DNA of 64,000 nt, taken from positions 420,697-484,696 of the forward strand of contig JAOPTR010000016.1 in assembly GCA_051531935.1 (NCBI GenBank), in the 5' to 3' direction. This document shows, piece after piece, positions 1 to 64,000 of this stretch (position 1 is its first letter; each line of letters starts with the position of its first letter). The DNA is from Hyphomicrobiales bacterium. Lineage in GTDB: Bacteria > Pseudomonadota > Alphaproteobacteria > Rhizobiales > OSC116. Made by a program: the position numbers and the translations under genes. The notes beneath the pieces were generated by a model. It had not been told where the DNA came from. It did not search any database and worked only from the letters and a program-made list of their open reading frames with translations.

Positions 1-404
1 ATCAATTTAAACGTTGGAACAAAGCGCGAGTGAAAGGCACATTAAAACCATTGCGCGGCCTTACACGCAGACGCAACGATGAAGCCGAACTATTTGGCAA
101 CCACGAACTTGACGACATGGCACAAGCTGTCGAAACACCAAAGGTTAAAACCAAACTCACAAGCAAGACGAATATCACGGCTGTTGGTGGTGGCGTGGCC
201 GTTTTAGTTGGCCAAGCTGAAACCCTTGATAACATTGCTGACAACCTCAAAAGCATTGGCAAAAAGGGTGGTGATTTGGCCGACAAATTGGGCAGTATTT
301 TTAGCGCCGAGAATTTACCATTAATTGCCGTTGTTTGCGTTATTGGCATGCTTGGTTACATTATCTACGAGCGCAACAGAAAGATTGATCAGCATGGGCT
401 TTAA
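1..404 (+). CDS. Phage lysozyme (GH24-like C-terminal signature) with a C-terminal membrane-anchor extension; 5' end outside the window
   Basis: The frame is open to the window edge, with no stop upstream of the GTG at 30. FKRWNKARVKGTLKPLRGLTRRRNDEAELF resembles the W-K...GL-x-RR-x-x-E-x-LF ending of P22 gp19-type lysozymes. The ORF then continues about 95 aa to the hydrophobic helix LPLIAVVCVIGMLGYIIY and a basic tail. Confidence 0.45.
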   Translation, partial: QFKRWNKARVKGTLKPLRGLTRRRNDEAELFGNHELDDMAQAVETPKVKTKLTSKTNITAVGGGVAVLVGQAETLDNIADNLKSIGKKGGDLADKLGSIFSAENLPLIAVVCVIGMLGYIIYERNRKIDQHGL

Positions 405-684
405 CATCATCCTACGATTATTTAATCTCTTACCGAAATGGCTGCTGATCTCTTCAGTGGCCGTTTTTGTGGCCTATATGTTAGGCATAAGCCATGGCCG
501 TGAGCCTTATCAATTGGCAGCAAAAGTACATGAGGTAAAGGCCAAGCTTATGAACCAAGCATTTGATCAAACAGAAAAGTACATTCGACAGAAAGGAAAG
601 GAAGCCAATGAGACTATTGAAATTGATTATTGCAAAATTTCTGATGCTGACGCTCGTAACCTGCACAACATACGCGCCAATTAG
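394..684 (+). CDS. i-spanin-like protein (N-terminal TM helix plus coiled-coil periplasmic part)
   Basis: The ATG at 394 overlaps the lysozyme stop. The product MGFNIILRLFNLLPKWLLISSVAVFVAYMLGI is followed by charged helical sequence. Its position directly after the lysozyme fits a spanin. Confidence 0.4.
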   Translation: MGFNIILRLFNLLPKWLLISSVAVFVAYMLGISHGREPYQLAAKVHEVKAKLMNQAFDQTEKYIRQKGKEANETIEIDYCKISDADARNLHNIRAN

Positions 685-829
685 TTTACCCAAGAAGCTT
701 ACCACGCCCTGCCCCGAAGTTGGATTTAAAGCGGGAAACATCATTCCTCAAGTTGTGGTGTTAAAAACGGAATATGAGATATGTAAGGCAAAGCATGAAG
801 CCATAATTCAAATTCTCAAGCCTGATTAA
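608..829 (+). CDS. o-spanin-like small lipoprotein, overlapped architecture
   Basis: The ATG at 608 lies in the +1 frame inside the i-spanin ORF and runs 145 nt past its stop. The signal-like N-terminus MRLLKLIIAKFLMLTLVTC is followed by a Pro-rich mature part with further Cys. The lipobox is atypical (Thr at -1). Confidence 0.35.
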   Translation: MRLLKLIIAKFLMLTLVTCTTYAPISLPKKLTTPCPEVGFKAGNIIPQVVVLKTEYEICKAKHEAIIQILKPD

Positions 830-833
830 GGGC

Positions 834-1205
834 CTACAAGCAACTATTGCCAATAAAGCAACTAACGCCAAGTGCAAGAAATGGATAACAAAAAGTAAAA
901 AGGATAGCAATGGGATAGGCTAACATACGTTTTGCATCGTTGTCAGATTGATTAAAAACATACCCTGATATAATAGAATATGGTATCACATAAGGACTAG
1001 CCAAAACCAAATATTGAAAAATAGCAGTGGGTCTGCTGCGTTCGGATTCTGGGGTAAAACTGTAGATGATCGTGACCAAAACAGCTAGGAATGCTATACT
1101 TAAAAATATTCTAAAAAATGCTGACTTTCCTTTACAAAAAAATAACAAGAATTCGAAAATAATAATTTGAGTTAAAACCAGTGTAACAAAAGCAAATACC
1201 AACAT
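834..1205 (-). CDS. Small polytopic membrane protein (about 4 TM), unknown function; prophage-end moron candidate
   Basis: 123-aa ORF antisense to the lysis genes, very AT-rich, with four hydrophobic segments. Confidence 0.5.
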   Translation of the reverse strand: MLVFAFVTLVLTQIIIFEFLLFFCKGKSAFFRIFLSIAFLAVLVTIIYSFTPESERSRPTAIFQYLVLASPYVIPYSIISGYVFNQSDNDAKRMLAYPIAILFTFCYPFLALGVSCFIGNSCL

Positions 1206-1276
1206 CCTATATAATCCTCTAAATAATTATATAGGATTTTCATATATCAGGTTGGCATAAATAACAAACAACTAAA

Positions 1277-1309
1277 GCGGTCGAGGTTAACGCCTTGGCC
1301 GCCTTTTTT
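1277..1309 (+). terminator. Rho-independent terminator-like hairpin
   Basis: gcggtcgagg / ccttggccgc forms a 10-bp stem (2 G-U pairs) with a 6-nt loop, followed by cttttttg. Confidence 0.5.
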
Positions 1310-1503
1310 GTGTCTAAAATCCGAAACGGTAATCCCCGCAACGAACATAAGCCGCCCCATTCGTTCGTTAGCTGTTTTAACGCACATTTGTGAGTGTTAT
1401 TCTATCCGTAAAAAGGTAGACATTTCGCCCATAAGTCATTGAAATTATGTTGAACGGTAGACAGTTTTCCGACCCTAATTTCGTTGATTAACAACGGACA
1501 GTA

Positions 1504-1553
1504 CGGGATTTCTACTCCGAGGGTCAGGGGTTCGAATCCTCTCGCGGGCACCA
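1504..1553 (+). other. 3' half of a tRNA-Arg(UCU)-like gene (anticodon loop to CCA) without a 5' half; probable prophage attR-type junction
   Basis: T arm agggg-ttcgaat-cctct, acceptor 3' strand cgcgggc, discriminator A and encoded CCA (1526-1553). Upstream tttctac fits an anticodon loop with U33, TCT and A37. No gcccgcg acceptor 5' strand or D arm occurs within 100 nt upstream. Confidence 0.5.
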
Positions 1554-2030
1554 ATATTTCATAATATTCTAACATACCTTATTATTCAAAATTTTGGCGC
1601 TCTTTTCATTTTTAGAAGTAATGGAATTATTTGATAAGAGTGAATACGACCTTCTTAGAATATAATAATATTTAGGGAGGATATAATGACTGGTAATCAA
1701 TTTCCCAAATGTAATACATCTGTAGCACCAAGATCAAATTACTTAATTGTATGATTGTATATGTTTTATGACCCACATCAGCGGGCGCGGATCAGTCGGC
1801 TTTGGTCTCGTTGGGTATGTATATTGGGGGAATTGTAAACGCTATTTCAGGGTACTAGATCAATCTAATTGACTTGTGTTGAACGCAACCACCGATTGAA
1901 AAAATAACAGCATTGCCAGAATTTCAACAAGTATGCGAGATTACGGATTTAAGCGACCGTGAACCAATGCCCGTATTAGCAGGCATTGATTTTGTTAGCA
2001 CATGTTGCAACACTATTGCTAACAGCCAGA

Positions 2031-2426
2031 TTATAGTAAAACCGTTGGGCTATTTTTTATTAACTCTTGAAATTCTTCAAACTCTTCCTCGCTACTCATA
2101 TAATTTATTGAGACTTGGGTAATGAGGTTGTTTTGGGCTATGATTTGAGCAAAACCTTGAGATTTCATTTCTTCGTTAGGTGGTGCGAGGATGATTTCGA
2201 AATCAAAGCAAAAGTGTATATCGTCTTCGGTGGTTGTCTCGGTGAACACCAAGTTTGAAGCCGTTGTGATAAGCTGCATTCTGGTTGCGAATTGATTAAA
2301 ATCCTGCTTATCACCTAGATTTAGGAAAAAAGAAAATGAAGGAGAAACCACGTTTGACAAGTTATGTGAATTATTAGCGAGAAATTCGTTAATAAAATAA
2401 TTTACGAGTTTTGAATTATCTGTCAT
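2031..2426 (-). CDS. Hypothetical protein, 131 aa
   Basis: Clean ORF with a GAGG Shine-Dalgarno about 6 nt upstream of the ATG. No motif recognised. Confidence 0.5.
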   Translation of the reverse strand: MTDNSKLVNYFINEFLANNSHNLSNVVSPSFSFFLNLGDKQDFNQFATRMQLITTASNLVFTETTTEDDIHFCFDFEIILAPPNEEMKSQGFAQIIAQNNLITQVSINYMSSEEEFEEFQELIKNSPTVLL

Positions 2427-2704
2427 CTAACGCCTCACTTAAAAATCAGATTGATTAAGTTAGAACTATTACAAAAATTTATTAGTAAAAAGTAAACAAC
2501 TTGGCCATGCCCTGCTTTTACAAGGCCTTCAAAAATGAAGAGGAAAACTCAAATTTTAGACAACGCGCCTAAATTTATCAAGCTACATGGAAGCCTACCA
2601 ATGCTCGCAGCGGTTTTGACGATTAACTACGCCTCCCCCATCAAATGAAACGTGGTGATGCAGTAGACACGAATATAGCGTAGCGGTACCAAAAAATTAC
2701 CTGA

Positions 2705-2930
2705 GCGAAGCTTAGAATGTTTAACAAAGGTACTTATTCTAGTGCAGGGAAACAGCCTAAACGTTGGAACAAACTGCTGGTGGCCAAAAACTCGAAACCC
2801 TTAACAACATTGAGGACAAGCGAAAAACACTAGTGAAAAGATTGGTGGTATGACCAATAAATTGAGCAATATATTTAGCACGGATAACGCGCCATTAATT
2901 GCGATCCTCGGCGTATGTTTTGTTACCTAA
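2705..2930 (+). pseudogene. Decayed second copy of the phage lysozyme 3' end seen at 1-345 (internal deletion, stops, frameshifts)
   Basis: aaacgttggaacaaa is identical at 9-23 and 2759-2773. gaaaccctt..aacattg and ccattaattgc (318-328 vs 2892-2902) align in the same order. About 150 bp is missing between them and the frame is broken. The left boundary is uncertain because the intact copy is cut by the window edge. Confidence 0.6.
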
Positions 2931-3162
2931 CGATTGAGCTTAAGCCAGAGTCGATAGCCAAACAAATTAATGAAACGGATGACAAAATCATTAGAAAACC
3001 TATCAGTTGGTTGAAGTGGGTTCCTTGGCAATCTACTACTTTTTGAACTCTGATTACAAACGAGTATTAGAGCCTCAAAATCACAAATAAATGATTTTAC
3101 TGAAAATTAAACAGTAATTCAGTAATATAAAATCAGAAACAGACCCTATTCTCCGCTTCCAT

Positions 3163-3708
3163 ATGATGAAAGAAACTTTAATGAAACGTTTTGCCTTATG
3201 TATTTTTCTGATATTATTCAATACTACATTATCTTTGGCTAACCCAAAAGAAGACGCTAATTACATTGTCGAACAAACAGTTACGCGAACACTTTTTGAA
3301 GCTTCAATTCAGACATTACGCCCCGTGCTTATTTCTGCAATAGAAAATGATTTTCGAGAAAATGAAATAATTCTTGAAAAGCCTAATAAATTTTTTGATA
3401 TTTTTGTTGATGAATTTATTGAAGAATTTACTGATATCATGCGTAAGGAAACAGGTAAAATATATCTTGATCTCTTTACCGAAAAAGAACTGGCTGACAT
3501 TGCAACATTTTATAGAACTGATACTGGGCAAAAACTAATTCAAAAAACCCCTGCTCTCATGATGGCAGCTTCTCAATTAGGCCAATTTGCAGGAAAAAAG
3601 GCTGGAATAAATGCTAAATCCCGAGTTGCCAAAAGATTGGTAGATAAAGGTATAATCTTCAACGAAGACAAGGGTTTCACTCAACGTCTAATTGATTATT
3701 TCAAATAA
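3163..3708 (+). CDS. Secreted DUF2059-family protein
   Basis: Signal peptide (MKRFALCIFLILFNTTLSLA) and the DUF2059-like core IYLDLFTEKELADIATFYRTDTGQKLIQKTP. Confidence 0.7.
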   Translation: MMKETLMKRFALCIFLILFNTTLSLANPKEDANYIVEQTVTRTLFEASIQTLRPVLISAIENDFRENEIILEKPNKFFDIFVDEFIEEFTDIMRKETGKIYLDLFTEKELADIATFYRTDTGQKLIQKTPALMMAASQLGQFAGKKAGINAKSRVAKRLVDKGIIFNEDKGFTQRLIDYFK

Positions 3709-4060
3709 ATTCTACAAAATTTTTGAATATGCATTTATGAGTGACATTCTCTCGTAAGAAAGCAAACAATTCGTTCTTGAGCCATTGAAACTAATTTAAA
3801 TGGGAGACCATTTATGTAAGAGGATAAATGGATTAACATCTAAATAACTGTAATATTATTTAGGTGTATATTCGGATGAGACTCTATTGAGCGAAAGTGT
3901 TTTTAGGGCTTGAAAATGATTTTCGTACTGGCTTACCTGATAGGAAGCTCAGCACGATCGAAATCTAGTTTTATTTTCGGCTGAGTTACACTTCATTTGC
4001 ACCCTTCTTCAACGTGAATAGGCAGTTGAAGGATTGGTTGTCAGGCTTGGTAGAGGCGTT

Positions 4061-5383
4061 TTAGTATAGCCATCTCATTAAGAATAATGTGATTGATGGG
4101 AAGGCCACTAGTATCACTGTTCTGATTAAATCAGACATTACAAATGGAATTACGCCTCTGAATGTATCTGATAATGGCGTGGTTTTGGCCATTGAGTTAA
4201 TTACAAACAAATTCATCCCGACTGGCGGCGTAATTAACCCCACTTCAACCACAATTAGCACCAACACACCAAACCAAATTGCAAACTCATCTGGCGCCAG
4301 GCCAAAATCTAACCCTGAAACAATTGGGAAAAATATCGGGATGGTCAACAATATCATAGATAGCGAATCCATTACGCAACCCAATATCATATAAATAACT
4401 AGAATGAGCGTCAGAATTACCAAGGGGCTATAGCCAAGTAGCAATACCCAGCTTGCGATTTCCTGCGGCACTTGGCTTAAAGCCAAAAAACCGTTGTAAA
4501 TACTTGCGCCAAAAACAATGAAAAAGATCATTCCAGTAGCAGTTGCAGTTTGCAATATTGAATCTATGACAGTTTCTTTGGTAAGCCCACCATTAAAAAA
4601 CGCCAATAATCCTGTTCCCGCTGCGCCAACTGCCGCACCTTCTGTTGGTGTGAAAATACCCAGATAAATACCACCGACAACAACTAAAAATATGGTCAAG
4701 ACTGGCCATACCTTGAACAATGCGACCATCCGTTCTGAATATGGCGCAGGGTCGCGAGAGCCTGCGGAATTGGGGTAAATTCTGACATAAACAGATATTG
4801 CTACTATATAACCAACAGCGGCCAATATGCCAGGCACCAGAGCTGCAACGAATAGTTTTGCGATATTCTGCTCTGTTAGAATTGCAAAAATAACCAATAC
4901 AAAGGATGGAGGAATAAGGATTCCTAATGTCCCGCCAGCTGCCAACGCACCAGTTGCTAATTTACCTGAATAGCCATATTTGCGTAATTCTGGCAAAGCC
5001 ACCTGCCCCATTGTGGCGGCCGTTGCTAAGGATGATCCACAAATCGCCCCAAAACCCGCACAGGCACCAATAGCAGCCATTGCTACGCCACCTTTTTTAT
5101 GACCCATCCACATTTCGGCGGCTTTAAACAATGCTTGTGACATGCCGCCTAACCTTGCAAATTGCCCCATTAGCAAAAATAAAGGTATGATTGTTAGTGA
5201 ATAACTTGAGAAAGTTGAATAGGTTTCATTTTTAAATTTTGCTAAAATTGGTAACCAATTATCACCTATTAAAAACGAACCGACAAACCCTGTAAGGAGC
5301 ATTGATAAGCCAATAGGAATGCGTATGAAAATTAATAATATAAGTATAGGGAATGACCAAATTCCAATTTCTAAACCGCTCAA
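4061..5383 (-). CDS. TRAP transporter large permease (DctM family)
   Basis: 440 aa, polytopic, full-length DctM-like. Stop/start overlap with the small-permease gene. Confidence 0.9.
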   Translation of the reverse strand: MSGLEIGIWSFPILILLIFIRIPIGLSMLLTGFVGSFLIGDNWLPILAKFKNETYSTFSSYSLTIIPLFLLMGQFARLGGMSQALFKAAEMWMGHKKGGVAMAAIGACAGFGAICGSSLATAATMGQVALPELRKYGYSGKLATGALAAGGTLGILIPPSFVLVIFAILTEQNIAKLFVAALVPGILAAVGYIVAISVYVRIYPNSAGSRDPAPYSERMVALFKVWPVLTIFLVVVGGIYLGIFTPTEGAAVGAAGTGLLAFFNGGLTKETVIDSILQTATATGMIFFIVFGASIYNGFLALSQVPQEIASWVLLLGYSPLVILTLILVIYMILGCVMDSLSMILLTIPIFFPIVSGLDFGLAPDEFAIWFGVLVLIVVEVGLITPPVGMNLFVINSMAKTTPLSDTFRGVIPFVMSDLIRTVILVAFPSITLFLMRWLY

Positions 5384-5916
5384 TGTTGTTCTCCTGAAGT
5401 CAATTTATTTTCCGATGTGCCTTTAATAAGTTCGTTTATGCGCACAAAAACCATATAAATAGCAACGATACACGCCACTAGTGATGCAAGAAAACTAGCT
5501 GCATAAGCCCACCAAATTGGAAATTGAATTATAAAAGTAGTTTCACCATATTTACTCTTAGAAATTGTGCCATCCAATAATTTCCAAGTGATAATAATCA
5601 TAGCAACACCCAATAAGATCTCGGCAATTAGATTGATCCATCGATTAATTGAGTCCGGCAAAAAACTAGTGAATATATCAACAGAAGCATGGCCACGGTT
5701 TAGTTGGCACCAAGGTAGAAACGTGAAAACTGCAAAAGCAGATGCTGCTTCCACAAGCTCAAAATCACCTGGCACAGGCCCTAAACCTATAAATACAAAT
5801 GCCCGCCCAATTATGGATATACACGTTAAAATAATCATCCCTAAAAGCACCACGCCACCTAGAATTGCGCTATATTGAGCTAATTTATTGATGAATGAAT
5901 CTACTTTCAAATTCAT
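5380..5916 (-). CDS. TRAP transporter small permease (DctQ family)
   Basis: 178 aa, 4 TM. It sits between the DctP-like and DctM-like genes and has a 4-nt overlap with dctM. Confidence 0.85.
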   Translation of the reverse strand: MNLKVDSFINKLAQYSAILGGVVLLGMIILTCISIIGRAFVFIGLGPVPGDFELVEAASAFAVFTFLPWCQLNRGHASVDIFTSFLPDSINRWINLIAEILLGVAMIIITWKLLDGTISKSKYGETTFIIQFPIWWAYAASFLASLVACIVAIYMVFVRINELIKGTSENKLTSGEQH

Positions 5917-6008
5917 ACTTATTATCCTCGGAAAATCTAAAAATTTAAAGCAATAAGAACAAGCAGTATTAGAATGCTCACTCTTAACGCTATCTTTTTT
6001 GATTGCTA

Positions 6009-7061
6009 CTATTTTGCTGAATGTTTAGCAATTAAAGCTTTTGCTTCTTCAATCAATGCTTTGCCATCGTAACCTTTTGAGTCCATATCGGCTGCCCATT
6101 TGTCATAAACTGGTTGCGCAGCTTTAGCCCAAGCAGCACTTTGCTCAGCATCAAGAACCATAATGTTGTTGCCATTTTCAACAGCAGCAGCTCTAACTGG
6201 GCCGTCAGCAGCTTCCATGATTTTACCAGCATTTGCACTAAATGCAGCGCCAGAATTATCATCAATAACCTTCTTCAGATCATCTGGTAGGCTTTCATAT
6301 TTATCTTTATTCATGGCCATTACAAATGTCAGCGTATAAAGTGCATTTCCTGTAAATTCAGTGTGGTTGTTTACCAATTCACTAATTTTCAATGAGCCAG
6401 CAACTTCCCAAGGAATTGTTGAACCATTGATAACACCTTTAGACAAAGCTTCAGACACCGCTGGCACAGGCATACCAACTGGTGTAGCACCTAATTCGGT
6501 TAGCATCATGTTGATGGTTCTTGTGGCACCTCGAATTTTCTGACCATTCAAATCGGCAGGAACTTTAACTGGATCGGCCGAATGAATTGCGCCAGGGCCA
6601 TGCACCCAAGTACCCAAAACGTGAAGATCTTTAAATTCTTCATTCTTCATGTCTTTTTCGAATAATTCCCAATAAGCCGCTGAAGTTGCTTCTGCACTTG
6701 GAGAAATAAACGGCAATTCGAACACTTCAGTACGTGGAAAACGGCCTGGTGTGTAACCCACAACTGTCCAGACAATATCGACAACACCATCTGTAACTTG
6801 GTCCATTAGTTGTGGCGGCTTGCCACCAAGTTGCATAGATGGGAAATGATCAATTTTTAATTTGCCACCTGATGCTTTTTCGACCTTATCGCCCCAAATT
6901 TGTAGAATCTGTTTTGGCGCCGTTGCAGGCGCAGGTAAGAACTGATGCAGCTTCAAAGTAATAACATCATCTGCGGCCATCACGGCGCCAACATTTAAAC
7001 TTGCCCCTGCTGCACAAAGCACTGCAGCAACTGCCATTGATTTCAGTGTAAATTTCTTCAT
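6009..7061 (-). CDS. TRAP transporter substrate-binding protein (DctP family), probably for an aromatic acid
   Basis: 350 aa with a signal peptide and DctP-like sequence. First gene of the P-Q-M operon beside the lig/pob genes. Confidence 0.88.
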   Translation of the reverse strand: MKKFTLKSMAVAAVLCAAGASLNVGAVMAADDVITLKLHQFLPAPATAPKQILQIWGDKVEKASGGKLKIDHFPSMQLGGKPPQLMDQVTDGVVDIVWTVVGYTPGRFPRTEVFELPFISPSAEATSAAYWELFEKDMKNEEFKDLHVLGTWVHGPGAIHSADPVKVPADLNGQKIRGATRTINMMLTELGATPVGMPVPAVSEALSKGVINGSTIPWEVAGSLKISELVNNHTEFTGNALYTLTFVMAMNKDKYESLPDDLKKVIDDNSGAAFSANAGKIMEAADGPVRAAAVENGNNIMVLDAEQSAAWAKAAQPVYDKWAADMDSKGYDGKALIEEAKALIAKHSAK

Positions 7062-7143
7062 TTTCTCGCCCTTTTAAAACCTTGCGTTCTATTTTTCAGA
7101 ACTTATTCTTTAGAATTTAATCCATGCCTATATGCCTACTAAA

Positions 7144-7199
7144 TGTATGTTAACATACAACTCACGGTAATTATCAATCTATCAGTTGACTTGTCAACT
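7144..7199. promoter_or_regulatory. Two palindromic operator candidates upstream of the TRAP operon
   Basis: Perfect 16-bp palindrome tgtatgttaacataca (7144-7159) and 7-2-7 palindrome agttgac-tt-gtcaact (7184-7199). They lie 83-138 bp upstream of the dctP-like start. Confidence 0.35.
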
Positions 7200-7467
7200 C
7201 TTATGTAATTTAATGTCATATCCTCATTATTGAATGACTTATCTCTTTATTTTATTTGACTGTCTATTTTTAAATATGCTTCAAATGACCAAGCAACATA
7301 AGCACTTGCTTTGCCAAAATAATATCCATTTCTTAAATAACACGACGCCATTGATTGCCTTTTTAGTTGCATTTTAAAATTCATTTATATGCAAATTAAC
7401 TTGCCTTACTTGCAACTATCATTAAAACTATATGGCATAAGTTGGACCTAAACAGTTATTAAAGACA

Positions 7468-8004
7468 TTGTTTTTTATGGAAAATGACCTGAATGAAAGC
7501 TCAAACGAAGTGAATGATGTTTCATTTGAGAATACAAACACTTCATCCACTCAGAAATACGGTGATCGTGATGTCCTAAATCTAGATAATTACATCCCTT
7601 TTTATTTAGCCAGTGTGAACAATAAACTGGCAAGTGGTGCGTCGTCAATTTATAGAGAAAAATTTGATATCGGTATAGTTGAATGGCGGGTTATTTCGAT
7701 GTTAGCGATAGAACATGGAATTAATGCCCAGCGAATTTGCGATAAAATTGGCCTCGATAAAGGTGCAACAAGCAAGGCATTAAAAACACTTTTCGCAAAC
7801 GGGAAATTACACTGCATTGCCTCTAAATCCGACCAACGACAAAGAACTTGGTGGCTAAATGATAAGGGGTTTGAATTACACGATCAAATTATTTCAATTG
7901 CCCTTGAGCGTGAAAAAAAATTGACCGAAAATATTTCACCTGATGATTTAAACGCTTTCCACCGCACTATGAAGTTAATGAAAGATAACCTTAAAAACAT
8001 GTGA
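7468..8004 (+). CDS. MarR-family transcriptional regulator
   Basis: Winged-helix MarR pattern (IVEWRVISMLA...INAQRICDKIGLDKGATSKALKTL...SDQRQR). Divergent from the TRAP operon. Confidence 0.8.
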   Translation: MFFMENDLNESSNEVNDVSFENTNTSSTQKYGDRDVLNLDNYIPFYLASVNNKLASGASSIYREKFDIGIVEWRVISMLAIEHGINAQRICDKIGLDKGATSKALKTLFANGKLHCIASKSDQRQRTWWLNDKGFELHDQIISIALEREKKLTENISPDDLNAFHRTMKLMKDNLKNM

Positions 8005-8030
8005 CGGCTGAAGATGCTTAAAAGTTATGT

Positions 8031-8069
8031 TCCCGCAGAGAATTTAAAATTATCTGCGGGATATTTTTT
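8031..8069 (+). terminator. Rho-independent terminator after the marR-like gene
   Basis: tcccgcaga / tctgcggga forms a 9-bp stem followed by atttttta. Confidence 0.55.
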
Positions 8070-8913
8070 ACGTTTCGTGACTTAGAAGCAATGTTCCAGC
8101 CCCAGTATTGGAAATAGGAATTGTGTAATTAAAGTGCAATTGCTCGACCTTACCTGGCAACGCACCGCGCATGCCCATCCACATGTTAAATTCAACACCT
8201 TGGGCGCCCGCATTTTCGATAATATCGCGTATTGAAAATTTAAACAGATATTCAGGGTCTTTAACCAATTTGTCCAAACACATTAGGTCAAATTCTTTAT
8301 TAATAAAGCCTGCATTTTCACCATCTAGCTGATGAGAAAGACCACCTGTACCAAATATAACGACATCCAAATCTTTATCATAAGATTGAATTGCTTTTGC
8401 AATTGACTGGCCTAAATTATAGCAACGTTTGAGTGATGGCATAGGATGTAATTCGCAATTAATAACAACTGGAATGACTTTAACACCGCCATAATTTGGG
8501 TCGTTTGGGTACATAAGCTGCATTGGCACCGTTAAACCATGATCAACGCCTAATTCTTGGCAAATGCTGATATCAAATTCATCTTCGACCAAATTATTGC
8601 AAATGTGCCATGAGAGATCTGGATCGCCCTTTATTGGTGGAATTGTAGCCAAGCCCCAACCTTCATCATAGCTGATATATTCTTCGGCAGCGCCAATTGA
8701 AAAGGTTGGTTTTTTGTCTAGGAAAAACTCCAAACCATGGTCATTATAAAAAACCACGGCCACATCGGGTTTTTTCTCTTCTAGCCAATTCCAAATCGGA
8801 ATATGCCCATCGAAAAAACCTTTCCAATAGGGTTCTTGTTGTTGTTGTTTTGCGATTGCCAGCCCGATTGCGGGAATGTGTGACGAGCCAATGGCTCCGA
8901 TAATTTTAGCCAT
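8068..8913 (-). CDS. ligB: Protocatechuate 4,5-dioxygenase beta subunit (class III extradiol dioxygenase, LigB type)
   Basis: 281 aa. The LigB-family N-terminus MAKIIGAIGSSHIP and the His-rich active-site region are present. It directly follows the small alpha subunit. Confidence 0.85.
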   Translation of the reverse strand: MAKIIGAIGSSHIPAIGLAIAKQQQQEPYWKGFFDGHIPIWNWLEEKKPDVAVVFYNDHGLEFFLDKKPTFSIGAAEEYISYDEGWGLATIPPIKGDPDLSWHICNNLVEDEFDISICQELGVDHGLTVPMQLMYPNDPNYGGVKVIPVVINCELHPMPSLKRCYNLGQSIAKAIQSYDKDLDVVIFGTGGLSHQLDGENAGFINKEFDLMCLDKLVKDPEYLFKFSIRDIIENAGAQGVEFNMWMGMRGALPGKVEQLHFNYTIPISNTGAGTLLLSHET

Positions 8914-8915
8914 GA

Positions 8916-9272
8916 TTATTCTCCCGCATCTACTAGTTTTTGCTTAAATTCTTCTAATGTTAGGCCAGTTTGAATGGCGCCAATGTCCTGCATGTTTAAT
9001 CCTAACAAGCCAGAAGCTAGTTTCGCCAAATAGTAAATACTTGCACCTTGGTCTAACAGAGCCAGAATATCGCGCTCTTGTACGGCCTTAATTTGGCCAT
9101 CTGTTAAGTTAAATTTTTTGCAATACTTAACTTCGTCTAAAGTAAATTCTTGTCTGGCAGCTTCTTGGTTAAATGAAAAACACATTTTGTTTAAACCATA
9201 ACCCATACGGGATTTAGTACCGTCAAAAACAACGGTTCCCGAAATGGGAGTTTTATCATCGAGATATGACAT
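8916..9272 (-). CDS. ligA: Protocatechuate 4,5-dioxygenase alpha subunit
   Basis: 118-aa ORF ending 3 nt upstream of the ligB start, with LigA-like sequence and size. Confidence 0.8.
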   Translation of the reverse strand: MSYLDDKTPISGTVVFDGTKSRMGYGLNKMCFSFNQEAARQEFTLDEVKYCKKFNLTDGQIKAVQERDILALLDQGASIYYLAKLASGLLGLNMQDIGAIQTGLTLEEFKQKLVDAGE

Positions 9273-9290
9273 ATTTTCCTCCTAGTTTCA

Positions 9291-10178
9291 CTAACCCCAG
9301 TAAAGAGCGTGAGGGTTATCAATCAGCAGTTTATTCTGCAGTAATTTATTGGTGGCAATTTGCGGAATGACGTCTACCAATTGCCCGTCATCTGGCACAT
9401 GTGATTTCATATTTGGGTGCGGCCAATCTGTACCCCACAAAACTCTATTGGGGAATTTTTCGACCAGAAATTTCGCAAATGGTATAACGTCGCTATAATT
9501 AGGCAATTTACCGTTTAATGGTAATTGTGTGGTGAGACGTTCTGGGCAAGTGACTTTTGTCCAAAAATTTGGGTTGTCTTCTAATAATCTTACAAACCGT
9601 TTAAAATCTGGGTGTTCAAGGCCTTTTTCAACATCTGGCCGCCCCATATGGTCAATAACAATCGTACAATCTAGCTCGACTAAAAACGGAATTAGATCTT
9701 CTAAATCTGGTGCTTCAAAATATACAACAATGTGCCATCCAAGTTTTTTGATTTTTTGAGCAATGTTTAAGAATACTAATTTTGGCGTGCTATCAACTAA
9801 ACGTTTTACAAAGTTAAAACGGACAGCGCGCACACCAACATTGTGCATTTCTTGCAGCTCGTTATCGGTGATATCTGGTTTCACCACCGCTACACCGCGA
9901 GCCAAATCTCCTGCTGCTTTTAGCGCATCTAGCAAAGCAGCATTATCGGTTCCATGGCAAGATGCCTGCACAATTACGTTTTTCGAAAAACCCAAAAAAT
10001 CCCTTAGCTCGAATAATGAATTTTTTGAGGCATCACACGGCGTGTATTTACGCTTTGGGTGATAAGGGAATTCTGCTTTGGGGCCAAACACATGGCAATG
10101 TGCATCTACCGCATTCGGCGGTACATTAAACTCTGGTTTCCTTGGGTTAGCATGAAAAGCTAAATAATCATCATCCAT
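9291..10178 (-). CDS. ligI: 2-pyrone-4,6-dicarboxylate hydrolase (amidohydrolase 2 family)
   Basis: PPNAVDAHCHVFGP metal/active-site motif and about 295 aa from the ATG at 10178. The longer track start at 10223 would overlap the upstream gene by 29 nt. Confidence 0.8.
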   Translation of the reverse strand: MDDDYLAFHANPRKPEFNVPPNAVDAHCHVFGPKAEFPYHPKRKYTPCDASKNSLFELRDFLGFSKNVIVQASCHGTDNAALLDALKAAGDLARGVAVVKPDITDNELQEMHNVGVRAVRFNFVKRLVDSTPKLVFLNIAQKIKKLGWHIVVYFEAPDLEDLIPFLVELDCTIVIDHMGRPDVEKGLEHPDFKRFVRLLEDNPNFWTKVTCPERLTTQLPLNGKLPNYSDVIPFAKFLVEKFPNRVLWGTDWPHPNMKSHVPDDGQLVDVIPQIATNKLLQNKLLIDNPHALYWG

Positions 10179-10194
10179 TTTGTTTTGCCCTAAT

Positions 10195-11274
10195 TTATGA
10201 CCTAGCGTAAACAACGCCATCAAAAAGTTTTCGTGCGGTTCTGACTATGGCCGCATTTTCCACATACTCATTTTCATCAACATCTAACACAACACCCATT
10301 GCACCTGTTGGATGTTCAATTAACATGGCCTTACTACGGCCTTTTGGTATTTCGGCCAATTTAAACGCGGGGCTATGAGGCAAAAGGCAGGCAGTTGCCA
10401 CGCTCACCGCACCTAAAACGCCAATAGAAGCATGACAACGGTGAGGAATGAATGTGCGGGTTGAAATGGTTCCACCTTGTGTAGCACAACAAACAATACT
10501 CATTTTGGGAACTGTTTTATCACTTACATCGCCTAAATTCATAAGATAACCTGCTTGCAACCGAATTTTTTCAATCCTTAACTTCAATGCTGAATTTTGC
10601 TCCAAAACTTCGCGGCTTTCCTGACCAGTGATACCGACATCTTGAGCGAGCAACACCACAACGGGCATGCCATTGTCTATAAGTGTAACCTGAATTCCGT
10701 CGATAATATCGACTTGATTATTCGTTGGTAACAAAGCGCCACAGCTCGAACCTGCAGTATCTTTAAATGTAATGCTTATTGGGCTTGCTGTGCCTGGCAC
10801 ACCGTCAATTTTCGCATCGCCTTTATAGATAACTTTGTTGTTTTTAACCCGAATTTTTTCGATAGCGATTTGACCTGTATTTTCCATATAAATGGCAACA
10901 TTAAACTCGCCATCTTTGGGCTCAACCAAGCCACGCTCTATGGCAAATGCGCCGACGCCAGCCAGAATATTTCCGCAATTTTGCGCATCAGTTACAATTG
11001 CTTTATCGACCATAACTTGCAAAAACAGGTAATCAACATCGACACCTTTACGTTTAGATTTTTGCACCACGGCCACTTTACTGGTTAACGGATCAGCTCC
11101 ACCAATGCCATCTATCTGCCTTGCATCGGGAGAGCCCATAATGTTTAACAGGAACTCATTACGTTGATCTTGATCTTGAGGTAAATCAGTAGCTAAAAAA
11201 AACGCGCCTTTAGACGTGCCTGCCCGCATCCACATGCAATTTGCTGATTCCAATAGACCTGTTTCATCAGACAT
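10195..11274 (-). CDS. ligU: 4-oxalomesaconate tautomerase (PrpF family)
   Basis: PrpF-family N-terminal motif [11 protein letters not shown]. The start taken at the ATG at 11274 overlaps the ligK stop by 8 nt. Lies within the lig context. Confidence 0.75.
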
Positions 11275-11944
11275 ATTTGAGGCCTTTTTGTTTAAGCCGA
11301 GGGCGCATATCATAAATATCCAGACCCAGCTCGCCATTGGCCATTCGTTTACGCTTTTCTTCCTCTAATTCTACACGAGCTTTTGAAGCCTTTAATACTC
11401 GCTTAGCTTCTTCGCGACGTACAACACAAACGCCATCATCATCTGCGACAATAACATCGCCAGCATTTATAATTTCATTAGCACAAGCCATTGTTATATT
11501 TACGGAACCAATGGTTTCTTTAATTGTGCCTTGTGCGAAAATATGTTTCGCCCAAACGGGGAAATTCATTTCTTCCAATTCTTTAATATCTCGTACGCCG
11601 CCTTCAATAATTAAGCCTACAACCCCTCGGCTTTTTGCAGAAGTTGCCAATAAATCGCCAAAAAAACCAAAATTGGATGGTGAAGTGGGTGCAAATACCA
11701 TCACATCGCCTTTTTGACATTGCTCAATGGCTACATGCATCATCCAATTATCACCTGCTGCGCCAGAAATGGTAATGGCACTACCTGCGATGCTAGATCC
11801 GCGGTATATTGGCCGCATATAATCGGCCAACAGGCCGCGTCGACCTTGGCTCTCGTGCACGGTTGCCACACCGCACTTGGCAAGACCATCAATAATGTCC
11901 TGATCGACACGTTCTATATTTTGCACAACAATATTATCACTCAT
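11267..11944 (-). CDS. ligK: 4-carboxy-4-hydroxy-2-oxoadipate aldolase / oxaloacetate decarboxylase (RraA-like fold)
   Basis: 225 aa, RraA/aldolase-like sequence ([10 protein letters not shown]...GGVRD), within the lig context. Confidence 0.85.
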
Positions 11945-11952
11945 AAGGCACC

Positions 11953-12963
11953 TTAAGCTTTTAACCGGCTGAACACTTTTCGGGCGTTGCCTTCAAAAAT
12001 TTTAAATTTATCATCTTCACTAATTTTATCATTATTATCAATATAACGTTTTGTATCGTCATAATAATGCCCCGTTTCGGGGTCTATACCACGTACTGCG
12101 CCTATCATTTCTGAAGCAAATAATATGTTGTCAGCAGGGATAATATCTAGCAGCAAATCTATACCTGCCTGATGATAAACACATGTATCAAAGTAGATGT
12201 TTTTAAGCGCTGATTTATCTAATGTCTCATAACCCTGATCTTGCATTAATCCTCTAAACCTGCCCCAATGATAAGGCACAGCGCCACCACCATGCGGAAT
12301 GATAATTTTTAATTCTGGAAAATCCTTGAACACGTCAGACATAATCAATTGTTGAAATGCGGCAGTGTCTGCACCTAGATAGTGAGAGCCTGTCGTGTGA
12401 AAACTATCATTGCAGCAGGCGCTAACATGTATCATTGCGGGAACATCTAATTCGACCATTTTTTCGTAAATTGGGTAATAGGATTTATCACCAAGCGGTG
12501 CGTCTTTCCAATTACCACCCGTTGTATCTGGGTTTAGGTTACAGCCAATAAACCCCATTTCTTCGACACATCTAACCAGTTCTGGAACTGATTTTGCGGG
12601 ATCAGTATTTGGAGATTGAGGCAACTGAGCAACTGGCGCAAAGTTACTGGGGTAGAGATCACATACTCTTTTGATAAGATCATTTTGATGTTCAGTCCAA
12701 AACTTGCTCGTATTGGCGTTGCCAATGTGATGCCCCATCCAACTCGCACGCGGAGAAAATATTGTTAAATCTGTTCCGCGTTCTTGTTGTAAACGTAATT
12801 GATTTTTCTCAATAGACTCACAAATCTCATCATCACTAATGAATACATTACCCTTTTCTCCAACAAAGTTTGGGTCCTTAGCAATGGCTGCTTTTTGTGC
12901 ATCACGGTAGGCCCCAACCGCAGGAGGAGTTGTTGTATAGTGTCCATGACAATCAATTATCAT
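11953..12963 (-). CDS. ligJ: 4-oxalomesaconate hydratase (amidohydrolase 2 family)
   Basis: [11 protein letters not shown]-terminus, 336 aa. First gene of the ligJ-K-tautomerase-I-A-B operon. Confidence 0.8.
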
Positions 12964-13116
12964 TATTTAGAGCCTTCATATAATTTTAAAATATTTTCAT
13001 ACTATTGAGCGAAATTTGTTTTTTAACAATTCAATTTTCATGCAAAAGGTATTGATTTTTGAGAATGAGGACATATAATATGTTTGAATTTCCACATCCA
13101 ATTTACATAGTTTAAC

Positions 13117-14331
13117 ATGAATTTTGAAACGCCTAACATTCGCCATTTGCGCATTTTTTTGGAGGTTATTGCCTCTAAATCAATCAGCAAGGCCTCGAAA
13201 AAAGTATTTTTATCTCAACCTGCGATAACGCAGGCCATGTTAAAATTAGAAGCAAGTTTAAACACTACATTATTTGAGAGACGCAATAATGGTATGTATG
13301 TTTCGGCTTCTGGCACCGCTTATGCTTTTCGAGTAAAGCGTGCATTAGACATAATTACCGATGGCATAAAAGATGCCATTAGGGTTGGTATTGTGACAGG
13401 CAAAACGCCTACAGGCCACACAGCTCAAATGATTACCACGACGCAATTACGCGCCTTGATTGCGGTTAGTGAGGCTAAAAATTTCAGCCTTGCTGGCCGA
13501 AATGTTGGCATTTCGCAATCTTCATTACATAGATCTGCGAGAGAATTAGAAAACCAAGTTGGTGTTGTTTTATTTGAAAAAACACTAACGGGAATTAAAA
13601 TAAGCAAGGCCGCTCAAATTTTAGCAATGTCTGCCAAACTGGCTTTTGCCGAAATTTCGCAAGGCAGAGACGAAGTTAATGCCTTACATAACAGAGATGT
13701 AGGACGGATTATAATTGGCTGCATGCCACTTGCCAGATCATCCATTTTACCTGAAGCAATAAACCAGTTTTCCAAAACTTACCCTGATTTTAGTTTTAAA
13801 ATTGGTGACGGCTCATATAACGATTTATTGTCTCACTTGCGCCATGGTGATTTTGATATGTTAATTGGTGCGCTTCGATTGCCTACACCAAGCGATGATG
13901 TGGTTCAGGAAGAGTTATTTAACTCATCCATATCTATCGTCGCTCGTAGTGGGCATCCATTATTTAACGAGAAAAAAATAACATTAAAAAAATTAGCCCA
14001 ATATTCGTGGGTGTTGCCTCCAAAAAGCACACCAACATTCGGAATTTTTGAAAATATTTTTAATGACACCACTAAGCTCCCTCCAAATTTGGTCGAAACA
14101 AGTTCGCAGGTATTAATGCGATCACTATTATTGAAAAGCGATAGAATTGGGATTTCTTCTGAAGAGCAGATTAAAAGCGAACTTGAGTATGGCATTTTAA
14201 AAAAGATACCATTTGAAATCTCTCAGGCCTCTAGACCCATTGGGTTTACAACTCGGAAAATGTGGGTACCCACTAAAACCCAAAGCTATTTTGTTGAAAA
14301 ATTAAAAGAAAGCTGCGCCGAATTAGACTGA
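13117..14331 (+). CDS. LysR-type regulator with two tandem N-terminal HTH domains and one effector-binding domain
   Basis: Residues 8-66 (IRHLRIFLEV...LSQPAITQAMLKLEASLNTTLFER) and about 106-165 (TTTQLRALIAV...ISQSSLHRSARELENQVGVVLFEK) each fit the LysR wHTH pattern. The C-terminus is LysR substrate-binding-like. Divergent from the lig operon. Confidence 0.85.
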   Translation: MNFETPNIRHLRIFLEVIASKSISKASKKVFLSQPAITQAMLKLEASLNTTLFERRNNGMYVSASGTAYAFRVKRALDIITDGIKDAIRVGIVTGKTPTGHTAQMITTTQLRALIAVSEAKNFSLAGRNVGISQSSLHRSARELENQVGVVLFEKTLTGIKISKAAQILAMSAKLAFAEISQGRDEVNALHNRDVGRIIIGCMPLARSSILPEAINQFSKTYPDFSFKIGDGSYNDLLSHLRHGDFDMLIGALRLPTPSDDVVQEELFNSSISIVARSGHPLFNEKKITLKKLAQYSWVLPPKSTPTFGIFENIFNDTTKLPPNLVETSSQVLMRSLLLKSDRIGISSEEQIKSELEYGILKKIPFEISQASRPIGFTTRKMWVPTKTQSYFVEKLKESCAELD

Positions 14332-14428
14332 GGAATGCTATTCAAATAATGAATATTAAATCTATTTAATTGAATGATAAAGCGAATGGGTTCCGTGATA
14401 ACTTATCTCAAACGGAGGCATTCTGAAC

Positions 14429-15307
14429 GTGAATAATTTACCAGATATAACATTTATTGGTTTTGGCGAAGCCGCAAGCGCGTTCGCCCAAGGATGGCAA
14501 AGCCAACAACTTAAAATTGCGATAAAAGCGTATGACATTAAAACTGAAAATAATCTTTTTAAGTCAGCCAAGCTAAATGAATATGAACAACAAAATATAC
14601 ACGGCTGTATAAATGCCAAAACAGCAGTGGCAAAAACCAATGTAATTTTCTCACTCGTCACCGCTGACCGGGCAGCAGAAGCAGCCAAAAATGTTGCTAC
14701 CACAATCGGAAAAGGCCAATATTATTTTGATTGCAATAGCTGCGCCCCTGCAACAAAAATTAAAAATGCCGAAACGATAAATGCTGCAGGTGGAAAATAT
14801 GTTGATGTAGCCATAATGGCGCCAGTGCATCCCCTCTTGCACCGTGTGCCCATATTGATTTGTGGAGACCATGCCCTAGAAGCCCAAAATATTTTTTCCC
14901 AACTGTCCATGAGCGCAGAAATAGTTGAAGGCCAGATTGGTCAGGCCTCATCAATTAAAATGGTGCGATCTATCATGGTAAAGGGTCTAGAGGCATTAAA
15001 TGCTGAGTGCTTGTTGTCGGCTAGAAAATTGGGCATTAGTGATTCTATCATTCAATCACTCGATAAGAGTTACCCTGAATTTGACTGGCGCAAAAGTTCT
15101 GGCTACATGCTTGAAAGGATGACAGAGCATGGCATCCGGCGTGCCGCAGAAATGCGCGAGGTTGCACTTACGGTTGAACAAATAGGTCTTAAAAACTCGA
15201 TGAGCAAAGCGACCATCGAGTGGCAGCAAACAATTGGTGATTTAGAATTAAAAGTAGAAACCAAACAATTTGAAGAATTAGCAGATATGATTTTAAAGAA
15301 ATTATAA
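14429..15307 (+). CDS. NAD(P)-dependent oxidoreductase (6-PGDH-like NAD-binding domain plus DUF1932-like C-terminus)
   Basis: GTG start with GGAGG 9 nt upstream. ITFIGFGEAASAFAQGW forms a Rossmann motif. Confidence 0.65.
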   Translation: MNNLPDITFIGFGEAASAFAQGWQSQQLKIAIKAYDIKTENNLFKSAKLNEYEQQNIHGCINAKTAVAKTNVIFSLVTADRAAEAAKNVATTIGKGQYYFDCNSCAPATKIKNAETINAAGGKYVDVAIMAPVHPLLHRVPILICGDHALEAQNIFSQLSMSAEIVEGQIGQASSIKMVRSIMVKGLEALNAECLLSARKLGISDSIIQSLDKSYPEFDWRKSSGYMLERMTEHGIRRAAEMREVALTVEQIGLKNSMSKATIEWQQTIGDLELKVETKQFEELADMILKKL

Positions 15308-15317
15308 AGGAAAAGTT

Positions 15318-16262
15318 ATGAGAATTTGTGTTGCTGGAGCATATGGTGCTTTTGGAATAAAACATTTAGATGCACTAAACGCCATTGAAAATGTGACGGT
15401 TACTTCGGTGGTTGGACATAATGCAGAGCGCATTCAGGCCTTAGCTGATGAACGTAAAATTGGGCATGCTTCAACCAGTTTATCTGAGGCCTTGGCAAGA
15501 GATGATGTTGATGGCGTTATTTTGGCCACACCAACACAAATGCATGCCGAGCAAGCGATTGCGTGCATGCGTGCAGGCAAGCATGTTATGGTCGAAATTC
15601 CGATGGCTGACAATATTAAAGACAGCCAAATGCTTGTAGATGTACAAGCTGAAACTGGTTTGGTAGCAATGGCAGGACACACAAGACGCTTTAACCCGAG
15701 CCATCAATGGATACACAATAAAATTATGGCTGGTGAGCTTAAGATTCAGCAAATGGATGTTCAGACATATTTCTTCCGCCGCACCAATACCAACGCAAAA
15801 GGTCAAGCAAGATCTTGGACAGACCATCTATTATGGCATCATGCTTGTCACACCGTGGATTTATTTCAATATCAGACTGGAGAAAATGCGTCTCAATTGC
15901 AAGCGATGCAAGGGCCGATCCATCCTGAACTTGGTATTGCAATGGATATGAGTATTGGCATGAAAACACCAAGCGCAGCATTATGCACTCTCTCACTATC
16001 ATTTAACAATGACGGGCCTTTTGGGACGTTTTTTAGGTATATATGCGACAATGGCACCTACTTAGCACGTTATGATGAGCTATATGATGGGAATGAACAA
16101 CCAATTGATTTGTCTGATGTTGATGTTTCTATGAACGGAATTGAACTACAGGACAGAGAATTTATCAATGCTGTGCTCGAAGGGCGAGAACCAAATTCAA
16201 GTGTTAAGCAGTGTTTCGAAGCCATGGTTACACTTGATAAATTAGAAAAATGCCTGAACTAA
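15318..16262 (+). CDS. ligC: 4-carboxy-2-hydroxymuconate-6-semialdehyde dehydrogenase (Gfo/Idh/MocA family)
   Basis: 314 aa. N-terminal Rossmann motif MRICVAGAYGAFG, Gfo/Idh/MocA-like sequence, LigC-like size and context. Confidence 0.75.
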   Translation: MRICVAGAYGAFGIKHLDALNAIENVTVTSVVGHNAERIQALADERKIGHASTSLSEALARDDVDGVILATPTQMHAEQAIACMRAGKHVMVEIPMADNIKDSQMLVDVQAETGLVAMAGHTRRFNPSHQWIHNKIMAGELKIQQMDVQTYFFRRTNTNAKGQARSWTDHLLWHHACHTVDLFQYQTGENASQLQAMQGPIHPELGIAMDMSIGMKTPSAALCTLSLSFNNDGPFGTFFRYICDNGTYLARYDELYDGNEQPIDLSDVDVSMNGIELQDREFINAVLEGREPNSSVKQCFEAMVTLDKLEKCLN

Positions 16263-16294
16263 GGCGTAGTTGAAATACTGAATTCCCAAGAAAT

Positions 16295-16324
16295 AAGGGG
16301 TGCTTTAAATCTAAAGCACCCCTT
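16295..16324. terminator. Bidirectional terminator-like hairpin between convergent ligC and pobA
   Basis: Perfect 13-bp stem aaggggtgcttta / taaagcacccctt with loop aatc. The flanks are A/T-rich but the U tracts are weak. Confidence 0.55.
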
Positions 16325-16355
16325 AATATATTATACTTCTACAAATTCAATCTAT

Positions 16356-17537
16356 CTAATATGGCAGACCAATATAATTTTCGGCCAGGGATTTCATGGC
16401 GGCTTTTGAACTGAAAATATAATCAAGTTCGGCTTTTTGCATTTGAGTTGAGAAAGCACCTGTTTCGCCATCAGCATTTGGTAATTCATGCATTAAAGAA
16501 GTCATCCACCAAGAAAAGCGCTCAGCTTTCCACACACGGCTAAGTGCTTTTTCAGTGTATTCTTCTAGGCCAGTTGAATCGCCATTTTTATAATGTTTTA
16601 TCAATCCTTGCGACAAATAATAAACATCGGATGCTGCCGAGTTTAGGCCTTTCGCACCTGTTGGCGGCACAATATGTGCTGCATCACCCACCAAAAACAT
16701 ATTACCAAACCGCATTGTTTCACAAACAAAACTACGCAAAGGTGCGATGGATTTTTCAATTGAGGGACCAGTAATTAAATTCTCTGCCACTTTTTTGGGT
16801 AGGCGTGATTTAAGCTCCTCCCAAAATCGGTTATCTGGCCAATCTTCAATAGTGTCAGATAACGGCACTTGAATATAATATCTACTCAAGTTTTGATGGC
16901 GCATACTGCACAGCGAAAAACCTTTTTCGTGTTTTGTATATATCAATTCTGGCGACACTGGTGGGGTTTCCGATAAGATTCCGAGCCAACCAAATGGATA
17001 GACTTTTTCGTAAGTTTTAATAATGTCATCAGGGATTTGTTTGCGACTTGCGCCATGGAAACCATCACAACCAGCTACAAAATCGCATTCAATTTTGTTC
17101 TCAACACCATCTTTTGTGTAGTAGATTACGGGGCTATCAGTCCCAATACCTTCGACACGAGTCACTTCTGCTTCTTCAATAATAGTTGTGCCAGCTTTTT
17201 TATGGATATTTATCAAATCACGGGTAATTTCCACTTGGCCATAAACCATAACACCAGTGCCCGTTAATTCTTTCAAATTCACATGATGGCATTTTCCGTC
17301 GTAAGCGATATCAAAACCGTCATGCATTTCGCCATCTGCATCCATTTGTTCGGCGGCTTCAGCGTCGCGCAATAAATCGACACAACTCTGCTCCAAAACG
17401 CCGGCTCGAATTCTGGTCAATACATAATCAAGCGTCTTGCGCTCTAATATTACACTTTCAATACCTTGCAAACGCAATAATTGCGACAAAATAAGCCCTG
17501 ATGGGCCACTACCAATTATACCGACTTGTGTTTTCAT
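16356..17537 (-). CDS. pobA: 4-hydroxybenzoate 3-monooxygenase
   Basis: MKTQVGIIGSGPSGL FAD-binding motif, 393 aa, PobA-like throughout. Confidence 0.92.
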   Translation of the reverse strand: MKTQVGIIGSGPSGLILSQLLRLQGIESVILERKTLDYVLTRIRAGVLEQSCVDLLRDAEAAEQMDADGEMHDGFDIAYDGKCHHVNLKELTGTGVMVYGQVEITRDLINIHKKAGTTIIEEAEVTRVEGIGTDSPVIYYTKDGVENKIECDFVAGCDGFHGASRKQIPDDIIKTYEKVYPFGWLGILSETPPVSPELIYTKHEKGFSLCSMRHQNLSRYYIQVPLSDTIEDWPDNRFWEELKSRLPKKVAENLITGPSIEKSIAPLRSFVCETMRFGNMFLVGDAAHIVPPTGAKGLNSAASDVYYLSQGLIKHYKNGDSTGLEEYTEKALSRVWKAERFSWWMTSLMHELPNADGETGAFSTQMQKAELDYIFSSKAAMKSLAENYIGLPY

Positions 17538-17651
17538 AAATTATTTCCCTTTTAATTCAACTCCAAGATAAGGAAAACATGGAATTAATAAATAGACATA
17601 TTTTGCAAATAATTGTATATATGGAACATATTTTAAGTCAGAAATTAGAAC

Positions 17652-18527
17652 ATGAGTGATATTCCAAATTACATTTTGTATGGTGAAGAAGAAAAGGAAA
17701 TCTTTCCCGATTTTCTACATATAGAGCCAATCCATTCTCGAAGCATTCATCACGGCTGGAATTTTCGCTCTCATCAGCATCATAATCTACATCAATTTTT
17801 CTACATTTTAGGCGGGAAAGGGCGCATATTTATTGATAAAATTGAATATGAATTAGCTACTGACCAAGTTATAAGTTTACCGCCTAGTACCATTCACGGT
17901 TTTAAATTTTCGCCCGATATTGAGGGGTGGGTTGTGACATTGCCACAAATTCATTTGCAAAAGATTATCGAAAACACGGCTTTTTTTATTAAACCCATAT
18001 CTCAAATCCTCATCCATAATTGCATAAACAATACCATTAAGGATGAATTTAGATATATATTCAGGACCTTAAATGATACGTTTAACAATACCCATCCAAC
18101 TCGAGATTTCAGGCTTAAATGCTATGCAAATTTGTTGATTGATAAGGTGACTGAAATATCGCCTTATTCTAAAGACATAAACCGAAAAGTGCCAAAACAA
18201 AAACAAGTTTTGGTTCAAGAATTTCAAAATAAAATTAATGAAAACTACAAGCAAAAGCTAACGGTAAAACAATATGCCGCAATGATGAGAATAAGCCCTA
18301 CTCATTTGAATAGAGTCTGTAAATCAGTATTGAATTTGTCTGCATCTGATCTTGCGAATGAAAGATCTATTTTGGAATCTAAACGCTTATTAAGCTATAC
18401 CGCGATGAATATATCGGAGATTGCATATGAGTTAGGTTTTTGTGACGCAGCGCATTTTTCTACGTTTTTTTCAAACAAAACATCACAAAAACCTTCTGAT
18501 TTTCGCAAAAGTTCATTGACGCAATAG
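17652..18527 (+). CDS. pobR: AraC-family regulator (PobR type), divergent from pobA
   Basis: Cupin-like N-terminus and a C-terminal AraC double HTH (ISEIAYELGFCDAAHFSTFF). Confidence 0.75.
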   Translation: MSDIPNYILYGEEEKEIFPDFLHIEPIHSRSIHHGWNFRSHQHHNLHQFFYILGGKGRIFIDKIEYELATDQVISLPPSTIHGFKFSPDIEGWVVTLPQIHLQKIIENTAFFIKPISQILIHNCINNTIKDEFRYIFRTLNDTFNNTHPTRDFRLKCYANLLIDKVTEISPYSKDINRKVPKQKQVLVQEFQNKINENYKQKLTVKQYAAMMRISPTHLNRVCKSVLNLSASDLANERSILESKRLLSYTAMNISEIAYELGFCDAAHFSTFFSNKTSQKPSDFRKSSLTQ

Positions 18528-18669
18528 AGCTGCCACAATTTTATTTACTGGGTGATTTCGTTTTTTAAATCTGTCTTAATGTAGGAGATGGGCGGCATCT
18601 GAGTTTTAACACGATGGTAAAAAATACCATCGCGCTAGAAGCCCAAATTAAGCCGCCCTATCAGTATTC

Positions 18670-21462
18670 CTAGAAGTGAACCGATTTTGCATCAATTGGT
18701 TTTTGTAGTGGTGGTGCAAATTTAGTTAGATCAATACCCTCTACAGCGGCGTTATACTCTTCTAACAAAGGTGTTCTACCAAGAATTGCAGAAAGAACCA
18801 CAACTGGGGTTGAAGCTAGTAAAGATTCGCCTTTTTTGTCTTTAGAATCTTCAACGACTCTGCCTTCGAAAAGACGCGTTGAAGTGGCTAAAACCGTATC
18901 GCCTTTTTCGGCTTTTTCTTGGTTACCCATGCATAAATTACAGCCTGGGCGTTCTAAATATAGAATATTTTCATATTCAACACGGGCAGTGTTTTTAGGC
19001 GCGCTATCATCAAATTCGAAGCCAGAATACTTTTGCAGAACGCTCCACTCGCCTTCTGCTTTTAACTCGTCAATAATGTTGTAAGTTGGTGCAGCAACAA
19101 CCAAAGGAGCTTTAAACTCTACTTTACCCTGTTTCTTTTCTAGGTTTCTAAGCATTTGAGACACGATGATCAAATCGCCTTTATGAACCATACATGAGCC
19201 AACGAAACCTAGGTCTACTTTTTTCTCGCCTTTATAGTAAGAAATAGGTCTGATTGTGTCATGAGTATAACGTTTTGATACGTCAATATTGTTCACATCA
19301 GGGTCTGCAATCATAGGCTCATTAATTTCGTCGAGATCTATGACGACTTCGGCAAAATATTTGGCATTATCATCAGGCGTCAAAGCTGGTTTCTCGCCAG
19401 ATTTAATTTCTGAAATGCGTTTTTCTGCAATTTTGATAAGTCCATTTAGGGTTTGAGCTGGGTTTTCCATGCCCTTATCAATCATAATTTGAATACGCTT
19501 TTTAGCGATTTCAAGCGATGCAATAAGAGTGTCATCTTCGGAAATACAGATGGAAGCTTTTGCTTTCATCTCTGCTGACCAGTCAGTAAACGTGAAGGCT
19601 TGGTCGGCAAGTAATGTACCGATATGCACTTCAATAATTCTACCTTGGAAAACATTGTCTCCGAATTGCTTTAGCATTTGTGACTGTGTTGCATGAACAA
19701 CATCACGGAAATCCATATTATCTTTCATGGCTCCTTTAAAGGTCACTTTCACAGATTCTGGAATTGGCATGCTGGCTTCACCTGTCGCCAATGCGAGGGC
19801 TACGGTTCCAGAGTCAGCACCAAAAGCAACGCCTTTTGACATGCGGGTATGCGAGTCGCCACCAATAATAATCGCCCAGTCATCAACTGTAATATCGTTC
19901 AAAACCTTATGGATTACATCCGTCATTGGCTTATAAACATTTTTGGGGTCACGCGCAGTGATAAGGCCAAACTTATTCATAAAGCTCATAAGTTTTGGAA
20001 TGTTTTCTTGCGCTTTAAAATCCCAAACTGAGGCGGTATGACAACCAGATTGGTAAGCGCCATCAACGATTGGGGAAATAACTGTAGCGGCCATAGCCTC
20101 TAGCTCTTGAGCTGTCATTAAACCAGTTGTATCTTGCGAGCCAACAATATTAACTTCAACTTTAACGTCAGAACCTGCATGTAGAATGGCGCCCTTGGCC
20201 ACACCAACTGCATTTTTATTGAAAATTTTCTCAACTGCTGTGAGGCCCTGCCCCTTGTGAGAAACCTCTTTAGAAGCCGCAAACACAGACGGTGTTTCAA
20301 TATTAAGTGTTGAAGCCGCAAAATTTTGAAGTTTTTTGCCAAAAACAATTGCGTATGAGCCGCCAGCATTTATGAATTCTAATTTTTGCGGGGTTAAGGC
20401 TGATGAAATGTCGGCATGTTCTTGATCGCCACTTTCATTATACAATTTTTTCGTTTTGGTATTGATAGTCAAAACGGTTCCGGTTTCTACTGAATATTTT
20501 TCTACGAGAACTGGATCACCATTATTGTTTATGATCGGGTTACCTTCAGAATCTAACTTTTTAACCCAATTTTTTAAGTCGATTCCGATGCCGCCAGTTA
20601 CGCCCACTGTGGTTAGGAAAATTGGTGAAATGCCGTTTGTACCGCCAACAATTGGGGCAATATTTACGAAAGGCACATATTTACTTGCTTGTTTACCTGT
20701 CCACAAAGCAACATTATTAACGCCAGACATTCTTGATGAACCCACGCCCATTGTGCCTTTTTCAGCAATCAACATAACGCGTGCGTTTGGATTTTGTTTT
20801 TGTAGCTCTTGTATTTCTGCCTGTGCTTTTGGAGAAATCATACATTTACCATGCAGCTCGCGGTCGGCACGAGAATGCGCTTGGTTGCCTGGTGATAATA
20901 GGTCTGTAGAAATATCGCCAATGCCAGCTATGTAGGTAACAATTTGAATTTTTTCATCAATGTCAGGTAGTTTTGTATAGAATTCAGCTTTTGCATAGCT
21001 TTCTAGAATGTCTTTTGCAGCTTCATTACCATCTTGGTAGGCCACTTTAAGGCGTTCCATATCTGCATCATATAGAAAAACTTGAGTTTTAAGTATGTCG
21101 GCAGCTTGTTGGGCGATAGAAAGGTCGTCACCTAATGCCAAATCTAGAAGGACATCAACAGATGGCCCGCCTTTCATATGAGATAGGAGCTCATAGGCAT
21201 AGGTTACAGAAATTTCTTCTACAACCGAGCTACCCAAAATGATTTCTTTTAGAAATTGAGCTTTTTCGCCAGCAGCGCTTGTGGTGCCTGGCAAAGTATT
21301 ATAAATGAAGAAATTGAGAGAACCTTCACGATACTCATTTTTTAGATCTTTGATCTGAGAAATTAGCTCGCTTACTAGTGCGGCATCTTCAATAGGCTTG
21401 GGATGCAATCCTTGTTTTTTACGAGTTTCGATTTCAGTTAAGTAGTCTGTATATAAGCTCAT
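18670..21462 (-). CDS. acnB: Bifunctional aconitate hydratase 2 / 2-methylisocitrate dehydratase
   Basis: 930 aa. Collinear with AcnB: the N-terminal HEAT-like domain, GSQDTTG, GGDSHTR, and the GCNLCMGNQ cluster-ligand motifs. Confidence 0.93.
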   Translation of the reverse strand: MSLYTDYLTEIETRKKQGLHPKPIEDAALVSELISQIKDLKNEYREGSLNFFIYNTLPGTTSAAGEKAQFLKEIILGSSVVEEISVTYAYELLSHMKGGPSVDVLLDLALGDDLSIAQQAADILKTQVFLYDADMERLKVAYQDGNEAAKDILESYAKAEFYTKLPDIDEKIQIVTYIAGIGDISTDLLSPGNQAHSRADRELHGKCMISPKAQAEIQELQKQNPNARVMLIAEKGTMGVGSSRMSGVNNVALWTGKQASKYVPFVNIAPIVGGTNGISPIFLTTVGVTGGIGIDLKNWVKKLDSEGNPIINNNGDPVLVEKYSVETGTVLTINTKTKKLYNESGDQEHADISSALTPQKLEFINAGGSYAIVFGKKLQNFAASTLNIETPSVFAASKEVSHKGQGLTAVEKIFNKNAVGVAKGAILHAGSDVKVEVNIVGSQDTTGLMTAQELEAMAATVISPIVDGAYQSGCHTASVWDFKAQENIPKLMSFMNKFGLITARDPKNVYKPMTDVIHKVLNDITVDDWAIIIGGDSHTRMSKGVAFGADSGTVALALATGEASMPIPESVKVTFKGAMKDNMDFRDVVHATQSQMLKQFGDNVFQGRIIEVHIGTLLADQAFTFTDWSAEMKAKASICISEDDTLIASLEIAKKRIQIMIDKGMENPAQTLNGLIKIAEKRISEIKSGEKPALTPDDNAKYFAEVVIDLDEINEPMIADPDVNNIDVSKRYTHDTIRPISYYKGEKKVDLGFVGSCMVHKGDLIIVSQMLRNLEKKQGKVEFKAPLVVAAPTYNIIDELKAEGEWSVLQKYSGFEFDDSAPKNTARVEYENILYLERPGCNLCMGNQEKAEKGDTVLATSTRLFEGRVVEDSKDKKGESLLASTPVVVLSAILGRTPLLEEYNAAVEGIDLTKFAPPLQKPIDAKSVHF

Positions 21463-21722
21463 GGCTATCCCGATATATTAGTGTTAGCTTAGCTTGAACG
21501 CTTGGCATCGGATATCTCTGGCGCGCGGGGACAAGCTTGTTGTTTTGTTACACTGAATCGAGATTGGTTGCAAGATTTTCGACAGTAAATTTGTGCATTT
21601 TCTCTAATGTTTTGAGCATTTTTTCTGTGTTTTGAGCCTAAAAAGACCAAAATATTTTCATTAAAAATACATTACCATTAATTTAAGCAGGTGAATAAAT
21701 GAAAAACTAACTTAACTTTCCG

Positions 21723-21753
21723 CAAGACATTATTGTCTTGATTTTATTTTTTT
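21723..21753 (+). terminator. Orphan terminator-like hairpin in the AT-rich spacer
   Basis: caagaca-ttat-tgtcttg followed by attttatttttttg. No ORF lies upstream on this strand. Confidence 0.35.
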
Positions 21754-22094
21754 GAGGCAAACAAAATTTTGATCATTCTAGATAAGAACGATCTTAAAAA
21801 TCAACTTATCTTATTGATTTACAACTGTAAATTATCAAATTAAGATAAATTTATAAAAACTTATTATTGATGCCTAAAAAGGCATCAAAGGCGTTGTCGA
21901 TTATTCATTACTTCTCAAAGAAATTTGTATACGATCTGAATTTTGGCTGAGTTTGATCTGGTAAACAATTTGCAATACATAGAGACTTGTAAATTCAGGA
22001 CTAAAAGACTAGTTTTGTTTAAATATTTTGAAGTAAGCATTTTTAAATTAGAAATAAAATAGCATTGAAAAAACCATGACTATTTTAATACAAT

Positions 22095-22988
22095 ATGAGA
22101 AAAAAAGAGGATCATAAATTGTTTATGGGAAAAAGATTTTTTTTTATCATAAAATCACTTTCAATCATTCTTAGTTTAGGCTTTGGGCTTTATGTGATTT
22201 ATTCTCCACATAGTGTTTCTGAAAAAAAATTCTGGACATTAGGTTATCCCAAGTTAGCGACACAAGACCATGATTTTCCAAATTTGTTTTTCCATACAAA
22301 AAAAGAAGTGAGTGCTTATTTATATAAAAATTACAATTCTAGAGCAATGATTGAGGAGTTTCTTATTTTTGCTTTAAGCCATTTTCATTGCGTCCATCCG
22401 GTAACAAAAAATTGCGATGAATTTAGATTTCATGAGATGAAAAAGAAATATTATTTTTATGTAAATCTGGAAATGACTGAAGACGAAATTAAAAAACACA
22501 ATATAAACTTGAATGCTATCGAACACAGAATAAACAAAATGTTCTTAATCTATGTTGCAATGAAAATCCCTAAACTGCCTCCCAAATTAATTTTTATTTA
22601 TGAAGAAAATAGTGCAGATGTCATTTTTAATATTTCACTAAATAAAAATATAGCAATTAATTCGAAGGCTAAATCTGACCATTGTACTATACAAAAAACT
22701 ATTGAAAGCAATGTTTTAACGAGGGCTACAATTTCTTTTTTAAATACGAATTTTGGACAAGACAAATATTTTGGGTATTGTGAATCGAAGATACCAATGA
22801 ATTTTTATGACATCTTTGCCCTAACAGTTGCACGTAAAGACCTGCCTGAAAAAGATGACGCTATTTACTTAGGAATTGCTACTGAATATTATAGGTGGCT
22901 AGCCATAAATGGTAAAAGCCCAAAAAATAAAAATGAACTAACTCGGTCCGTCAATGATTACTTGGACTTTATATACATCCAATTTTAG
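22095..22988 (+). CDS. Hypothetical membrane-anchored protein, 297 aa (orphan, very AT-rich)
   Basis: Long ORF with an N-terminal TM helix (FFFIIKSLSIILSLGFGLYVIY). No motif recognised. The true start may be the ATG 10 codons in. Confidence 0.5.
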   Translation: MRKKEDHKLFMGKRFFFIIKSLSIILSLGFGLYVIYSPHSVSEKKFWTLGYPKLATQDHDFPNLFFHTKKEVSAYLYKNYNSRAMIEEFLIFALSHFHCVHPVTKNCDEFRFHEMKKKYYFYVNLEMTEDEIKKHNINLNAIEHRINKMFLIYVAMKIPKLPPKLIFIYEENSADVIFNISLNKNIAINSKAKSDHCTIQKTIESNVLTRATISFLNTNFGQDKYFGYCESKIPMNFYDIFALTVARKDLPEKDDAIYLGIATEYYRWLAINGKSPKNKNELTRSVNDYLDFIYIQF

Positions 22989-23146
22989 TAGGCTGAACCA
23001 CCTCCTTGTGCATTTAACTTACTCCTTTGAAGTGCAATTAGCTTTGTGCTTTATTGGATTTCAGTATAAAAATGACTATCCAAAGGATGGGACAGGTTTA
23101 TACTCTTGTACAATACTCTAAATCATATGAATAAACGGGGCTTTAC

Positions 23147-24970
23147 ATGGTGTTGAAAAACCAAGTTATGAATGATGGGACGGTATTGTCTACTCATATT
23201 TTTGAGCCTACCGGCAAACAACATCGTGGTGTTGCGGTAGCGACAAATAGCCAAGCACAACATATTCTTAACTTGGCACCAACACTTTCTGGATTGGCAA
23301 AACATGGCTGGCAGGTGCATGGTGTTGATTTACGTGGACACGGAAGATCGACTTCCAACGCTGCGCCCCTTGCGCATATGGAAATTAACCAGGGCTGGGA
23401 ATTATTAATATCGGATTTCAAACAATCCCTTGAATTGGCTTTTGCGGGCGTGCCGTGGGAAGATAGACTGGTGGTAGCTCCCAATATTGGCGCGCCATTA
23501 TTGTTGGAGGTGTTAAAGGAGTGGCCAGATTTAGCCAAACGGCTTGTTATGATTTCGCCACCATCTGACCAACCCATTTTAAACCGTTTGGCGCGTAGTT
23601 TTATGAAGGTTCGCTTGTTATTTAACCCCGCGGATAAACCAGATGAACTGACAATGCACCAGATGTATTTGTTTTTAAGCGCTCAATTAAAAGACCGAAA
23701 ACGGCTAATTGATATTGTGTCCTCTGATCGTCAATTTACCGATATGTTGTTAAATGACAAATTGGCGTGGCCAACGCCAACAACTGGGTATTTTTACGAG
23801 ATGTTTAGGGGTATTGAGCAGGCTTGGAAGCAAGTGCCTAACCTTTCACTTAGAAAAGGAACTGAATTGCTGGTTATCTACGGCAACGACGATCCGATGA
23901 CCGCAAGCGGAAAATTTGTTAAAAATATTTCTAATCATTTCAACAAAATGGGGCTTACAAGCTTTTCGAGCCATTGTATAGAAGGTGGCCGTTCGGGGCT
24001 GTTTTCAGAAGATGAGCGGTTTAACATATCTGGCGCGATTTCCGATTGGGCCTCTACGGAAAACCGCGAAACATCTGGCGAGTATTTTGAACAAGAAAAT
24101 GAAAAATTTGAGAATATTAGCACCAGTGTATTGGAAAATTTAGGCATCAAAGAATACGAACAAGAATTAACGCCCGACGCTTTGGTCGAGCTTTGTTATA
24201 ATGCGATTGATGACGAAAACCGTTGGATAGAAATGTTATATAAATTTGCCTTTGCTTTGTCTGATGACAAAGGGTTGAGCAATAGCCAACTCGAAACCTT
24301 GGTTAGCGTGTTAATGCCTCATTGGGATCGATCGCATAAGTTGAATCGTCAGATCTTAAACAATGCGGTTATTGGTGCGGTGTTGCAAAATGTTATTGAT
24401 AGGTTTGAAATCGGGTTGGCAATTCTAGATTCTGATTTTAACATTGTTTATGCAAATTCTTCGTTCTCTCAAGCACTTGATATTTTATCGACTGACCAGC
24501 CAGCAAATACTGACGAACCAAACAAACAAGCTCTAACGACCCGATTAATGCCCCACCTTTCAAGTTCTTTTCTTTCGACGGCCAGTGGCGAAAATGAAGA
24601 AGCGGTGTTGGTTGTGAATGACAAAGTTGTTGGTTTTTACTTTAAACCATCGGCACTTAAACAGACTGCGCTTAATAAAGGCGGGGCTTCTGGTGCGCTT
24701 ATTCTGCATGGAATTATAGACGATAGACAAGATACCCAGCACATAAAACAACAAATTTTAGAATTTGCGTATGGAATGACATCAAAAGAAGCGCAAGTTG
24801 CATATTATATAATTAGCGGAAAATCGCCTGCTTATATTTCTGAGAAAATGAATGTTTCTATTCATACAACCCGAACCCACCTAAAGCGAGTATTTGATAA
24901 AGCTTCGGTGCAAGGGCAATCTGAGTTAATCGCCAAAATGTTAAACAGTCCGTTTGGGCTTTTGCGCTAA
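23147..24970 (+). CDS. One-component regulator: degenerate alpha/beta-hydrolase fold + PAS-like segment + LuxR-type HTH
   Basis: The N-terminus fits lysophospholipase-like hydrolases (VHGVDLRGHGRS), but the nucleophile elbow reads VVAPNIGAP instead of G-H-S-x-G. The middle has LAILDSDFNIVYANSSF (PAS-like). The C-terminus MTSKEAQVAYYIISGKSPAYISEKMNVSIHTTRTHLKRVFDK is a LuxR/GerE HTH. Confidence 0.75.
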   Translation: MVLKNQVMNDGTVLSTHIFEPTGKQHRGVAVATNSQAQHILNLAPTLSGLAKHGWQVHGVDLRGHGRSTSNAAPLAHMEINQGWELLISDFKQSLELAFAGVPWEDRLVVAPNIGAPLLLEVLKEWPDLAKRLVMISPPSDQPILNRLARSFMKVRLLFNPADKPDELTMHQMYLFLSAQLKDRKRLIDIVSSDRQFTDMLLNDKLAWPTPTTGYFYEMFRGIEQAWKQVPNLSLRKGTELLVIYGNDDPMTASGKFVKNISNHFNKMGLTSFSSHCIEGGRSGLFSEDERFNISGAISDWASTENRETSGEYFEQENEKFENISTSVLENLGIKEYEQELTPDALVELCYNAIDDENRWIEMLYKFAFALSDDKGLSNSQLETLVSVLMPHWDRSHKLNRQILNNAVIGAVLQNVIDRFEIGLAILDSDFNIVYANSSFSQALDILSTDQPANTDEPNKQALTTRLMPHLSSSFLSTASGENEEAVLVVNDKVVGFYFKPSALKQTALNKGGASGALILHGIIDDRQDTQHIKQQILEFAYGMTSKEAQVAYYIISGKSPAYISEKMNVSIHTTRTHLKRVFDKASVQGQSELIAKMLNSPFGLLR

Positions 24971-25086
24971 CCACATTATGCACCACCGCATTAAATTATG
25001 CTTGGGCAATGAAATACCACCGTCTCACTCATATGGGTGACGCCAAGCCATATTGGAGAATGTACTGCTAAGGCTACATTTAACTT

Positions 25087-27474
25087 TTGGGGTGCAATGA
25101 AGTGAATATACTTAGCGATAATTTTAAACGTCATAATCAAAAAAATATAAAATCAAATTTATTCAAGCTCACAAGTGTTGGGATTTTAGCCTCTGCTCTG
25201 GCAGCTTGCGGCACTGAATCGGGTGTTTTTATAATTGGCAATACCACAGAAGATGAGACTTTAAGCGCAATTTTCAAGATTAGTGGTGCGACTGTCGACA
25301 GCTATCAATGGCAGCGCAACGGGGTTGATATATCTGGTGCGACCCAAACAACTTATGCGCTAAAACAAGAAGATGTTGGCGCAAATATTACGGTAACTGC
25401 AAAATATACAGATGAAAGCGGCACTGCCGAAACGGCAAGCAGCGCTGCCACAATAGCAATTGTAAATGTAAACGACACACCAATGGGTTCGGTGAGTATT
25501 AGCGGCAATATCACCGAAGGTGACACCCTCACAGCAAACCATAATATTAGTGACGAAGATGGTTTGGGAACAATAAGCTACCAATGGCAACGTGATGGAA
25601 CCGATATATCTGGCGCTACCGATGCCATTTATGAACTTGTGAATGACGATGTTGGCACAGCAGTCAGAGCTGTGGCAAAGTATAAAGATAAAATGGGAAC
25701 AGATGAAACCGTAACAAGTGCCGCAACTGGTGAAGTTGAAGAATATGACCGCGTCGAAATTAGTAGTGAAATTAAAGAAGGCGAGACTTTAACCGCTACA
25801 GTTCGAGATAAAGAAGGGCTAGGCACTATCAGCTATCAATGGCAACGAGGTGGGGTTGATATATCTGGCGCAACCAATGCCACTTATGTGCTGAGCGCAG
25901 ATGATGTGGGCAGCCAAATTAGGGTGATTGCGAGCTATACCGACGGAGTAGGCACGGCTGAAGTTTTAACAAGTAATGTGAGCAATATAATCCATGTCGA
26001 TGGTGTGATGAATATTTCTGAATTAAATGGAAATAATGGTTTTGCGATATTTGGTGCCACGAAAAACGACCATAGCGGTGATTCTGTCTCTAGTGCAGGT
26101 GATGTAAACGGGGATGGATATGCTGATATAATTATCGGCGCATCACCAGCTGATTATGCGGGTAGTAACTCGGGCAGTGGTTATGTGGTTTTTGGCAAAG
26201 CAAGTGGATTTGCGGCAGCCTCTGATTTGGGTGATCTTGATGGCACAGATGGGTTTAGGCTAGATGGGGCTTCATCCTCCGACTATAGCAGCGGCCGTGT
26301 ATCTAACGCAGGGGACATAAATGGCGATGGTTATGATGATTTAATTGTTGGAGCAAGAGGAGCAGATGATGGTGGAAGCAACAGCGGTAGCAGCTATTTG
26401 ATATTTGGCAAAGCAGATGGATTTGCGCCAATTGCAAGTTTGGCCGACCTCAATGGACTAAACGGCTTTCGGTTAGACGGAGGTGCTGCAGGTGATAATT
26501 CGGGGTGGATAATTTCGAATGCAGGCGATGTAAATGCTGATGGTTTTGATGACTTGATTATTGGAGCGCCCTATGCAGATGATGAGGATACCAATGCTGG
26601 CAGTAGCTATGTGGTGTTTGGCAAAGCTGATGGGTTTAGCGCCACCATGAGCCTCTCGGCATTAGATGGCACAAATGGGTATATGATATCTGCCGAGGCT
26701 GCCGCAGATCATTTTGGTGATTCTGTTGCGAATGCTGGCGATGTGAACGGTGATGGCTTTGATGATGTAATCATTGGGGCTAGAGATGCTGATAATGGAG
26801 GTTCAAATAGCGGCAGCAGTTATGTGGTGTTTGGCAAAGCTGATGGTTTTAGCGCCGCCATGAGTGCCAATGACCTTGATGGTTCAAATGGCTTTCGGTT
26901 AGATGGCGTTAATATAGATGATATTAGTGGCTCATCTGTATCTAGTGCCGGTGATGTAAATGGTGATGGATATGATGATTTAATAATTGGCGCTGAAGAG
27001 GCTGACAATGGAAATACCGACAGCGGCAGCAGCTATGTGGTGTTTGGCAAAGCCGATGGGTTTGGCGCAAGTATGAGCCTTGCTTCACTTGACGGTACAA
27101 CTGGATTCAGAATAGATGGAATCGCACTCAATGAGAAAAGTGGTATTTCAGTTTCTAGTGCTGGTGACATAAATAATGACGGGTACGATGATATGATTAT
27201 TGGCGCAAAAAACAGTAGCGCTTATGTATTATTTGGAAAGCTTGATGGGTTTGATGCGACGATTGACCTAGCTAGTCTTGATGGTGATGGAGGTTTTAAA
27301 ATAGATGGCGACGTATTATTTGGCTTTTCAGTTTCCAGTGCTGGTGATGTAAACGGTGATGGTTATGATGACTTATTAGTTGGTGATTATCTTGCATCAG
27401 GTATTGCAGCTGATACCAGTATTGCGGGCGCTAGTTATATAATATTCGGCGGGGAACAATTTGATTTATTGTAA
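25087..27474 (+). CDS. Surface/secreted lipoprotein: 3 Ig-like repeats + 7 FG-GAP (integrin-alpha-like) propeller blades
   Basis: Lipobox LAAC after a basic n-region. There are three repeats of ISYQWQR-G-DISGAT...Y-L...DVG...YTD. There are seven AGD(V/I)N(G/A/N)DG(Y/F)DD...GSSYVVFGKADGF blades. The start codon is uncertain (TTG 25087 or GTG 25102). Confidence 0.8.
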   Translation: MGCNEVNILSDNFKRHNQKNIKSNLFKLTSVGILASALAACGTESGVFIIGNTTEDETLSAIFKISGATVDSYQWQRNGVDISGATQTTYALKQEDVGANITVTAKYTDESGTAETASSAATIAIVNVNDTPMGSVSISGNITEGDTLTANHNISDEDGLGTISYQWQRDGTDISGATDAIYELVNDDVGTAVRAVAKYKDKMGTDETVTSAATGEVEEYDRVEISSEIKEGETLTATVRDKEGLGTISYQWQRGGVDISGATNATYVLSADDVGSQIRVIASYTDGVGTAEVLTSNVSNIIHVDGVMNISELNGNNGFAIFGATKNDHSGDSVSSAGDVNGDGYADIIIGASPADYAGSNSGSGYVVFGKASGFAAASDLGDLDGTDGFRLDGASSSDYSSGRVSNAGDINGDGYDDLIVGARGADDGGSNSGSSYLIFGKADGFAPIASLADLNGLNGFRLDGGAAGDNSGWIISNAGDVNADGFDDLIIGAPYADDEDTNAGSSYVVFGKADGFSATMSLSALDGTNGYMISAEAAADHFGDSVANAGDVNGDGFDDVIIGARDADNGGSNSGSSYVVFGKADGFSAAMSANDLDGSNGFRLDGVNIDDISGSSVSSAGDVNGDGYDDLIIGAEEADNGNTDSGSSYVVFGKADGFGASMSLASLDGTTGFRIDGIALNEKSGISVSSAGDINNDGYDDMIIGAKNSSAYVLFGKLDGFDATIDLASLDGDGGFKIDGDVLFGFSVSSAGDVNGDGYDDLLVGDYLASGIAADTSIAGASYIIFGGEQFDLL
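25300..25990 (+). repeat. Intragenic tandem repeats (3 Ig-like modules)
   Basis: The agcta(t/c)caatggca(g/a)cg core recurs at 25300, 25576 and 25831 (spacing 276 and 255 bp). Confidence 0.7.
26010..27460 (+). repeat. Intragenic tandem repeats (7 FG-GAP blades, mostly a 213-bp period)
   Basis: The (a/g)g(c/t)tat(g/t)tgg...tttggcaaagc core occurs at 26179, 26392, 26605, 26818 and 27031 (exact 213-bp spacing), then at 27220 and 27433. Confidence 0.75.
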
Positions 27475-27539
27475 GGTAAATATCTAAATATATTGTTTTT
27501 AAATTGTTGACGAACCTGTTGGTTCGCCAATAATCGGAA

Positions 27540-28913
27540 CTAATGAATGAGTGTGAGAACATGCTCAATCATTGTATCATTCTTATTTGTATAATCTTCA
27601 ATCAATATTGGGAAATCTATATCGACAGGTACACCTTTGGCTTCAAATAATTCATCATTTGCAGATAAATATTGCTCGTTTGAAATTGTGCCTATCCAAC
27701 CATTTGGCAATGCCATAAATGATTTATCGGACAGCATGCCATTTGTTGGCTCGCCCACCAAAGACACATTGGGCAATTGCGTCATTGCCAATGCAAAGGT
27801 TTCTGCAGCGCTGATTGTAAGGCGACTTGTGAGTAAATATACCTTGCCCTTATAGGCTGTTTTGGCAGTGGGTATTAACTCAAAGTCCGCAATATGTTCA
27901 AATGCTCCATCCACCCATACGCTCTTTTTAAATACTTTTTGTGACTTATCGGTAAATTGTCCTGCAATCAATAGCCCTGCAGTGTCATCACCACCAAAGT
28001 TAATCCGCGTATCAATGACAATTGTTTTGGTGTCTTTTAGCGCTTCTAAAACTTGAGCAATACCGTTTTTCAAAACTGTTGAATCGCCATTTTCGTCAAT
28101 TAAACCATCAAAAGTTAAAATATTTAGATAACCAACATCTTCTCGTAATTTTCCATAAATCAAAGCATCATTTACAACAGATTTATAACCATCAATCATT
28201 TTAGTTTCTGGTGCTAACATTGCCATTGCAGGCATGTCTTCCTCTTCCAGCCCTTCTGCCCAATCAGGGAGTTTTACGGCTAAGAACTCGCCAACTGTCG
28301 AGATAATGGCCACATGGCCATCACCAAGTGGGGTGATCATTTTTTGAATGATGTCAAATAATTCTTGATCGGTTGTTGAAGCTGTCACTTGCGGGCGAAA
28401 TGTATCATATGCTTTTTGCCAATCAACACCGCGCAATTCGAAGAAAGGGTAATTTTCGTCAAAGGATTGCCAATAAGTTTCAAAAGTATTTATCGGTGTA
28501 TTGCTAGTTGGTACATCGCAGGTTTTTGGCAATTTTGCCACGCGCTCCGCTTGAATCGGGTTAACCTTGCCGACTTCAAAGTTTAGTAGGTTATTTTTTA
28601 AGCTGAGTGAGTAGTTTTCTCCATCGGAATATTGCCCAAGACCCGTAAGTTTTGTGCCTTTTAGCGATGCCTGCTGGCCCGCATACTCGAATTTTTCAGT
28701 CGTTAAAAACTCAACACAGGTGTCTTTTGTGGTTTGATAAACCTTTAAACTATCCTGTTGGACATCGAACCAAAGCGCATATCCCTTTGATTGCCAGATG
28801 CCCGCCAATTCGGAATTTGCGGCTATGGCACTAAACGGTGCTAAGGTCGCGGCGCCTAAACTTGCCATGAACGCAATGGGAATGATTTGATTTTGTTTTA
28901 ATAAATTTAACAT
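27540..28913 (-). CDS. S41-family peptidase (secreted)
   Basis: Signal peptide. VIDTRINFGGDD and LTSRLTISAAETFA fit the S41 oxyanion/Ser regions. 457 aa. Confidence 0.75.
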   Translation of the reverse strand: MLNLLKQNQIIPIAFMASLGAATLAPFSAIAANSELAGIWQSKGYALWFDVQQDSLKVYQTTKDTCVEFLTTEKFEYAGQQASLKGTKLTGLGQYSDGENYSLSLKNNLLNFEVGKVNPIQAERVAKLPKTCDVPTSNTPINTFETYWQSFDENYPFFELRGVDWQKAYDTFRPQVTASTTDQELFDIIQKMITPLGDGHVAIISTVGEFLAVKLPDWAEGLEEEDMPAMAMLAPETKMIDGYKSVVNDALIYGKLREDVGYLNILTFDGLIDENGDSTVLKNGIAQVLEALKDTKTIVIDTRINFGGDDTAGLLIAGQFTDKSQKVFKKSVWVDGAFEHIADFELIPTAKTAYKGKVYLLTSRLTISAAETFALAMTQLPNVSLVGEPTNGMLSDKSFMALPNGWIGTISNEQYLSANDELFEAKGVPVDIDFPILIEDYTNKNDTMIEHVLTLIH

Positions 28914-29217
28914 ATTTTTCCTTAGGTTAGATTAAAAAACAAGCGCAACTTATCGCACGCCAAAATTTATTTTTTTAAAATAAATTAGCCAATTGAATAT
29001 GTTTTACTTGCTACAGCTTTTAGTTGGGAATGAGGATATACGGTTTCAATGGTAAATGCAAAATAATTTTGACACTGTAAAGTTTGAAATGTAAATGGCA
29101 GTCATTTTGTAGGGAAACAGACGAATAATTTACCCCCGCTACCATGGTGTCTTTTACTATAATAATTCGCACGGCTATTTGCTTTGCGTTTTCACTGAAA
29201 ATAAAATCGGAGACATT

Positions 29218-29466
29218 ATGACAGGTGAACAAATCATCACCCAAGGTACAAATTGGCAAGAGGTGGTTAATGCCACTGGTGCGATTATTCTGCAAAATCA
29301 GAGTAATAAATTTGCTGCAAATTATTATATTGGCACATCTGCGCCCACAAGTGAGCAAGGCATGGTATTACGTGCGCTCAACGAACATACACCGCTCATT
29401 GAAGCTGGAGAGGCGCTATATTTACGAGCAAGAAGTGGCAATGTTTCGATCACTTGGTGCCAATAG
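29218..29466 (+). CDS. Small hypothetical protein, 82 aa
   Basis: ATG preceded by GGAG at 7 nt, followed by a strong terminator. No motif recognised. Confidence 0.45.
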   Translation: MTGEQIITQGTNWQEVVNATGAIILQNQSNKFAANYYIGTSAPTSEQGMVLRALNEHTPLIEAGEALYLRARSGNVSITWCQ

Positions 29467-29480
29467 CAGCTCATAATAAT

Positions 29481-29518
29481 AAGGGCGTTTGATAATGTGT
29501 CAAACGCCCTTGTTTTTT
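29481..29518. terminator. Bidirectional rho-independent terminator
   Basis: Perfect 12-bp stem aagggcgtttga / tcaaacgccctt with a 7-nt loop. gtttttt follows on the + strand and a T-rich run on the - strand. Confidence 0.75.
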
Positions 29519-29527
29519 GGATGAAAA

Positions 29528-30700
29528 TTAACCTGCTAACATATTGCCGATTCTGTCGATGGCTTTGTTAATATTCTCGATACTGTTGGCATAGGATAAG
29601 CGAATATAACCTTCGCCATATGAACCAAAGCTTGTGCCTGGCACGGTGGCAACGCCTGCTTCTTCGAGTATTCGGCTTTGCAGCGTGCTGCTGTTCATGC
29701 CTGTGCCTGTAATGTTGGGGAACACATAAAATGCACCGCTTGGATCGTGGCAATTAATTCCTTCAATTTCATTAAGGCGCGGCACGATGACTTTGCGGCG
29801 TTCTCCAAACGTGCGGAACATGGCTTCCACCTCGTCTTGGGGGCCTGTTAACGCTTCTAACCCTGCATATTGAGTAGGTGCGTTGACACACGAATGCACA
29901 TTAACCGCAAGGCGTGTAGCATGTTCTATAAGCGAAGATGGCCATAACCCATAGCCTAAACGCAAGCCCGCCATAGCGTAAGTTTTGCTCCAACCATCAA
30001 GCAAAATAACCCGATCCCGTACCGATTCATACTCTAATGGAGATGCGTGTTCTGCATCACCCCATAGCATGCGGGAGTAAATTTCATCACTTAGGATGAA
30101 TAAATCCGGATAATTTCCCAACCCTTTGATTAGTTTTTCAAGCTCACTACGCGGGGTTGTTCCACCCGTTGGGTTGGCAGGTGAATTTAGGATGAGCAAA
30201 CGCGAATTGGGCGTTAGACGCTCTAAAATTGCATCGGCACTGAAAGCAAATTTATTTTCTTCTAAAATAGGAATGGGAATGGCTTTGGCACCCCCGTAAT
30301 TAATAAGCGACTCATAAATTGGAAAACCTGGGTTTGGATATAGGATTTCAGCACCCGGCTCGGCAAATAATTGAATGGCAAAAAACATGGTGACTTTACC
30401 ACCTGGTACCACAAGCACATTTTCGGCAGATACTTTTACACCACGTCTGGCCTCGATGTCCTGAGCTACGGCTTCACGTAATTCTGGAATGCCTTTGGTG
30501 GGCGTGTAACTATGCATACCATCTCGAAACGCTTTTACTGCGGCTTCAACAACACTATCAGGCGCTCTAAAATCTGATTGCCCGATCGACAAATCAATAA
30601 TATCTTTACCTTCAAGGCGCAACTGCTGCGCACGTGCCATTACATCAAATGCGGTTTCTGTGCCTAACCTAGACATTGCTTTCGCTAATTTCATATTCAA
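29528..30700 (-). CDS. Pyridoxal-phosphate-dependent aminotransferase (class I, aspartate/aromatic type)
   Basis: 390 aa with the NPANPTG and SKTYAMAGLRLGY (PLP-lysine) motifs. Confidence 0.9.
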   Translation of the reverse strand: MNMKLAKAMSRLGTETAFDVMARAQQLRLEGKDIIDLSIGQSDFRAPDSVVEAAVKAFRDGMHSYTPTKGIPELREAVAQDIEARRGVKVSAENVLVVPGGKVTMFFAIQLFAEPGAEILYPNPGFPIYESLINYGGAKAIPIPILEENKFAFSADAILERLTPNSRLLILNSPANPTGGTTPRSELEKLIKGLGNYPDLFILSDEIYSRMLWGDAEHASPLEYESVRDRVILLDGWSKTYAMAGLRLGYGLWPSSLIEHATRLAVNVHSCVNAPTQYAGLEALTGPQDEVEAMFRTFGERRKVIVPRLNEIEGINCHDPSGAFYVFPNITGTGMNSSTLQSRILEEAGVATVPGTSFGSYGEGYIRLSYANSIENINKAIDRIGNMLAG

Positions 30701-30809
30701 CCCCTCTTTACATTTAGCTGAATTATATGAGTAGAATATGTAACATCAAGCCTTAATTTGACTATTTATGGAGTGTTTCTCAGTTTTAAACACGCTCACA
30801 ACTGCTTAT

Positions 30810-31028
30810 TTAAAGCGTACAAGCTGCAGCTTCCATACCGGTTTTATCCAATGAATTTATAATTTTTTCGAGTGCTCGTTTTAAATCTTGCGAGGCCGCG
30901 CTCATTGATGCCATGACCATTTGTTTGCCATCATCAAATGCAAATTGGTAAACCGTAAAGGCTACCGAAAACATAGCAATAATTTCGACAAATAGACGCC
31001 AGAATTTGGCGATGGTTTGATATAGCAT
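30810..31028 (-). CDS. Small hypothetical membrane protein, 72 aa
   Basis: ORF with one TM segment (FVEIIAMFSVAFTVYQFAF). Weak support. Confidence 0.3.
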   Translation of the reverse strand: MLYQTIAKFWRLFVEIIAMFSVAFTVYQFAFDDGKQMVMASMSAASQDLKRALEKIINSLDKTGMEAAACTL

Positions 31029-31106
31029 AATGCCCTCCGTCTTTTTACAAACATTAAGTTTGCAGCGGTAAATAGCAAAACAAAATCTGTTGACTTAACC
31101 GTGATT

Positions 31107-31130
31107 AACATACATACAGTTATGTATGTT
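31107..31130. promoter_or_regulatory. Perfect 10-4-10 inverted repeat overlapping the start codon of the 31126 ORF
   Basis: aacatacata-cagt-tatgtatgtt; the ATG at 31126-31128 lies in the right arm. Confidence 0.3.
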
Positions 31131-31545
31131 ATTATTATTTATTGGCGCGATATTAAGCGCAACCGCTAGCTTAGCCCATATTGGATGCATTATTTTTGGT
31201 TCTAAATGGTATTTGTTTTTTGGCGCAGGCTCACAAATGGCAAAATGGGCGGATGAAGGTAATGTAAAACACATATTCATTACGTTGCCGATTGTGATTG
31301 TTTTGGCCGTTTGGGCAGGCTACGGCTTGTCTGGCGCGGGGCTAATCATGCCATTACCATGGCTAAAGTGGGTATTGGTTGCCATCACAGCCATATATAT
31401 TGTACGCGGTATTTACGGGTTTTACTTTATACGACATCCAAATGGAGAAAACAGCGCTAAATTTTGGCTTTATAGCAGTGCCATATGTTTAGGCTTCGGC
31501 ATTGTACACCTAATTGGACTTATTCAAGTATGGCAAAATATATGA
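31126..31545 (+). CDS. Integral membrane protein, about 4 TM, unknown function
   Basis: 139-aa hydrophobic ORF. The start is uncertain because no SD precedes the ATG. Confidence 0.55.
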   Translation: MLLLFIGAILSATASLAHIGCIIFGSKWYLFFGAGSQMAKWADEGNVKHIFITLPIVIVLAVWAGYGLSGAGLIMPLPWLKWVLVAITAIYIVRGIYGFYFIRHPNGENSAKFWLYSSAICLGFGIVHLIGLIQVWQNI

Positions 31546-32445
31546 TGCCATATCCGTTGGTAAATCATGATCAAGGTTATTCAGTAAGATCTGTTTGATT
31601 TTACGTGTGGCAGTGAGCGAAGCAAGTAACTCATCTATATTCTTATCATTTTCGGCTTTAAAGATAAGAATATCGGTTTCATCGGTTTGTGATTTGCCGA
31701 TATAATTTCCATTATGCGGCATAAAAGCCAGCACATGCTTGGGATTCTCAGCAGAATGCGTGACCGCGCTGAGGCCAGCCATCGCCCCGCCAGAATATCC
31801 TGCAAGTGTGATATGTGGAGTGCTGATTTTATGCTGCGATTGTAGCCATTTAAATGCCTCAGCAATTGCTGCTCTTGATTTCACATAATCAAGCGTCCAA
31901 GAATAGTGATGTGAGCCAGCCATGTTTGGCGCTTGCAAATAAGCCACTGCAATATTTTTCTTTAAATAAGGCTGCGCTGGCCATATATCTTTGATCGACT
32001 GATTAGAGCTACCGTCACCATGCAGAATGAGCAAGAGCTGACCATCAAAACAATCACTTGGCAAATAAAGCTCTAGTTCTGATTCATTTTTCGCCGCTAA
32101 CTTAGTAAATCCTAAATCACTTGCTTTTTGTAGTTTCTGAAAATCAATTGTTTCATCACATCCGTCACTAAAGAAATTATCGGCAAGATTAAAAAAGATA
32201 TTTTTTTCTGCCGCTTCAGTAATTTGAGCCAATTTCTTGTTGGAGTGATTCAATTGTCCATAAACCCATATAAGATAAATATATGTATCCGCCAAACGGT
32301 CTGGGTAATTTAATTTCATTTGATTAAGCAATTGAATGGCGGCTTGATATTGCTTTGCTTCGACCAATTCATCCACCTTTTCATCTTCCACTCGATATCG
32401 AGAGGTTTCAAAAATATGAGGCGGTTGATTGGTAATAAATTTCAT
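31510..32445 (-). CDS. Alpha/beta hydrolase (carboxylesterase/dienelactone-hydrolase-like) with a helical N-terminal domain
   Basis: Intact nucleophile elbow GYSGGAMAG, and LLILHGDG upstream of it. Confidence 0.65.
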   Translation of the reverse strand: MKFITNQPPHIFETSRYRVEDEKVDELVEAKQYQAAIQLLNQMKLNYPDRLADTYIYLIWVYGQLNHSNKKLAQITEAAEKNIFFNLADNFFSDGCDETIDFQKLQKASDLGFTKLAAKNESELELYLPSDCFDGQLLLILHGDGSSNQSIKDIWPAQPYLKKNIAVAYLQAPNMAGSHHYSWTLDYVKSRAAIAEAFKWLQSQHKISTPHITLAGYSGGAMAGLSAVTHSAENPKHVLAFMPHNGNYIGKSQTDETDILIFKAENDKNIDELLASLTATRKIKQILLNNLDHDLPTDMASYILPYLNKSN

Positions 32446-32977
32446 TTTGAGCGCTTTATAAAACTAAATAATAACAGATTAATAGACATGATCTTGAATT
32501 TTATTTAACATATCACCCTGACGTCAACGTTAAGTTTTCAACAAAAGTTGCTGATATTAGCCAATTTACCTATGGTCAACTGTTAACAAATCAAGATTCT
32601 TCCACTCTAAAGCCACATTTTCAAAGATACTACCGCCAAAAACTGTAGAAACGGGTTTTTCTATTAAAACTCCATCTACCTGACACCATATATGCGTAGA
32701 AAAGCGGCAATTTTTTACAAAAATTTGGCATATTTAACTTTTTTGTGACATTGCGAGAATTGCTTTGACAATTTTATACCATACATTCCAAACACTTATG
32801 GGTTCATAAATAATTTTGATAATTTAACTTAATAGGCATTGAACAGACAGGGTTTATCCTTTACCGTTCATAAATCTACCAAATGAGCGGGAGCTAATCG
32901 CGCCATTACGGTTGTATACTGGTCGTTTAAGCTAAATGATCGGTCTTTAAATTCTAGTAACCTAGGGAGGAAAGAAT

Positions 32978-34612
32978 ATGACAATTCTTAAAACTACATT
33001 CACCAAAAGTGCGATTGCACTACTTGCAGGTGCTACAGCATTATCTGCTGTTACTACATTTGCAGCGACACCAATGGCGGGCGAAAAGCTTGCAGAAGAT
33101 CAAACATACACATATCGTATGCTTGATGGCATTCCTTCGCTTGACCCTCAATTGGTTGAAGACGTATCAGGCTCAGACATCGTACGTGACCTTTTTGAAG
33201 GCCTCATGAACCAAGATGCAGATGGTAACCTTATCCCAGGTGTAGCGCTTAGCTTTGAAGCTTCTGAAGGCAACACAGTTTACACATTTAAACTGCGCGA
33301 ATCTAAATGGTCTAACGGCGACGCTGTAACTGCTAACGATTTTGTTTATGCTTGGCGCCGTGCTGCAGATCCTAAAACTGCATCTCCTTACCAATGGTAT
33401 ATGGAATTAATGTCTATCAAAAATGTTGGTGCTGTTATCAAAGGTGATATGCCTACATCTGAACTAGGTGTTGAAGCGCTTGACGAACATACACTTAAAG
33501 TTACGCTTTCTGCTGCTCTTCCATATTTTGCAGACATGACTGCTCATTCTACAACTTTCCCTTCTCATCAAGGCACTGTTGAAAAATTCGGTACAGAATG
33601 GACTCGCCCTGAAAACATTGTTGGTAACGGCGCTTACAAACTAACTGAATGGGTACTTAAAGAACGTACCACTCGTGAACGTAATACAATGTACTGGAAC
33701 GACAAAGAAACAATTCTTAACAAAGTTGTGACTTTGGTTATCAATGACGAAAATGTTGCGCTTACTCGCTACCTTGCTGGTGAAGTAGACAAAACAGAAG
33801 TTCCTGCAGGCCAATATCCTGCGCTTAAAGAATCTAACCCGATGGAAACTTTCTCTTTCCCTCGTCTATGTAGCTATTACTACACATTCAACCTTTCAGA
33901 CAGTGGCCCTGCAGCGTTTAAAGACCTTAAAGTGCGCCAAGCTCTATCATATGCGATTGACCGTAATGTAATTTCTGAGCAAGTTCTAAAAGGTGGTCAA
34001 TATCCTGCTTACACATTTACACCTGGCGCAACGGCTGGCTTTGAAGTTCCAACAGTACCATATGGCACTTGGACACAAGCTGAACGTGATGCAAAAGCTG
34101 TAGAACTTCTTGCTGAAGCTGGCTTTAGCAAAGAAAACCCACTTAAATTCGACATGCTTTACAACACATCAGAAGGTCATAAAAAGATTGCTGTTGTGAT
34201 GTCTCAAATGTGGAAACAAAAATTGGGTGTTGAAGCTACTTTGGCTAACCAAGAATGGAAAACATTCCTTGAAGTACGTGGCAAGCAAGATTTCTCACTT
34301 GCACGTGGCGCATGGTGTGGCGACTATAACGAAGCTTCTACATTCCTAGACCTATTGACAACCAGCTCTGGTTACAATGATGGCAAATGGAGCAACGCAC
34401 GTGTTGACGAGCTTATGGCTGCTGCCAAAACAAGCTCTAATGCTGGTGTAAACTACACAGAAGTTGAGCAAATCATGGCGGCTGAAATGCCTGTAATTCC
34501 TGTATATCACTATACTGGCGTGCTTATGATCAACGAACAACTAAAAGGCTGGCCTCTTGGTAACGTTCAACAAAAATTCTATAGCCGTGACTTCTATAAA
34601 GTTGCTAAATAG
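32978..34612 (+). CDS. oppA: Oligopeptide ABC transporter substrate-binding protein
   Basis: 544 aa, collinear with enterobacterial OppA (SLDP...RDLFEGL, WSNGD-VTA-DFVY-W-R--DP-TASPY, NQEWKTFL, AWCGDYNE). SD GGGAGG lies upstream. Confidence 0.9.
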   Translation: MTILKTTFTKSAIALLAGATALSAVTTFAATPMAGEKLAEDQTYTYRMLDGIPSLDPQLVEDVSGSDIVRDLFEGLMNQDADGNLIPGVALSFEASEGNTVYTFKLRESKWSNGDAVTANDFVYAWRRAADPKTASPYQWYMELMSIKNVGAVIKGDMPTSELGVEALDEHTLKVTLSAALPYFADMTAHSTTFPSHQGTVEKFGTEWTRPENIVGNGAYKLTEWVLKERTTRERNTMYWNDKETILNKVVTLVINDENVALTRYLAGEVDKTEVPAGQYPALKESNPMETFSFPRLCSYYYTFNLSDSGPAAFKDLKVRQALSYAIDRNVISEQVLKGGQYPAYTFTPGATAGFEVPTVPYGTWTQAERDAKAVELLAEAGFSKENPLKFDMLYNTSEGHKKIAVVMSQMWKQKLGVEATLANQEWKTFLEVRGKQDFSLARGAWCGDYNEASTFLDLLTTSSGYNDGKWSNARVDELMAAAKTSSNAGVNYTEVEQIMAAEMPVIPVYHYTGVLMINEQLKGWPLGNVQQKFYSRDFYKVAK

Positions 34613-34627
34613 TTTTTATAATAGCGA

Positions 34628-34658
34628 GCATCGTGTCATTAGACACGGTGCTTTTTTT
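34628..34658 (+). terminator. Intra-operon terminator/attenuator after oppA
   Basis: gcatcgtgtc-atta-gacacggtgc forms a 10-bp stem followed by ttttttt. Confidence 0.65.
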
Positions 34659-34726
34659 GTTTGAAAATATCATGCTAAAAATGATTGTCCTCCATTTATA
34701 TAAGGGCATTTCTAAAGGCAACTTCA

Positions 34727-35650
34727 ATGTTTATATTTATTGTGAAACGTATTGCCTCCGCAATACCCACACTCCTGTTACTCATTCTTTTTTCATTTGT
34801 TATGATGCGCCTAGCGCCCGGCGGCCCGTTTACATCTGAACGCGCATTACCTGCCGCAGTTTTGGCAAATATCAATGCAAAATACGGCCTAGACCAACCT
34901 TGGCACATCCAATTATGGAGCTATCTCGAAGGTTTGATTTTTCATTTAGACCTTGGCCCGTCTTTTAAATATAAAGACCGCTCTGTAAATGACATCATCG
35001 CACAAGGTTTTCCTGTTACCTTAACTTATGGCTTATGGTCGTTTGTTGTGGCTGTTACCACTGGCATTTCGCTTGGTATTATAGCGGCTGTAAAACAAAA
35101 CACATGGATAGATTATATTGCCGTTGGCATATCTATTGGCGCGCAAGTGCTACCTAACTTTATTATGGCACCAATTTTGGTCTTGATATTCACTCTGTGG
35201 CTCGACCTATTGCCTGGTGGCGGTTGGAATGGTGGCCAGTGGCAATATCTCATCATGCCTGTCATTGCCCTTTCGACAAGTTATATGGCATCAATTGCTC
35301 GTCTGACACGAGGTTCAATGCTTGAAGTTTTAAACTCTAACTTTATCCGCACAGCCAAAGCCAAAGGCTTGCCTGCGCGAACCATTATTTTTAGACATGC
35401 CATTAAGCCTGCTTTATTGCCTGTAATGTCATATCTAGGGCCTGCATTTGTGGGCATGGTTACAGGTAGTGTGGTAATTGATATCTACTTTGGCACTGGC
35501 GGTATGGGGCAGTTTTTTGTTGATGCTGCACTGAGCCGCGATTATTCACTACTTATGGGCATCACCATTTTATTTGGGGCAATGACAGTGCTGTTTAGCA
35601 CCGTTGTCGATATTTTATACGCTTGGCTCGACCCCAAGATTAAATTGTAG
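34727..35650 (+). CDS. oppB: Oligopeptide ABC transporter permease
   Basis: MFIFIVKRIASAIPTLLLLILFSFVMMRLAPGGPF matches the OppB/DppB N-terminus. The start is taken at the ATG at 34727. Confidence 0.9.
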   Translation: MFIFIVKRIASAIPTLLLLILFSFVMMRLAPGGPFTSERALPAAVLANINAKYGLDQPWHIQLWSYLEGLIFHLDLGPSFKYKDRSVNDIIAQGFPVTLTYGLWSFVVAVTTGISLGIIAAVKQNTWIDYIAVGISIGAQVLPNFIMAPILVLIFTLWLDLLPGGGWNGGQWQYLIMPVIALSTSYMASIARLTRGSMLEVLNSNFIRTAKAKGLPARTIIFRHAIKPALLPVMSYLGPAFVGMVTGSVVIDIYFGTGGMGQFFVDAALSRDYSLLMGITILFGAMTVLFSTVVDILYAWLDPKIKL

Positions 35651-35660
35651 GAGGCACATC

Positions 35661-36590
35661 ATGATTTCTATAGACAGAAAAAAAATGGATGATGTCGTTG
35701 ATACATTATCAAAAGTAGATTTGGTGCAGGGCACTTCATTGTGGCAGGATGCGTTTTTGCGGTTTCGTAAAAATAAAGCAGCGGTTACAGGCTTTGTTTC
35801 ATTGGTTCTGATGACAGCATTGGCGTTTATTGGCCCCTATTTCACACCGTGGGATTATCAGTCTATCGACTGGAGCTTAATCGGCAATGCCAAAGATGGT
35901 GGCGCACCACAAATTGCCAATGGCCATTATTTCGGCATTGATGACTTGGGACGCGATATTTTTGCCCGCACCATGCAGGGCACCCAAATTTCACTTATGG
36001 TGGGCTTTGTAGGCACTGCAGTTGCCGTATTCGTTGGCTTATTCTATGGCGCTATTGCTGGCTTTGTAGGCGGCAGAGTGGATAATATAATGATGAGATT
36101 TGTCGACATTCTTATGTCGATCCCCATCATGTTTGTTATCATCATCTTTTTTGTGGTTTTTGGACGCTCTATCTTTTTGCTATTTATGGCAATTGGCATG
36201 TTTGCTTGGATGGACATGGCGCGGATTGTCCGTGGGCAAACCTTGGCCATTAAGAACAAAGAATATATTGAAGCTGCGCGTGCTGCTGGTGTTAGTGGGC
36301 TTAGGCTCATCACCCGCCATGTGATACCAAACCTTTTGGGTATTGTGGTCATCTATACAAGCTTGCTTATACCAAGCCTAATTTTAACTGAAAGCTTTAT
36401 TTCATTTTTAGGCTTAGGCATTCAAGAACCACTTACATCTTGGGGCGCCCTTATTAATGAAGGCGCTGGCACAATGCGTTATGGCGTGCCTTGGCAGTTA
36501 GGTTTCCCCATTGCCTTCTTTATCGTTGGCATGTTCAGCTTTTTCTTTATCGGTGATGGTTTGCGTGACGCGCTAGACCCTAAAGACTAA
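35661..36590 (+). CDS. oppC: Oligopeptide ABC transporter permease
   Basis: GTAGGAGG SD 5 nt before the ATG at 35661. OppC/DppC-like sequence, including HYFGIDDLGRD. Confidence 0.9.
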   Translation: MISIDRKKMDDVVDTLSKVDLVQGTSLWQDAFLRFRKNKAAVTGFVSLVLMTALAFIGPYFTPWDYQSIDWSLIGNAKDGGAPQIANGHYFGIDDLGRDIFARTMQGTQISLMVGFVGTAVAVFVGLFYGAIAGFVGGRVDNIMMRFVDILMSIPIMFVIIIFFVVFGRSIFLLFMAIGMFAWMDMARIVRGQTLAIKNKEYIEAARAAGVSGLRLITRHVIPNLLGIVVIYTSLLIPSLILTESFISFLGLGIQEPLTSWGALINEGAGTMRYGVPWQLGFPIAFFIVGMFSFFFIGDGLRDALDPKD

Positions 36591-36614
36591 CGGCCTAAAT
36601 AGAATTGAAAACTT

Positions 36615-36647
36615 AAAAAGCATCGCAATTATTGCGGTGCTTTTTTT
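36615..36647. terminator. Bidirectional rho-independent terminator
   Basis: aaaaa-gcatcgcaa-tta-ttgcggtgc-ttttttt, between convergent oppC and the kinase gene. Confidence 0.7.
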
Positions 36648-36652
36648 GTGCG

Positions 36653-38302
36653 CTAGCCTGTCTGATGAGTTTTTCTATTTTGCTCATTCTCCAATTGCAT
36701 TTGCAAAAAGGCGGCACGTTTTTGCTGCGCATGATTACGCTCTGCAGTTTTGGCATTTTCAGTTTCTGCTGTCACTTCATTTGCAGCTTGTGGTTTTACC
36801 ACCCTGTCCTTTGGCATATGAACAGTCACAACCGTGCCCTGCCCTAGTTCGCTTTGTAACGAGAATTTACCTTCATGCATTTCAACCAAACCACGTATAA
36901 TCGGCAGGCCTAAGCCAGCGCCTTCAGCCGCGGTTTCATGGGCTAAACTACCTTGGCCAAATTGGCTTAGAATATGCGGTATTTCATCCTTAGGAATGCC
37001 GGGGCCATCATCACGCACGGCAACTGAGAGACCGTTCAATTTATCCAACCACGCATACACAATTATGTTGCCGTTATTGGGCGTGAATTTACTAGCATTG
37101 GATAAAAGGTTAAGCAAAATCTGATGAAATGCCTTGGCATCGACCCAAAGATTAGGAATGTCTTCTTGAATTTTACGGGTTATCTGAATGCCCTTTTCGT
37201 TAGCGCGCAACTCTACCAATCGAATCGACTTTTCAATAGAATCCGAAACATTGACAACTTCTTCTTGCAAAGTGTACCGCCCTGCTTCAATGCGCGACAA
37301 ATCCAAAATGTCATTAATCAACTCGAGCAGATGCCCGCCTGATTTATGGATATCACCTGAATATTCTTTATAAACAGGATTGCCATGTGTGCCAAACATT
37401 TCGTCTTTCATCACTTCCGAAAACCCAATAATCGCGTTTAGCGGTGTGCGCAACTCATGGCTCATCGTCGCCAAGAAACGAGATTTGGCAATATTGGCTT
37501 CCTCTGCACGTTTACGCGCTTCATCTGAAATAATTTTAGATTGTTCCAACTCTCCGAATAGGGCTTCTTTTTCAGCACGGAATGATAACATTGCAAGTGA
37601 TGTTTTAAACTGACGGCGGGTATAGGCTGAATAATAATATTGCGCCATGATAATTAAACCAATAAAAACAAGGTTCGAAATTTGCCATTGATAGCTATAT
37701 ATAGCAACAGACGACAAGCTAATCGGCAAGCTGGATGAATACATCATAGTCAAAGAATTATTGGCTAAAATCATGCGTAAACTCATGATTAATATAACAA
37801 AACCAAAGACAACGGCTTGCACAAAATTGCCCGAATATTGTTCGGGAACATTCCCAACCAACATAAATAACGCCGCCCCCGCAATGGTGAGGCCGCAAAA
37901 AAATTCGGCAATAGAAAATTTATCTTCCCAACCAGATGGTCGGGTTTTACTTGGGCGGGTTTTCAAGAAATTTCTGCACATAACCAACAAAACGCCATGT
38001 GTTACAAAAACACTGGCTAGCCAAAAAGCCACCAATTCAACAGGTACCCAGATTAATGAAATAACAGCAAAAATTGTGCAAATGAACGGCAATGCTGTTG
38101 GGATAGAACGCTGATTTTGAGCATATAAAACCAATAATTCATATCTGAAATTTAAGCTAGAGCCTTGCTCTACAGCTACATTTTCACGCGCGCTAGAAAT
38201 CGTGTCTGTTTTTTTTGATTTTTTGGCCGATGCACGGCTTGGCTTATTGGGTGATATATTGACAGGACTTTTAACTTTACTTTTACGCCAGAACATATGC
38301 AT
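36653..38302 (-). CDS. Membrane sensor histidine kinase (PleC/DivJ-like HisKA + HATPase_c)
   Basis: About 6 N-terminal TM helices. H-box FLATMSHELRTPLNAIIGFSE, plus N, G1 and G2 boxes (NLLSNASKF, DDGPGI, GAGLGL). Confidence 0.85.
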   Translation of the reverse strand: MHMFWRKSKVKSPVNISPNKPSRASAKKSKKTDTISSARENVAVEQGSSLNFRYELLVLYAQNQRSIPTALPFICTIFAVISLIWVPVELVAFWLASVFVTHGVLLVMCRNFLKTRPSKTRPSGWEDKFSIAEFFCGLTIAGAALFMLVGNVPEQYSGNFVQAVVFGFVILIMSLRMILANNSLTMMYSSSLPISLSSVAIYSYQWQISNLVFIGLIIMAQYYYSAYTRRQFKTSLAMLSFRAEKEALFGELEQSKIISDEARKRAEEANIAKSRFLATMSHELRTPLNAIIGFSEVMKDEMFGTHGNPVYKEYSGDIHKSGGHLLELINDILDLSRIEAGRYTLQEEVVNVSDSIEKSIRLVELRANEKGIQITRKIQEDIPNLWVDAKAFHQILLNLLSNASKFTPNNGNIIVYAWLDKLNGLSVAVRDDGPGIPKDEIPHILSQFGQGSLAHETAAEGAGLGLPIIRGLVEMHEGKFSLQSELGQGTVVTVHMPKDRVVKPQAANEVTAETENAKTAERNHAQQKRAAFLQMQLENEQNRKTHQTG

Positions 38303-38408
38303 CCCCTACCATACCCTAAATAGACTCTTGGTTGAGCCTGTAGAATATATCAGATAAGTTAATTTCTGATTTAAAGGTGTGATCTAATGTCTGGTGTAAA
38401 ACACAGTA

Positions 38409-39059
38409 TTAGCCGCGCAATGCCAAGATGTTTTCGGCCATTTTTTCTGGGCCATCTTTGAATACAAAACTACCCGCAACCAAAGTATCAGCGCCTGCTT
38501 CAATGCATAATTTAGCTGTTTCAGCAGTCACACCACCGTCAACTTCTAAACGGATGTCGCGATCGCCAATCATTTCACGAATTTGGCTAATTTTTTTCAA
38601 TTGTGAATGAATGAATTTTTGGCCACCAAAGCCAGGGTTTACACTCATTACCAAAATCAAATCTACATCATCAATAATATTTTCTAAAACGCTTACGGAT
38701 GTAGCTGGGTTCAATACAACACCAGCTTTTACACCAAAAGATTTTATAAGCTGAATTGTACGGTGAATGTGATTACCCGCTTCCACGTGCACGGCAATAT
38801 AATTTGCACCAGCTTTTGCAAAATCTTCTATATAAGGATCTGCAGGCGAAATCATCAAATGCACATCAAATGGCTTGTCGGTATAATCTCTGACGCTTGC
38901 CATTACAGCCGCACCAAACGAAATATTCGGTACAAAATGCCCATCCATAACATCAATATGCATCCAGTCGGCGCCTGCGGCATCCAGTGCCTTAATATCA
39001 CGGCCTAAATTCGCAAAATCTGCAGATAAAATTGAAGGAGCAATGATAGTTTTTGACAT
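38409..39059 (-). CDS. rpe: Ribulose-phosphate 3-epimerase
   Basis: [22 protein letters not shown] and [13 protein letters not shown] motifs; 216 aa. Confidence 0.93.
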
Positions 39060-39207
39060 TTTAAAATCCGATACTCAATTATGATTGGTGTTAAAGATGA
39101 ATTAACGCATTTAAAATCGGTTTTCAATTAAAAAAGGCAATAAAACAGCTTATTGCTCTTTAAATTTACGACCGAAACCAATATATATATACAATCAATA
39201 AATTTGG

Positions 39208-39510
39208 ATGGTTACGATGAACACAGCACTTGTTATATTTTCAATCTATCTATTTATGAGCCTTGTTTGTTTCATTTTGTTTTTCATCGACAAAAAACGA
39301 TCAGAAACAAAGGGCTGGAGAATACGAGAATATTATCTGCATTTAGTCGAGCTATTGGGCGGTTGGCCTGGCGCCTTATTGGGGCAAAAGTTCATTCGTC
39401 ATAAAACCAAAAAAATCAGCTATAGAATTATTCTTTGGCTCATTATTTTGGTTCATGCGGCCATTTGGTTTTATTTCTTTTATGGTCTTTCCACTAAATT
39501 TTGGTGGTAA
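39208..39510 (+). CDS. DUF1294 membrane protein
   Basis: FIDKKRSETKGWRIRE...GGWPGALLGQKFIRHKTKK is the DUF1294 signature. Confidence 0.75.
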   Translation: MVTMNTALVIFSIYLFMSLVCFILFFIDKKRSETKGWRIREYYLHLVELLGGWPGALLGQKFIRHKTKKISYRIILWLIILVHAAIWFYFFYGLSTKFWW

Positions 39511-42423
39511 TTAGTAATCGCCGATGAGCTGAGCGAAAACCTTATATACTTCAATTTGATGTTGTTTTAGGGTCTGCTCTAGATATTTAATATCAGGGCT
39601 ATTGGTAATTGCCAAAAGCAAGCGCTCTAACCCATCTGGAATTTGTTTGGTTTCAAATTCACCATCTATTGTTACACGAGTCACCTGCGAAACTTCCGAA
39701 TAAAGCTTTAACGCTTCAAACAAGCACTCATATTGCGCAGCGTCTATCACGCCAATTTCATAAATTTTTCTCAATGATTTTTTACAATTTATTTGCAATA
39801 TATTAGCATGCATATGCGCATGAATAAGGCTCAGATATTGAATGATAAATTCAATGTCAATCAACCCACCCTTTACGGTTTTAATATTCCAAATATTGGT
39901 TGTTTGTTTTTCACTATCAATGCGTTTGCGCATATCAAGAACTTCGGTACAAATCTTGTGATTATCCCGCGGCTGCTGCAAAACATTAGCAATGATTTTT
40001 TCTACCTTATCGGCTAACACATGGTCGCCTGCCACGACACGTGCGCGCGTTAGGGCTTGGTGTTCCCAAACCCATGCTTCATTTTGCTGATAGGTTTCAA
40101 ATGCCATCAATTGCGTGGCAACTGGTCCTTTACGGCCAGAAGGTCTCAATCGCATATCAACTTCAAACAAAGCCCCTTCTGCCGTGGGTACTGTCAATGC
40201 CGATATCAAACCTTGGGTTAATTTTGTAAACCACATTGTCGAATTCAAAGGTTTTCTTCCGTCCGACAAAATATCTCCATCAGCCACATCATAAATAACA
40301 ATAAGGTCTAAATCCGAAGTACTGGTAAGCTCCTGTGAACCTAATTTCCCCATGCCCAAAATAATAAATTCACCGTCAAATTTGCCATATCTGCGTACTA
40401 TTTCCAATTTGGCAACGCCAAGTAAACTGTCAATCAAACAGTCCGCAAGGTTAGAATATGCCAGCGCAATTTCATCCCCACCCGTAATTTGCGATATCTG
40501 ATGCACACCAATTTGAAATTGAGACTCTTGCCCGAATATTCGCGCGCAATCTAAACGATCTTCATAAGTTTCAACTCCCTGCATTGCCTTGCTAAGCATA
40601 GCTGCATATTGGGGTTTAGTTGGTAAGTCCTGCATAAAATCGGGGCTGATCACAGCATCAAACAGTTGGCTCTTATGAGATAGTTGAGAGGCCAATTTGG
40701 GCGCGGTAATGAGAATATTTACAAATAAATTGAACAACTCGCTATTATTCAAAAACAGCGAGAATAATTGCACACCCGCTGGCAATCCCATTAGAAACCG
40801 ATCAAACGCCATAAGCGCATTGTCAGGGTGATAGGCTTTAGAAAGCTCCTGCAGAATACTCGGTACCATTTCGGTGACTAAAGATCGGGTGCGCGCAGTG
40901 CGCATGCATGGGTAGCGCGCAAAATGCCATTGCCGCACAATATCCGATGTCTTGTCAGGATATTCGTAACCCATCGAACGCAGCGTATTCAACGTATCCT
41001 CATCATGCTCACTACCTGTGAATACCAAATTGCCTAGCTCGGCATTTAGCTCTGGCGCATGTTCAAACAATGCCGCATAGTGTTCTTGAACTTTGTTTAA
41101 ATGCTTCAGTAAATCCACTCGAAACGCGTCGATATTTTCATAAGCGCAAAAGCGTGCAAAATTCTCTAACTTAGTTAAGTCAGTTGGCAATGTTTGGGTT
41201 TGCTCATCATTCATCATTTGAATTCTGTGTTCAATATTGCGCAAGTAAATGTAACATTCCTGCATGTCTGCTGCCACATGTGGCAAAATCCACTTTGTTG
41301 CCACCAACCTATCCAACATTTCCAAAGTGCCAGAGTTACGCAATTCTATCTGCCGACCACCTGCAATAAGCTGCTGTGTCTGCACAAAAAATTCAATTTC
41401 TCTAATACCGCCACGGCCAAGCTTGATGTTATGTCCATCAACCTTAATCTCTCCATGGCCTTTATGAATGTGAATTTGGCGCTTCATAGCATGGACATCG
41501 CGTATAGTTGCAAAATCCAAATATTTACGCCAAATAAATGGTTGCAACTGGTGCATAAAATCTTGCCCAAGCCGTTGATCGCCAGCACATATGCGGGCTT
41601 TAATCATTGCAGCCCGTTCCCAGTTTTGGCCGATGGATTCATAATATCCAAGCGCGGCTTGATAGCTCATCGCAATTTGGGTTGCCCCAGGGTCTGGCCG
41701 TAAGCGTAAATCCACCCTAAAAACATAACCAAATTCATCACGCTCTTGAATAAGTTGAACCAACTTTTTAATCAGCCTAATGGCAAATTTATAAGGGTCT
41801 TTGCCGTTCTTAACCCTAAAATTCTCTGGGTCAAAAAACACAATCAAATCAATATCTGATGAGTAATTTAGTTCAAAAGCACCATGCTTGCCCATGGCGA
41901 TCACAAACATTCCGCAATTTTTGGTTATGTGTTGTAAATCCTCTGTGCCAAATTGATCAGCCATAGCAGCTTGGCGCAGCAGATAAGCTAGTGAGGACTC
42001 AACTGCAAAGTCTGCAAATTTACTCAACCTATCGGTAACTTCCGCCTGTGTCCAAACTCCAGAAAGATCTGCAACTGCCAGGCAAAAAGCAATTTTTTGT
42101 TTCGCAACGCGTAGCAAACGCATCATTTCCATGTCAGTTTGCGCTTCAGAAACCTCATCTTCGAGTTTAGAAATTAGCTGCGCATATAATATATCTATAT
42201 TTTCAGCAAAACACGATAATGAGAACACTGGATATTTACGCATAATCGCGCTTAAATAAGGGGACGATGCCAGAATAGCGTCCAATAACGATCGTATTTT
42301 TGCGTTAGAATTTAGAAACTCGAAGTCCAAAGACTTGTCTTCAAATATATGCTGTAAATCAACATATAATGTGTCAGCATGCTGCTGCATCTCAGGGTTC
42401 AAATGATAGTCAGTACGGCTCAA
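39511..42423 (-). CDS. glnE: Bifunctional glutamine synthetase adenylyltransferase / adenylyl-removing enzyme
   Basis: 970 aa with two nucleotidyltransferase halves (GKHGAFELNYSSDIDLIVFF and GKLGSQELTSTSDLDLIVIY), each followed by a GlnE-type domain. Confidence 0.92.
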   Translation of the reverse strand: MSRTDYHLNPEMQQHADTLYVDLQHIFEDKSLDFEFLNSNAKIRSLLDAILASSPYLSAIMRKYPVFSLSCFAENIDILYAQLISKLEDEVSEAQTDMEMMRLLRVAKQKIAFCLAVADLSGVWTQAEVTDRLSKFADFAVESSLAYLLRQAAMADQFGTEDLQHITKNCGMFVIAMGKHGAFELNYSSDIDLIVFFDPENFRVKNGKDPYKFAIRLIKKLVQLIQERDEFGYVFRVDLRLRPDPGATQIAMSYQAALGYYESIGQNWERAAMIKARICAGDQRLGQDFMHQLQPFIWRKYLDFATIRDVHAMKRQIHIHKGHGEIKVDGHNIKLGRGGIREIEFFVQTQQLIAGGRQIELRNSGTLEMLDRLVATKWILPHVAADMQECYIYLRNIEHRIQMMNDEQTQTLPTDLTKLENFARFCAYENIDAFRVDLLKHLNKVQEHYAALFEHAPELNAELGNLVFTGSEHDEDTLNTLRSMGYEYPDKTSDIVRQWHFARYPCMRTARTRSLVTEMVPSILQELSKAYHPDNALMAFDRFLMGLPAGVQLFSLFLNNSELFNLFVNILITAPKLASQLSHKSQLFDAVISPDFMQDLPTKPQYAAMLSKAMQGVETYEDRLDCARIFGQESQFQIGVHQISQITGGDEIALAYSNLADCLIDSLLGVAKLEIVRRYGKFDGEFIILGMGKLGSQELTSTSDLDLIVIYDVADGDILSDGRKPLNSTMWFTKLTQGLISALTVPTAEGALFEVDMRLRPSGRKGPVATQLMAFETYQQNEAWVWEHQALTRARVVAGDHVLADKVEKIIANVLQQPRDNHKICTEVLDMRKRIDSEKQTTNIWNIKTVKGGLIDIEFIIQYLSLIHAHMHANILQINCKKSLRKIYEIGVIDAAQYECLFEALKLYSEVSQVTRVTIDGEFETKQIPDGLERLLLAITNSPDIKYLEQTLKQHQIEVYKVFAQLIGDY

Positions 42424-42424
42424 T

Positions 42425-42832
42425 TTAACCTCTATCTTGCTTCTTCATGTTCCTAAAGTAAATGTAAGCAAACAGAAAAGCCAGCGATAAAAATATTAAA
42501 GGCGTTAGCCATAATAATGATGTTTGCTTGGTAAAAAGTGGCTTCAATAGCACAAATTCACCATATCTATCGACCAAAAATTGTTTAATTTCTAAATCTG
42601 TTTTACTTTGCTTTATTTGCTCTCTTACCAATATCTTCAAATCAACTGCCAAATCAGCATCCGATGATTCAATTGATTGATTTTGGCAAACCAAGCATCG
42701 TAATTCTAGGGACAAATCTTTCGCGCGTTGCTCTTGCGCTGCATTTTCCAAAGCAACAACCTTTGGAGCTGCATTTACAGCCTGATAACCAGCTAAAATA
42801 CAAATGCAAACGACAATAATTCTGTTAAGCAT
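42425..42832 (-). CDS. ccmH: Cytochrome c-type biogenesis protein CcmH (CycL)
   Basis: LRCLVCQNQSIESSDA motif and a C-terminal TM helix. The start taken at the ATG at 42832 overlaps the ccmF stop by 8 nt. Confidence 0.85.
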   Translation of the reverse strand: MLNRIIVVCICILAGYQAVNAAPKVVALENAAQEQRAKDLSLELRCLVCQNQSIESSDADLAVDLKILVREQIKQSKTDLEIKQFLVDRYGEFVLLKPLFTKQTSLLWLTPLIFLSLAFLFAYIYFRNMKKQDRG

Positions 42833-44807
42833 TTTGCAACACCTCAGCGGCTTTCCCACGTTTCATTCTTCGTCCACGCCTGTCACTTAATGACAAAAAT
42901 CCGCCCAACATCATCAACAATGGGCCCAGCCAAATAAACAAAACCAAGGGGTTATAATAGGCACGCAATTGTACTTTATTATTTTCGCCCAAAGCACCAA
43001 AAGCAATATAAACTTGGCCAAAATAATGATTATAAAGACCAACTTCCGTGGTCGGGGATGAACGCTTTAAATAGCGGCGTTTCGCTGTGCTCAGCATGCC
43101 GAGATATTCATTGTTTTTGTGAAGCTTAAAGTTCCCAACAATCTCGTTATAATTACTGCCAGTTTGGTTTTTTACATTGTCAAATGTCAACTCAAAACCT
43201 GCAATTTCCATCTTGTCACCCACTGTCATATCTTGAATGTTTTCAACCCGCCATGCACTCATTGCAGCAAGGCCAAGCACCAAAACACCAATTCCCATAT
43301 GAGCAAGCATAACCGCAAATTTGGCTCGTCTTAAATTAAACAAACGACGCAAAGCCAAGTCCCATTCTATCTGCCCAAATCGAGCCGAAAACAAAACTTC
43401 CCAAATAGCTCCAAAAACCAACCATACGCCAAGCAATATGGCAGCCCATGCAAATATACCTTTATTTCCGCTCAGATACAAAAATACCAAAGTTACGCCA
43501 AAACTCAGCAAAAACACCCAAACAAGCCTTTTCATTGCGACAAAAAAATCACCTTTTTTCCAGGGCATCATAAGACCAACAGGCAGTAATATAAGCAATG
43601 GCACAGCTAATGGAATAAATGTCTGGTTAAAAAATGGCGCACCAACAGACAGTTTATTCCCACCAATTGCATCCACAAAAAGTGGGTAGAGCGTGCCAAC
43701 AAATACCGTCACCAACATAACTGATAGAAGCAAGTTATTTAGCAACAAAGCGCCTTCGCGGCTAATCGGTGCAAAATGCCCACGCTGTTTTATTTCGCCA
43801 CTTTTCAAGGCGTATAATGTTAAAGCCCCCGCCATAAAATAAAACAATATGCCTAAAATCACAATCCCACGTTCTGGGTCTACAGCAAAAGCATGAACCG
43901 ATGTAAGTATGCCCGAACGCACTAAAAACGTGCCTAATAAGCTAAGCCCAAATGCAATGATAGCTAGTAATATTGTCCAACTGCCCAACGCACCACGTTT
44001 TTCCATCACAATTGCGCTATGTAGCAATGCAGTAGAAGCAAGCCACGGCATTAAAGATGCATTTTCAACAGGGTCCCAAAACCAAAATCCGCCCCAACCA
44101 AGCTCATAATATGCCCAATAAGAACCAAGCGCGATGCCACCTGTTAAACATGACCACGCAAATAATGTCCAAGGCCGCACCCATTTCGCCCACTCTTCAT
44201 CAACCTTACCAGTCAACAAAGCTGCAATGGCAAATGAAAATGGAATGGAAATGCCAACATAACCCAAATAAAGCAATGGAGGATGAACCGCCAAGGCCCA
44301 ATCTTGCAATAATGGATTTAAATTATTGCCTTCAAGTGGGGCAATTTCCAACCGTTCAAACGGGTTGGATGTAAAAATAATGAATCCCAATATTGCCACA
44401 GCTAACATTGCTTGAATCGCCAATGTGCTAGACAAAAACTTATCATCTAATTTGCGGCCAAATAAAGCAAGACAAGCCCCCATCAGGCTAATGATAAGCG
44501 AGAATAAAAGTATCGAGCCTTCATGGTTACCCCAAGTCGCAGCAAGCTTATAAAACAAAGGCTTTAAACTGTGAGAATGTTCAACTATTATTTTCACCGA
44601 AAAATCAGAGCCTGCAAATAGCACTAATAAAATAGCAAAACTAAAAGTCAATATAATAGCTTGTAAGACAGCGGAACGCCTCGTTAATTTTGTCAGCACA
44701 ACTTGGCTACTATCAGTAGCCCAAAGCGGTATAAGACCGATTATCATCTGAAATGATGCAATCACAAAACTTAAAATAAGAGTAAATTGTCCAAATTCGG
44801 CAAACAT
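42825..44807 (-). CDS. ccmF: Cytochrome c heme lyase subunit CcmF (CycK)
   Basis: 660 aa, polytopic, with the WGGFWFWDPVENASLMPWL tryptophan-rich motif. Confidence 0.93.
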   Translation of the reverse strand: MFAEFGQFTLILSFVIASFQMIIGLIPLWATDSSQVVLTKLTRRSAVLQAIILTFSFAILLVLFAGSDFSVKIIVEHSHSLKPLFYKLAATWGNHEGSILLFSLIISLMGACLALFGRKLDDKFLSSTLAIQAMLAVAILGFIIFTSNPFERLEIAPLEGNNLNPLLQDWALAVHPPLLYLGYVGISIPFSFAIAALLTGKVDEEWAKWVRPWTLFAWSCLTGGIALGSYWAYYELGWGGFWFWDPVENASLMPWLASTALLHSAIVMEKRGALGSWTILLAIIAFGLSLLGTFLVRSGILTSVHAFAVDPERGIVILGILFYFMAGALTLYALKSGEIKQRGHFAPISREGALLLNNLLLSVMLVTVFVGTLYPLFVDAIGGNKLSVGAPFFNQTFIPLAVPLLILLPVGLMMPWKKGDFFVAMKRLVWVFLLSFGVTLVFLYLSGNKGIFAWAAILLGVWLVFGAIWEVLFSARFGQIEWDLALRRLFNLRRAKFAVMLAHMGIGVLVLGLAAMSAWRVENIQDMTVGDKMEIAGFELTFDNVKNQTGSNYNEIVGNFKLHKNNEYLGMLSTAKRRYLKRSSPTTEVGLYNHYFGQVYIAFGALGENNKVQLRAYYNPLVLFIWLGPLLMMLGGFLSLSDRRGRRMKRGKAAEVLQNA

Positions 44808-44812
44808 ATTGA

Positions 44813-45262
44813 TTAATTACTTTCTTCGCCAGTGACCGTTTTCCAACGGCCAGCTTTTTTCAAACTATCAGCCACCTCTTTGGGCATATAATTTTCATCA
44901 TGCTTCGCCAGTAAACTGTCGGCAATGAATGTTTTACTGGCGTTTAAATAGCCTTCCAGCACCACACCTTGACCTTCTTTAAATAAATCAGGGATAACCC
45001 CTTTATACTCAATATTCAAATCAGACTCATTGTCAGTAACTTCAAACGAAAGCACTTCTCCGTCCCTTTTCACACTACCCGTAACCACCAAACCGCCAAT
45101 GCGCAATCTACGAGTTGTATCGGCTTTTTCCTGCAATATTTCTGTCGGTGTTTTAAAAAAAGATATACCATCTTCCATCGCTGATAAAATAAGTGCAAAT
45201 GCTAATCCCAAAAGCACCACACCAACGGCAACGAATGTAAATCTCTGTTGTTTTCTGGTCAT
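44813..45262 (-). CDS. ccmE: Cytochrome c heme chaperone CcmE (CycJ)
   Basis: 149 aa. N-terminal TM helix, RLRIGGLV OB-fold start and the AKHDENYMP heme-binding His motif. Confidence 0.92.
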   Translation of the reverse strand: MTRKQQRFTFVAVGVVLLGLAFALILSAMEDGISFFKTPTEILQEKADTTRRLRIGGLVVTGSVKRDGEVLSFEVTDNESDLNIEYKGVIPDLFKEGQGVVLEGYLNASKTFIADSLLAKHDENYMPKEVADSLKKAGRWKTVTGEESN

Positions 45263-45927
45263 TTTTTTATCTCAGATGCTTCTAATAATTTCAATATTTG
45301 GTTAAGTGGTTCAGCTTGTTGTTCAGATAGCTCATGGCTAGACAAAAATGCGCTAATTGCCAACCTAGCTTGCTCAAATTCTTGCCTGTCTTGCAGCATT
45401 GTAGCGTAAAAATACATAGCTTCAACATCATCGGGAAGTTTCTCTTGAGCTTTGGTAAAAGCAACTTTGGTCATAGGGCCAAATACACCTTTATTCATCA
45501 ATAAATTCGATTTCCCCAAGCCAAGCCAATTTTGCCCCGTGCTATTGCCAAACTTAATGGCATTAGCAAACGCGTCAAAGGCTTTATCAGCTTGGTTTAA
45601 GCTTAAATAAGCTGGCGCAAGCACTTGCCACCCTTCCGCATCCTCTGGTTTTTTTGCTAAATGAGCTTCAATTTGCAAAATAATATCCGCATATTTATGA
45701 TTTGGATTGACCGTTTCTTGAGGGGTGATCTTAGATGGGCTGCCAATAAATACATAAAGGCTAACACTTACAATTATCAATAATAGCGATAGGAAAACAA
45801 ATGTTTTTTTGAAAGAATTGCTAGAAGTCTCGTCCTTGCCATTCACGGGTACAAAGGATGGTAAAATAATATATGCAAAGCTAGCAAACGCCAACAACGC
45901 TATTGAGAACCAAAAGAACAACTGCAT
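45259..45927 (-). CDS. ccmI: Cytochrome c biogenesis factor CcmI (CycH), short form
   Basis: Two TM helices plus TPR-like repeats. The position before ccmE-F-H is as in cycHJKL operons. Confidence 0.65.
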   Translation of the reverse strand: MQLFFWFSIALLAFASFAYIILPSFVPVNGKDETSSNSFKKTFVFLSLLLIIVSVSLYVFIGSPSKITPQETVNPNHKYADIILQIEAHLAKKPEDAEGWQVLAPAYLSLNQADKAFDAFANAIKFGNSTGQNWLGLGKSNLLMNKGVFGPMTKVAFTKAQEKLPDDVEAMYFYATMLQDRQEFEQARLAISAFLSSHELSEQQAEPLNQILKLLEASEIKK

Positions 45928-46060
45928 TTTATTATGCCCGGCAAAATTAATTGCTCAACATTAACATCAAGCATTATCAATCTTTTTTATAAGCCAAATT
46001 GTAAAAAAAGCAACGCGACAATATGTCCTTTTAGAGAAACCAATCCTTAATTTACCAATC

Positions 46061-47479
46061 TTATTCTGCAACAGCTTCTTTCGCCGCTAGCAATCCGCTC
46101 TTATGATAAATATCTGCCTGTTCTGAATCTTTAATAATTCGGATTAAATCTGTCGATATTCCAAGATATATCATTAGATTTATTTTATTTTCAGAGGTTT
46201 CGCGGCGCATTTGTTCAACAATCGCCACAGAAAACACCTCAATAAATTGAACACATTTAGTGTAATTTTCTGCATATACAGCGCTGCATGATGTTGCGGC
46301 AATATAACTTTTAATGCCATACAGCAAATATACGCTCGCGTTTAAATCGTCAATTTCGGCCTGATCTGGATTCTCAACCGCCATACCATCCGAAATTTTT
46401 TGATATCGACCCAATACTGTTCTCAACAATTGCGGGCTTGCCAAGATATCTCTTTCTAAACCAGCAGAGATTTCTGCTTTTAATTCTATAATTTCTTTAC
46501 CCCAACTACTAATCGGAGATACATCAAATTCGCGTTCGATACCTAAAATTACATTCGCAAAATCCACGTAATAAGCTAAATATTCTTTCTGATTTTTACG
46601 GCTATTCTTAATTTCAACAAAATTGTGAGCATTCACTGCTGCATTAAATAGCAATGTTTCACCTAGTATAGATAAATCACATTTTGCAGCAGCTGAAGCA
46701 TCATCAATTCTATAATGCTTTTGTATCACGCGCAAAACATGCGAAGGCCTTTTTAGAGCGGCAACCAATAACGTCACATATATTGGAAATATTTTCGGGT
46801 CTGCCTCTCTCACCCTTATCATTTCATTGGTAATTTTAGTCAGTATGCTGCCACTTAAATCTACAATTTCACCCGCAAAAAATTTCAGCGCTTTTTCAAC
46901 TTCGCCCGTATTCTGCAAATAATAACTTAATTCTTCTGCTTCTTTTGCAACCAACTTATTGCCGATAGTCATCGAAAACCGCGCCCATTCTCGATCATCA
47001 TCCTTACATTTATTTATAATTTCTTCTAATTTCTGTCCAGCTAACCTGTTGAATTCATTTACAACAATTTTAGCCTTTTTCATATCCTTGGCTTCAATTG
47101 CGGTTTTAAAAGCTCCCTCAAGGTCAGTAAGTTCGTTTGGCATTAAATGGGTTTCAATATAGTGCCAAATTTTCTCCATTGAATTTCTAGAAATACGCCC
47201 TGCTTGCCTTTTCCCTATCTCACCATCAAATAAAATACGGTTAAAAGGCAGATAGAAATATCGTTTTAAACTATATTTCCTGCGTTCCGTTTGTTGAGAT
47301 TCCTGCTCTCGTTCAACAAGAGTTTTTCTCGCCATGTCTGCAATTTTCAGCATTTTTTGTTTCTCAGGCTGAGAATCAGGCATTTCATTAATTTGTTTGA
47401 GTAAATATTTTAATGCTTCTGGCGGCAAAAGAGGTATCTTTTGGTACATTTTGGGATTTAAGAAATTAGTGATGTCCAT
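46061..47479 (-). CDS. Hypothetical all-helical protein, 472 aa
   Basis: Long clean ORF with no TM helix, no signal peptide and no recognised motif. Confidence 0.55.
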   Translation of the reverse strand: MDITNFLNPKMYQKIPLLPPEALKYLLKQINEMPDSQPEKQKMLKIADMARKTLVEREQESQQTERRKYSLKRYFYLPFNRILFDGEIGKRQAGRISRNSMEKIWHYIETHLMPNELTDLEGAFKTAIEAKDMKKAKIVVNEFNRLAGQKLEEIINKCKDDDREWARFSMTIGNKLVAKEAEELSYYLQNTGEVEKALKFFAGEIVDLSGSILTKITNEMIRVREADPKIFPIYVTLLVAALKRPSHVLRVIQKHYRIDDASAAAKCDLSILGETLLFNAAVNAHNFVEIKNSRKNQKEYLAYYVDFANVILGIEREFDVSPISSWGKEIIELKAEISAGLERDILASPQLLRTVLGRYQKISDGMAVENPDQAEIDDLNASVYLLYGIKSYIAATSCSAVYAENYTKCVQFIEVFSVAIVEQMRRETSENKINLMIYLGISTDLIRIIKDSEQADIYHKSGLLAAKEAVAE

Positions 47480-47627
47480 TCTAAGTAAACCCCATTCGTT
47501 CTATCGTAGATAGACATTGTTATATTCGCCTTTTACACTACATTAGTTTAATTAAAATTCTCCTAAATATTTAATGACTTACATATATTTTTTAAACTAC
47601 TAATCCTTTACGACCATCGTGTAGTAT

Positions 47628-48992
47628 TTATACTAACGGTAACCACAATTCAGCCTTCAATCCACCTAAATCACTTTGGCATAGGGTAAATTCTCCATTA
47701 TACAGAGCCACAAGTTCCTTCACAATAGAAAGCCCCAAGCCCGTACCCGCCATATTTTCATCAATTCGATGGCCTCTTTTCAAAACCTTTTCAAGTTCCT
47801 TTGCAGGCATAAACGGTCCATCATCTTCAACAATAATATGCAATTGCCGCGAATGCCCAAGCTGCTCTTCTTTACAGATCACCACAGATACTCTTGCATC
47901 ACACCATTTAAAAGCATTGTCTATTAAGTTACCAATTAGCTCTTCAAAATCCTGTTTCTCTCCATAGAAACACAATTCATCATCGGTTTTAAATTCAACT
48001 TTTACATTTTTATCAAAATTAATTTTCTTCAGCGCTCCAATAATAGATGTCGCAACGGGGCTCACAAAAATACGTGTTGCAACTGTATCAACACTCGCAA
48101 TCATTCTGGCGCGGTTTAGATGATGGGTAATTTGAACATTCATCAAATTCACCTGTTCATATACTAATTTAGATTTCTCATCAGTCTTGTTGTCACTGTC
48201 GTTTAGCAAAACAGAAATAGGTGTTTTAAGCGCGTGTGCTAGGTTTCCTACATGAGTGCGGGCGCGTTCAATCACTTGACGGTTCGCATCTATCAAGTTG
48301 TTTATTTCATTGGCAACGGGCATAATTTCAAGCGGTAAATTACCTTCAATAGATTTCCCATCCCCAATTCTAATCCCAGTTAGATAATTTTTTAAATTCT
48401 CCAACGGCTTCAAAACAAATTTAAGCTGAAAATAAGTCGCCAACAACAATCCTGCGACTAAAAAAGAAAGCCCCGCGGCAATCATCCAGTAAAATGACCT
48501 TGCCTCGGTTCGCAATAATTTAGAATTACCAGAAACAATGTAAAGAATGGGGCGGTCAAGTTCAGGATACCGAATAAATTGCGCATAAACACGAATATCT
48601 TGTTGCGCAGGCCCCTTTAAATACAGCCTAAATACATCTTGCTTCATCGACATCATCTTACCACGATCATCATCACTAAATTGTTGTAATAGCGATGACT
48701 TCTCTAATGATTCAGATTTGAAAATTGATTCTTCGGCATCAACAATTTGCCAATACCAACCCGAAAAAAGGTTCGTATAATTGGGTGAAGAATGTCGTAA
48801 TTTCAACTGCACATCACCGTCTACAACATTGGTCGCGCCCACTAATTCTGTTAAAGTTGACTGCAAGCGATGGTCAAATTGTTTTTCAATCGAAAGGCTA
48901 AAAATTATTGATAAAAATATGCCGGTGGTTATTGTTAAAACAGCACTGCCCACAAGAGTGGAGATAAGTAATCGTTTTCGTAACGAAGTCAC
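47628..48992 (-). CDS. Sensor histidine kinase (two TM, periplasmic domain, HisKA + HATPase_c)
   Basis: H-box NLAHALKTPISVL, NLIDNAFKW, DDGPFM and GTGLGLSIV. Located 3 nt after the regulator gene. Confidence 0.85.
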   Translation of the reverse strand: MTSLRKRLLISTLVGSAVLTITTGIFLSIIFSLSIEKQFDHRLQSTLTELVGATNVVDGDVQLKLRHSSPNYTNLFSGWYWQIVDAEESIFKSESLEKSSLLQQFSDDDRGKMMSMKQDVFRLYLKGPAQQDIRVYAQFIRYPELDRPILYIVSGNSKLLRTEARSFYWMIAAGLSFLVAGLLLATYFQLKFVLKPLENLKNYLTGIRIGDGKSIEGNLPLEIMPVANEINNLIDANRQVIERARTHVGNLAHALKTPISVLLNDSDNKTDEKSKLVYEQVNLMNVQITHHLNRARMIASVDTVATRIFVSPVATSIIGALKKINFDKNVKVEFKTDDELCFYGEKQDFEELIGNLIDNAFKWCDARVSVVICKEEQLGHSRQLHIIVEDDGPFMPAKELEKVLKRGHRIDENMAGTGLGLSIVKELVALYNGEFTLCQSDLGGLKAELWLPLV

Positions 48993-48994
48993 CC

Positions 48995-49657
48995 TTATTC
49001 CTCTTCAATAAGTTGATAACCTAAACCACGAACAGTTTGCAATAAATTCACACCAAGTTTTTTGCGAATTCTACCGACAAAAACCTCAATAGTATTTGAG
49101 TCTCGGTCAAAATCTTGATCATATAAATGCTCTACCAATTCAGTTCGCGAAATCACGCGTCCCTGCTGGTGCAACATATAAGATAAAAGCCTAAATTCTA
49201 ACGATGTTAATTTAACTTGCACATCATTCATAAAAATTCTCGATGTTTTGGTATCAAGCAATAAAGCACCACAGCTAATTTCACTCGATGCATGCCCGGC
49301 AGCACGGCGAATCAATGCTCTAAGCCTTGCCATTAGCTCTTCCATATGAAACGGCTTGGCTAAATAATCATCTGCACCCGCATCAAATCCCGCCACTTTG
49401 TCATTCCATCGGTCACGCGCAGTTAAAATCAGCACAGGCATCTTCACACCCTCACGGCGCCAATTTTCCAACACAGAAATGCCATCCATTAATGGCAAAC
49501 CAATGTCCAAAACCACGGCATCATAGCTTTCGGTTGATCCTAAAAAATGCCCTTCTTCGCCGTCCATGGCACTATCAACTACATAGCCATTGTCCATTAA
49601 AGCCGTTTTGATTTGTTGGTTTAAATCTTTGTCATCTTCAACAACTAATAACCGCAT
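48995..49657 (-). CDS. OmpR-family response regulator
   Basis: The receiver domain (MRLLVVEDD...DAVVLDIGLP...LTAR...KPF) and a winged-helix C-terminus (EFRLL...TVRGLGY) are present. Confidence 0.92.
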   Translation of the reverse strand: MRLLVVEDDKDLNQQIKTALMDNGYVVDSAMDGEEGHFLGSTESYDAVVLDIGLPLMDGISVLENWRREGVKMPVLILTARDRWNDKVAGFDAGADDYLAKPFHMEELMARLRALIRRAAGHASSEISCGALLLDTKTSRIFMNDVQVKLTSLEFRLLSYMLHQQGRVISRTELVEHLYDQDFDRDSNTIEVFVGRIRKKLGVNLLQTVRGLGYQLIEEE

Positions 49658-49681
49658 GAGCGCTTCCTAATCTGGTTGTAA

Positions 49682-50014
49682 CTATAATACACGGCCTGTT
49701 TGCATATCTACAAAAACATATCTAACTTGGCCACTGCGTTGGTTGAAAATCCGCAAGCGCATGGCTTTCACATTTTTATAAACAACCACATCATATCCCT
49801 GAAAAACATCCCCTGCGCCCATTACAGATGGCAATATTCTTGGCAAATCAACAGCAGCTAAAACAAGCCGTTTTCCGTTTTTTGCAGGTACAAATTGCCC
49901 CACCGAAACTTTCGCACCAGTAGCCGCATATACATTCACGGCACAAAGCATGCTTACAATAGCAGCAGCACAAATCATTTTCAGTGGTAGAATTAGGTCT
50001 ATAATTTTAATCAT
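49682..50014 (-). CDS. Secreted PepSY-like small protein
   Basis: Signal peptide and the C-terminal ...GQVRYVFVDMQTGRVL pattern. First gene of the two-component operon. Confidence 0.55.
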   Translation of the reverse strand: MIKIIDLILPLKMICAAAIVSMLCAVNVYAATGAKVSVGQFVPAKNGKRLVLAAVDLPRILPSVMGAGDVFQGYDVVVYKNVKAMRLRIFNQRSGQVRYVFVDMQTGRVL

Positions 50015-50125
50015 GTTTTTCTTCTTTTCGCAAATCCACGCATATTAGCCTACTATCTATACTTCATCCAATATGAATAAGACCTGAATGGATTTTACAC
50101 AAAAGCACTAAAAACCCAATAGATA

Positions 50126-50299
50126 TTATCGTTTTCGCCATTCTTTTATGGCAATCAATATGCGTATTGCCGTCAAAACCAAAGTAAACATCACCAAAAC
50201 AAGCCCAAGCCAATTCTCCACTTCGCCAAATATGGAAGCGTAACTCACAAAGCCGCCACCCGCAATCGTACTCACATCTATAAAACTTCTCTCAACCAT
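50126..50299 (-). CDS. Unlisted 57-codon ORF: single-pass membrane protein with a basic C-terminus
   Basis: ATG at 50299, TAA at 50128-50126 (below the track cutoff). Product MVERSFIDVSTIAGGGFVSYASIFGEVENWLGLVLVMFTLVLTAIRILIAIKEWRKR. Starts 15 nt after the DUF2793 stop on the same strand. Confidence 0.3.
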   Translation of the reverse strand: MVERSFIDVSTIAGGGFVSYASIFGEVENWLGLVLVMFTLVLTAIRILIAIKEWRKR

Positions 50300-50314
50300 C
50301 ACCCAACCTTAAAT

Positions 50315-51133
50315 TTATAGTTTCCAAATTTCTATTTTGCAATTTATAGACGGCCCCTCGCCTGCCTGCCCAAAACGCCAATTATCCGCAGTTCCCACTT
50401 CAACATGGTGCATTAAAGAAAATTCATGGTCAGCATCTGTCACGTTCAGTTCACCCTCGCCAACCGATCTTGTTAAAGCCGCAGTAGAAGTAACTCCAGC
50501 TTCAGAATATTCACATGAACCCTCAATTAAGTGTTGGCTGCTATTTATGTTCTTCAAATCTACTTTATGTTTACCAACCTGTACGGCCGCACTCATAATT
50601 TTCACCCAATAGTTACCAATAGGCAATTTAAACTTGCTAGCTGCTTGGTCAAATACCATTCCTGCACCCAGTTCGTTTATTTTCAAGGCGTTCAAATATC
50701 TCAAATTCCAACCCGTCACTGGCGGATTTGTCGAAACTTGCCCATATCCCATCTCTTCACAAACCAACACATCAGGCTTAAAATAATTTTTCCTATTCGC
50801 ATAGGTTTGCCAATTCGGCCCTTCAAAAACCATAAGCTTCTGTTCATCAACAACCCAACACAACCACCCCGTCTTTGCGGTTAGTATTTTCCAGGCATCA
50901 TCCTGATAAAAAGCTATTTTTCCATCTTGCCCAAACCAATCTCCAGTCGCGCCATTTGCAATAATATAAGCATCACCATTATTTGGTGCCACTGGCATCA
51001 CCTCCAAATCTGCTGTCAATACAGCAAGCTGCACCACAACGTCTAAGCGGTTCAAACTTTCATTCATGGTCAAATGCTTCTGATTTTGCGACGCAGCCAA
51101 AAACGGCAATTCTAAAAAATAACTATTAGACAT
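50315..51133 (-). CDS. DUF2793-domain protein (GTA-associated, follows g15)
   Basis: MSNSYFLELPFLAASQNQKHLTMNESLNRLDVVVQLAV matches the DUF2793 N-terminal pattern. The ATG at 51133 overlaps the g15 stop by 8 nt. Confidence 0.75.
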   Translation of the reverse strand: MSNSYFLELPFLAASQNQKHLTMNESLNRLDVVVQLAVLTADLEVMPVAPNNGDAYIIANGATGDWFGQDGKIAFYQDDAWKILTAKTGWLCWVVDEQKLMVFEGPNWQTYANRKNYFKPDVLVCEEMGYGQVSTNPPVTGWNLRYLNALKINELGAGMVFDQAASKFKLPIGNYWVKIMSAAVQVGKHKVDLKNINSSQHLIEGSCEYSEAGVTSTAALTRSVGEGELNVTDADHEFSLMHHVEVGTADNWRFGQAGEGPSINCKIEIWKL

Positions 51134-54100
51134 GTATTTCAACTTCCTTTTCAGTGCCACGCCCAACCAGCGCCGACATTTGGTATATTTTCAATTTAAA
51201 ATCCTGTGCCAAACCACCAAAATCCGCAATCTGATCTGCTTCGCTGTATATAAATTCGGGGTTGTTGCAATCAAATTGCCGCAATGCCACCCCACCATTT
51301 AGCGGCCATATTTCAACTTCATAGGCTTCAATTTGTTCGTTCAGCTGCACTTGCGCAATTGCCCAATTCTCGCCACCATGCCGTGTCTGTCTTATCCAAC
51401 TAACCTCAAGCGTATTTGCGTTTTTCAGAGCTTTCACATGAACAGGTGCAAACGGTTTCAAGGCCACTGGGTCATGCTGCCATTGCGCAGTTTGGTAGCT
51501 TTCATGCTCAAGGTTTTTACTCGACAAACCATATTTAACGTCTATCAGTGCAAACATTTCCTCTGCATTTAAATCAAAGCTTTGTACGGCTTCATTCAAA
51601 ATTACAAATCTCGACAATGCCGAAGTTTGCGTCTTCATGGCTGAAGCAGAACCATATTTCCCACGCACTAAATACGATATTTCAAACAGATTCTCCGAAA
51701 CCATCTCTGCATTCTTAAACTGAATAATCTCCCACTCACCACCGTCATTCCCAATAACAGCTAAATTTTTTCCTGCCATTAATTCGGCTTCGGATATAGA
51801 TGATATTTCCCCTGCATATAGTCTGACAACAATTTTATTGGCGTGGTCAATCCGATCAATGACACCTGCATTAAAAACAGTTTCAATATGTCCGATCACA
51901 GCTCTTTGCTTCACCACCGCACGTTTTATATAACTGCCACCTACATCCTGGAACAGGCTCATTTCTCCGCCCCACGGCTTCACAAATGCGGCAAATAAAA
52001 CTCTTTTCTCCGCACTTACAACATTCGTATCAGTTGCTAATATTGGCAAGTTCAAAGGTTCAAATAGCGCTTGTCCATGTGGCGGTTTGGTTTCAAATAA
52101 CCCAGTTTTTAAATCTCGCTCAATCAGTCGATTCATGCCAATGGCAAAATCTGCTGAAACAGCTTCAATTTTTTGCTTCAATCCAGTTTCAACGGTTTTG
52201 ACCCGCCAGTTGCCATTCAAATCAGAAGCTTTATTTGCCATATTCAATGAAAATACATCACCAGATTCAAGAAAACCAAATTCGGCACCCACAGTGACGC
52301 TAAGTATTTTATTCTGACCACGGCTCGCCTTCAATCTATCAGATACCAATTTAGCAGCATATGATTGCGATAAAACGGCAGGTAGTTGATAAAACTCATC
52401 AAATCTATATTCACTCACGCCATCATCGCTCAATTCACTTGTTACACGGCTCGAATAACTGCCATCATCACTTATGTATTTCAAATGTGCATCACTCACC
52501 ACACCCAAATCATCCGCGCGGTACAGGTCTGGCAATTTCGTGTCAGCCAAATGCTCATCTAAAATGCTCACCACCGCGTCGCTGTCTTGATGTTTGAAAA
52601 TCAAAATATCATCTCGAATAAAAGCTAATAGTCCAAAATTTTGCAAAATATTTTGTAGAATTTCTATTGGGCTTTGCAATTTATCAATTAAATAACCTTC
52701 AACTTGTCCAACAATTTCCGTTACATCAACCTGCATTCCGCTGGTAAATTCAACAATTAATTTATCCAAGGGAACCATGCCCAAGCGCCCATTAAGCCAA
52801 TGCCCATAATTCCAATTATCGCCATCGGCCCAGACGTCTTTTAACAATGGAAAAGCAGGGTAAGGTCGGGCATCATAGGCCCAAATATATGCATTTTTGG
52901 TATCCAACATTCTACCGCCATACACACTAGAAATCGGATTATTAACACCGTCATTCTGGTAATATTCCAAAAGCACTTCTAAATACCGCCGCTGTATCAC
53001 ATCATCACGGTTATCATTTGAGTGATAAGGTATTTTTCCTTCCGATGAAGCAGGGTCGTAAAATACATTCGGCTGATTGCTGCCCTTGTCAATCGCAGGG
53101 CAGCCAATTTCAGTCAGCCAAATGGGTTTGGATTCTGCCACCCATGACGTCGATGTCGCCACTTCCACACCATCAATTCGGTTATAATGTGGGTTGCCCC
53201 ACCATTGCTTAATGTCTTTGGTTCTAAATACCCAATGCTTACCATAAGCCGTATCATCAATCGGGGTTCTTATCTGCGCATCTCGTGCATTTTGGCTAGC
53301 ATAATAATAATCATACCCCTCGCCTGCACCAATATTCCCTCGCAAATAATCGCGTTGGTATATATGAGATGCGCCATTCACTTGGTCTAAATGTTCAGGC
53401 TCGTCTCGCCAATCTGATAATGGCCAATAAGCATCAATTCCAACAAAATCAATATTGTTATGCCCCCATAAATCATCTAAATGGAAAAATATATCGCCCG
53501 TACCGTCTTGCGGATGATGCCCAAAATATTCACTCCAATCCGCACCATATGAAATTTTTGCCAATGGTAACGCTTGTGCAACCTCATCAGCCAAATTTAT
53601 TAGTTGGTCAATGGCAGGAAAATGCGTACGGCTGTCTCTCACAGTGGTTATGCCTATTAATTCCGAGCCCAATAAAAACCCGTTCACACCACCTGCCAAT
53701 TTACACAATTTCGCATAATGCAAAATCATCCGCCTATATCCCCAATCACCAGAACCATAATATAAAACCAAATTTTGATAAATGCGTATGTCTGTGGTGG
53801 GGCAGTCGCCAAAAAAATTGGCAATTTGGCTTGTGGCTGCCGCTGTCTTATCAGGGCTGCTGGCTTGACCAATAGCAGGGTGGCAGGTAATTCGCCCTCG
53901 CCATGGGTAAATCGGTTGGTCAGTGCCACCTTGCGGGTTGGGCAAATTATTCGCGGCAGGCACGTCCATAAGAATAAAAGGGTAAAAAACAACTTCAATG
54001 CCGCGGCGTTTAAACTCAGCAATGGCCGCTAATACCGAATCGTCCGAAGGCGTACCGCCAAATGCAGCATGCCCATCAATTTGCGACACAAGCGCTGCAG

Positions 54101-54872
54101 TGCTACGAATAACTCCATTCACCATCCATTGCTCAGGGCTGGTATTCTTTTGAGCGTTGTCAACTCGTGGGGCAATTTTAATGTGCGATGCACGCAAATC
54201 GTCGCCAAACCAAGGCACAATTAGAGAGATTTTCTGCAAATTCGGGCAAATATTGCACAATTCATCAATTGACGCGACAAAATCCGTCTCTCCCGTAAAT
54301 CCATGCTGGTTTTCAGGAAAAAACTCATAATTGCTTTCTCTCACAATTGAAACAGTATGATAACCAAATTCCGTCGCACCAGGAATCACAGCCACGGCTT
54401 GCACCTGTTTCTCAAGCTCACCAGTTGCATTAATAACTTCAAACGAAAATTTCGGTACCATATTGCCAAAAGGCTCTAAGTGTAAATCTTCAAAAATTAC
54501 ATAGGCAACATCTCTAAATGCAGGGGCTTTTCCCACACCAAATATGTTTTCCAATAAAGGGTCAGCAATTTGGTCGGCACTGCCTTTATAATAGCGCCAA
54601 TTTATGTCAGTCATATCTTGCAAGCTATCATTCACCCACATTTTCGAAATATGGTCTATTTCACCTTCACAAAGCGCAATGGCAAAGCTCAAACTAAATC
54701 CTGCACCAATCTGATCGTCTTTCTTAGTGGGCTGTACAATTTTAAATTCATCGGCCCAGATCACTTGGCCTGCAATCCTCATTCTGCCTAATATTTTTGG
54801 TATCGGCACGGCTTGCTCACTGGTTTGCACAATTGGTGGGTTGTCCAAACTAAAAACATCAATTTTCACCAT
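51126..54872 (-). CDS. GTA g15-like host-specificity / distal tail protein (TIM-barrel-like domain)
   Basis: 1248 aa, including GGTPSDDSVLAAIAEFKRRGIEVVFYPFILMDV and downstream regions typical of the g15 family. Confidence 0.88.
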   Translation of the reverse strand: MVKIDVFSLDNPPIVQTSEQAVPIPKILGRMRIAGQVIWADEFKIVQPTKKDDQIGAGFSLSFAIALCEGEIDHISKMWVNDSLQDMTDINWRYYKGSADQIADPLLENIFGVGKAPAFRDVAYVIFEDLHLEPFGNMVPKFSFEVINATGELEKQVQAVAVIPGATEFGYHTVSIVRESNYEFFPENQHGFTGETDFVASIDELCNICPNLQKISLIVPWFGDDLRASHIKIAPRVDNAQKNTSPEQWMVNGVIRSTAALVSQIDGHAAFGGTPSDDSVLAAIAEFKRRGIEVVFYPFILMDVPAANNLPNPQGGTDQPIYPWRGRITCHPAIGQASSPDKTAAATSQIANFFGDCPTTDIRIYQNLVLYYGSGDWGYRRMILHYAKLCKLAGGVNGFLLGSELIGITTVRDSRTHFPAIDQLINLADEVAQALPLAKISYGADWSEYFGHHPQDGTGDIFFHLDDLWGHNNIDFVGIDAYWPLSDWRDEPEHLDQVNGASHIYQRDYLRGNIGAGEGYDYYYASQNARDAQIRTPIDDTAYGKHWVFRTKDIKQWWGNPHYNRIDGVEVATSTSWVAESKPIWLTEIGCPAIDKGSNQPNVFYDPASSEGKIPYHSNDNRDDVIQRRYLEVLLEYYQNDGVNNPISSVYGGRMLDTKNAYIWAYDARPYPAFPLLKDVWADGDNWNYGHWLNGRLGMVPLDKLIVEFTSGMQVDVTEIVGQVEGYLIDKLQSPIEILQNILQNFGLLAFIRDDILIFKHQDSDAVVSILDEHLADTKLPDLYRADDLGVVSDAHLKYISDDGSYSSRVTSELSDDGVSEYRFDEFYQLPAVLSQSYAAKLVSDRLKASRGQNKILSVTVGAEFGFLESGDVFSLNMANKASDLNGNWRVKTVETGLKQKIEAVSADFAIGMNRLIERDLKTGLFETKPPHGQALFEPLNLPILATDTNVVSAEKRVLFAAFVKPWGGEMSLFQDVGGSYIKRAVVKQRAVIGHIETVFNAGVIDRIDHANKIVVRLYAGEISSISEAELMAGKNLAVIGNDGGEWEIIQFKNAEMVSENLFEISYLVRGKYGSASAMKTQTSALSRFVILNEAVQSFDLNAEEMFALIDVKYGLSSKNLEHESYQTAQWQHDPVALKPFAPVHVKALKNANTLEVSWIRQTRHGGENWAIAQVQLNEQIEAYEVEIWPLNGGVALRQFDCNNPEFIYSEADQIADFGGLAQDFKLKIYQMSALVGRGTEKEVEIHV

Positions 54873-54889
54873 AATTACCTCATTCTATT

Positions 54890-55354
54890 TTATGAACATT
54901 TACCATCAATATTGGCGTCATTCGGCCAAGAATAGCTGCCAAATAAATGCCGTTCCCACCAAGCCGAATAACTATTCTCCACTACCCCACGCCCAACATA
55001 AGCGTGGATGAATGTCTCGCTCGAAACTGCGATTGCAATATGTCGAGAAGGCAAATTCAACCTGTATCTGAATAATAATATGTCACCTGTTTTAATCGGT
55101 GCCATTTGTGCTTTACGCTTAAAATATTTATCTGCCATATCTGCCAATAAATCAGTCTCAGCAGCCTCGTTCCATCTAGGCGCGTATGGCGGAATCATTT
55201 CAGGTTCGACACCATATAAATCTCGCCAAACACCGCGCACCAAACCAAGGCAGTCACAGCCAACATGCTTCAAACTCGCCTGATGTTGGTAGGGCGTCGC
55301 TAACCACTGCTTTGCAGCAACAATCACCTTTTTACCAATTTCAGCTTTGGTCAT
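54890..55354 (-). CDS. GTA g14-like NlpC/P60 cell-wall peptidase
   Basis: GCDCLGLVRGVWRDLYG (catalytic Cys), HIAIAVS...FIHAY (His); 154 aa. Confidence 0.85.
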   Translation of the reverse strand: MTKAEIGKKVIVAAKQWLATPYQHQASLKHVGCDCLGLVRGVWRDLYGVEPEMIPPYAPRWNEAAETDLLADMADKYFKRKAQMAPIKTGDILLFRYRLNLPSRHIAIAVSSETFIHAYVGRGVVENSYSAWWERHLFGSYSWPNDANIDGKCS

Positions 55355-56232
55355 TCTTCAAGCAATGTATGTTGTGGGTAAGCAAATCTAAAATTCTTAC
55401 CGGGCATATGGCTAAAACCTCTAAACTGTGTGCCATTGCTAAATTTGTTCGCGCAAGTGTCAAAGCTTTTGTCGCACCCCATTTTAAGCTTCATTTGGTC
55501 GTTTAGCTTAATTTCAAATTTTATATTCTGCTGCAGTTCAATCAAATGTTGCCCATTTGATTGCTTATATTGCCGTTCAATTTTATACCGCACTTCGTTT
55601 ATACTTGCGTTGTCACCCGTTTGCCATTCAAGGTAACCATGCTCAAAATAACCGTTTATAATGTTAGCAGGCAAAGCAACTCCAAAAGCATGAGTTGATG
55701 CAAGTTCGCTCACATAGCCTGCTGCGTTATATATCGCCAATTCGGCATTGATTTTGCATCTGTCATCTGCAAATTTCGCATCACATCTTTCTTGTAACAA
55801 TCGCCCATATTTGTTGTTCAACGGTGCGGTTAATCCACGCATTTCAAGTTTTACTTCAACACCTGAGAATGTAACACCCCCAACAAAACCTTTTTTAATC
55901 AAAGCAAATTCAGACAAATTATGCCAATTCACATGATAAAGATCAAACTTAGCATTTTTCAAGAAACCAGATTGAACCAAAGACTGACTCAACATATTTT
56001 CATTCATACAAGTCGAAAGCATAAAGGCATCTAGGCTTAAATTTAATGTGCTTTTCGCAGGTTCAATCTCTAACCGATCATCGGGTAAATATTGCAGCCC
56101 GTTAAATTCAAGAATGCGGTCATGGTCGGTAACCAGAATCATCTCCGCATCATTGTAAATTTTTAAACATTTACAAACTTGTGTCACATTCAATGATAAA
56201 TGCTGTTGCCATTCAGGCGCTAAATTTTTCAT
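55351..56232 (-). CDS. GTA g13-like protein (DUF2163 / BR0599 family)
   Basis: VTQVCKCLKIYNDAEMILVTDHDRILEFNGLQYLP fits the DUF2163 N-terminal signature; 293 aa. Confidence 0.85.
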   Translation of the reverse strand: MKNLAPEWQQHLSLNVTQVCKCLKIYNDAEMILVTDHDRILEFNGLQYLPDDRLEIEPAKSTLNLSLDAFMLSTCMNENMLSQSLVQSGFLKNAKFDLYHVNWHNLSEFALIKKGFVGGVTFSGVEVKLEMRGLTAPLNNKYGRLLQERCDAKFADDRCKINAELAIYNAAGYVSELASTHAFGVALPANIINGYFEHGYLEWQTGDNASINEVRYKIERQYKQSNGQHLIELQQNIKFEIKLNDQMKLKMGCDKSFDTCANKFSNGTQFRGFSHMPGKNFRFAYPQHTLLEE

Positions 56233-56241
56233 AGACCCTCA

Positions 56242-56892
56242 TCAATCTAAAATTTCTAATAACGGAATATTGGTTATTTCACCCGCCTTAACTGCAGTAT
56301 AATCAACCTTCAATTCTATCTGCGCAAACCTCACAGCCACATCAAATTCATAACCAGCGGTAATTTCATCACCAAGTGTCAATCCTGCAGAGGGCAAAAT
56401 CGTCACCAAACCCGTCAAAGGCGCCACCCAAAATAAACTAGAATTCAGCTCAACACCATCCACCGCCACAAGCAGTGTATTGGCTTTAGGTTTGGTAATT
56501 TTACGAATGTAATTTTGCTCATCATTTGTCGGCTCACCATAGGTTTTCACCAGTTGAAATTCCAAACTCGTAGCATCAAAAATACCAATTTTCTGGTCAA
56601 AGGCCGATATTCCCAAACCTATTTCAGATGATTTATGGTCCAAAATATCATGCCATCTAAACCCAATCAAAGCCCCTCTTCGAGCCTCATAAAAATCAGT
56701 AAGCCTTGCCAACTCATCAAATGATTTTGCTTTTACCGCAACTTCATATCGGCGTTTAGAATGGTATTTTCGGGCATTGCGCTGTTCCCTGCCCGATAGA
56801 AAATTCTGAATTTCAGTTTGTCGCTCAATGCTCTTGCTGGCACTAACCCCCAAATGTGGGGGAAATAATATATCATGGAAATCATCAATCAT
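56242..56892 (-). CDS. GTA g12-like protein (DUF2460 family)
   Basis: MIDDFHDILFPPHLGVSASKSIERQTEIQNFLSGREQRNARKYHSKRRYEV parallels the g12 N-terminus. AAGGAGG SD lies 8 nt upstream of the ATG at 56892. Confidence 0.82.
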   Translation of the reverse strand: MIDDFHDILFPPHLGVSASKSIERQTEIQNFLSGREQRNARKYHSKRRYEVAVKAKSFDELARLTDFYEARRGALIGFRWHDILDHKSSEIGLGISAFDQKIGIFDATSLEFQLVKTYGEPTNDEQNYIRKITKPKANTLLVAVDGVELNSSLFWVAPLTGLVTILPSAGLTLGDEITAGYEFDVAVRFAQIELKVDYTAVKAGEITNIPLLEILD

Positions 56893-56893
56893 T

Positions 56894-57310
56894 TCATACC
56901 CCTCCTTCAACGAGAAACTTCATTTCCATTCGGCCTTTAACGTGCCCAAAATCAACTTGTTCAATTTGAGTGGCGATAAGCTCACTAGAAATCAGTGCAA
57001 ACCCATCGCTCAAATTCACTTCAGGTGCAAACCCATCAAAAACGCGTTCCATCGTCGCCATTATATTATGAGTGGTTAGGCTCGAATCGGCCTTTGCCAC
57101 AATCACAAATTCAACCCGATGTTCAGTCACTTCTTCATCCAACACATGCAGCAACTTGCTGCTAATATTGTCATAGCTAATGTAAGGCAAAACGGCACTT
57201 TCCTGCACAATGTCATAAAACCTCACAACATCCATTATGGTTGCTAAATCCGCGTTGGCAGTAATTTCAGTGTATAAATATGCCTTTAACTGCACCAATC
57301 CCAACATCAT
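56894..57310 (-). CDS. GTA g8-like protein (DUF3168, tail-completion type)
   Basis: 138 aa. The pattern (LKAYLYTEITANADLATIM...VRFYDIV...LPYISY...EFVIVAK) is DUF3168-like and unlike TP901-1-type major tail proteins. Confidence 0.7.
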   Translation of the reverse strand: MMLGLVQLKAYLYTEITANADLATIMDVVRFYDIVQESAVLPYISYDNISSKLLHVLDEEVTEHRVEFVIVAKADSSLTTHNIMATMERVFDGFAPEVNLSDGFALISSELIATQIEQVDFGHVKGRMEMKFLVEGGV

Positions 57311-57657
57311 TCACCCTCACTTTTTAGCGCTAAAACCCTCAACCATAAATCAGCTTCATCCAAATTCTGAACCGACTGAATTTCATAAAACTCATCATTA
57401 AATTTCAGCTGCATTTGCTTGCGGACACCCGTAAAATATCGCAAATGAACCATAATTTCAGTTTTATCCTGGCTAACTTGACCACTCATAGATTGCCGTT
57501 CAGTTTTAAGCTCAACCCGCGCCCAACGTTCCGCAAATAATATTTTATTGGTAACTTCACCACCAATAATGTCAGGCGAAACAGCAATATTATATATTGC
57601 AACTCGTTGGGTTAATTGCCCAAAATCAACACCATATTTTCTCAATTTAAAACTCAT
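57307..57657 (-). CDS. GTA g7-like head-tail adaptor (head closure, SPP1 gp16-like)
   Basis: LTQRVAIY...WARVE...FYEIQSV pattern. The start taken at the ATG at 57657 lies 1 nt after the g6 stop. Confidence 0.78.
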   Translation of the reverse strand: MSFKLRKYGVDFGQLTQRVAIYNIAVSPDIIGGEVTNKILFAERWARVELKTERQSMSGQVSQDKTEIMVHLRYFTGVRKQMQLKFNDEFYEIQSVQNLDEADLWLRVLALKSEGE

Positions 57658-57658
57658 C

Positions 57659-58237
57659 TTATGCCAATCGCGGATGTTGCTGTTTAAATGGTGCAATCAT
57701 GTCCAAAACCATAAGTGGAATTTGATGAATCTCACCAGATGCAATCGGGCCGCGGTTTTCATACCAAAATGCCACCAAATGCATAATAGCCTGCAATATA
57801 GGCGCGGGGACATCTTGTGGCGCTGCGCCATACCCCGCCCAAAATTGAACTCGAATTCCCGAATACTCACTGCCTATACTAGGCAAGTTTTGTGTCACTT
57901 TTAACAATGCAGGTTCAACTTTAACGTTGTAAATATAACCATCAATAGATAGGTCATTATATATCCCATCCACATCAATCACAGCCAAGCTTTCAACCGA
58001 TATAACAGGGTTTAGCGGCAACTTAATTTCACAATCAAACGGCAAAACATCTAAATAAATCGACCAAAATTGCCTCAACAAAGCGCGGCTTAAACGTGTT
58101 TCAAGTTGCACACGTGCAGCGGTAATCATAGAGGCAATCAGCACATCTTCTATGTTATTTTCAATCTTTAAATAGTTTTTCACTTCGTTTAAAGTTACGG
58201 GTTCACCCACCGCAGCTGTTTCTAAAATCAACGCCAT
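57659..58237 (-). CDS. GTA g6-like head-tail connector (gp6 family)
   Basis: VTLNEVKNYLKIENNIEDVLIASMITAARVQLETRLSRALLRQFW. The start taken at the ATG at 58237 has AAGGA 8 nt upstream. Confidence 0.8.
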   Translation of the reverse strand: MALILETAAVGEPVTLNEVKNYLKIENNIEDVLIASMITAARVQLETRLSRALLRQFWSIYLDVLPFDCEIKLPLNPVISVESLAVIDVDGIYNDLSIDGYIYNVKVEPALLKVTQNLPSIGSEYSGIRVQFWAGYGAAPQDVPAPILQAIMHLVAFWYENRGPIASGEIHQIPLMVLDMIAPFKQQHPRLA

Positions 58238-58304
58238 AATGTCCATCCTTATTGGTAACAAAAAGGGCGCTCCATCCAGAACGCCCCACCTATTTCAGCT
58301 CAAT

Positions 58305-59609
58305 TTACGCCGAGAATTTCAAAAGTTTAATGGCGTTAAAGTCATGCACACCACCACCAACACGCTTGGTTGTGTAAAATAGCAAATATGGTTTTGCCGA
58401 ATATGGATCACGCAAAATACTAATGCCACGACGGTCAACAATCAAATAACCACGGCCAAAATCACCAAATGCAAGTGATGTGCTGTCCGTCGTGATGTCA
58501 GGCATTTGTTCAACTTCGGCAATGCTGTAATTCAATAAAGATGCCTTGCCGTTCACCGTCTCCGCAGGGCGCCACATATAATTGCCATCCGCATCTTTTA
58601 GCTTTCTAATTTCGGCCTGAGTTTTGCGGTTCATCACCCAATGGCTGTTCACTCGATAACGCGCTTTAAGGCTGTAAATAAGGTCAAGCAAACAATCCGA
58701 TGCATCAGTCGCGGCAAAACCGCCATCAGCCCCTGTTTCAACAAACCCCAAATTGCCCCAAGACCAATTGTTTTCCGCAATGGTCGGCACATCTAAAAAG
58801 CCCTTTGGCTTATTCACGCCATCGCCATTCACAAAGGCTTCGGTTTCTTGATCAACAAATGCCGCTTCAATTTCCGTGGCAATCCATTGTTCCAAATTCA
58901 CAGCACTATCTTCAAGTAAAGATGCAGAAGCCGCAGGCATGGCGTATAATTCCATGGTGGGGTAAATCAATTCTTCTAAATCAGCACCGCTGGTTTGTGG
59001 TCGCGCATCACTGTCACCTACCCAACCAGATGCAAAATCATTAATCGCAAATGGCTTCTTATAAATGCTTGATGTCACCTGTTGAATGCCCGCAATGTCA
59101 CGAATAGGTGAAGCCAATTTTAAATTGTCTAAAATATTGCTTTCAATTTGCTCAGGCACAAAATAACCACCATCATTGCCAGATACTAGGCTGTAGGCTT
59201 TGCCTTCCATAGTTTCAATCTGGCTTGCACCTTTACGCATATATGCGTTAAATGCCGCCTTAGATTCACTATTTTCAGTCATTTGTGTAAGCGGCGACAT
59301 TTCACCGCCCAATAATGGACGTTTAGATTTATGCCCTAGCATATCCATTTTGCTTTGTTGCTTGTCCAAATGCGCATTAATCTTATTCAGCTTTTGTTCA
59401 ATCAGTGGGTCTGCACCCTGTTGCGTTTCAATGCGGCCTAAACGTTGGTCATTGGTATGTTTAAACTCCTCAAACGCATTCATAAAATCATCAAACACTG
59501 CATTCACGTCAGTGTTGTTTTTTTGGCTTACAACTTTTGTTTCCAAGTTAATATCTCCATTTTTGCTGTGTTTTTTGTTGTATTTGGGCGTGTTTTTTAA
59601 GGCCATCAA
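58305..59609 (-). CDS. HK97-family major capsid protein (GTA g5-like)
   Basis: 434 aa. N-terminal coiled-coil delta-like region followed by an HK97 MCP-like body. Confidence 0.9.
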   Translation of the reverse strand: MMALKNTPKYNKKHSKNGDINLETKVVSQKNNTDVNAVFDDFMNAFEEFKHTNDQRLGRIETQQGADPLIEQKLNKINAHLDKQQSKMDMLGHKSKRPLLGGEMSPLTQMTENSESKAAFNAYMRKGASQIETMEGKAYSLVSGNDGGYFVPEQIESNILDNLKLASPIRDIAGIQQVTSSIYKKPFAINDFASGWVGDSDARPQTSGADLEELIYPTMELYAMPAASASLLEDSAVNLEQWIATEIEAAFVDQETEAFVNGDGVNKPKGFLDVPTIAENNWSWGNLGFVETGADGGFAATDASDCLLDLIYSLKARYRVNSHWVMNRKTQAEIRKLKDADGNYMWRPAETVNGKASLLNYSIAEVEQMPDITTDSTSLAFGDFGRGYLIVDRRGISILRDPYSAKPYLLFYTTKRVGGGVHDFNAIKLLKFSA

Positions 59610-59643
59610 ATCGCTTCCTTCGGTTGGTATTTATAAGTTTGGG

Positions 59644-60180
59644 TTATGCGCGCATGGCGTTAGAAGCGCGCAAAATGCGCTGCTTCAAATCTGCCTCTGG
59701 TTGTTCAGTTGTCGGTAATTCTCGGTCGGCAGGCTGCTCTATTCGCGCAGCAGGCCCCTCTATTCGCGCAGCAGGCCCCTCTATTCGCGCAGCAGGCTGC
59801 ATGGGAAAAGTCACAACAGATATTTCCCAAAGGTCAACTTCATGGATATACCGTGTCGATTCCCGCGCCCTTTGCACCGCACGGCGGGTTTTGAAACCTA
59901 TCGAAAGCCCATCAATCACATTGTCAGCAATTAAATTGGCAACATCCAACGCTTGTCGCACTGCAATAGATAGGCGGCCAACCACATAAAGGCCTTTTTC
60001 ATCTACCTTAAATTCTTCCCAGCGGCCAATCGGTAAATTCGGGTCATGTTGCCACAACATACTAATGTCTTGCGGCTTTTTTTCACTAAGGCTTCTTTCA
60101 AAAGCCGATGGCATAACCACATCATTGCCTAAATCTATTTCATTAAAAATACAGGCATATCCCGAAAATAAATCATTCAT
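59644..60180 (-). CDS. HK97-family prohead protease (GTA g4-like) with a C-terminal heptapeptide repeat
   Basis: FSGYACIFNEIDLGNDVVMPSAF...MLWQHD...IGRW and LSIGF motifs. The ATG at 60180 overlaps the portal stop by 8 nt. Confidence 0.88.
   Translation of the reverse strand: MNDLFSGYACIFNEIDLGNDVVMPSAFERSLSEKKPQDISMLWQHDPNLPIGRWEEFKVDEKGLYVVGRLSIAVRQALDVANLIADNVIDGLSIGFKTRRAVQRARESTRYIHEVDLWEISVVTFPMQPAARIEGPAARIEGPAARIEQPADRELPTTEQPEADLKQRILRASNAMRA
59730..59801. repeat. 21-bp tandem repeat, about 3.4 copies, in frame inside the protease gene
   Basis: ctattcgcgcagcaggcccct occurs at 59739-59759 and 59760-59780 (identical). A third copy at 59781-59801 matches its first 17 nt, and there is a partial leading copy. 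It encodes PAARIEG x3. Confidence 0.9.
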
Positions 60181-61405
60181 CTTCAGCCATCCCTTGGTCA
60201 GTAAAATCCTCATTCTGGCCTAAAGCGGGGTATCCAACAGCAGCACGTTTTTCGTCAGTGGTTAAAAAACTGGCCGCACCAATGCGTCGCCACAATGCTT
60301 CGCGCTCGGTGCTTAGCCCTTCGATCTTATCCAGATCAATTTTCAATTCCAACTGAGCGTCCCAAGCAGGGCTAAGCCATGCCGATATATTTTTGGTAAA
60401 TCTTCCCACCAAGGGTAAAATTGTCTGGCGTAAAAAACTACGGTTGGCTTCCTGATAATTCGCAAACCTATTGTCACCAGGTATCCCAAGCAACATAGGC
60501 GGTATGCCAAGCGCCAAAGCTATTTCACGTGCCGCAACATTTTTGGCCTCAATAAAGTCCATGTCCTTAGGGCTAAATCCCATTGCTGACCAATCAAGCC
60601 CACCCTCCAAAATCATCGGCCTACCTGCGTTAGCATGGCCTTGGTAGGTCTGCTCAAGCTCTTGTTTCAAACGGGTAAATTGCTCATCCGATAGGTTTCC
60701 TTGGCCTTCTTGGCCACGGTAAACCACGGCACCAGATGGCCGCGCACTGTTATTAAGCAGCGATTTATTCCATTTACTCGCCGCATTATGAATATCAATT
60801 GCAATTTTCGCGGCTTTAAAGGGGCTTTGTCCATAATGATCATCATTAGGGTTGTAAAAAGTCTGATGTAAAATCGGCGAAATACCATCAGTTTGTTGGC
60901 TAAAACGCAGTTTTTGCGAACCAATTTTATAATCATAAAACTCAGGCCATCCTTGTTCATCAAGCAATACCCGCACTCGGTCAGGGCGTAAGCTATAAAG
61001 CTGGTCAGGCACATCATTTTCTAAAGACGATTGCTTTAAATAGCAGTTACCATCTATCAACAATTGGCTGTAGCAATTCTCCAAAAATTCATGCCCACTT
61101 GCATTCATGTTAGGGCGCGATAACAATTCTAATAATGGATGTTCAACCAATTCTTGATCATTCAAAAACAACTGCAAATGTATAGATGCTGCAGCTTCCG
61201 CAATCATCCGCACCGCGCGGTGAGCAATTGGGTTTTGCGTATAAGCATGACGCGCCATTGCCGCTATGGCCACATCATCAGTAAAATCACCATTCATTAA
61301 AAAGCCAAATTCTTGCCCATATTGGGTCAAAGGCACATAATTTTTACGTTCTTTCGGCTTCGCTTCGGTTTTCAGGCCGAGTTTTATCCGTTGAAGAAAT
61401 GACAT
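60173..61405 (-). CDS. HK97-family portal protein (GTA g3-like)
   Basis: About 410 aa, portal-like sequence. The start taken at the ATG at 61405 has GAAGGGG upstream. Confidence 0.88.
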   Translation of the reverse strand: MSFLQRIKLGLKTEAKPKERKNYVPLTQYGQEFGFLMNGDFTDDVAIAAMARHAYTQNPIAHRAVRMIAEAAASIHLQLFLNDQELVEHPLLELLSRPNMNASGHEFLENCYSQLLIDGNCYLKQSSLENDVPDQLYSLRPDRVRVLLDEQGWPEFYDYKIGSQKLRFSQQTDGISPILHQTFYNPNDDHYGQSPFKAAKIAIDIHNAASKWNKSLLNNSARPSGAVVYRGQEGQGNLSDEQFTRLKQELEQTYQGHANAGRPMILEGGLDWSAMGFSPKDMDFIEAKNVAAREIALALGIPPMLLGIPGDNRFANYQEANRSFLRQTILPLVGRFTKNISAWLSPAWDAQLELKIDLDKIEGLSTEREALWRRIGAASFLTTDEKRAAVGYPALGQNEDFTDQGMAEDE

Positions 61406-61439
61406 ATTTCCCCTTCCCATTTCTGTTCTCATTTAAATT

Positions 61440-62825
61440 CTATAAATCCCGAATGCGCGGCACCATATCAGCACCATTCAACAACAAGTGACTTACCGCC
61501 CAAACCAAAGCATCCACCCGATCAGGGCTATTTTTCGAACTGGCAATCATATGGTCAAATTGGCACATTTCATCTTCTAGAGGCTCAAACAACCCCAAAT
61601 GATGCACTTTGCTTTGCTCATATAACGCCGCCACAGGTTCCGCACGCGTCTTTTTGTCTTTGCGTGCAAACACAGCAGCATATGATATTTGCGGGTCAAT
61701 TGTGCGCAATATAGTCTCGACCATTTCACCGCCTTGGTTCACTTCTGCAACAATGCGGTCAACGTTAAATCGATGGTATATTTCAATCGCCTTTTGCGCC
61801 CAAATAATCGGGCTTGCCGCCTGCATGGTAACATCTGCCAATATATAAGCATGCCGATCACCATCCATTGCTGCCACAATCATCCCGCAAGCGTTAGATT
61901 TTTTATGGCTCGTCGCAGGCGGGTCAATCGCCAAAACAATGCGCTTAAATTCATCTAACGCATAATCTTTTACCCGTCGTCTGGTGTCTTCAATCAGCCG
62001 ATAATTCCATAACGCACCTTGCCTATCTTCAATAATTTCGCCAAATAATTCCTGCCGCCCTAAATTGGTTCCCGCATAATTTCGGTCTATATTTTGCAAA
62101 AAGGCTGCTGCCAAATGTTGCCTATTGTCAAAGGTCGATGCCTTGCTCACATAACTACCATCCATCGCCAAAATATCTTTTAATTTCTTTCGATTACGCG
62201 GTGTCGTGGTCAATACAACCTGCGGTGCATCTCCTAGGCGCATGCCAAACTGCAACATATCCCATACATCTTCGTCATAAGGCCATTTGGCAAATTCGTC
62301 ACACCAAGCAGCATGAAATTGCGGGCCTCTCAAACTTTCTGGCTCTTCGGCACTAAACAATTGCGCAATCGCGCCATTTGGCCATTCAAGCCGTTTGCGA
62401 GAGGCAATATATGTAGGGCGTTGGTGTTTGGGGTGAATGTTCAACAACCCGCTATCACCTTCAAGCATCACCTCGCGAACATCGCTAAATGTTTCGCCAA
62501 TCAGGGCTATTCGCCATGCAGGTTCTTTTGCAAATGGCTCAATCCCAAGTGCTTTCGCTCTAATCCATTCAGCACCCGCTCTGGTTTTCCCTGCGCCACG
62601 TCCACCTAACAATATCCAATTTTGCCAGTTTTTAGCGTATAATGGGCTGTTAGACGGTTGTAAATTGGGCGGCAATTGGTCATCTCTGGCCCATAAATAC
62701 CAATCAAAATATAACTGTTCTGCTTCCTTGTCGTTTAATGTAGATGCAAATTCTTCAATTTGCTTTGGGGTTAATCGCCGCAAGTTTTTGCGTAATTTCG
62801 TCTCGGAATTTAGGGTCCGTTTCAT
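61440..62825 (-). CDS. Terminase large subunit (GTA g2-like)
   Basis: WILLGGRGAGKTRAGAEW Walker A, followed by an ATPase and nuclease body; 461 aa. Confidence 0.9.
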   Translation of the reverse strand: MKRTLNSETKLRKNLRRLTPKQIEEFASTLNDKEAEQLYFDWYLWARDDQLPPNLQPSNSPLYAKNWQNWILLGGRGAGKTRAGAEWIRAKALGIEPFAKEPAWRIALIGETFSDVREVMLEGDSGLLNIHPKHQRPTYIASRKRLEWPNGAIAQLFSAEEPESLRGPQFHAAWCDEFAKWPYDEDVWDMLQFGMRLGDAPQVVLTTTPRNRKKLKDILAMDGSYVSKASTFDNRQHLAAAFLQNIDRNYAGTNLGRQELFGEIIEDRQGALWNYRLIEDTRRRVKDYALDEFKRIVLAIDPPATSHKKSNACGMIVAAMDGDRHAYILADVTMQAASPIIWAQKAIEIYHRFNVDRIVAEVNQGGEMVETILRTIDPQISYAAVFARKDKKTRAEPVAALYEQSKVHHLGLFEPLEDEMCQFDHMIASSKNSPDRVDALVWAVSHLLLNGADMVPRIRDL

Positions 62826-63039
62826 AAATAGCTTCTGGCTCGCTTTGTTTTAATGTCTCTTCATGTTCTGCCGATTGCATGTTGCGTATATTTTCTAAAG
62901 CCTTAATCACAACCGTTAAGGTCTTGGCTTGTTTTTCGCAAAAAGCTAAATCAGCTTGCTGTTCCGTTTTGGCTAAAAGCGTCATAATTTTCATTAATTG
63001 GCGTTCAAGCTTTTTTAAAATTTGCTGATGTTTATTCAT
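62755..63039 (-). CDS. GTA g1-like small coiled-coil protein (candidate small terminase)
   Basis: Lies upstream of TerL, has coiled-coil sequence and a C-terminal DPKFRDEITQKLAAI. Start taken at the ATG at 63039, because the longer start sits in the terminator T-tract. Overlaps g2 by 71 nt. Confidence 0.5.
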   Translation of the reverse strand: MNKHQQILKKLERQLMKIMTLLAKTEQQADLAFCEKQAKTLTVVIKALENIRNMQSAEHEETLKQSEPEAIYETDPKFRDEITQKLAAINPKAN

Positions 63040-63093
63040 AATGACGTCGGCCTCATATTGTCGTTGACCATCACATTTGTCGTAAAGCATTGG

Positions 63094-63122
63094 GCAAAAA
63101 AATACCGCCCTTCAAGGGCGGT
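63094..63122 (-). terminator. Rho-independent terminator of ycgN, directly upstream of the GTA cluster
   Basis: accgccctt-c-aagggcggt palindrome, followed on the - strand by attttttt. Confidence 0.7.
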
Positions 63123-63252
63123 TATTTCTTAACCTTTTTAACTATGAGCAAATATACGTAGCCATAACCGTACGGTCAAACACTGGTTTTATAAGTTGCA
63201 AATAATCCCCGCCACAACTTAACAACTAAAATTTATCATATATTTCAAATGG

Positions 63253-63687
63253 TTATTTTTTAGGCCACTGCACAATATAATCCACTGCATCTTCATCGTC
63301 TATGCCCTCTTCACTCACAATTCGCCCCACAGCCGATATCCCCGCCCGCAAAACACTTTTTGGGTCACCAGATATAAGTGGGTGCCAATCAGGCAATCGC
63401 CGTCCTTCATCCAATATTCGGTAAGCGCAAGATTTTGGCAGCCAGCCGTAATTGCGAATGTCGTCTTGCTTCATTTTGATACAATCGGGTACAAAATTGG
63501 CACGGTTTGCATAATCACTACATTGGCAAGTTTTCAAATCAAGCAGCTTGCAAGCCATATTTGTAAATATAATTTCACCAGTGTCTTCGTCTTCTAATTT
63601 AATCAAACAACATTTACCACAGCCATCACATAGGCTTTCCCATTCGGGGTCATTCATCTGGCTAAGTGATTTTTCTTCCCAAAACAT
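63253..63687 (-). CDS. ycgN: YcgN-family (UPF0260) cysteine-cluster protein
   Basis: FWEEKSLSQMNDPEWESLCDGCGKCCLIKLEDEDTGEIIFTNMACKLLD is collinear with E. coli YcgN. Confidence 0.82.
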   Translation of the reverse strand: MFWEEKSLSQMNDPEWESLCDGCGKCCLIKLEDEDTGEIIFTNMACKLLDLKTCQCSDYANRANFVPDCIKMKQDDIRNYGWLPKSCAYRILDEGRRLPDWHPLISGDPKSVLRAGISAVGRIVSEEGIDDEDAVDYIVQWPKK

Positions 63688-64000
63688 ATAAGCAATTTCA
63701 ATAAGTTACGGTTCATTTTAATAAGGTTCAAATATACTCTCATAGCCATAGCATAGCCAACCCCATTTTAACATTACTATTTTATTTCACTTAATATTCC
63801 ATCACAAAAACATCAGGTTCGCGTTGTAAACCCCAGCTTTTAGTGTCCCTAAATCATACAAGCTCAATTGGCACAATCCGTGCAATCACACATGTATGGC
63901 CGCAAGCCTAGTATTGTTATTAATATTTTGTTAACATATTCATCCGTCACACATGGATGGCCAATATGTTTTGAGTTGGAGTTTAAATAAAACCTATGCC

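Follow-up and report, generated by a model that had tools for sequence, protein, structure and literature searches.

In the studied siphophages the tape measure is needed for the start of tail assembly. The protein is seen as essential both for initiating non-contractile tails and for setting their length, and in RcGTA, the gene transfer agent (GTA) of Rhodobacter capsulatus, it is also seen as a component of the DNA gate. Either the tape measure or the N-terminus of the megatron has been proposed as the plug of the channel and as the part that crosses the outer membrane. RcGTA uses several loci for its fibres, spikes and lysis. The stopper, the terminator, the five tube discs and the distal tail protein of RcGTA are stacked hexamers of one fold, and RcGTA particles without a tape measure have been observed (PMC7296036). 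The RcGTA protein g14 is needed for tail formation, and its place is believed to be inside the tail lumen (PMC7296036). The head spikes and tail fibres of RcGTA are mentioned in a preprint which has also recently revised the structural assignment of the megatron N-terminus (10.64898/2026.07.19.739414). Reduced GTA gene sets, for which purifying selection has been reported, are present in Rickettsiales/Holosporaceae endosymbionts (George et al. 2022, PMC9254644). In the literature, no account was found of an RcGTA cluster from OCS116 or Parvibaculales that is split or lacks its tail.

Layout of the cluster in the window

The minus strand of the window, as we call the whole 64-kb stretch of DNA that was analysed, carries a domesticated, phage-like cluster of the RcGTA type made up of a g1-like ORF, g2–g8, and then g12–g15 and a DUF2793 gene. 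The features are listed below.

62755..63090, minus strand: g1-like ORF of only 111 aa that runs into the start of g2; candidate for the small terminase
61440..62825, minus strand: g2, large terminase (Pfam Terminase_6N E 1e-32, Terminase_6C E 3e-21)
60173..61432, minus strand: g3, portal (Pfam Phage_portal E 2e-83)
59644..60213, minus strand: g4, prohead protease (Pfam Peptidase_S78 E 5e-31)
58305..59609, minus strand: g5, major capsid protein (Pfam Phage_capsid E 4e-81)
58264..58287, minus strand: terminator-like hairpin between the capsid gene and g6 (10-bp stem, 6 GC pairs, T run), a consensus match only
57659..58237, minus strand: g6, head-tail adaptor, gp6-like connector (Pfam Phage_connect_1 E 2e-10); coordinates from the gene call of L001
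57307..57657, minus strand: g7, stopper or head completion protein (Pfam Phage_HCP E 8e-11)
56894..57310, minus strand: g8, tail terminator, 138 aa (PF11367, 27.1 bits against a cut-off of 24.5)
56890..56907, minus strand: g8/g12 joint, read directly from the sequence and conserved in relatives
56242..56892, minus strand: g12, distal tail protein, 216 aa (DUF2460 E 2e-59)
55351..56232, minus strand: g13, baseplate hub (PF09931 E 3e-32, PF09356 E 6e-21)
54890..55354, minus strand: g14, NlpC/P60 cell-wall peptidase (NLPC_P60 E 1e-8)
51126..54872, minus strand: g15, megatron, 1248 aa (GTA_TIM E 7e-138, Rcc01698_C, Phage-tail_3)
50315..51133, minus strand: DUF2793 gene, candidate fibre or spike, overlapping the end of g15 (DUF2793 E 2e-29)
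50126..50299, minus strand: 57-aa membrane protein, holin-like, with a Gly-rich segment and one TM helix; translations conserved in five lineages

The locus is like RcGTA in that the same families are present in the same order for g2–g8 and g12–g15. Pfam analysis reveals homologues of terminase, portal, protease, capsid, adaptor, stopper and terminator in the RcGTA order, and the GTA-type baseplate set of DUF2460 protein, hub, NlpC/P60 protein and megatron with GTA_TIM and Rcc01698_C is complete. The match of g12 to RcGTA Rcc01695 (chain 6TBA_6B) covers its full length (E 9e-37, residues 5–214 against 3–208), and alignment of g13 shows that the four hub cysteines of the CDA...RC / GCDK...C motifs are conserved. 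The cluster is also chromosomal and syntenic, as in RcGTA, and no integrase or replication genes are found among its neighbours in the window; Pfam and PHROGs revealed only host genes among the remaining window ORFs. The g1-like ORF has no Pfam or PHROG match, and a 94-aa homologue occupies the same place in locus L006. Searches of PHROGs with g8, with the unannotated ORFs of the window and with the 57-aa membrane protein gave no match.

The cluster differs from RcGTA in the absence of g9, g10, g10.1 and g11, in a DUF2793 gene located inside the cluster, and in shortened g15 and g4. A sequence-only reading of this DNA had described every gene outside the gap as intact, which needs correction for these two relative to canonical clusters. 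In the g15 protein, the hydrophobic and Gly/Ala-rich stretch of ~42 residues at the N-terminus of its canonical counterpart is missing, and with it the equivalent of residues 1–46 of Rcc01698. The Met of g15 stands 28 residues from the GRxRxxGxxIW motif, compared with a median of 70–71 and a minimum of 62 residues in 66 loci outside the clade described below, and upstream of the ATG the frame is open for no more than 4 codons; all clade loci that contain the start of g15 share the deletion. Alignment of g4 shows that the C-terminal tail of canonical g4 is missing, and a tandem repeat of 21 nt x 3.3 is located at 59729–59797 of this gene (TRF). The DUF2793 gene is present in all clade loci reaching past g15, and phmmer found no DUF2793 match in the tabulated canonical flanks. 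The idea that the 57-aa membrane ORF after the DUF2793 gene is a relocated megatron N-terminus finds no support, as the canonical relative L007 has small membrane ORFs in this place in addition to a full g15.

The g8/g12 joint and the identity of g8

The minus-strand letters at the joint are ...GTT GAA GGA GGG GTA TGA A ATG ATT GAT..., in which the TGA stop of g8 (56896–56894) is separated by a single spacer base (56893) from the ATG of g12 (56892–56890). The motif AAGGAGG (56907–56901) lies within the last codons of g8, 8 nt upstream of the g12 ATG. The claim of the sequence-only reading that g8 abuts g12 without g9–g11 between them is thus confirmed by direct read-out and by Pfam, with a gap of 1 nt. 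In relatives, the spacer is 1–3 nt long or is replaced by an ATGA overlap, and the 3' end of g8 is G-rich and Shine-Dalgarno-like. The joint is kept across lineages in which synonymous sites are near saturation, and the same joint is found in independent Logan, ENA and NCBI assemblies. Because independent assemblies contain it and none of 97 outgroup loci does, the joint is neither a matter of chance nor an assembly quirk.

The fold shared by terminator and tube (PMC7296036) and a g8 Pfam score barely above the threshold raise the possibility that the 138-aa ORF is a tube protein that has diverged, or a chimera of g8 and g9, and hence that the tube is present after all. However, the alignment of the ORF with the g8 preceding a true g9 in L009 and L017 runs from one end to the other, and this full-length alignment rules out a chimera of a g8 N-terminus and a g9 C-terminus. 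Comparison of the clade g8 profile by hhalign gives 97.8% for canonical g8 (E 7e-13, 133 columns) against 0.2% for g9, and the g9 HMM has no match in the ORF. Identity of the ORF with a tail tube protein, named beforehand as an outcome that would overturn the sequence-only reading, is therefore contradicted, and we regard it as hardly credible. In the PDB, the only match of the g8 profile is the RcGTA terminator Rcc01690 (E 0.35), and the single g8 sequence has no match. The AlphaFold model of g8, built from the single sequence without an alignment, has a pLDDT of 48.5, too low for use as evidence on a terminator fold with two N-terminal helices.

Relatives, selection and the order of the losses

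Comparison of the junction in related genomes, as proposed in the sequence-only reading, reveals that the direct joint of g8 to g12 recurs at the same chromosomal site in at least five diverged lineages of the OCS116 cluster, a group of marine Alphaproteobacteria (L002–L006, L011–L016 and L018, drawn from ENA, Logan and the NCBI MAGs NORP83, NVUS02; NORP94, NVUH01; NORP194, GCA_002400495.2; and DT_99, JABSRZ01). This site is flanked by a PBP gene and a CxxCxxCC gene upstream and by a response regulator and a kinase downstream. At the same site the nearest canonical relative, L007, has g8-g9-g10-g10.1-g11-g12. The locus is vertically inherited and chromosomal, without integrase, replication or lysogeny genes, and its flanks are common to L007. 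Two sister lineages, L009/L019 and L017, have an intermediate g8-g9-g12 arrangement without chaperones or tape measure, in which 7–11 nt separate g9 from g12; assemblies with this arrangement are BB6 (JADGDI01) and binchicken_co53_175 (CAZHCZ01). The clade with direct and intermediate arrangements is monophyletic (100% bootstrap). A JGI metagenome scan with the clade g12 profile and a close-relative scan of genome contigs with g12 8-mers, in a collection apparently without the window's own genome, returned nothing.

Neither the direct joint nor the intermediate arrangement occurs among the 97 outgroup loci, 93 of which have g9-g10-g10.1-g11-g12 while the other 4 are phages with a tape-measure-like ORF of ~860–1,100 aa before g12. 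Seven IMG/VR loci classed automatically as intermediate-like turned out to be canonical, the classification being an artefact of long stop-to-stop ORFs in GC-rich DNA, and the four that were classed otherwise are siphophages with tape-measure-like ORFs of ~860–1,100 aa. Siphophages with an RcGTA-type baseplate (phiJL001-like; L106, L113, L115 and L127) resemble the clade in having a DUF2460 distal tail protein followed by a g13-homologous hub, but differ from it in the tape-measure-like ORF, again of ~860–1,100 aa, immediately upstream of the distal tail protein. The presence of a tape measure before g12 in 97 of 97 outgroup loci, together with the two g8-g9-g12 sister lineages, shows that the loss was stepwise. 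The number of g9 losses may be one or two, as the gene trees conflict over L018, which is grouped with the intermediates by g5, g12 and g8 (55–93%) and with the direct-joint clade by g15 and g3 (79–99%).

The missing genes could also be encoded elsewhere, in a relocated module, a prophage or a second GTA-like locus, so that a normal tail is still made; relocation of the tube, tape-measure and chaperone module was one option of the sequence-only reading. RcGTA itself, with its dispersed fibre, spike and lysis loci, provides a precedent. The search for g9–g11 covered 64 kb of the window's genome and ±10 kb around the loci of relatives, and the 7,763 g9 homologues in the database are not separated by genome, both of which leave some room for this explanation. 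Within that scope, neither a 120-sequence g9 HMM nor phmmer queries taken from the nearest canonical relative (g10, g10.1 and g11) had a match in the six-frame translation of the window, and no g9, g10 or g11 homologues were found in the flanks of the relatives. A g9 profile built from the two intermediates finds its own two query proteins and no third member in 5.8 billion proteins, a set in which genomes with the direct joint are well represented. A scan of JGI metagenomes with this profile returned nothing. No OCS116 name appears among the 120 g9 matches listed of the 7,763 homologues. Moreover, two sister lineages keep g9 in place with g10–g11 already gone, which a block move would not give and which argues for stepwise loss in place rather than a move of the module. 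The loss of the g15 N-terminus and the fast divergence of g8 and g9, which on the clade stem diverged about twice as much as the capsid, fall on the same branch and suggest a real remodelling of the tail. Relocation thus finds no support in the window, the flanks or the g9 profile search, and we consider a tail encoded elsewhere improbable.

A decaying GTA remnant, in which a recent deletion left the rest to drift, would be in keeping with two loci of the clade. In L016, known from one MAG contig, an in-frame g4::g8 fusion has deleted g5–g7 including the capsid gene, from which it appears that some populations may be losing the element; in L017 the portal gene is split. Against decay stand the sharing of the joint by lineages with saturated synonymous divergence, the 11–12 genes that are all full length in the window, L002, L005, L011 and L015, and the g15 reading frame of 1248 codons, which is open in every lineage. 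Between L002 and L005, both with the direct joint (dS 0.45–1.3), dN/dS is 0.24 for g8, 0.10 for g12, 0.14 for g13, 0.18 for g14, 0.10 for g15 and 0.05 for the DUF2793 gene; for the capsid gene g5 it is 0.05 between two direct-joint lineages, and head genes are under tighter constraint than tail genes. The range of 0.05–0.18 for g12–g15 between two lineages that lack g9–g11 gives no sign of the relaxed selection that the sequence-only reading had suggested looking for. The g9 retained in the two intermediates has a pN/pS of 0.37, similar to neighbouring genes. The view of that reading that the joint is maintained and translationally coupled rather than a fresh deletion is upheld by the conservation of the joint and by these ratios. 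The data support an old, maintained and translationally coupled joint, and a decaying remnant appears very improbable.

The predicted particle and its significance

We consider it fairly likely, judging from the genes, that the clade carries an OCS116-cluster RcGTA-type GTA whose tail module was reduced in steps and then maintained, and which specifies a short-tailed particle without tube and tape measure. The data show the gene content, the joint and its age, the purifying selection and the order of the losses: on the clade stem, g10/g10.1, the tape measure gene g11 and the hydrophobic N-terminal ~42 residues of g15 were lost, followed in a later step by the tube gene g9, and the terminator gene g8 now abuts g12, with coupled translation. 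In such a particle, the neck rings of a DNA-filled head (portal, adaptor g6, stopper g7 and terminator g8, in this order) would be plugged straight onto the g12 ring of a baseplate formed by g12, hub g13, peptidase g14, megatron g15 and the DUF2793 protein. The tail would then be very short and podovirus-like, its lumen unplugged, and in the particles that the lineage probably makes neck and baseplate would meet with hardly any tail between them. Stacking of g8 on g12 is plausible, because the RcGTA versions of g7, g8, g9 and g12 have a common fold and form stacked hexamers. Without the five tube discs of RcGTA, the predicted tail would be ~19 nm shorter (38.3 Å pitch, PMC7296036). We infer that the particle still transfers DNA. 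A working GTA in a free-living marine lineage, with a siphovirus-type tail that has become a stub by successive precise deletions, of tape measure, chaperones and megatron N-terminus, and then of the tube, is quite possible, though we stop short of calling it likely.

A particle without tape measure and megatron N-terminus has no obvious DNA gate or membrane-penetrating part. It may be that selection keeps head genes and baseplate genes alike, although their products no longer come together in a single particle that delivers DNA; lysis could, for example, set free DNA-filled heads without tails, while g12–g15 and the DUF2793 protein serve separately in adhesion or in hydrolysis of cell wall or polysaccharide. 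Alternatively, the particle may serve a purpose other than transfer. Of the elements known to fill or plug the lumen and to insert into the membrane (tape measure and megatron N-terminus), the clade has none, its head genes are more constrained than its tail genes, and comparable head-plus-baseplate gene sets of unknown function exist in Rickettsiales (PMC9254644). However, g8 is tightly coupled to g12, the operon is not interrupted at the joint by any promoter or terminator signal, the neck proteins g6–g8, whose sole known role is the joining of head and tail, are kept, and g14 is retained at the low dN/dS given above. Such a division of roles seems unlikely to us, and the short-tailed particle remains the preferred explanation.

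Similar tail reduction has already been reported for Rickettsiales endosymbionts, and the clade adds another variant. As in the clade, capsid, portal, distal tail protein, hub and megatron are kept in the Rickettsiales/Holosporaceae sets, where other tail components were not identified and divergence beyond detection remained possible for the missing tail genes (PMC9254644). Those genes are scattered in several small clusters of host-restricted, reduced genomes and their tail genes are under relaxed selection (0.2–0.9), whereas the clade belongs to a different, marine alphaproteobacterial group and has one contiguous cluster with low dN/dS in its tail genes. The clade also has exact gene-to-gene joints, living intermediates and an identified canonical sister arrangement at the same locus. 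Podovirus-type phages (P22, T7 and phi29) are similar in that a head would be connected to a host-recognition device through a few stacked rings without a tape measure. This predicted resemblance is functional only: no adaptor, nozzle, needle or knob homologues, and no dedicated podovirus tail proteins, are found among the tail-side ORFs, which all belong to siphovirus/GTA families (gp6-like adaptor, stopper, terminator, Dit, hub) with no extra ORFs.

The clade has discarded the tape measure, the tube and the megatron N-terminus, yet its neck and baseplate genes have stayed under purifying selection over a long divergence, and its cluster defines a minimal GTA parts list. The canonical, tube-without-tape-measure and tube-less forms make up a stepwise series at one locus for testing the loss of a long tail, and also allow the role of the megatron N-terminus to be studied by comparison. 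The finding is relevant to GTA detection tools that score by gene count, and to estimates of GTA-mediated exchange in marine bacteria. If a working GTA with such a short tail is real, the clade would represent a natural, datable transition from a siphovirus-like to a podovirus-like tail, with living intermediates that have a tube gene but no tape measure. It would also mean that a baseplate of Dit, hub and megatron is able to form, to attach to a terminator ring and to pass on DNA with no tape measure present, and the co-loss would link the hydrophobic megatron N-terminus, so far unexplained, to the function of the tape measure.

Gene order and the g8/g12 joint

The gene transfer agent (GTA) cluster of the window lies on the minus strand, and its genes, numbered as in the Rhodobacter capsulatus GTA (RcGTA), were assigned with Pfam.

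Cluster genes in the window with their Pfam assignments
61440-62825, minus strand: g2, terminase
60173-61432, minus strand: g3, portal
59644-60213, minus strand: g4, S78 protease
58305-59609, minus strand: g5, capsid
between g5 and g7, minus strand: g6, gp6-like adaptor
between g6 and g8, minus strand: g7, head completion/stopper
56894-57310, minus strand: g8 (PF11367)
56242-56892, minus strand: g12 (DUF2460, E 2e-59)
55351-56232, minus strand: g13, hub
54890-55354, minus strand: g14, NlpC/P60
51126-54872, minus strand: g15, megatron (GTA_TIM, E 7e-138; Rcc01698_C)
50315-51133, minus strand: DUF2793 gene

For the g12 product there is also a match (E 9e-37) to Rcc01695, the RcGTA distal tail protein of solved structure, and the four cysteines are kept in the hub g13 (motifs CDA...RC and GCDK...C). 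Direct reading of the minus strand places the 3' end of g8 at ...GAA GGA GGG GTA TGA, with the stop at 56896-56894 and a single spacer base before the g12 ATG at 56892, while AAGGAGG (56907-56901) lies within the final g8 codons, 8 nt 5' of that ATG. All coordinates that the sequence-only reading had proposed for a joint lacking the tail tube (g9), tail chaperone (g10, g10.1) and tape measure (g11) genes are borne out. The joint bears no conspicuous promoter-like or terminator-like signal. Between the capsid gene and g6 lies the strand's strongest terminator-like hairpin (58264-58287; 10-bp stem and T run), which may attenuate transcription, giving excess capsid protein.

Four results agree in identifying the 138-aa ORF before the joint, by homology, as g8. 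The ORF scores above the PF11367 threshold in Pfam; with its orthologues it forms a profile whose sole PDB match, a weak one, is the RcGTA tail terminator Rcc01690 (E 0.35); in hhalign the same profile aligns with canonical g8 over the full length (97.8%, E 7e-13); and two sister lineages have, directly 5' of a true g9, a g8 with which the ORF is collinear. The suggestion that it might itself be the tail tube protein is contradicted by PF11367, by this collinearity and by hhalign, where the clade profile gives no match to g9 (0.2%). An AlphaFold model made without an alignment was too poor for use (pLDDT 48.5).

Arrangements in relatives and order of loss

The nearest relatives with a name are MAGs, which carry the labels OCS116 cluster, Alphaproteobacteria or Hyphomicrobiales. 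Three arrangements occur at one chromosomal site, which is preceded by a penicillin-binding protein and a CxxCxxCC gene and followed by a response regulator and kinase. The direct joint is present in the window and in the relatives' loci L001-L006, L011-L016 and L018, from independent Logan, ENA and NCBI assemblies; the junction comparison suggested earlier thus finds it common to at least five diverged lineages at the same site. An intermediate order, g8-g9-g12, is found in L009/L019 and L017, with a g9-g12 gap of 7-11 nt and without g10, g10.1 and g11. The canonical order g8-g9-g10-g10.1-g11-g12 occupies the same site in L007 and is seen in all other loci. Among outgroup loci with enough upstream sequence, 93 of 97 are canonical and four are siphophages, in which a tape-measure-like ORF of ~860-1,100 aa precedes the distal tail gene; neither the direct joint nor the intermediate order occurs in any of the 97. 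L007 carries an extra 95-aa ORF between g7 and g8 (7570-7857), which has no family match and is absent from the clade and other canonical loci. On the intermediate-type MAG contig L017 the portal gene is divided between two reading frames (2294-3539), by a frameshift or an assembly error.

Direct-joint and intermediate loci together are monophyletic (100% NJ bootstrap), from which it follows that the chaperones and tape measure were lost first and once, and the tube gene later, in one or two losses. L018 groups with the intermediates in g5, g12 and g8 trees and with the direct-joint group in g15 and g3 trees; at its joint g8 and g12 overlap in ATGA, resembling the g8/g9 overlap of the intermediates and not the window-type joint (GG-x-stop and a 1-3 nt spacer).

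That g9-g11 have moved elsewhere in the genome is possible but unlikely; searches covered the 64-kb window and ~20 kb around the relatives' clusters. Six-frame translation of the window gave no match to an HMM of 120 g9 proteins and no phmmer match to g10, g10.1 and g11 from L007, the closest canonical relative, and the same queries were unmatched around the relatives' clusters. Other window ORFs are host genes, among them those for a TRAP transporter, aromatic cleavage by a LigAB pathway, aconitase, cytochrome c maturation (Ccm), GlnE and two-component systems, and the few unannotated ones have no phage-family match. Relocation is opposed by the intermediates, which keep g9 in place, by the lack of a third intermediate-like g9 among 5.8 billion proteins or in JGI metagenomes, and by the correlated remodelling of g15, g8 and g9. 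The region 4061-18527, with the TRAP transporter (DctPQM), a LigAB-type protocatechuate 4,5-cleavage set and LysR, MarR and AraC regulators, represents ordinary host catabolism.

Selection and remodelling of the remaining genes

Between L002 and L005, both with the direct joint (dS 0.45-1.3), dN/dS is 0.06 for g3, 0.05 for g5, 0.24 for g8, 0.10 for g12, 0.14 for g13, 0.18 for g14, 0.10 for g15 and 0.05 for DUF2793, and every cluster gene has its full length in the window, L002, L005, L011 and L015. These findings refute a decaying GTA remnant and agree with the earlier view of a maintained joint, with no relaxed selection on g12-g15 (0.10-0.18). The terminase genes of this pair (L002:4080-5504, L005:4081-5505) are almost identical (dS 0.014, 100% aa), which suggests recent recombination within the cluster.

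In the two intermediates the pN/pS of g9 (0.37) is like that of its neighbours g8 (0.38) and g12 (0.45), so g9 seems to function although the tape measure is gone. Canonical clusters conserve g9 and the capsid equally well (64% vs 64%); between intermediates and canonical clusters g9 identity is 29%, against 52% for the capsid, and g8 identity falls from 40% to 18-21% from the canonical to the clade comparison. It is the proteins of the affected interface that changed most rapidly on the branch of tape-measure loss.

Every examinable clade g15 has 28 residues ahead of the conserved GRxRxxGxxIW motif, and all 66 non-clade g15 proteins have at least 62 there (median 70-71). The missing segment is Gly/Ala-rich and hydrophobic (MATLVLQAAGA...G...G...AAGA...) and is the counterpart of Rcc01698 residues 1-46, named the iris/penetration domain by Bardy et al. 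(PMC7296036); its equivalent is absent from the clade under either this structural assignment or the recently revised one (preprint 10.64898/2026.07.19.739414). Upstream of the g15 ATG in the window the frame is open for just four codons, and g14 ends 18 nt before that ATG. Canonical GTA proteases have a C-terminal tail of ~50 residues (REFExWLxxDAGLSR...) that clade g4 lacks. A 21-nt tandem repeat in the window g4 (59729-59797; 3.3 copies, 95% identity) encodes PAARIEG three times near the C-terminus.

In clade loci reaching beyond g15, a DUF2793 gene overlaps the g15 end; phmmer found none within ~5-10 kb 3' of g15 in the 13 canonical loci tabulated, and the cluster may have acquired it as a gene for a fibre or spike. 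It is followed by a holin-like protein of 57-60 aa (window 50126-50299, minus strand; L002:16574-16756) that has no family match, combines a Gly-rich segment with a single transmembrane helix and is kept in all direct-joint and intermediate loci reaching that far. The hub g13 of L018 (10658-11305) and, independently, of L043 (Maricaulis maris) misses a ~75-residue middle domain and keeps the cysteine motifs. In MAG NORP194 (L016:7026-7418, NVQL02000038.1) an in-frame ORF fuses ~70 N-terminal residues of protease g4 with ~60 C-terminal residues of terminator g8, removing g5, g6 and g7; an intact cluster is present on a separate contig (L014), and the pair could reflect population heterogeneity, ongoing loss or a chimeric bin.

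A possible stub-tailed particle

In RcGTA, one common fold underlies stopper g7, terminator g8, five g9 tube discs and distal tail protein g12, which stack as hexamers; the lumen of tube and g12 is occupied by a tape-measure trimer, and particles without tape measure were observed (PMC7296036). With the g9 discs gone, g8 would face g12 in a paralogous ring-on-ring contact, and the tight coupling of the two genes fits equimolar co-production. From this contact and coupling we infer a particle whose head is joined by a neck and stub of three rings (g7, g8, g12) to a complete baseplate (g13, g14, g15, DUF2793 protein), and the retained g14 peptidase suggests that the periplasm would still be its target. 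It is rather unlikely that heads and baseplates serve separate functions, or that the particle has a non-transfer role.

GTA gene sets without some tail components have already been reported. Rickettsiales sets conserve capsid, portal, distal tail, hub and megatron genes, other parts not being found, and Holosporaceae retain mainly the head (PMC9254644); Shakya et al. noted genes missing from many large clusters (PMC5721377). Unlike the Rickettsiales and Holosporaceae sets, the present one forms a single uninterrupted large cluster in another, marine group of alphaproteobacteria, and we found no paper describing such a reduction in OCS116 or related groups. New here are the exact gene-to-gene joints, the low dN/dS on tail genes, the canonical sister arrangement at the same locus, the intermediates with a tube gene and without a tape measure, and the linked g15 deletion.
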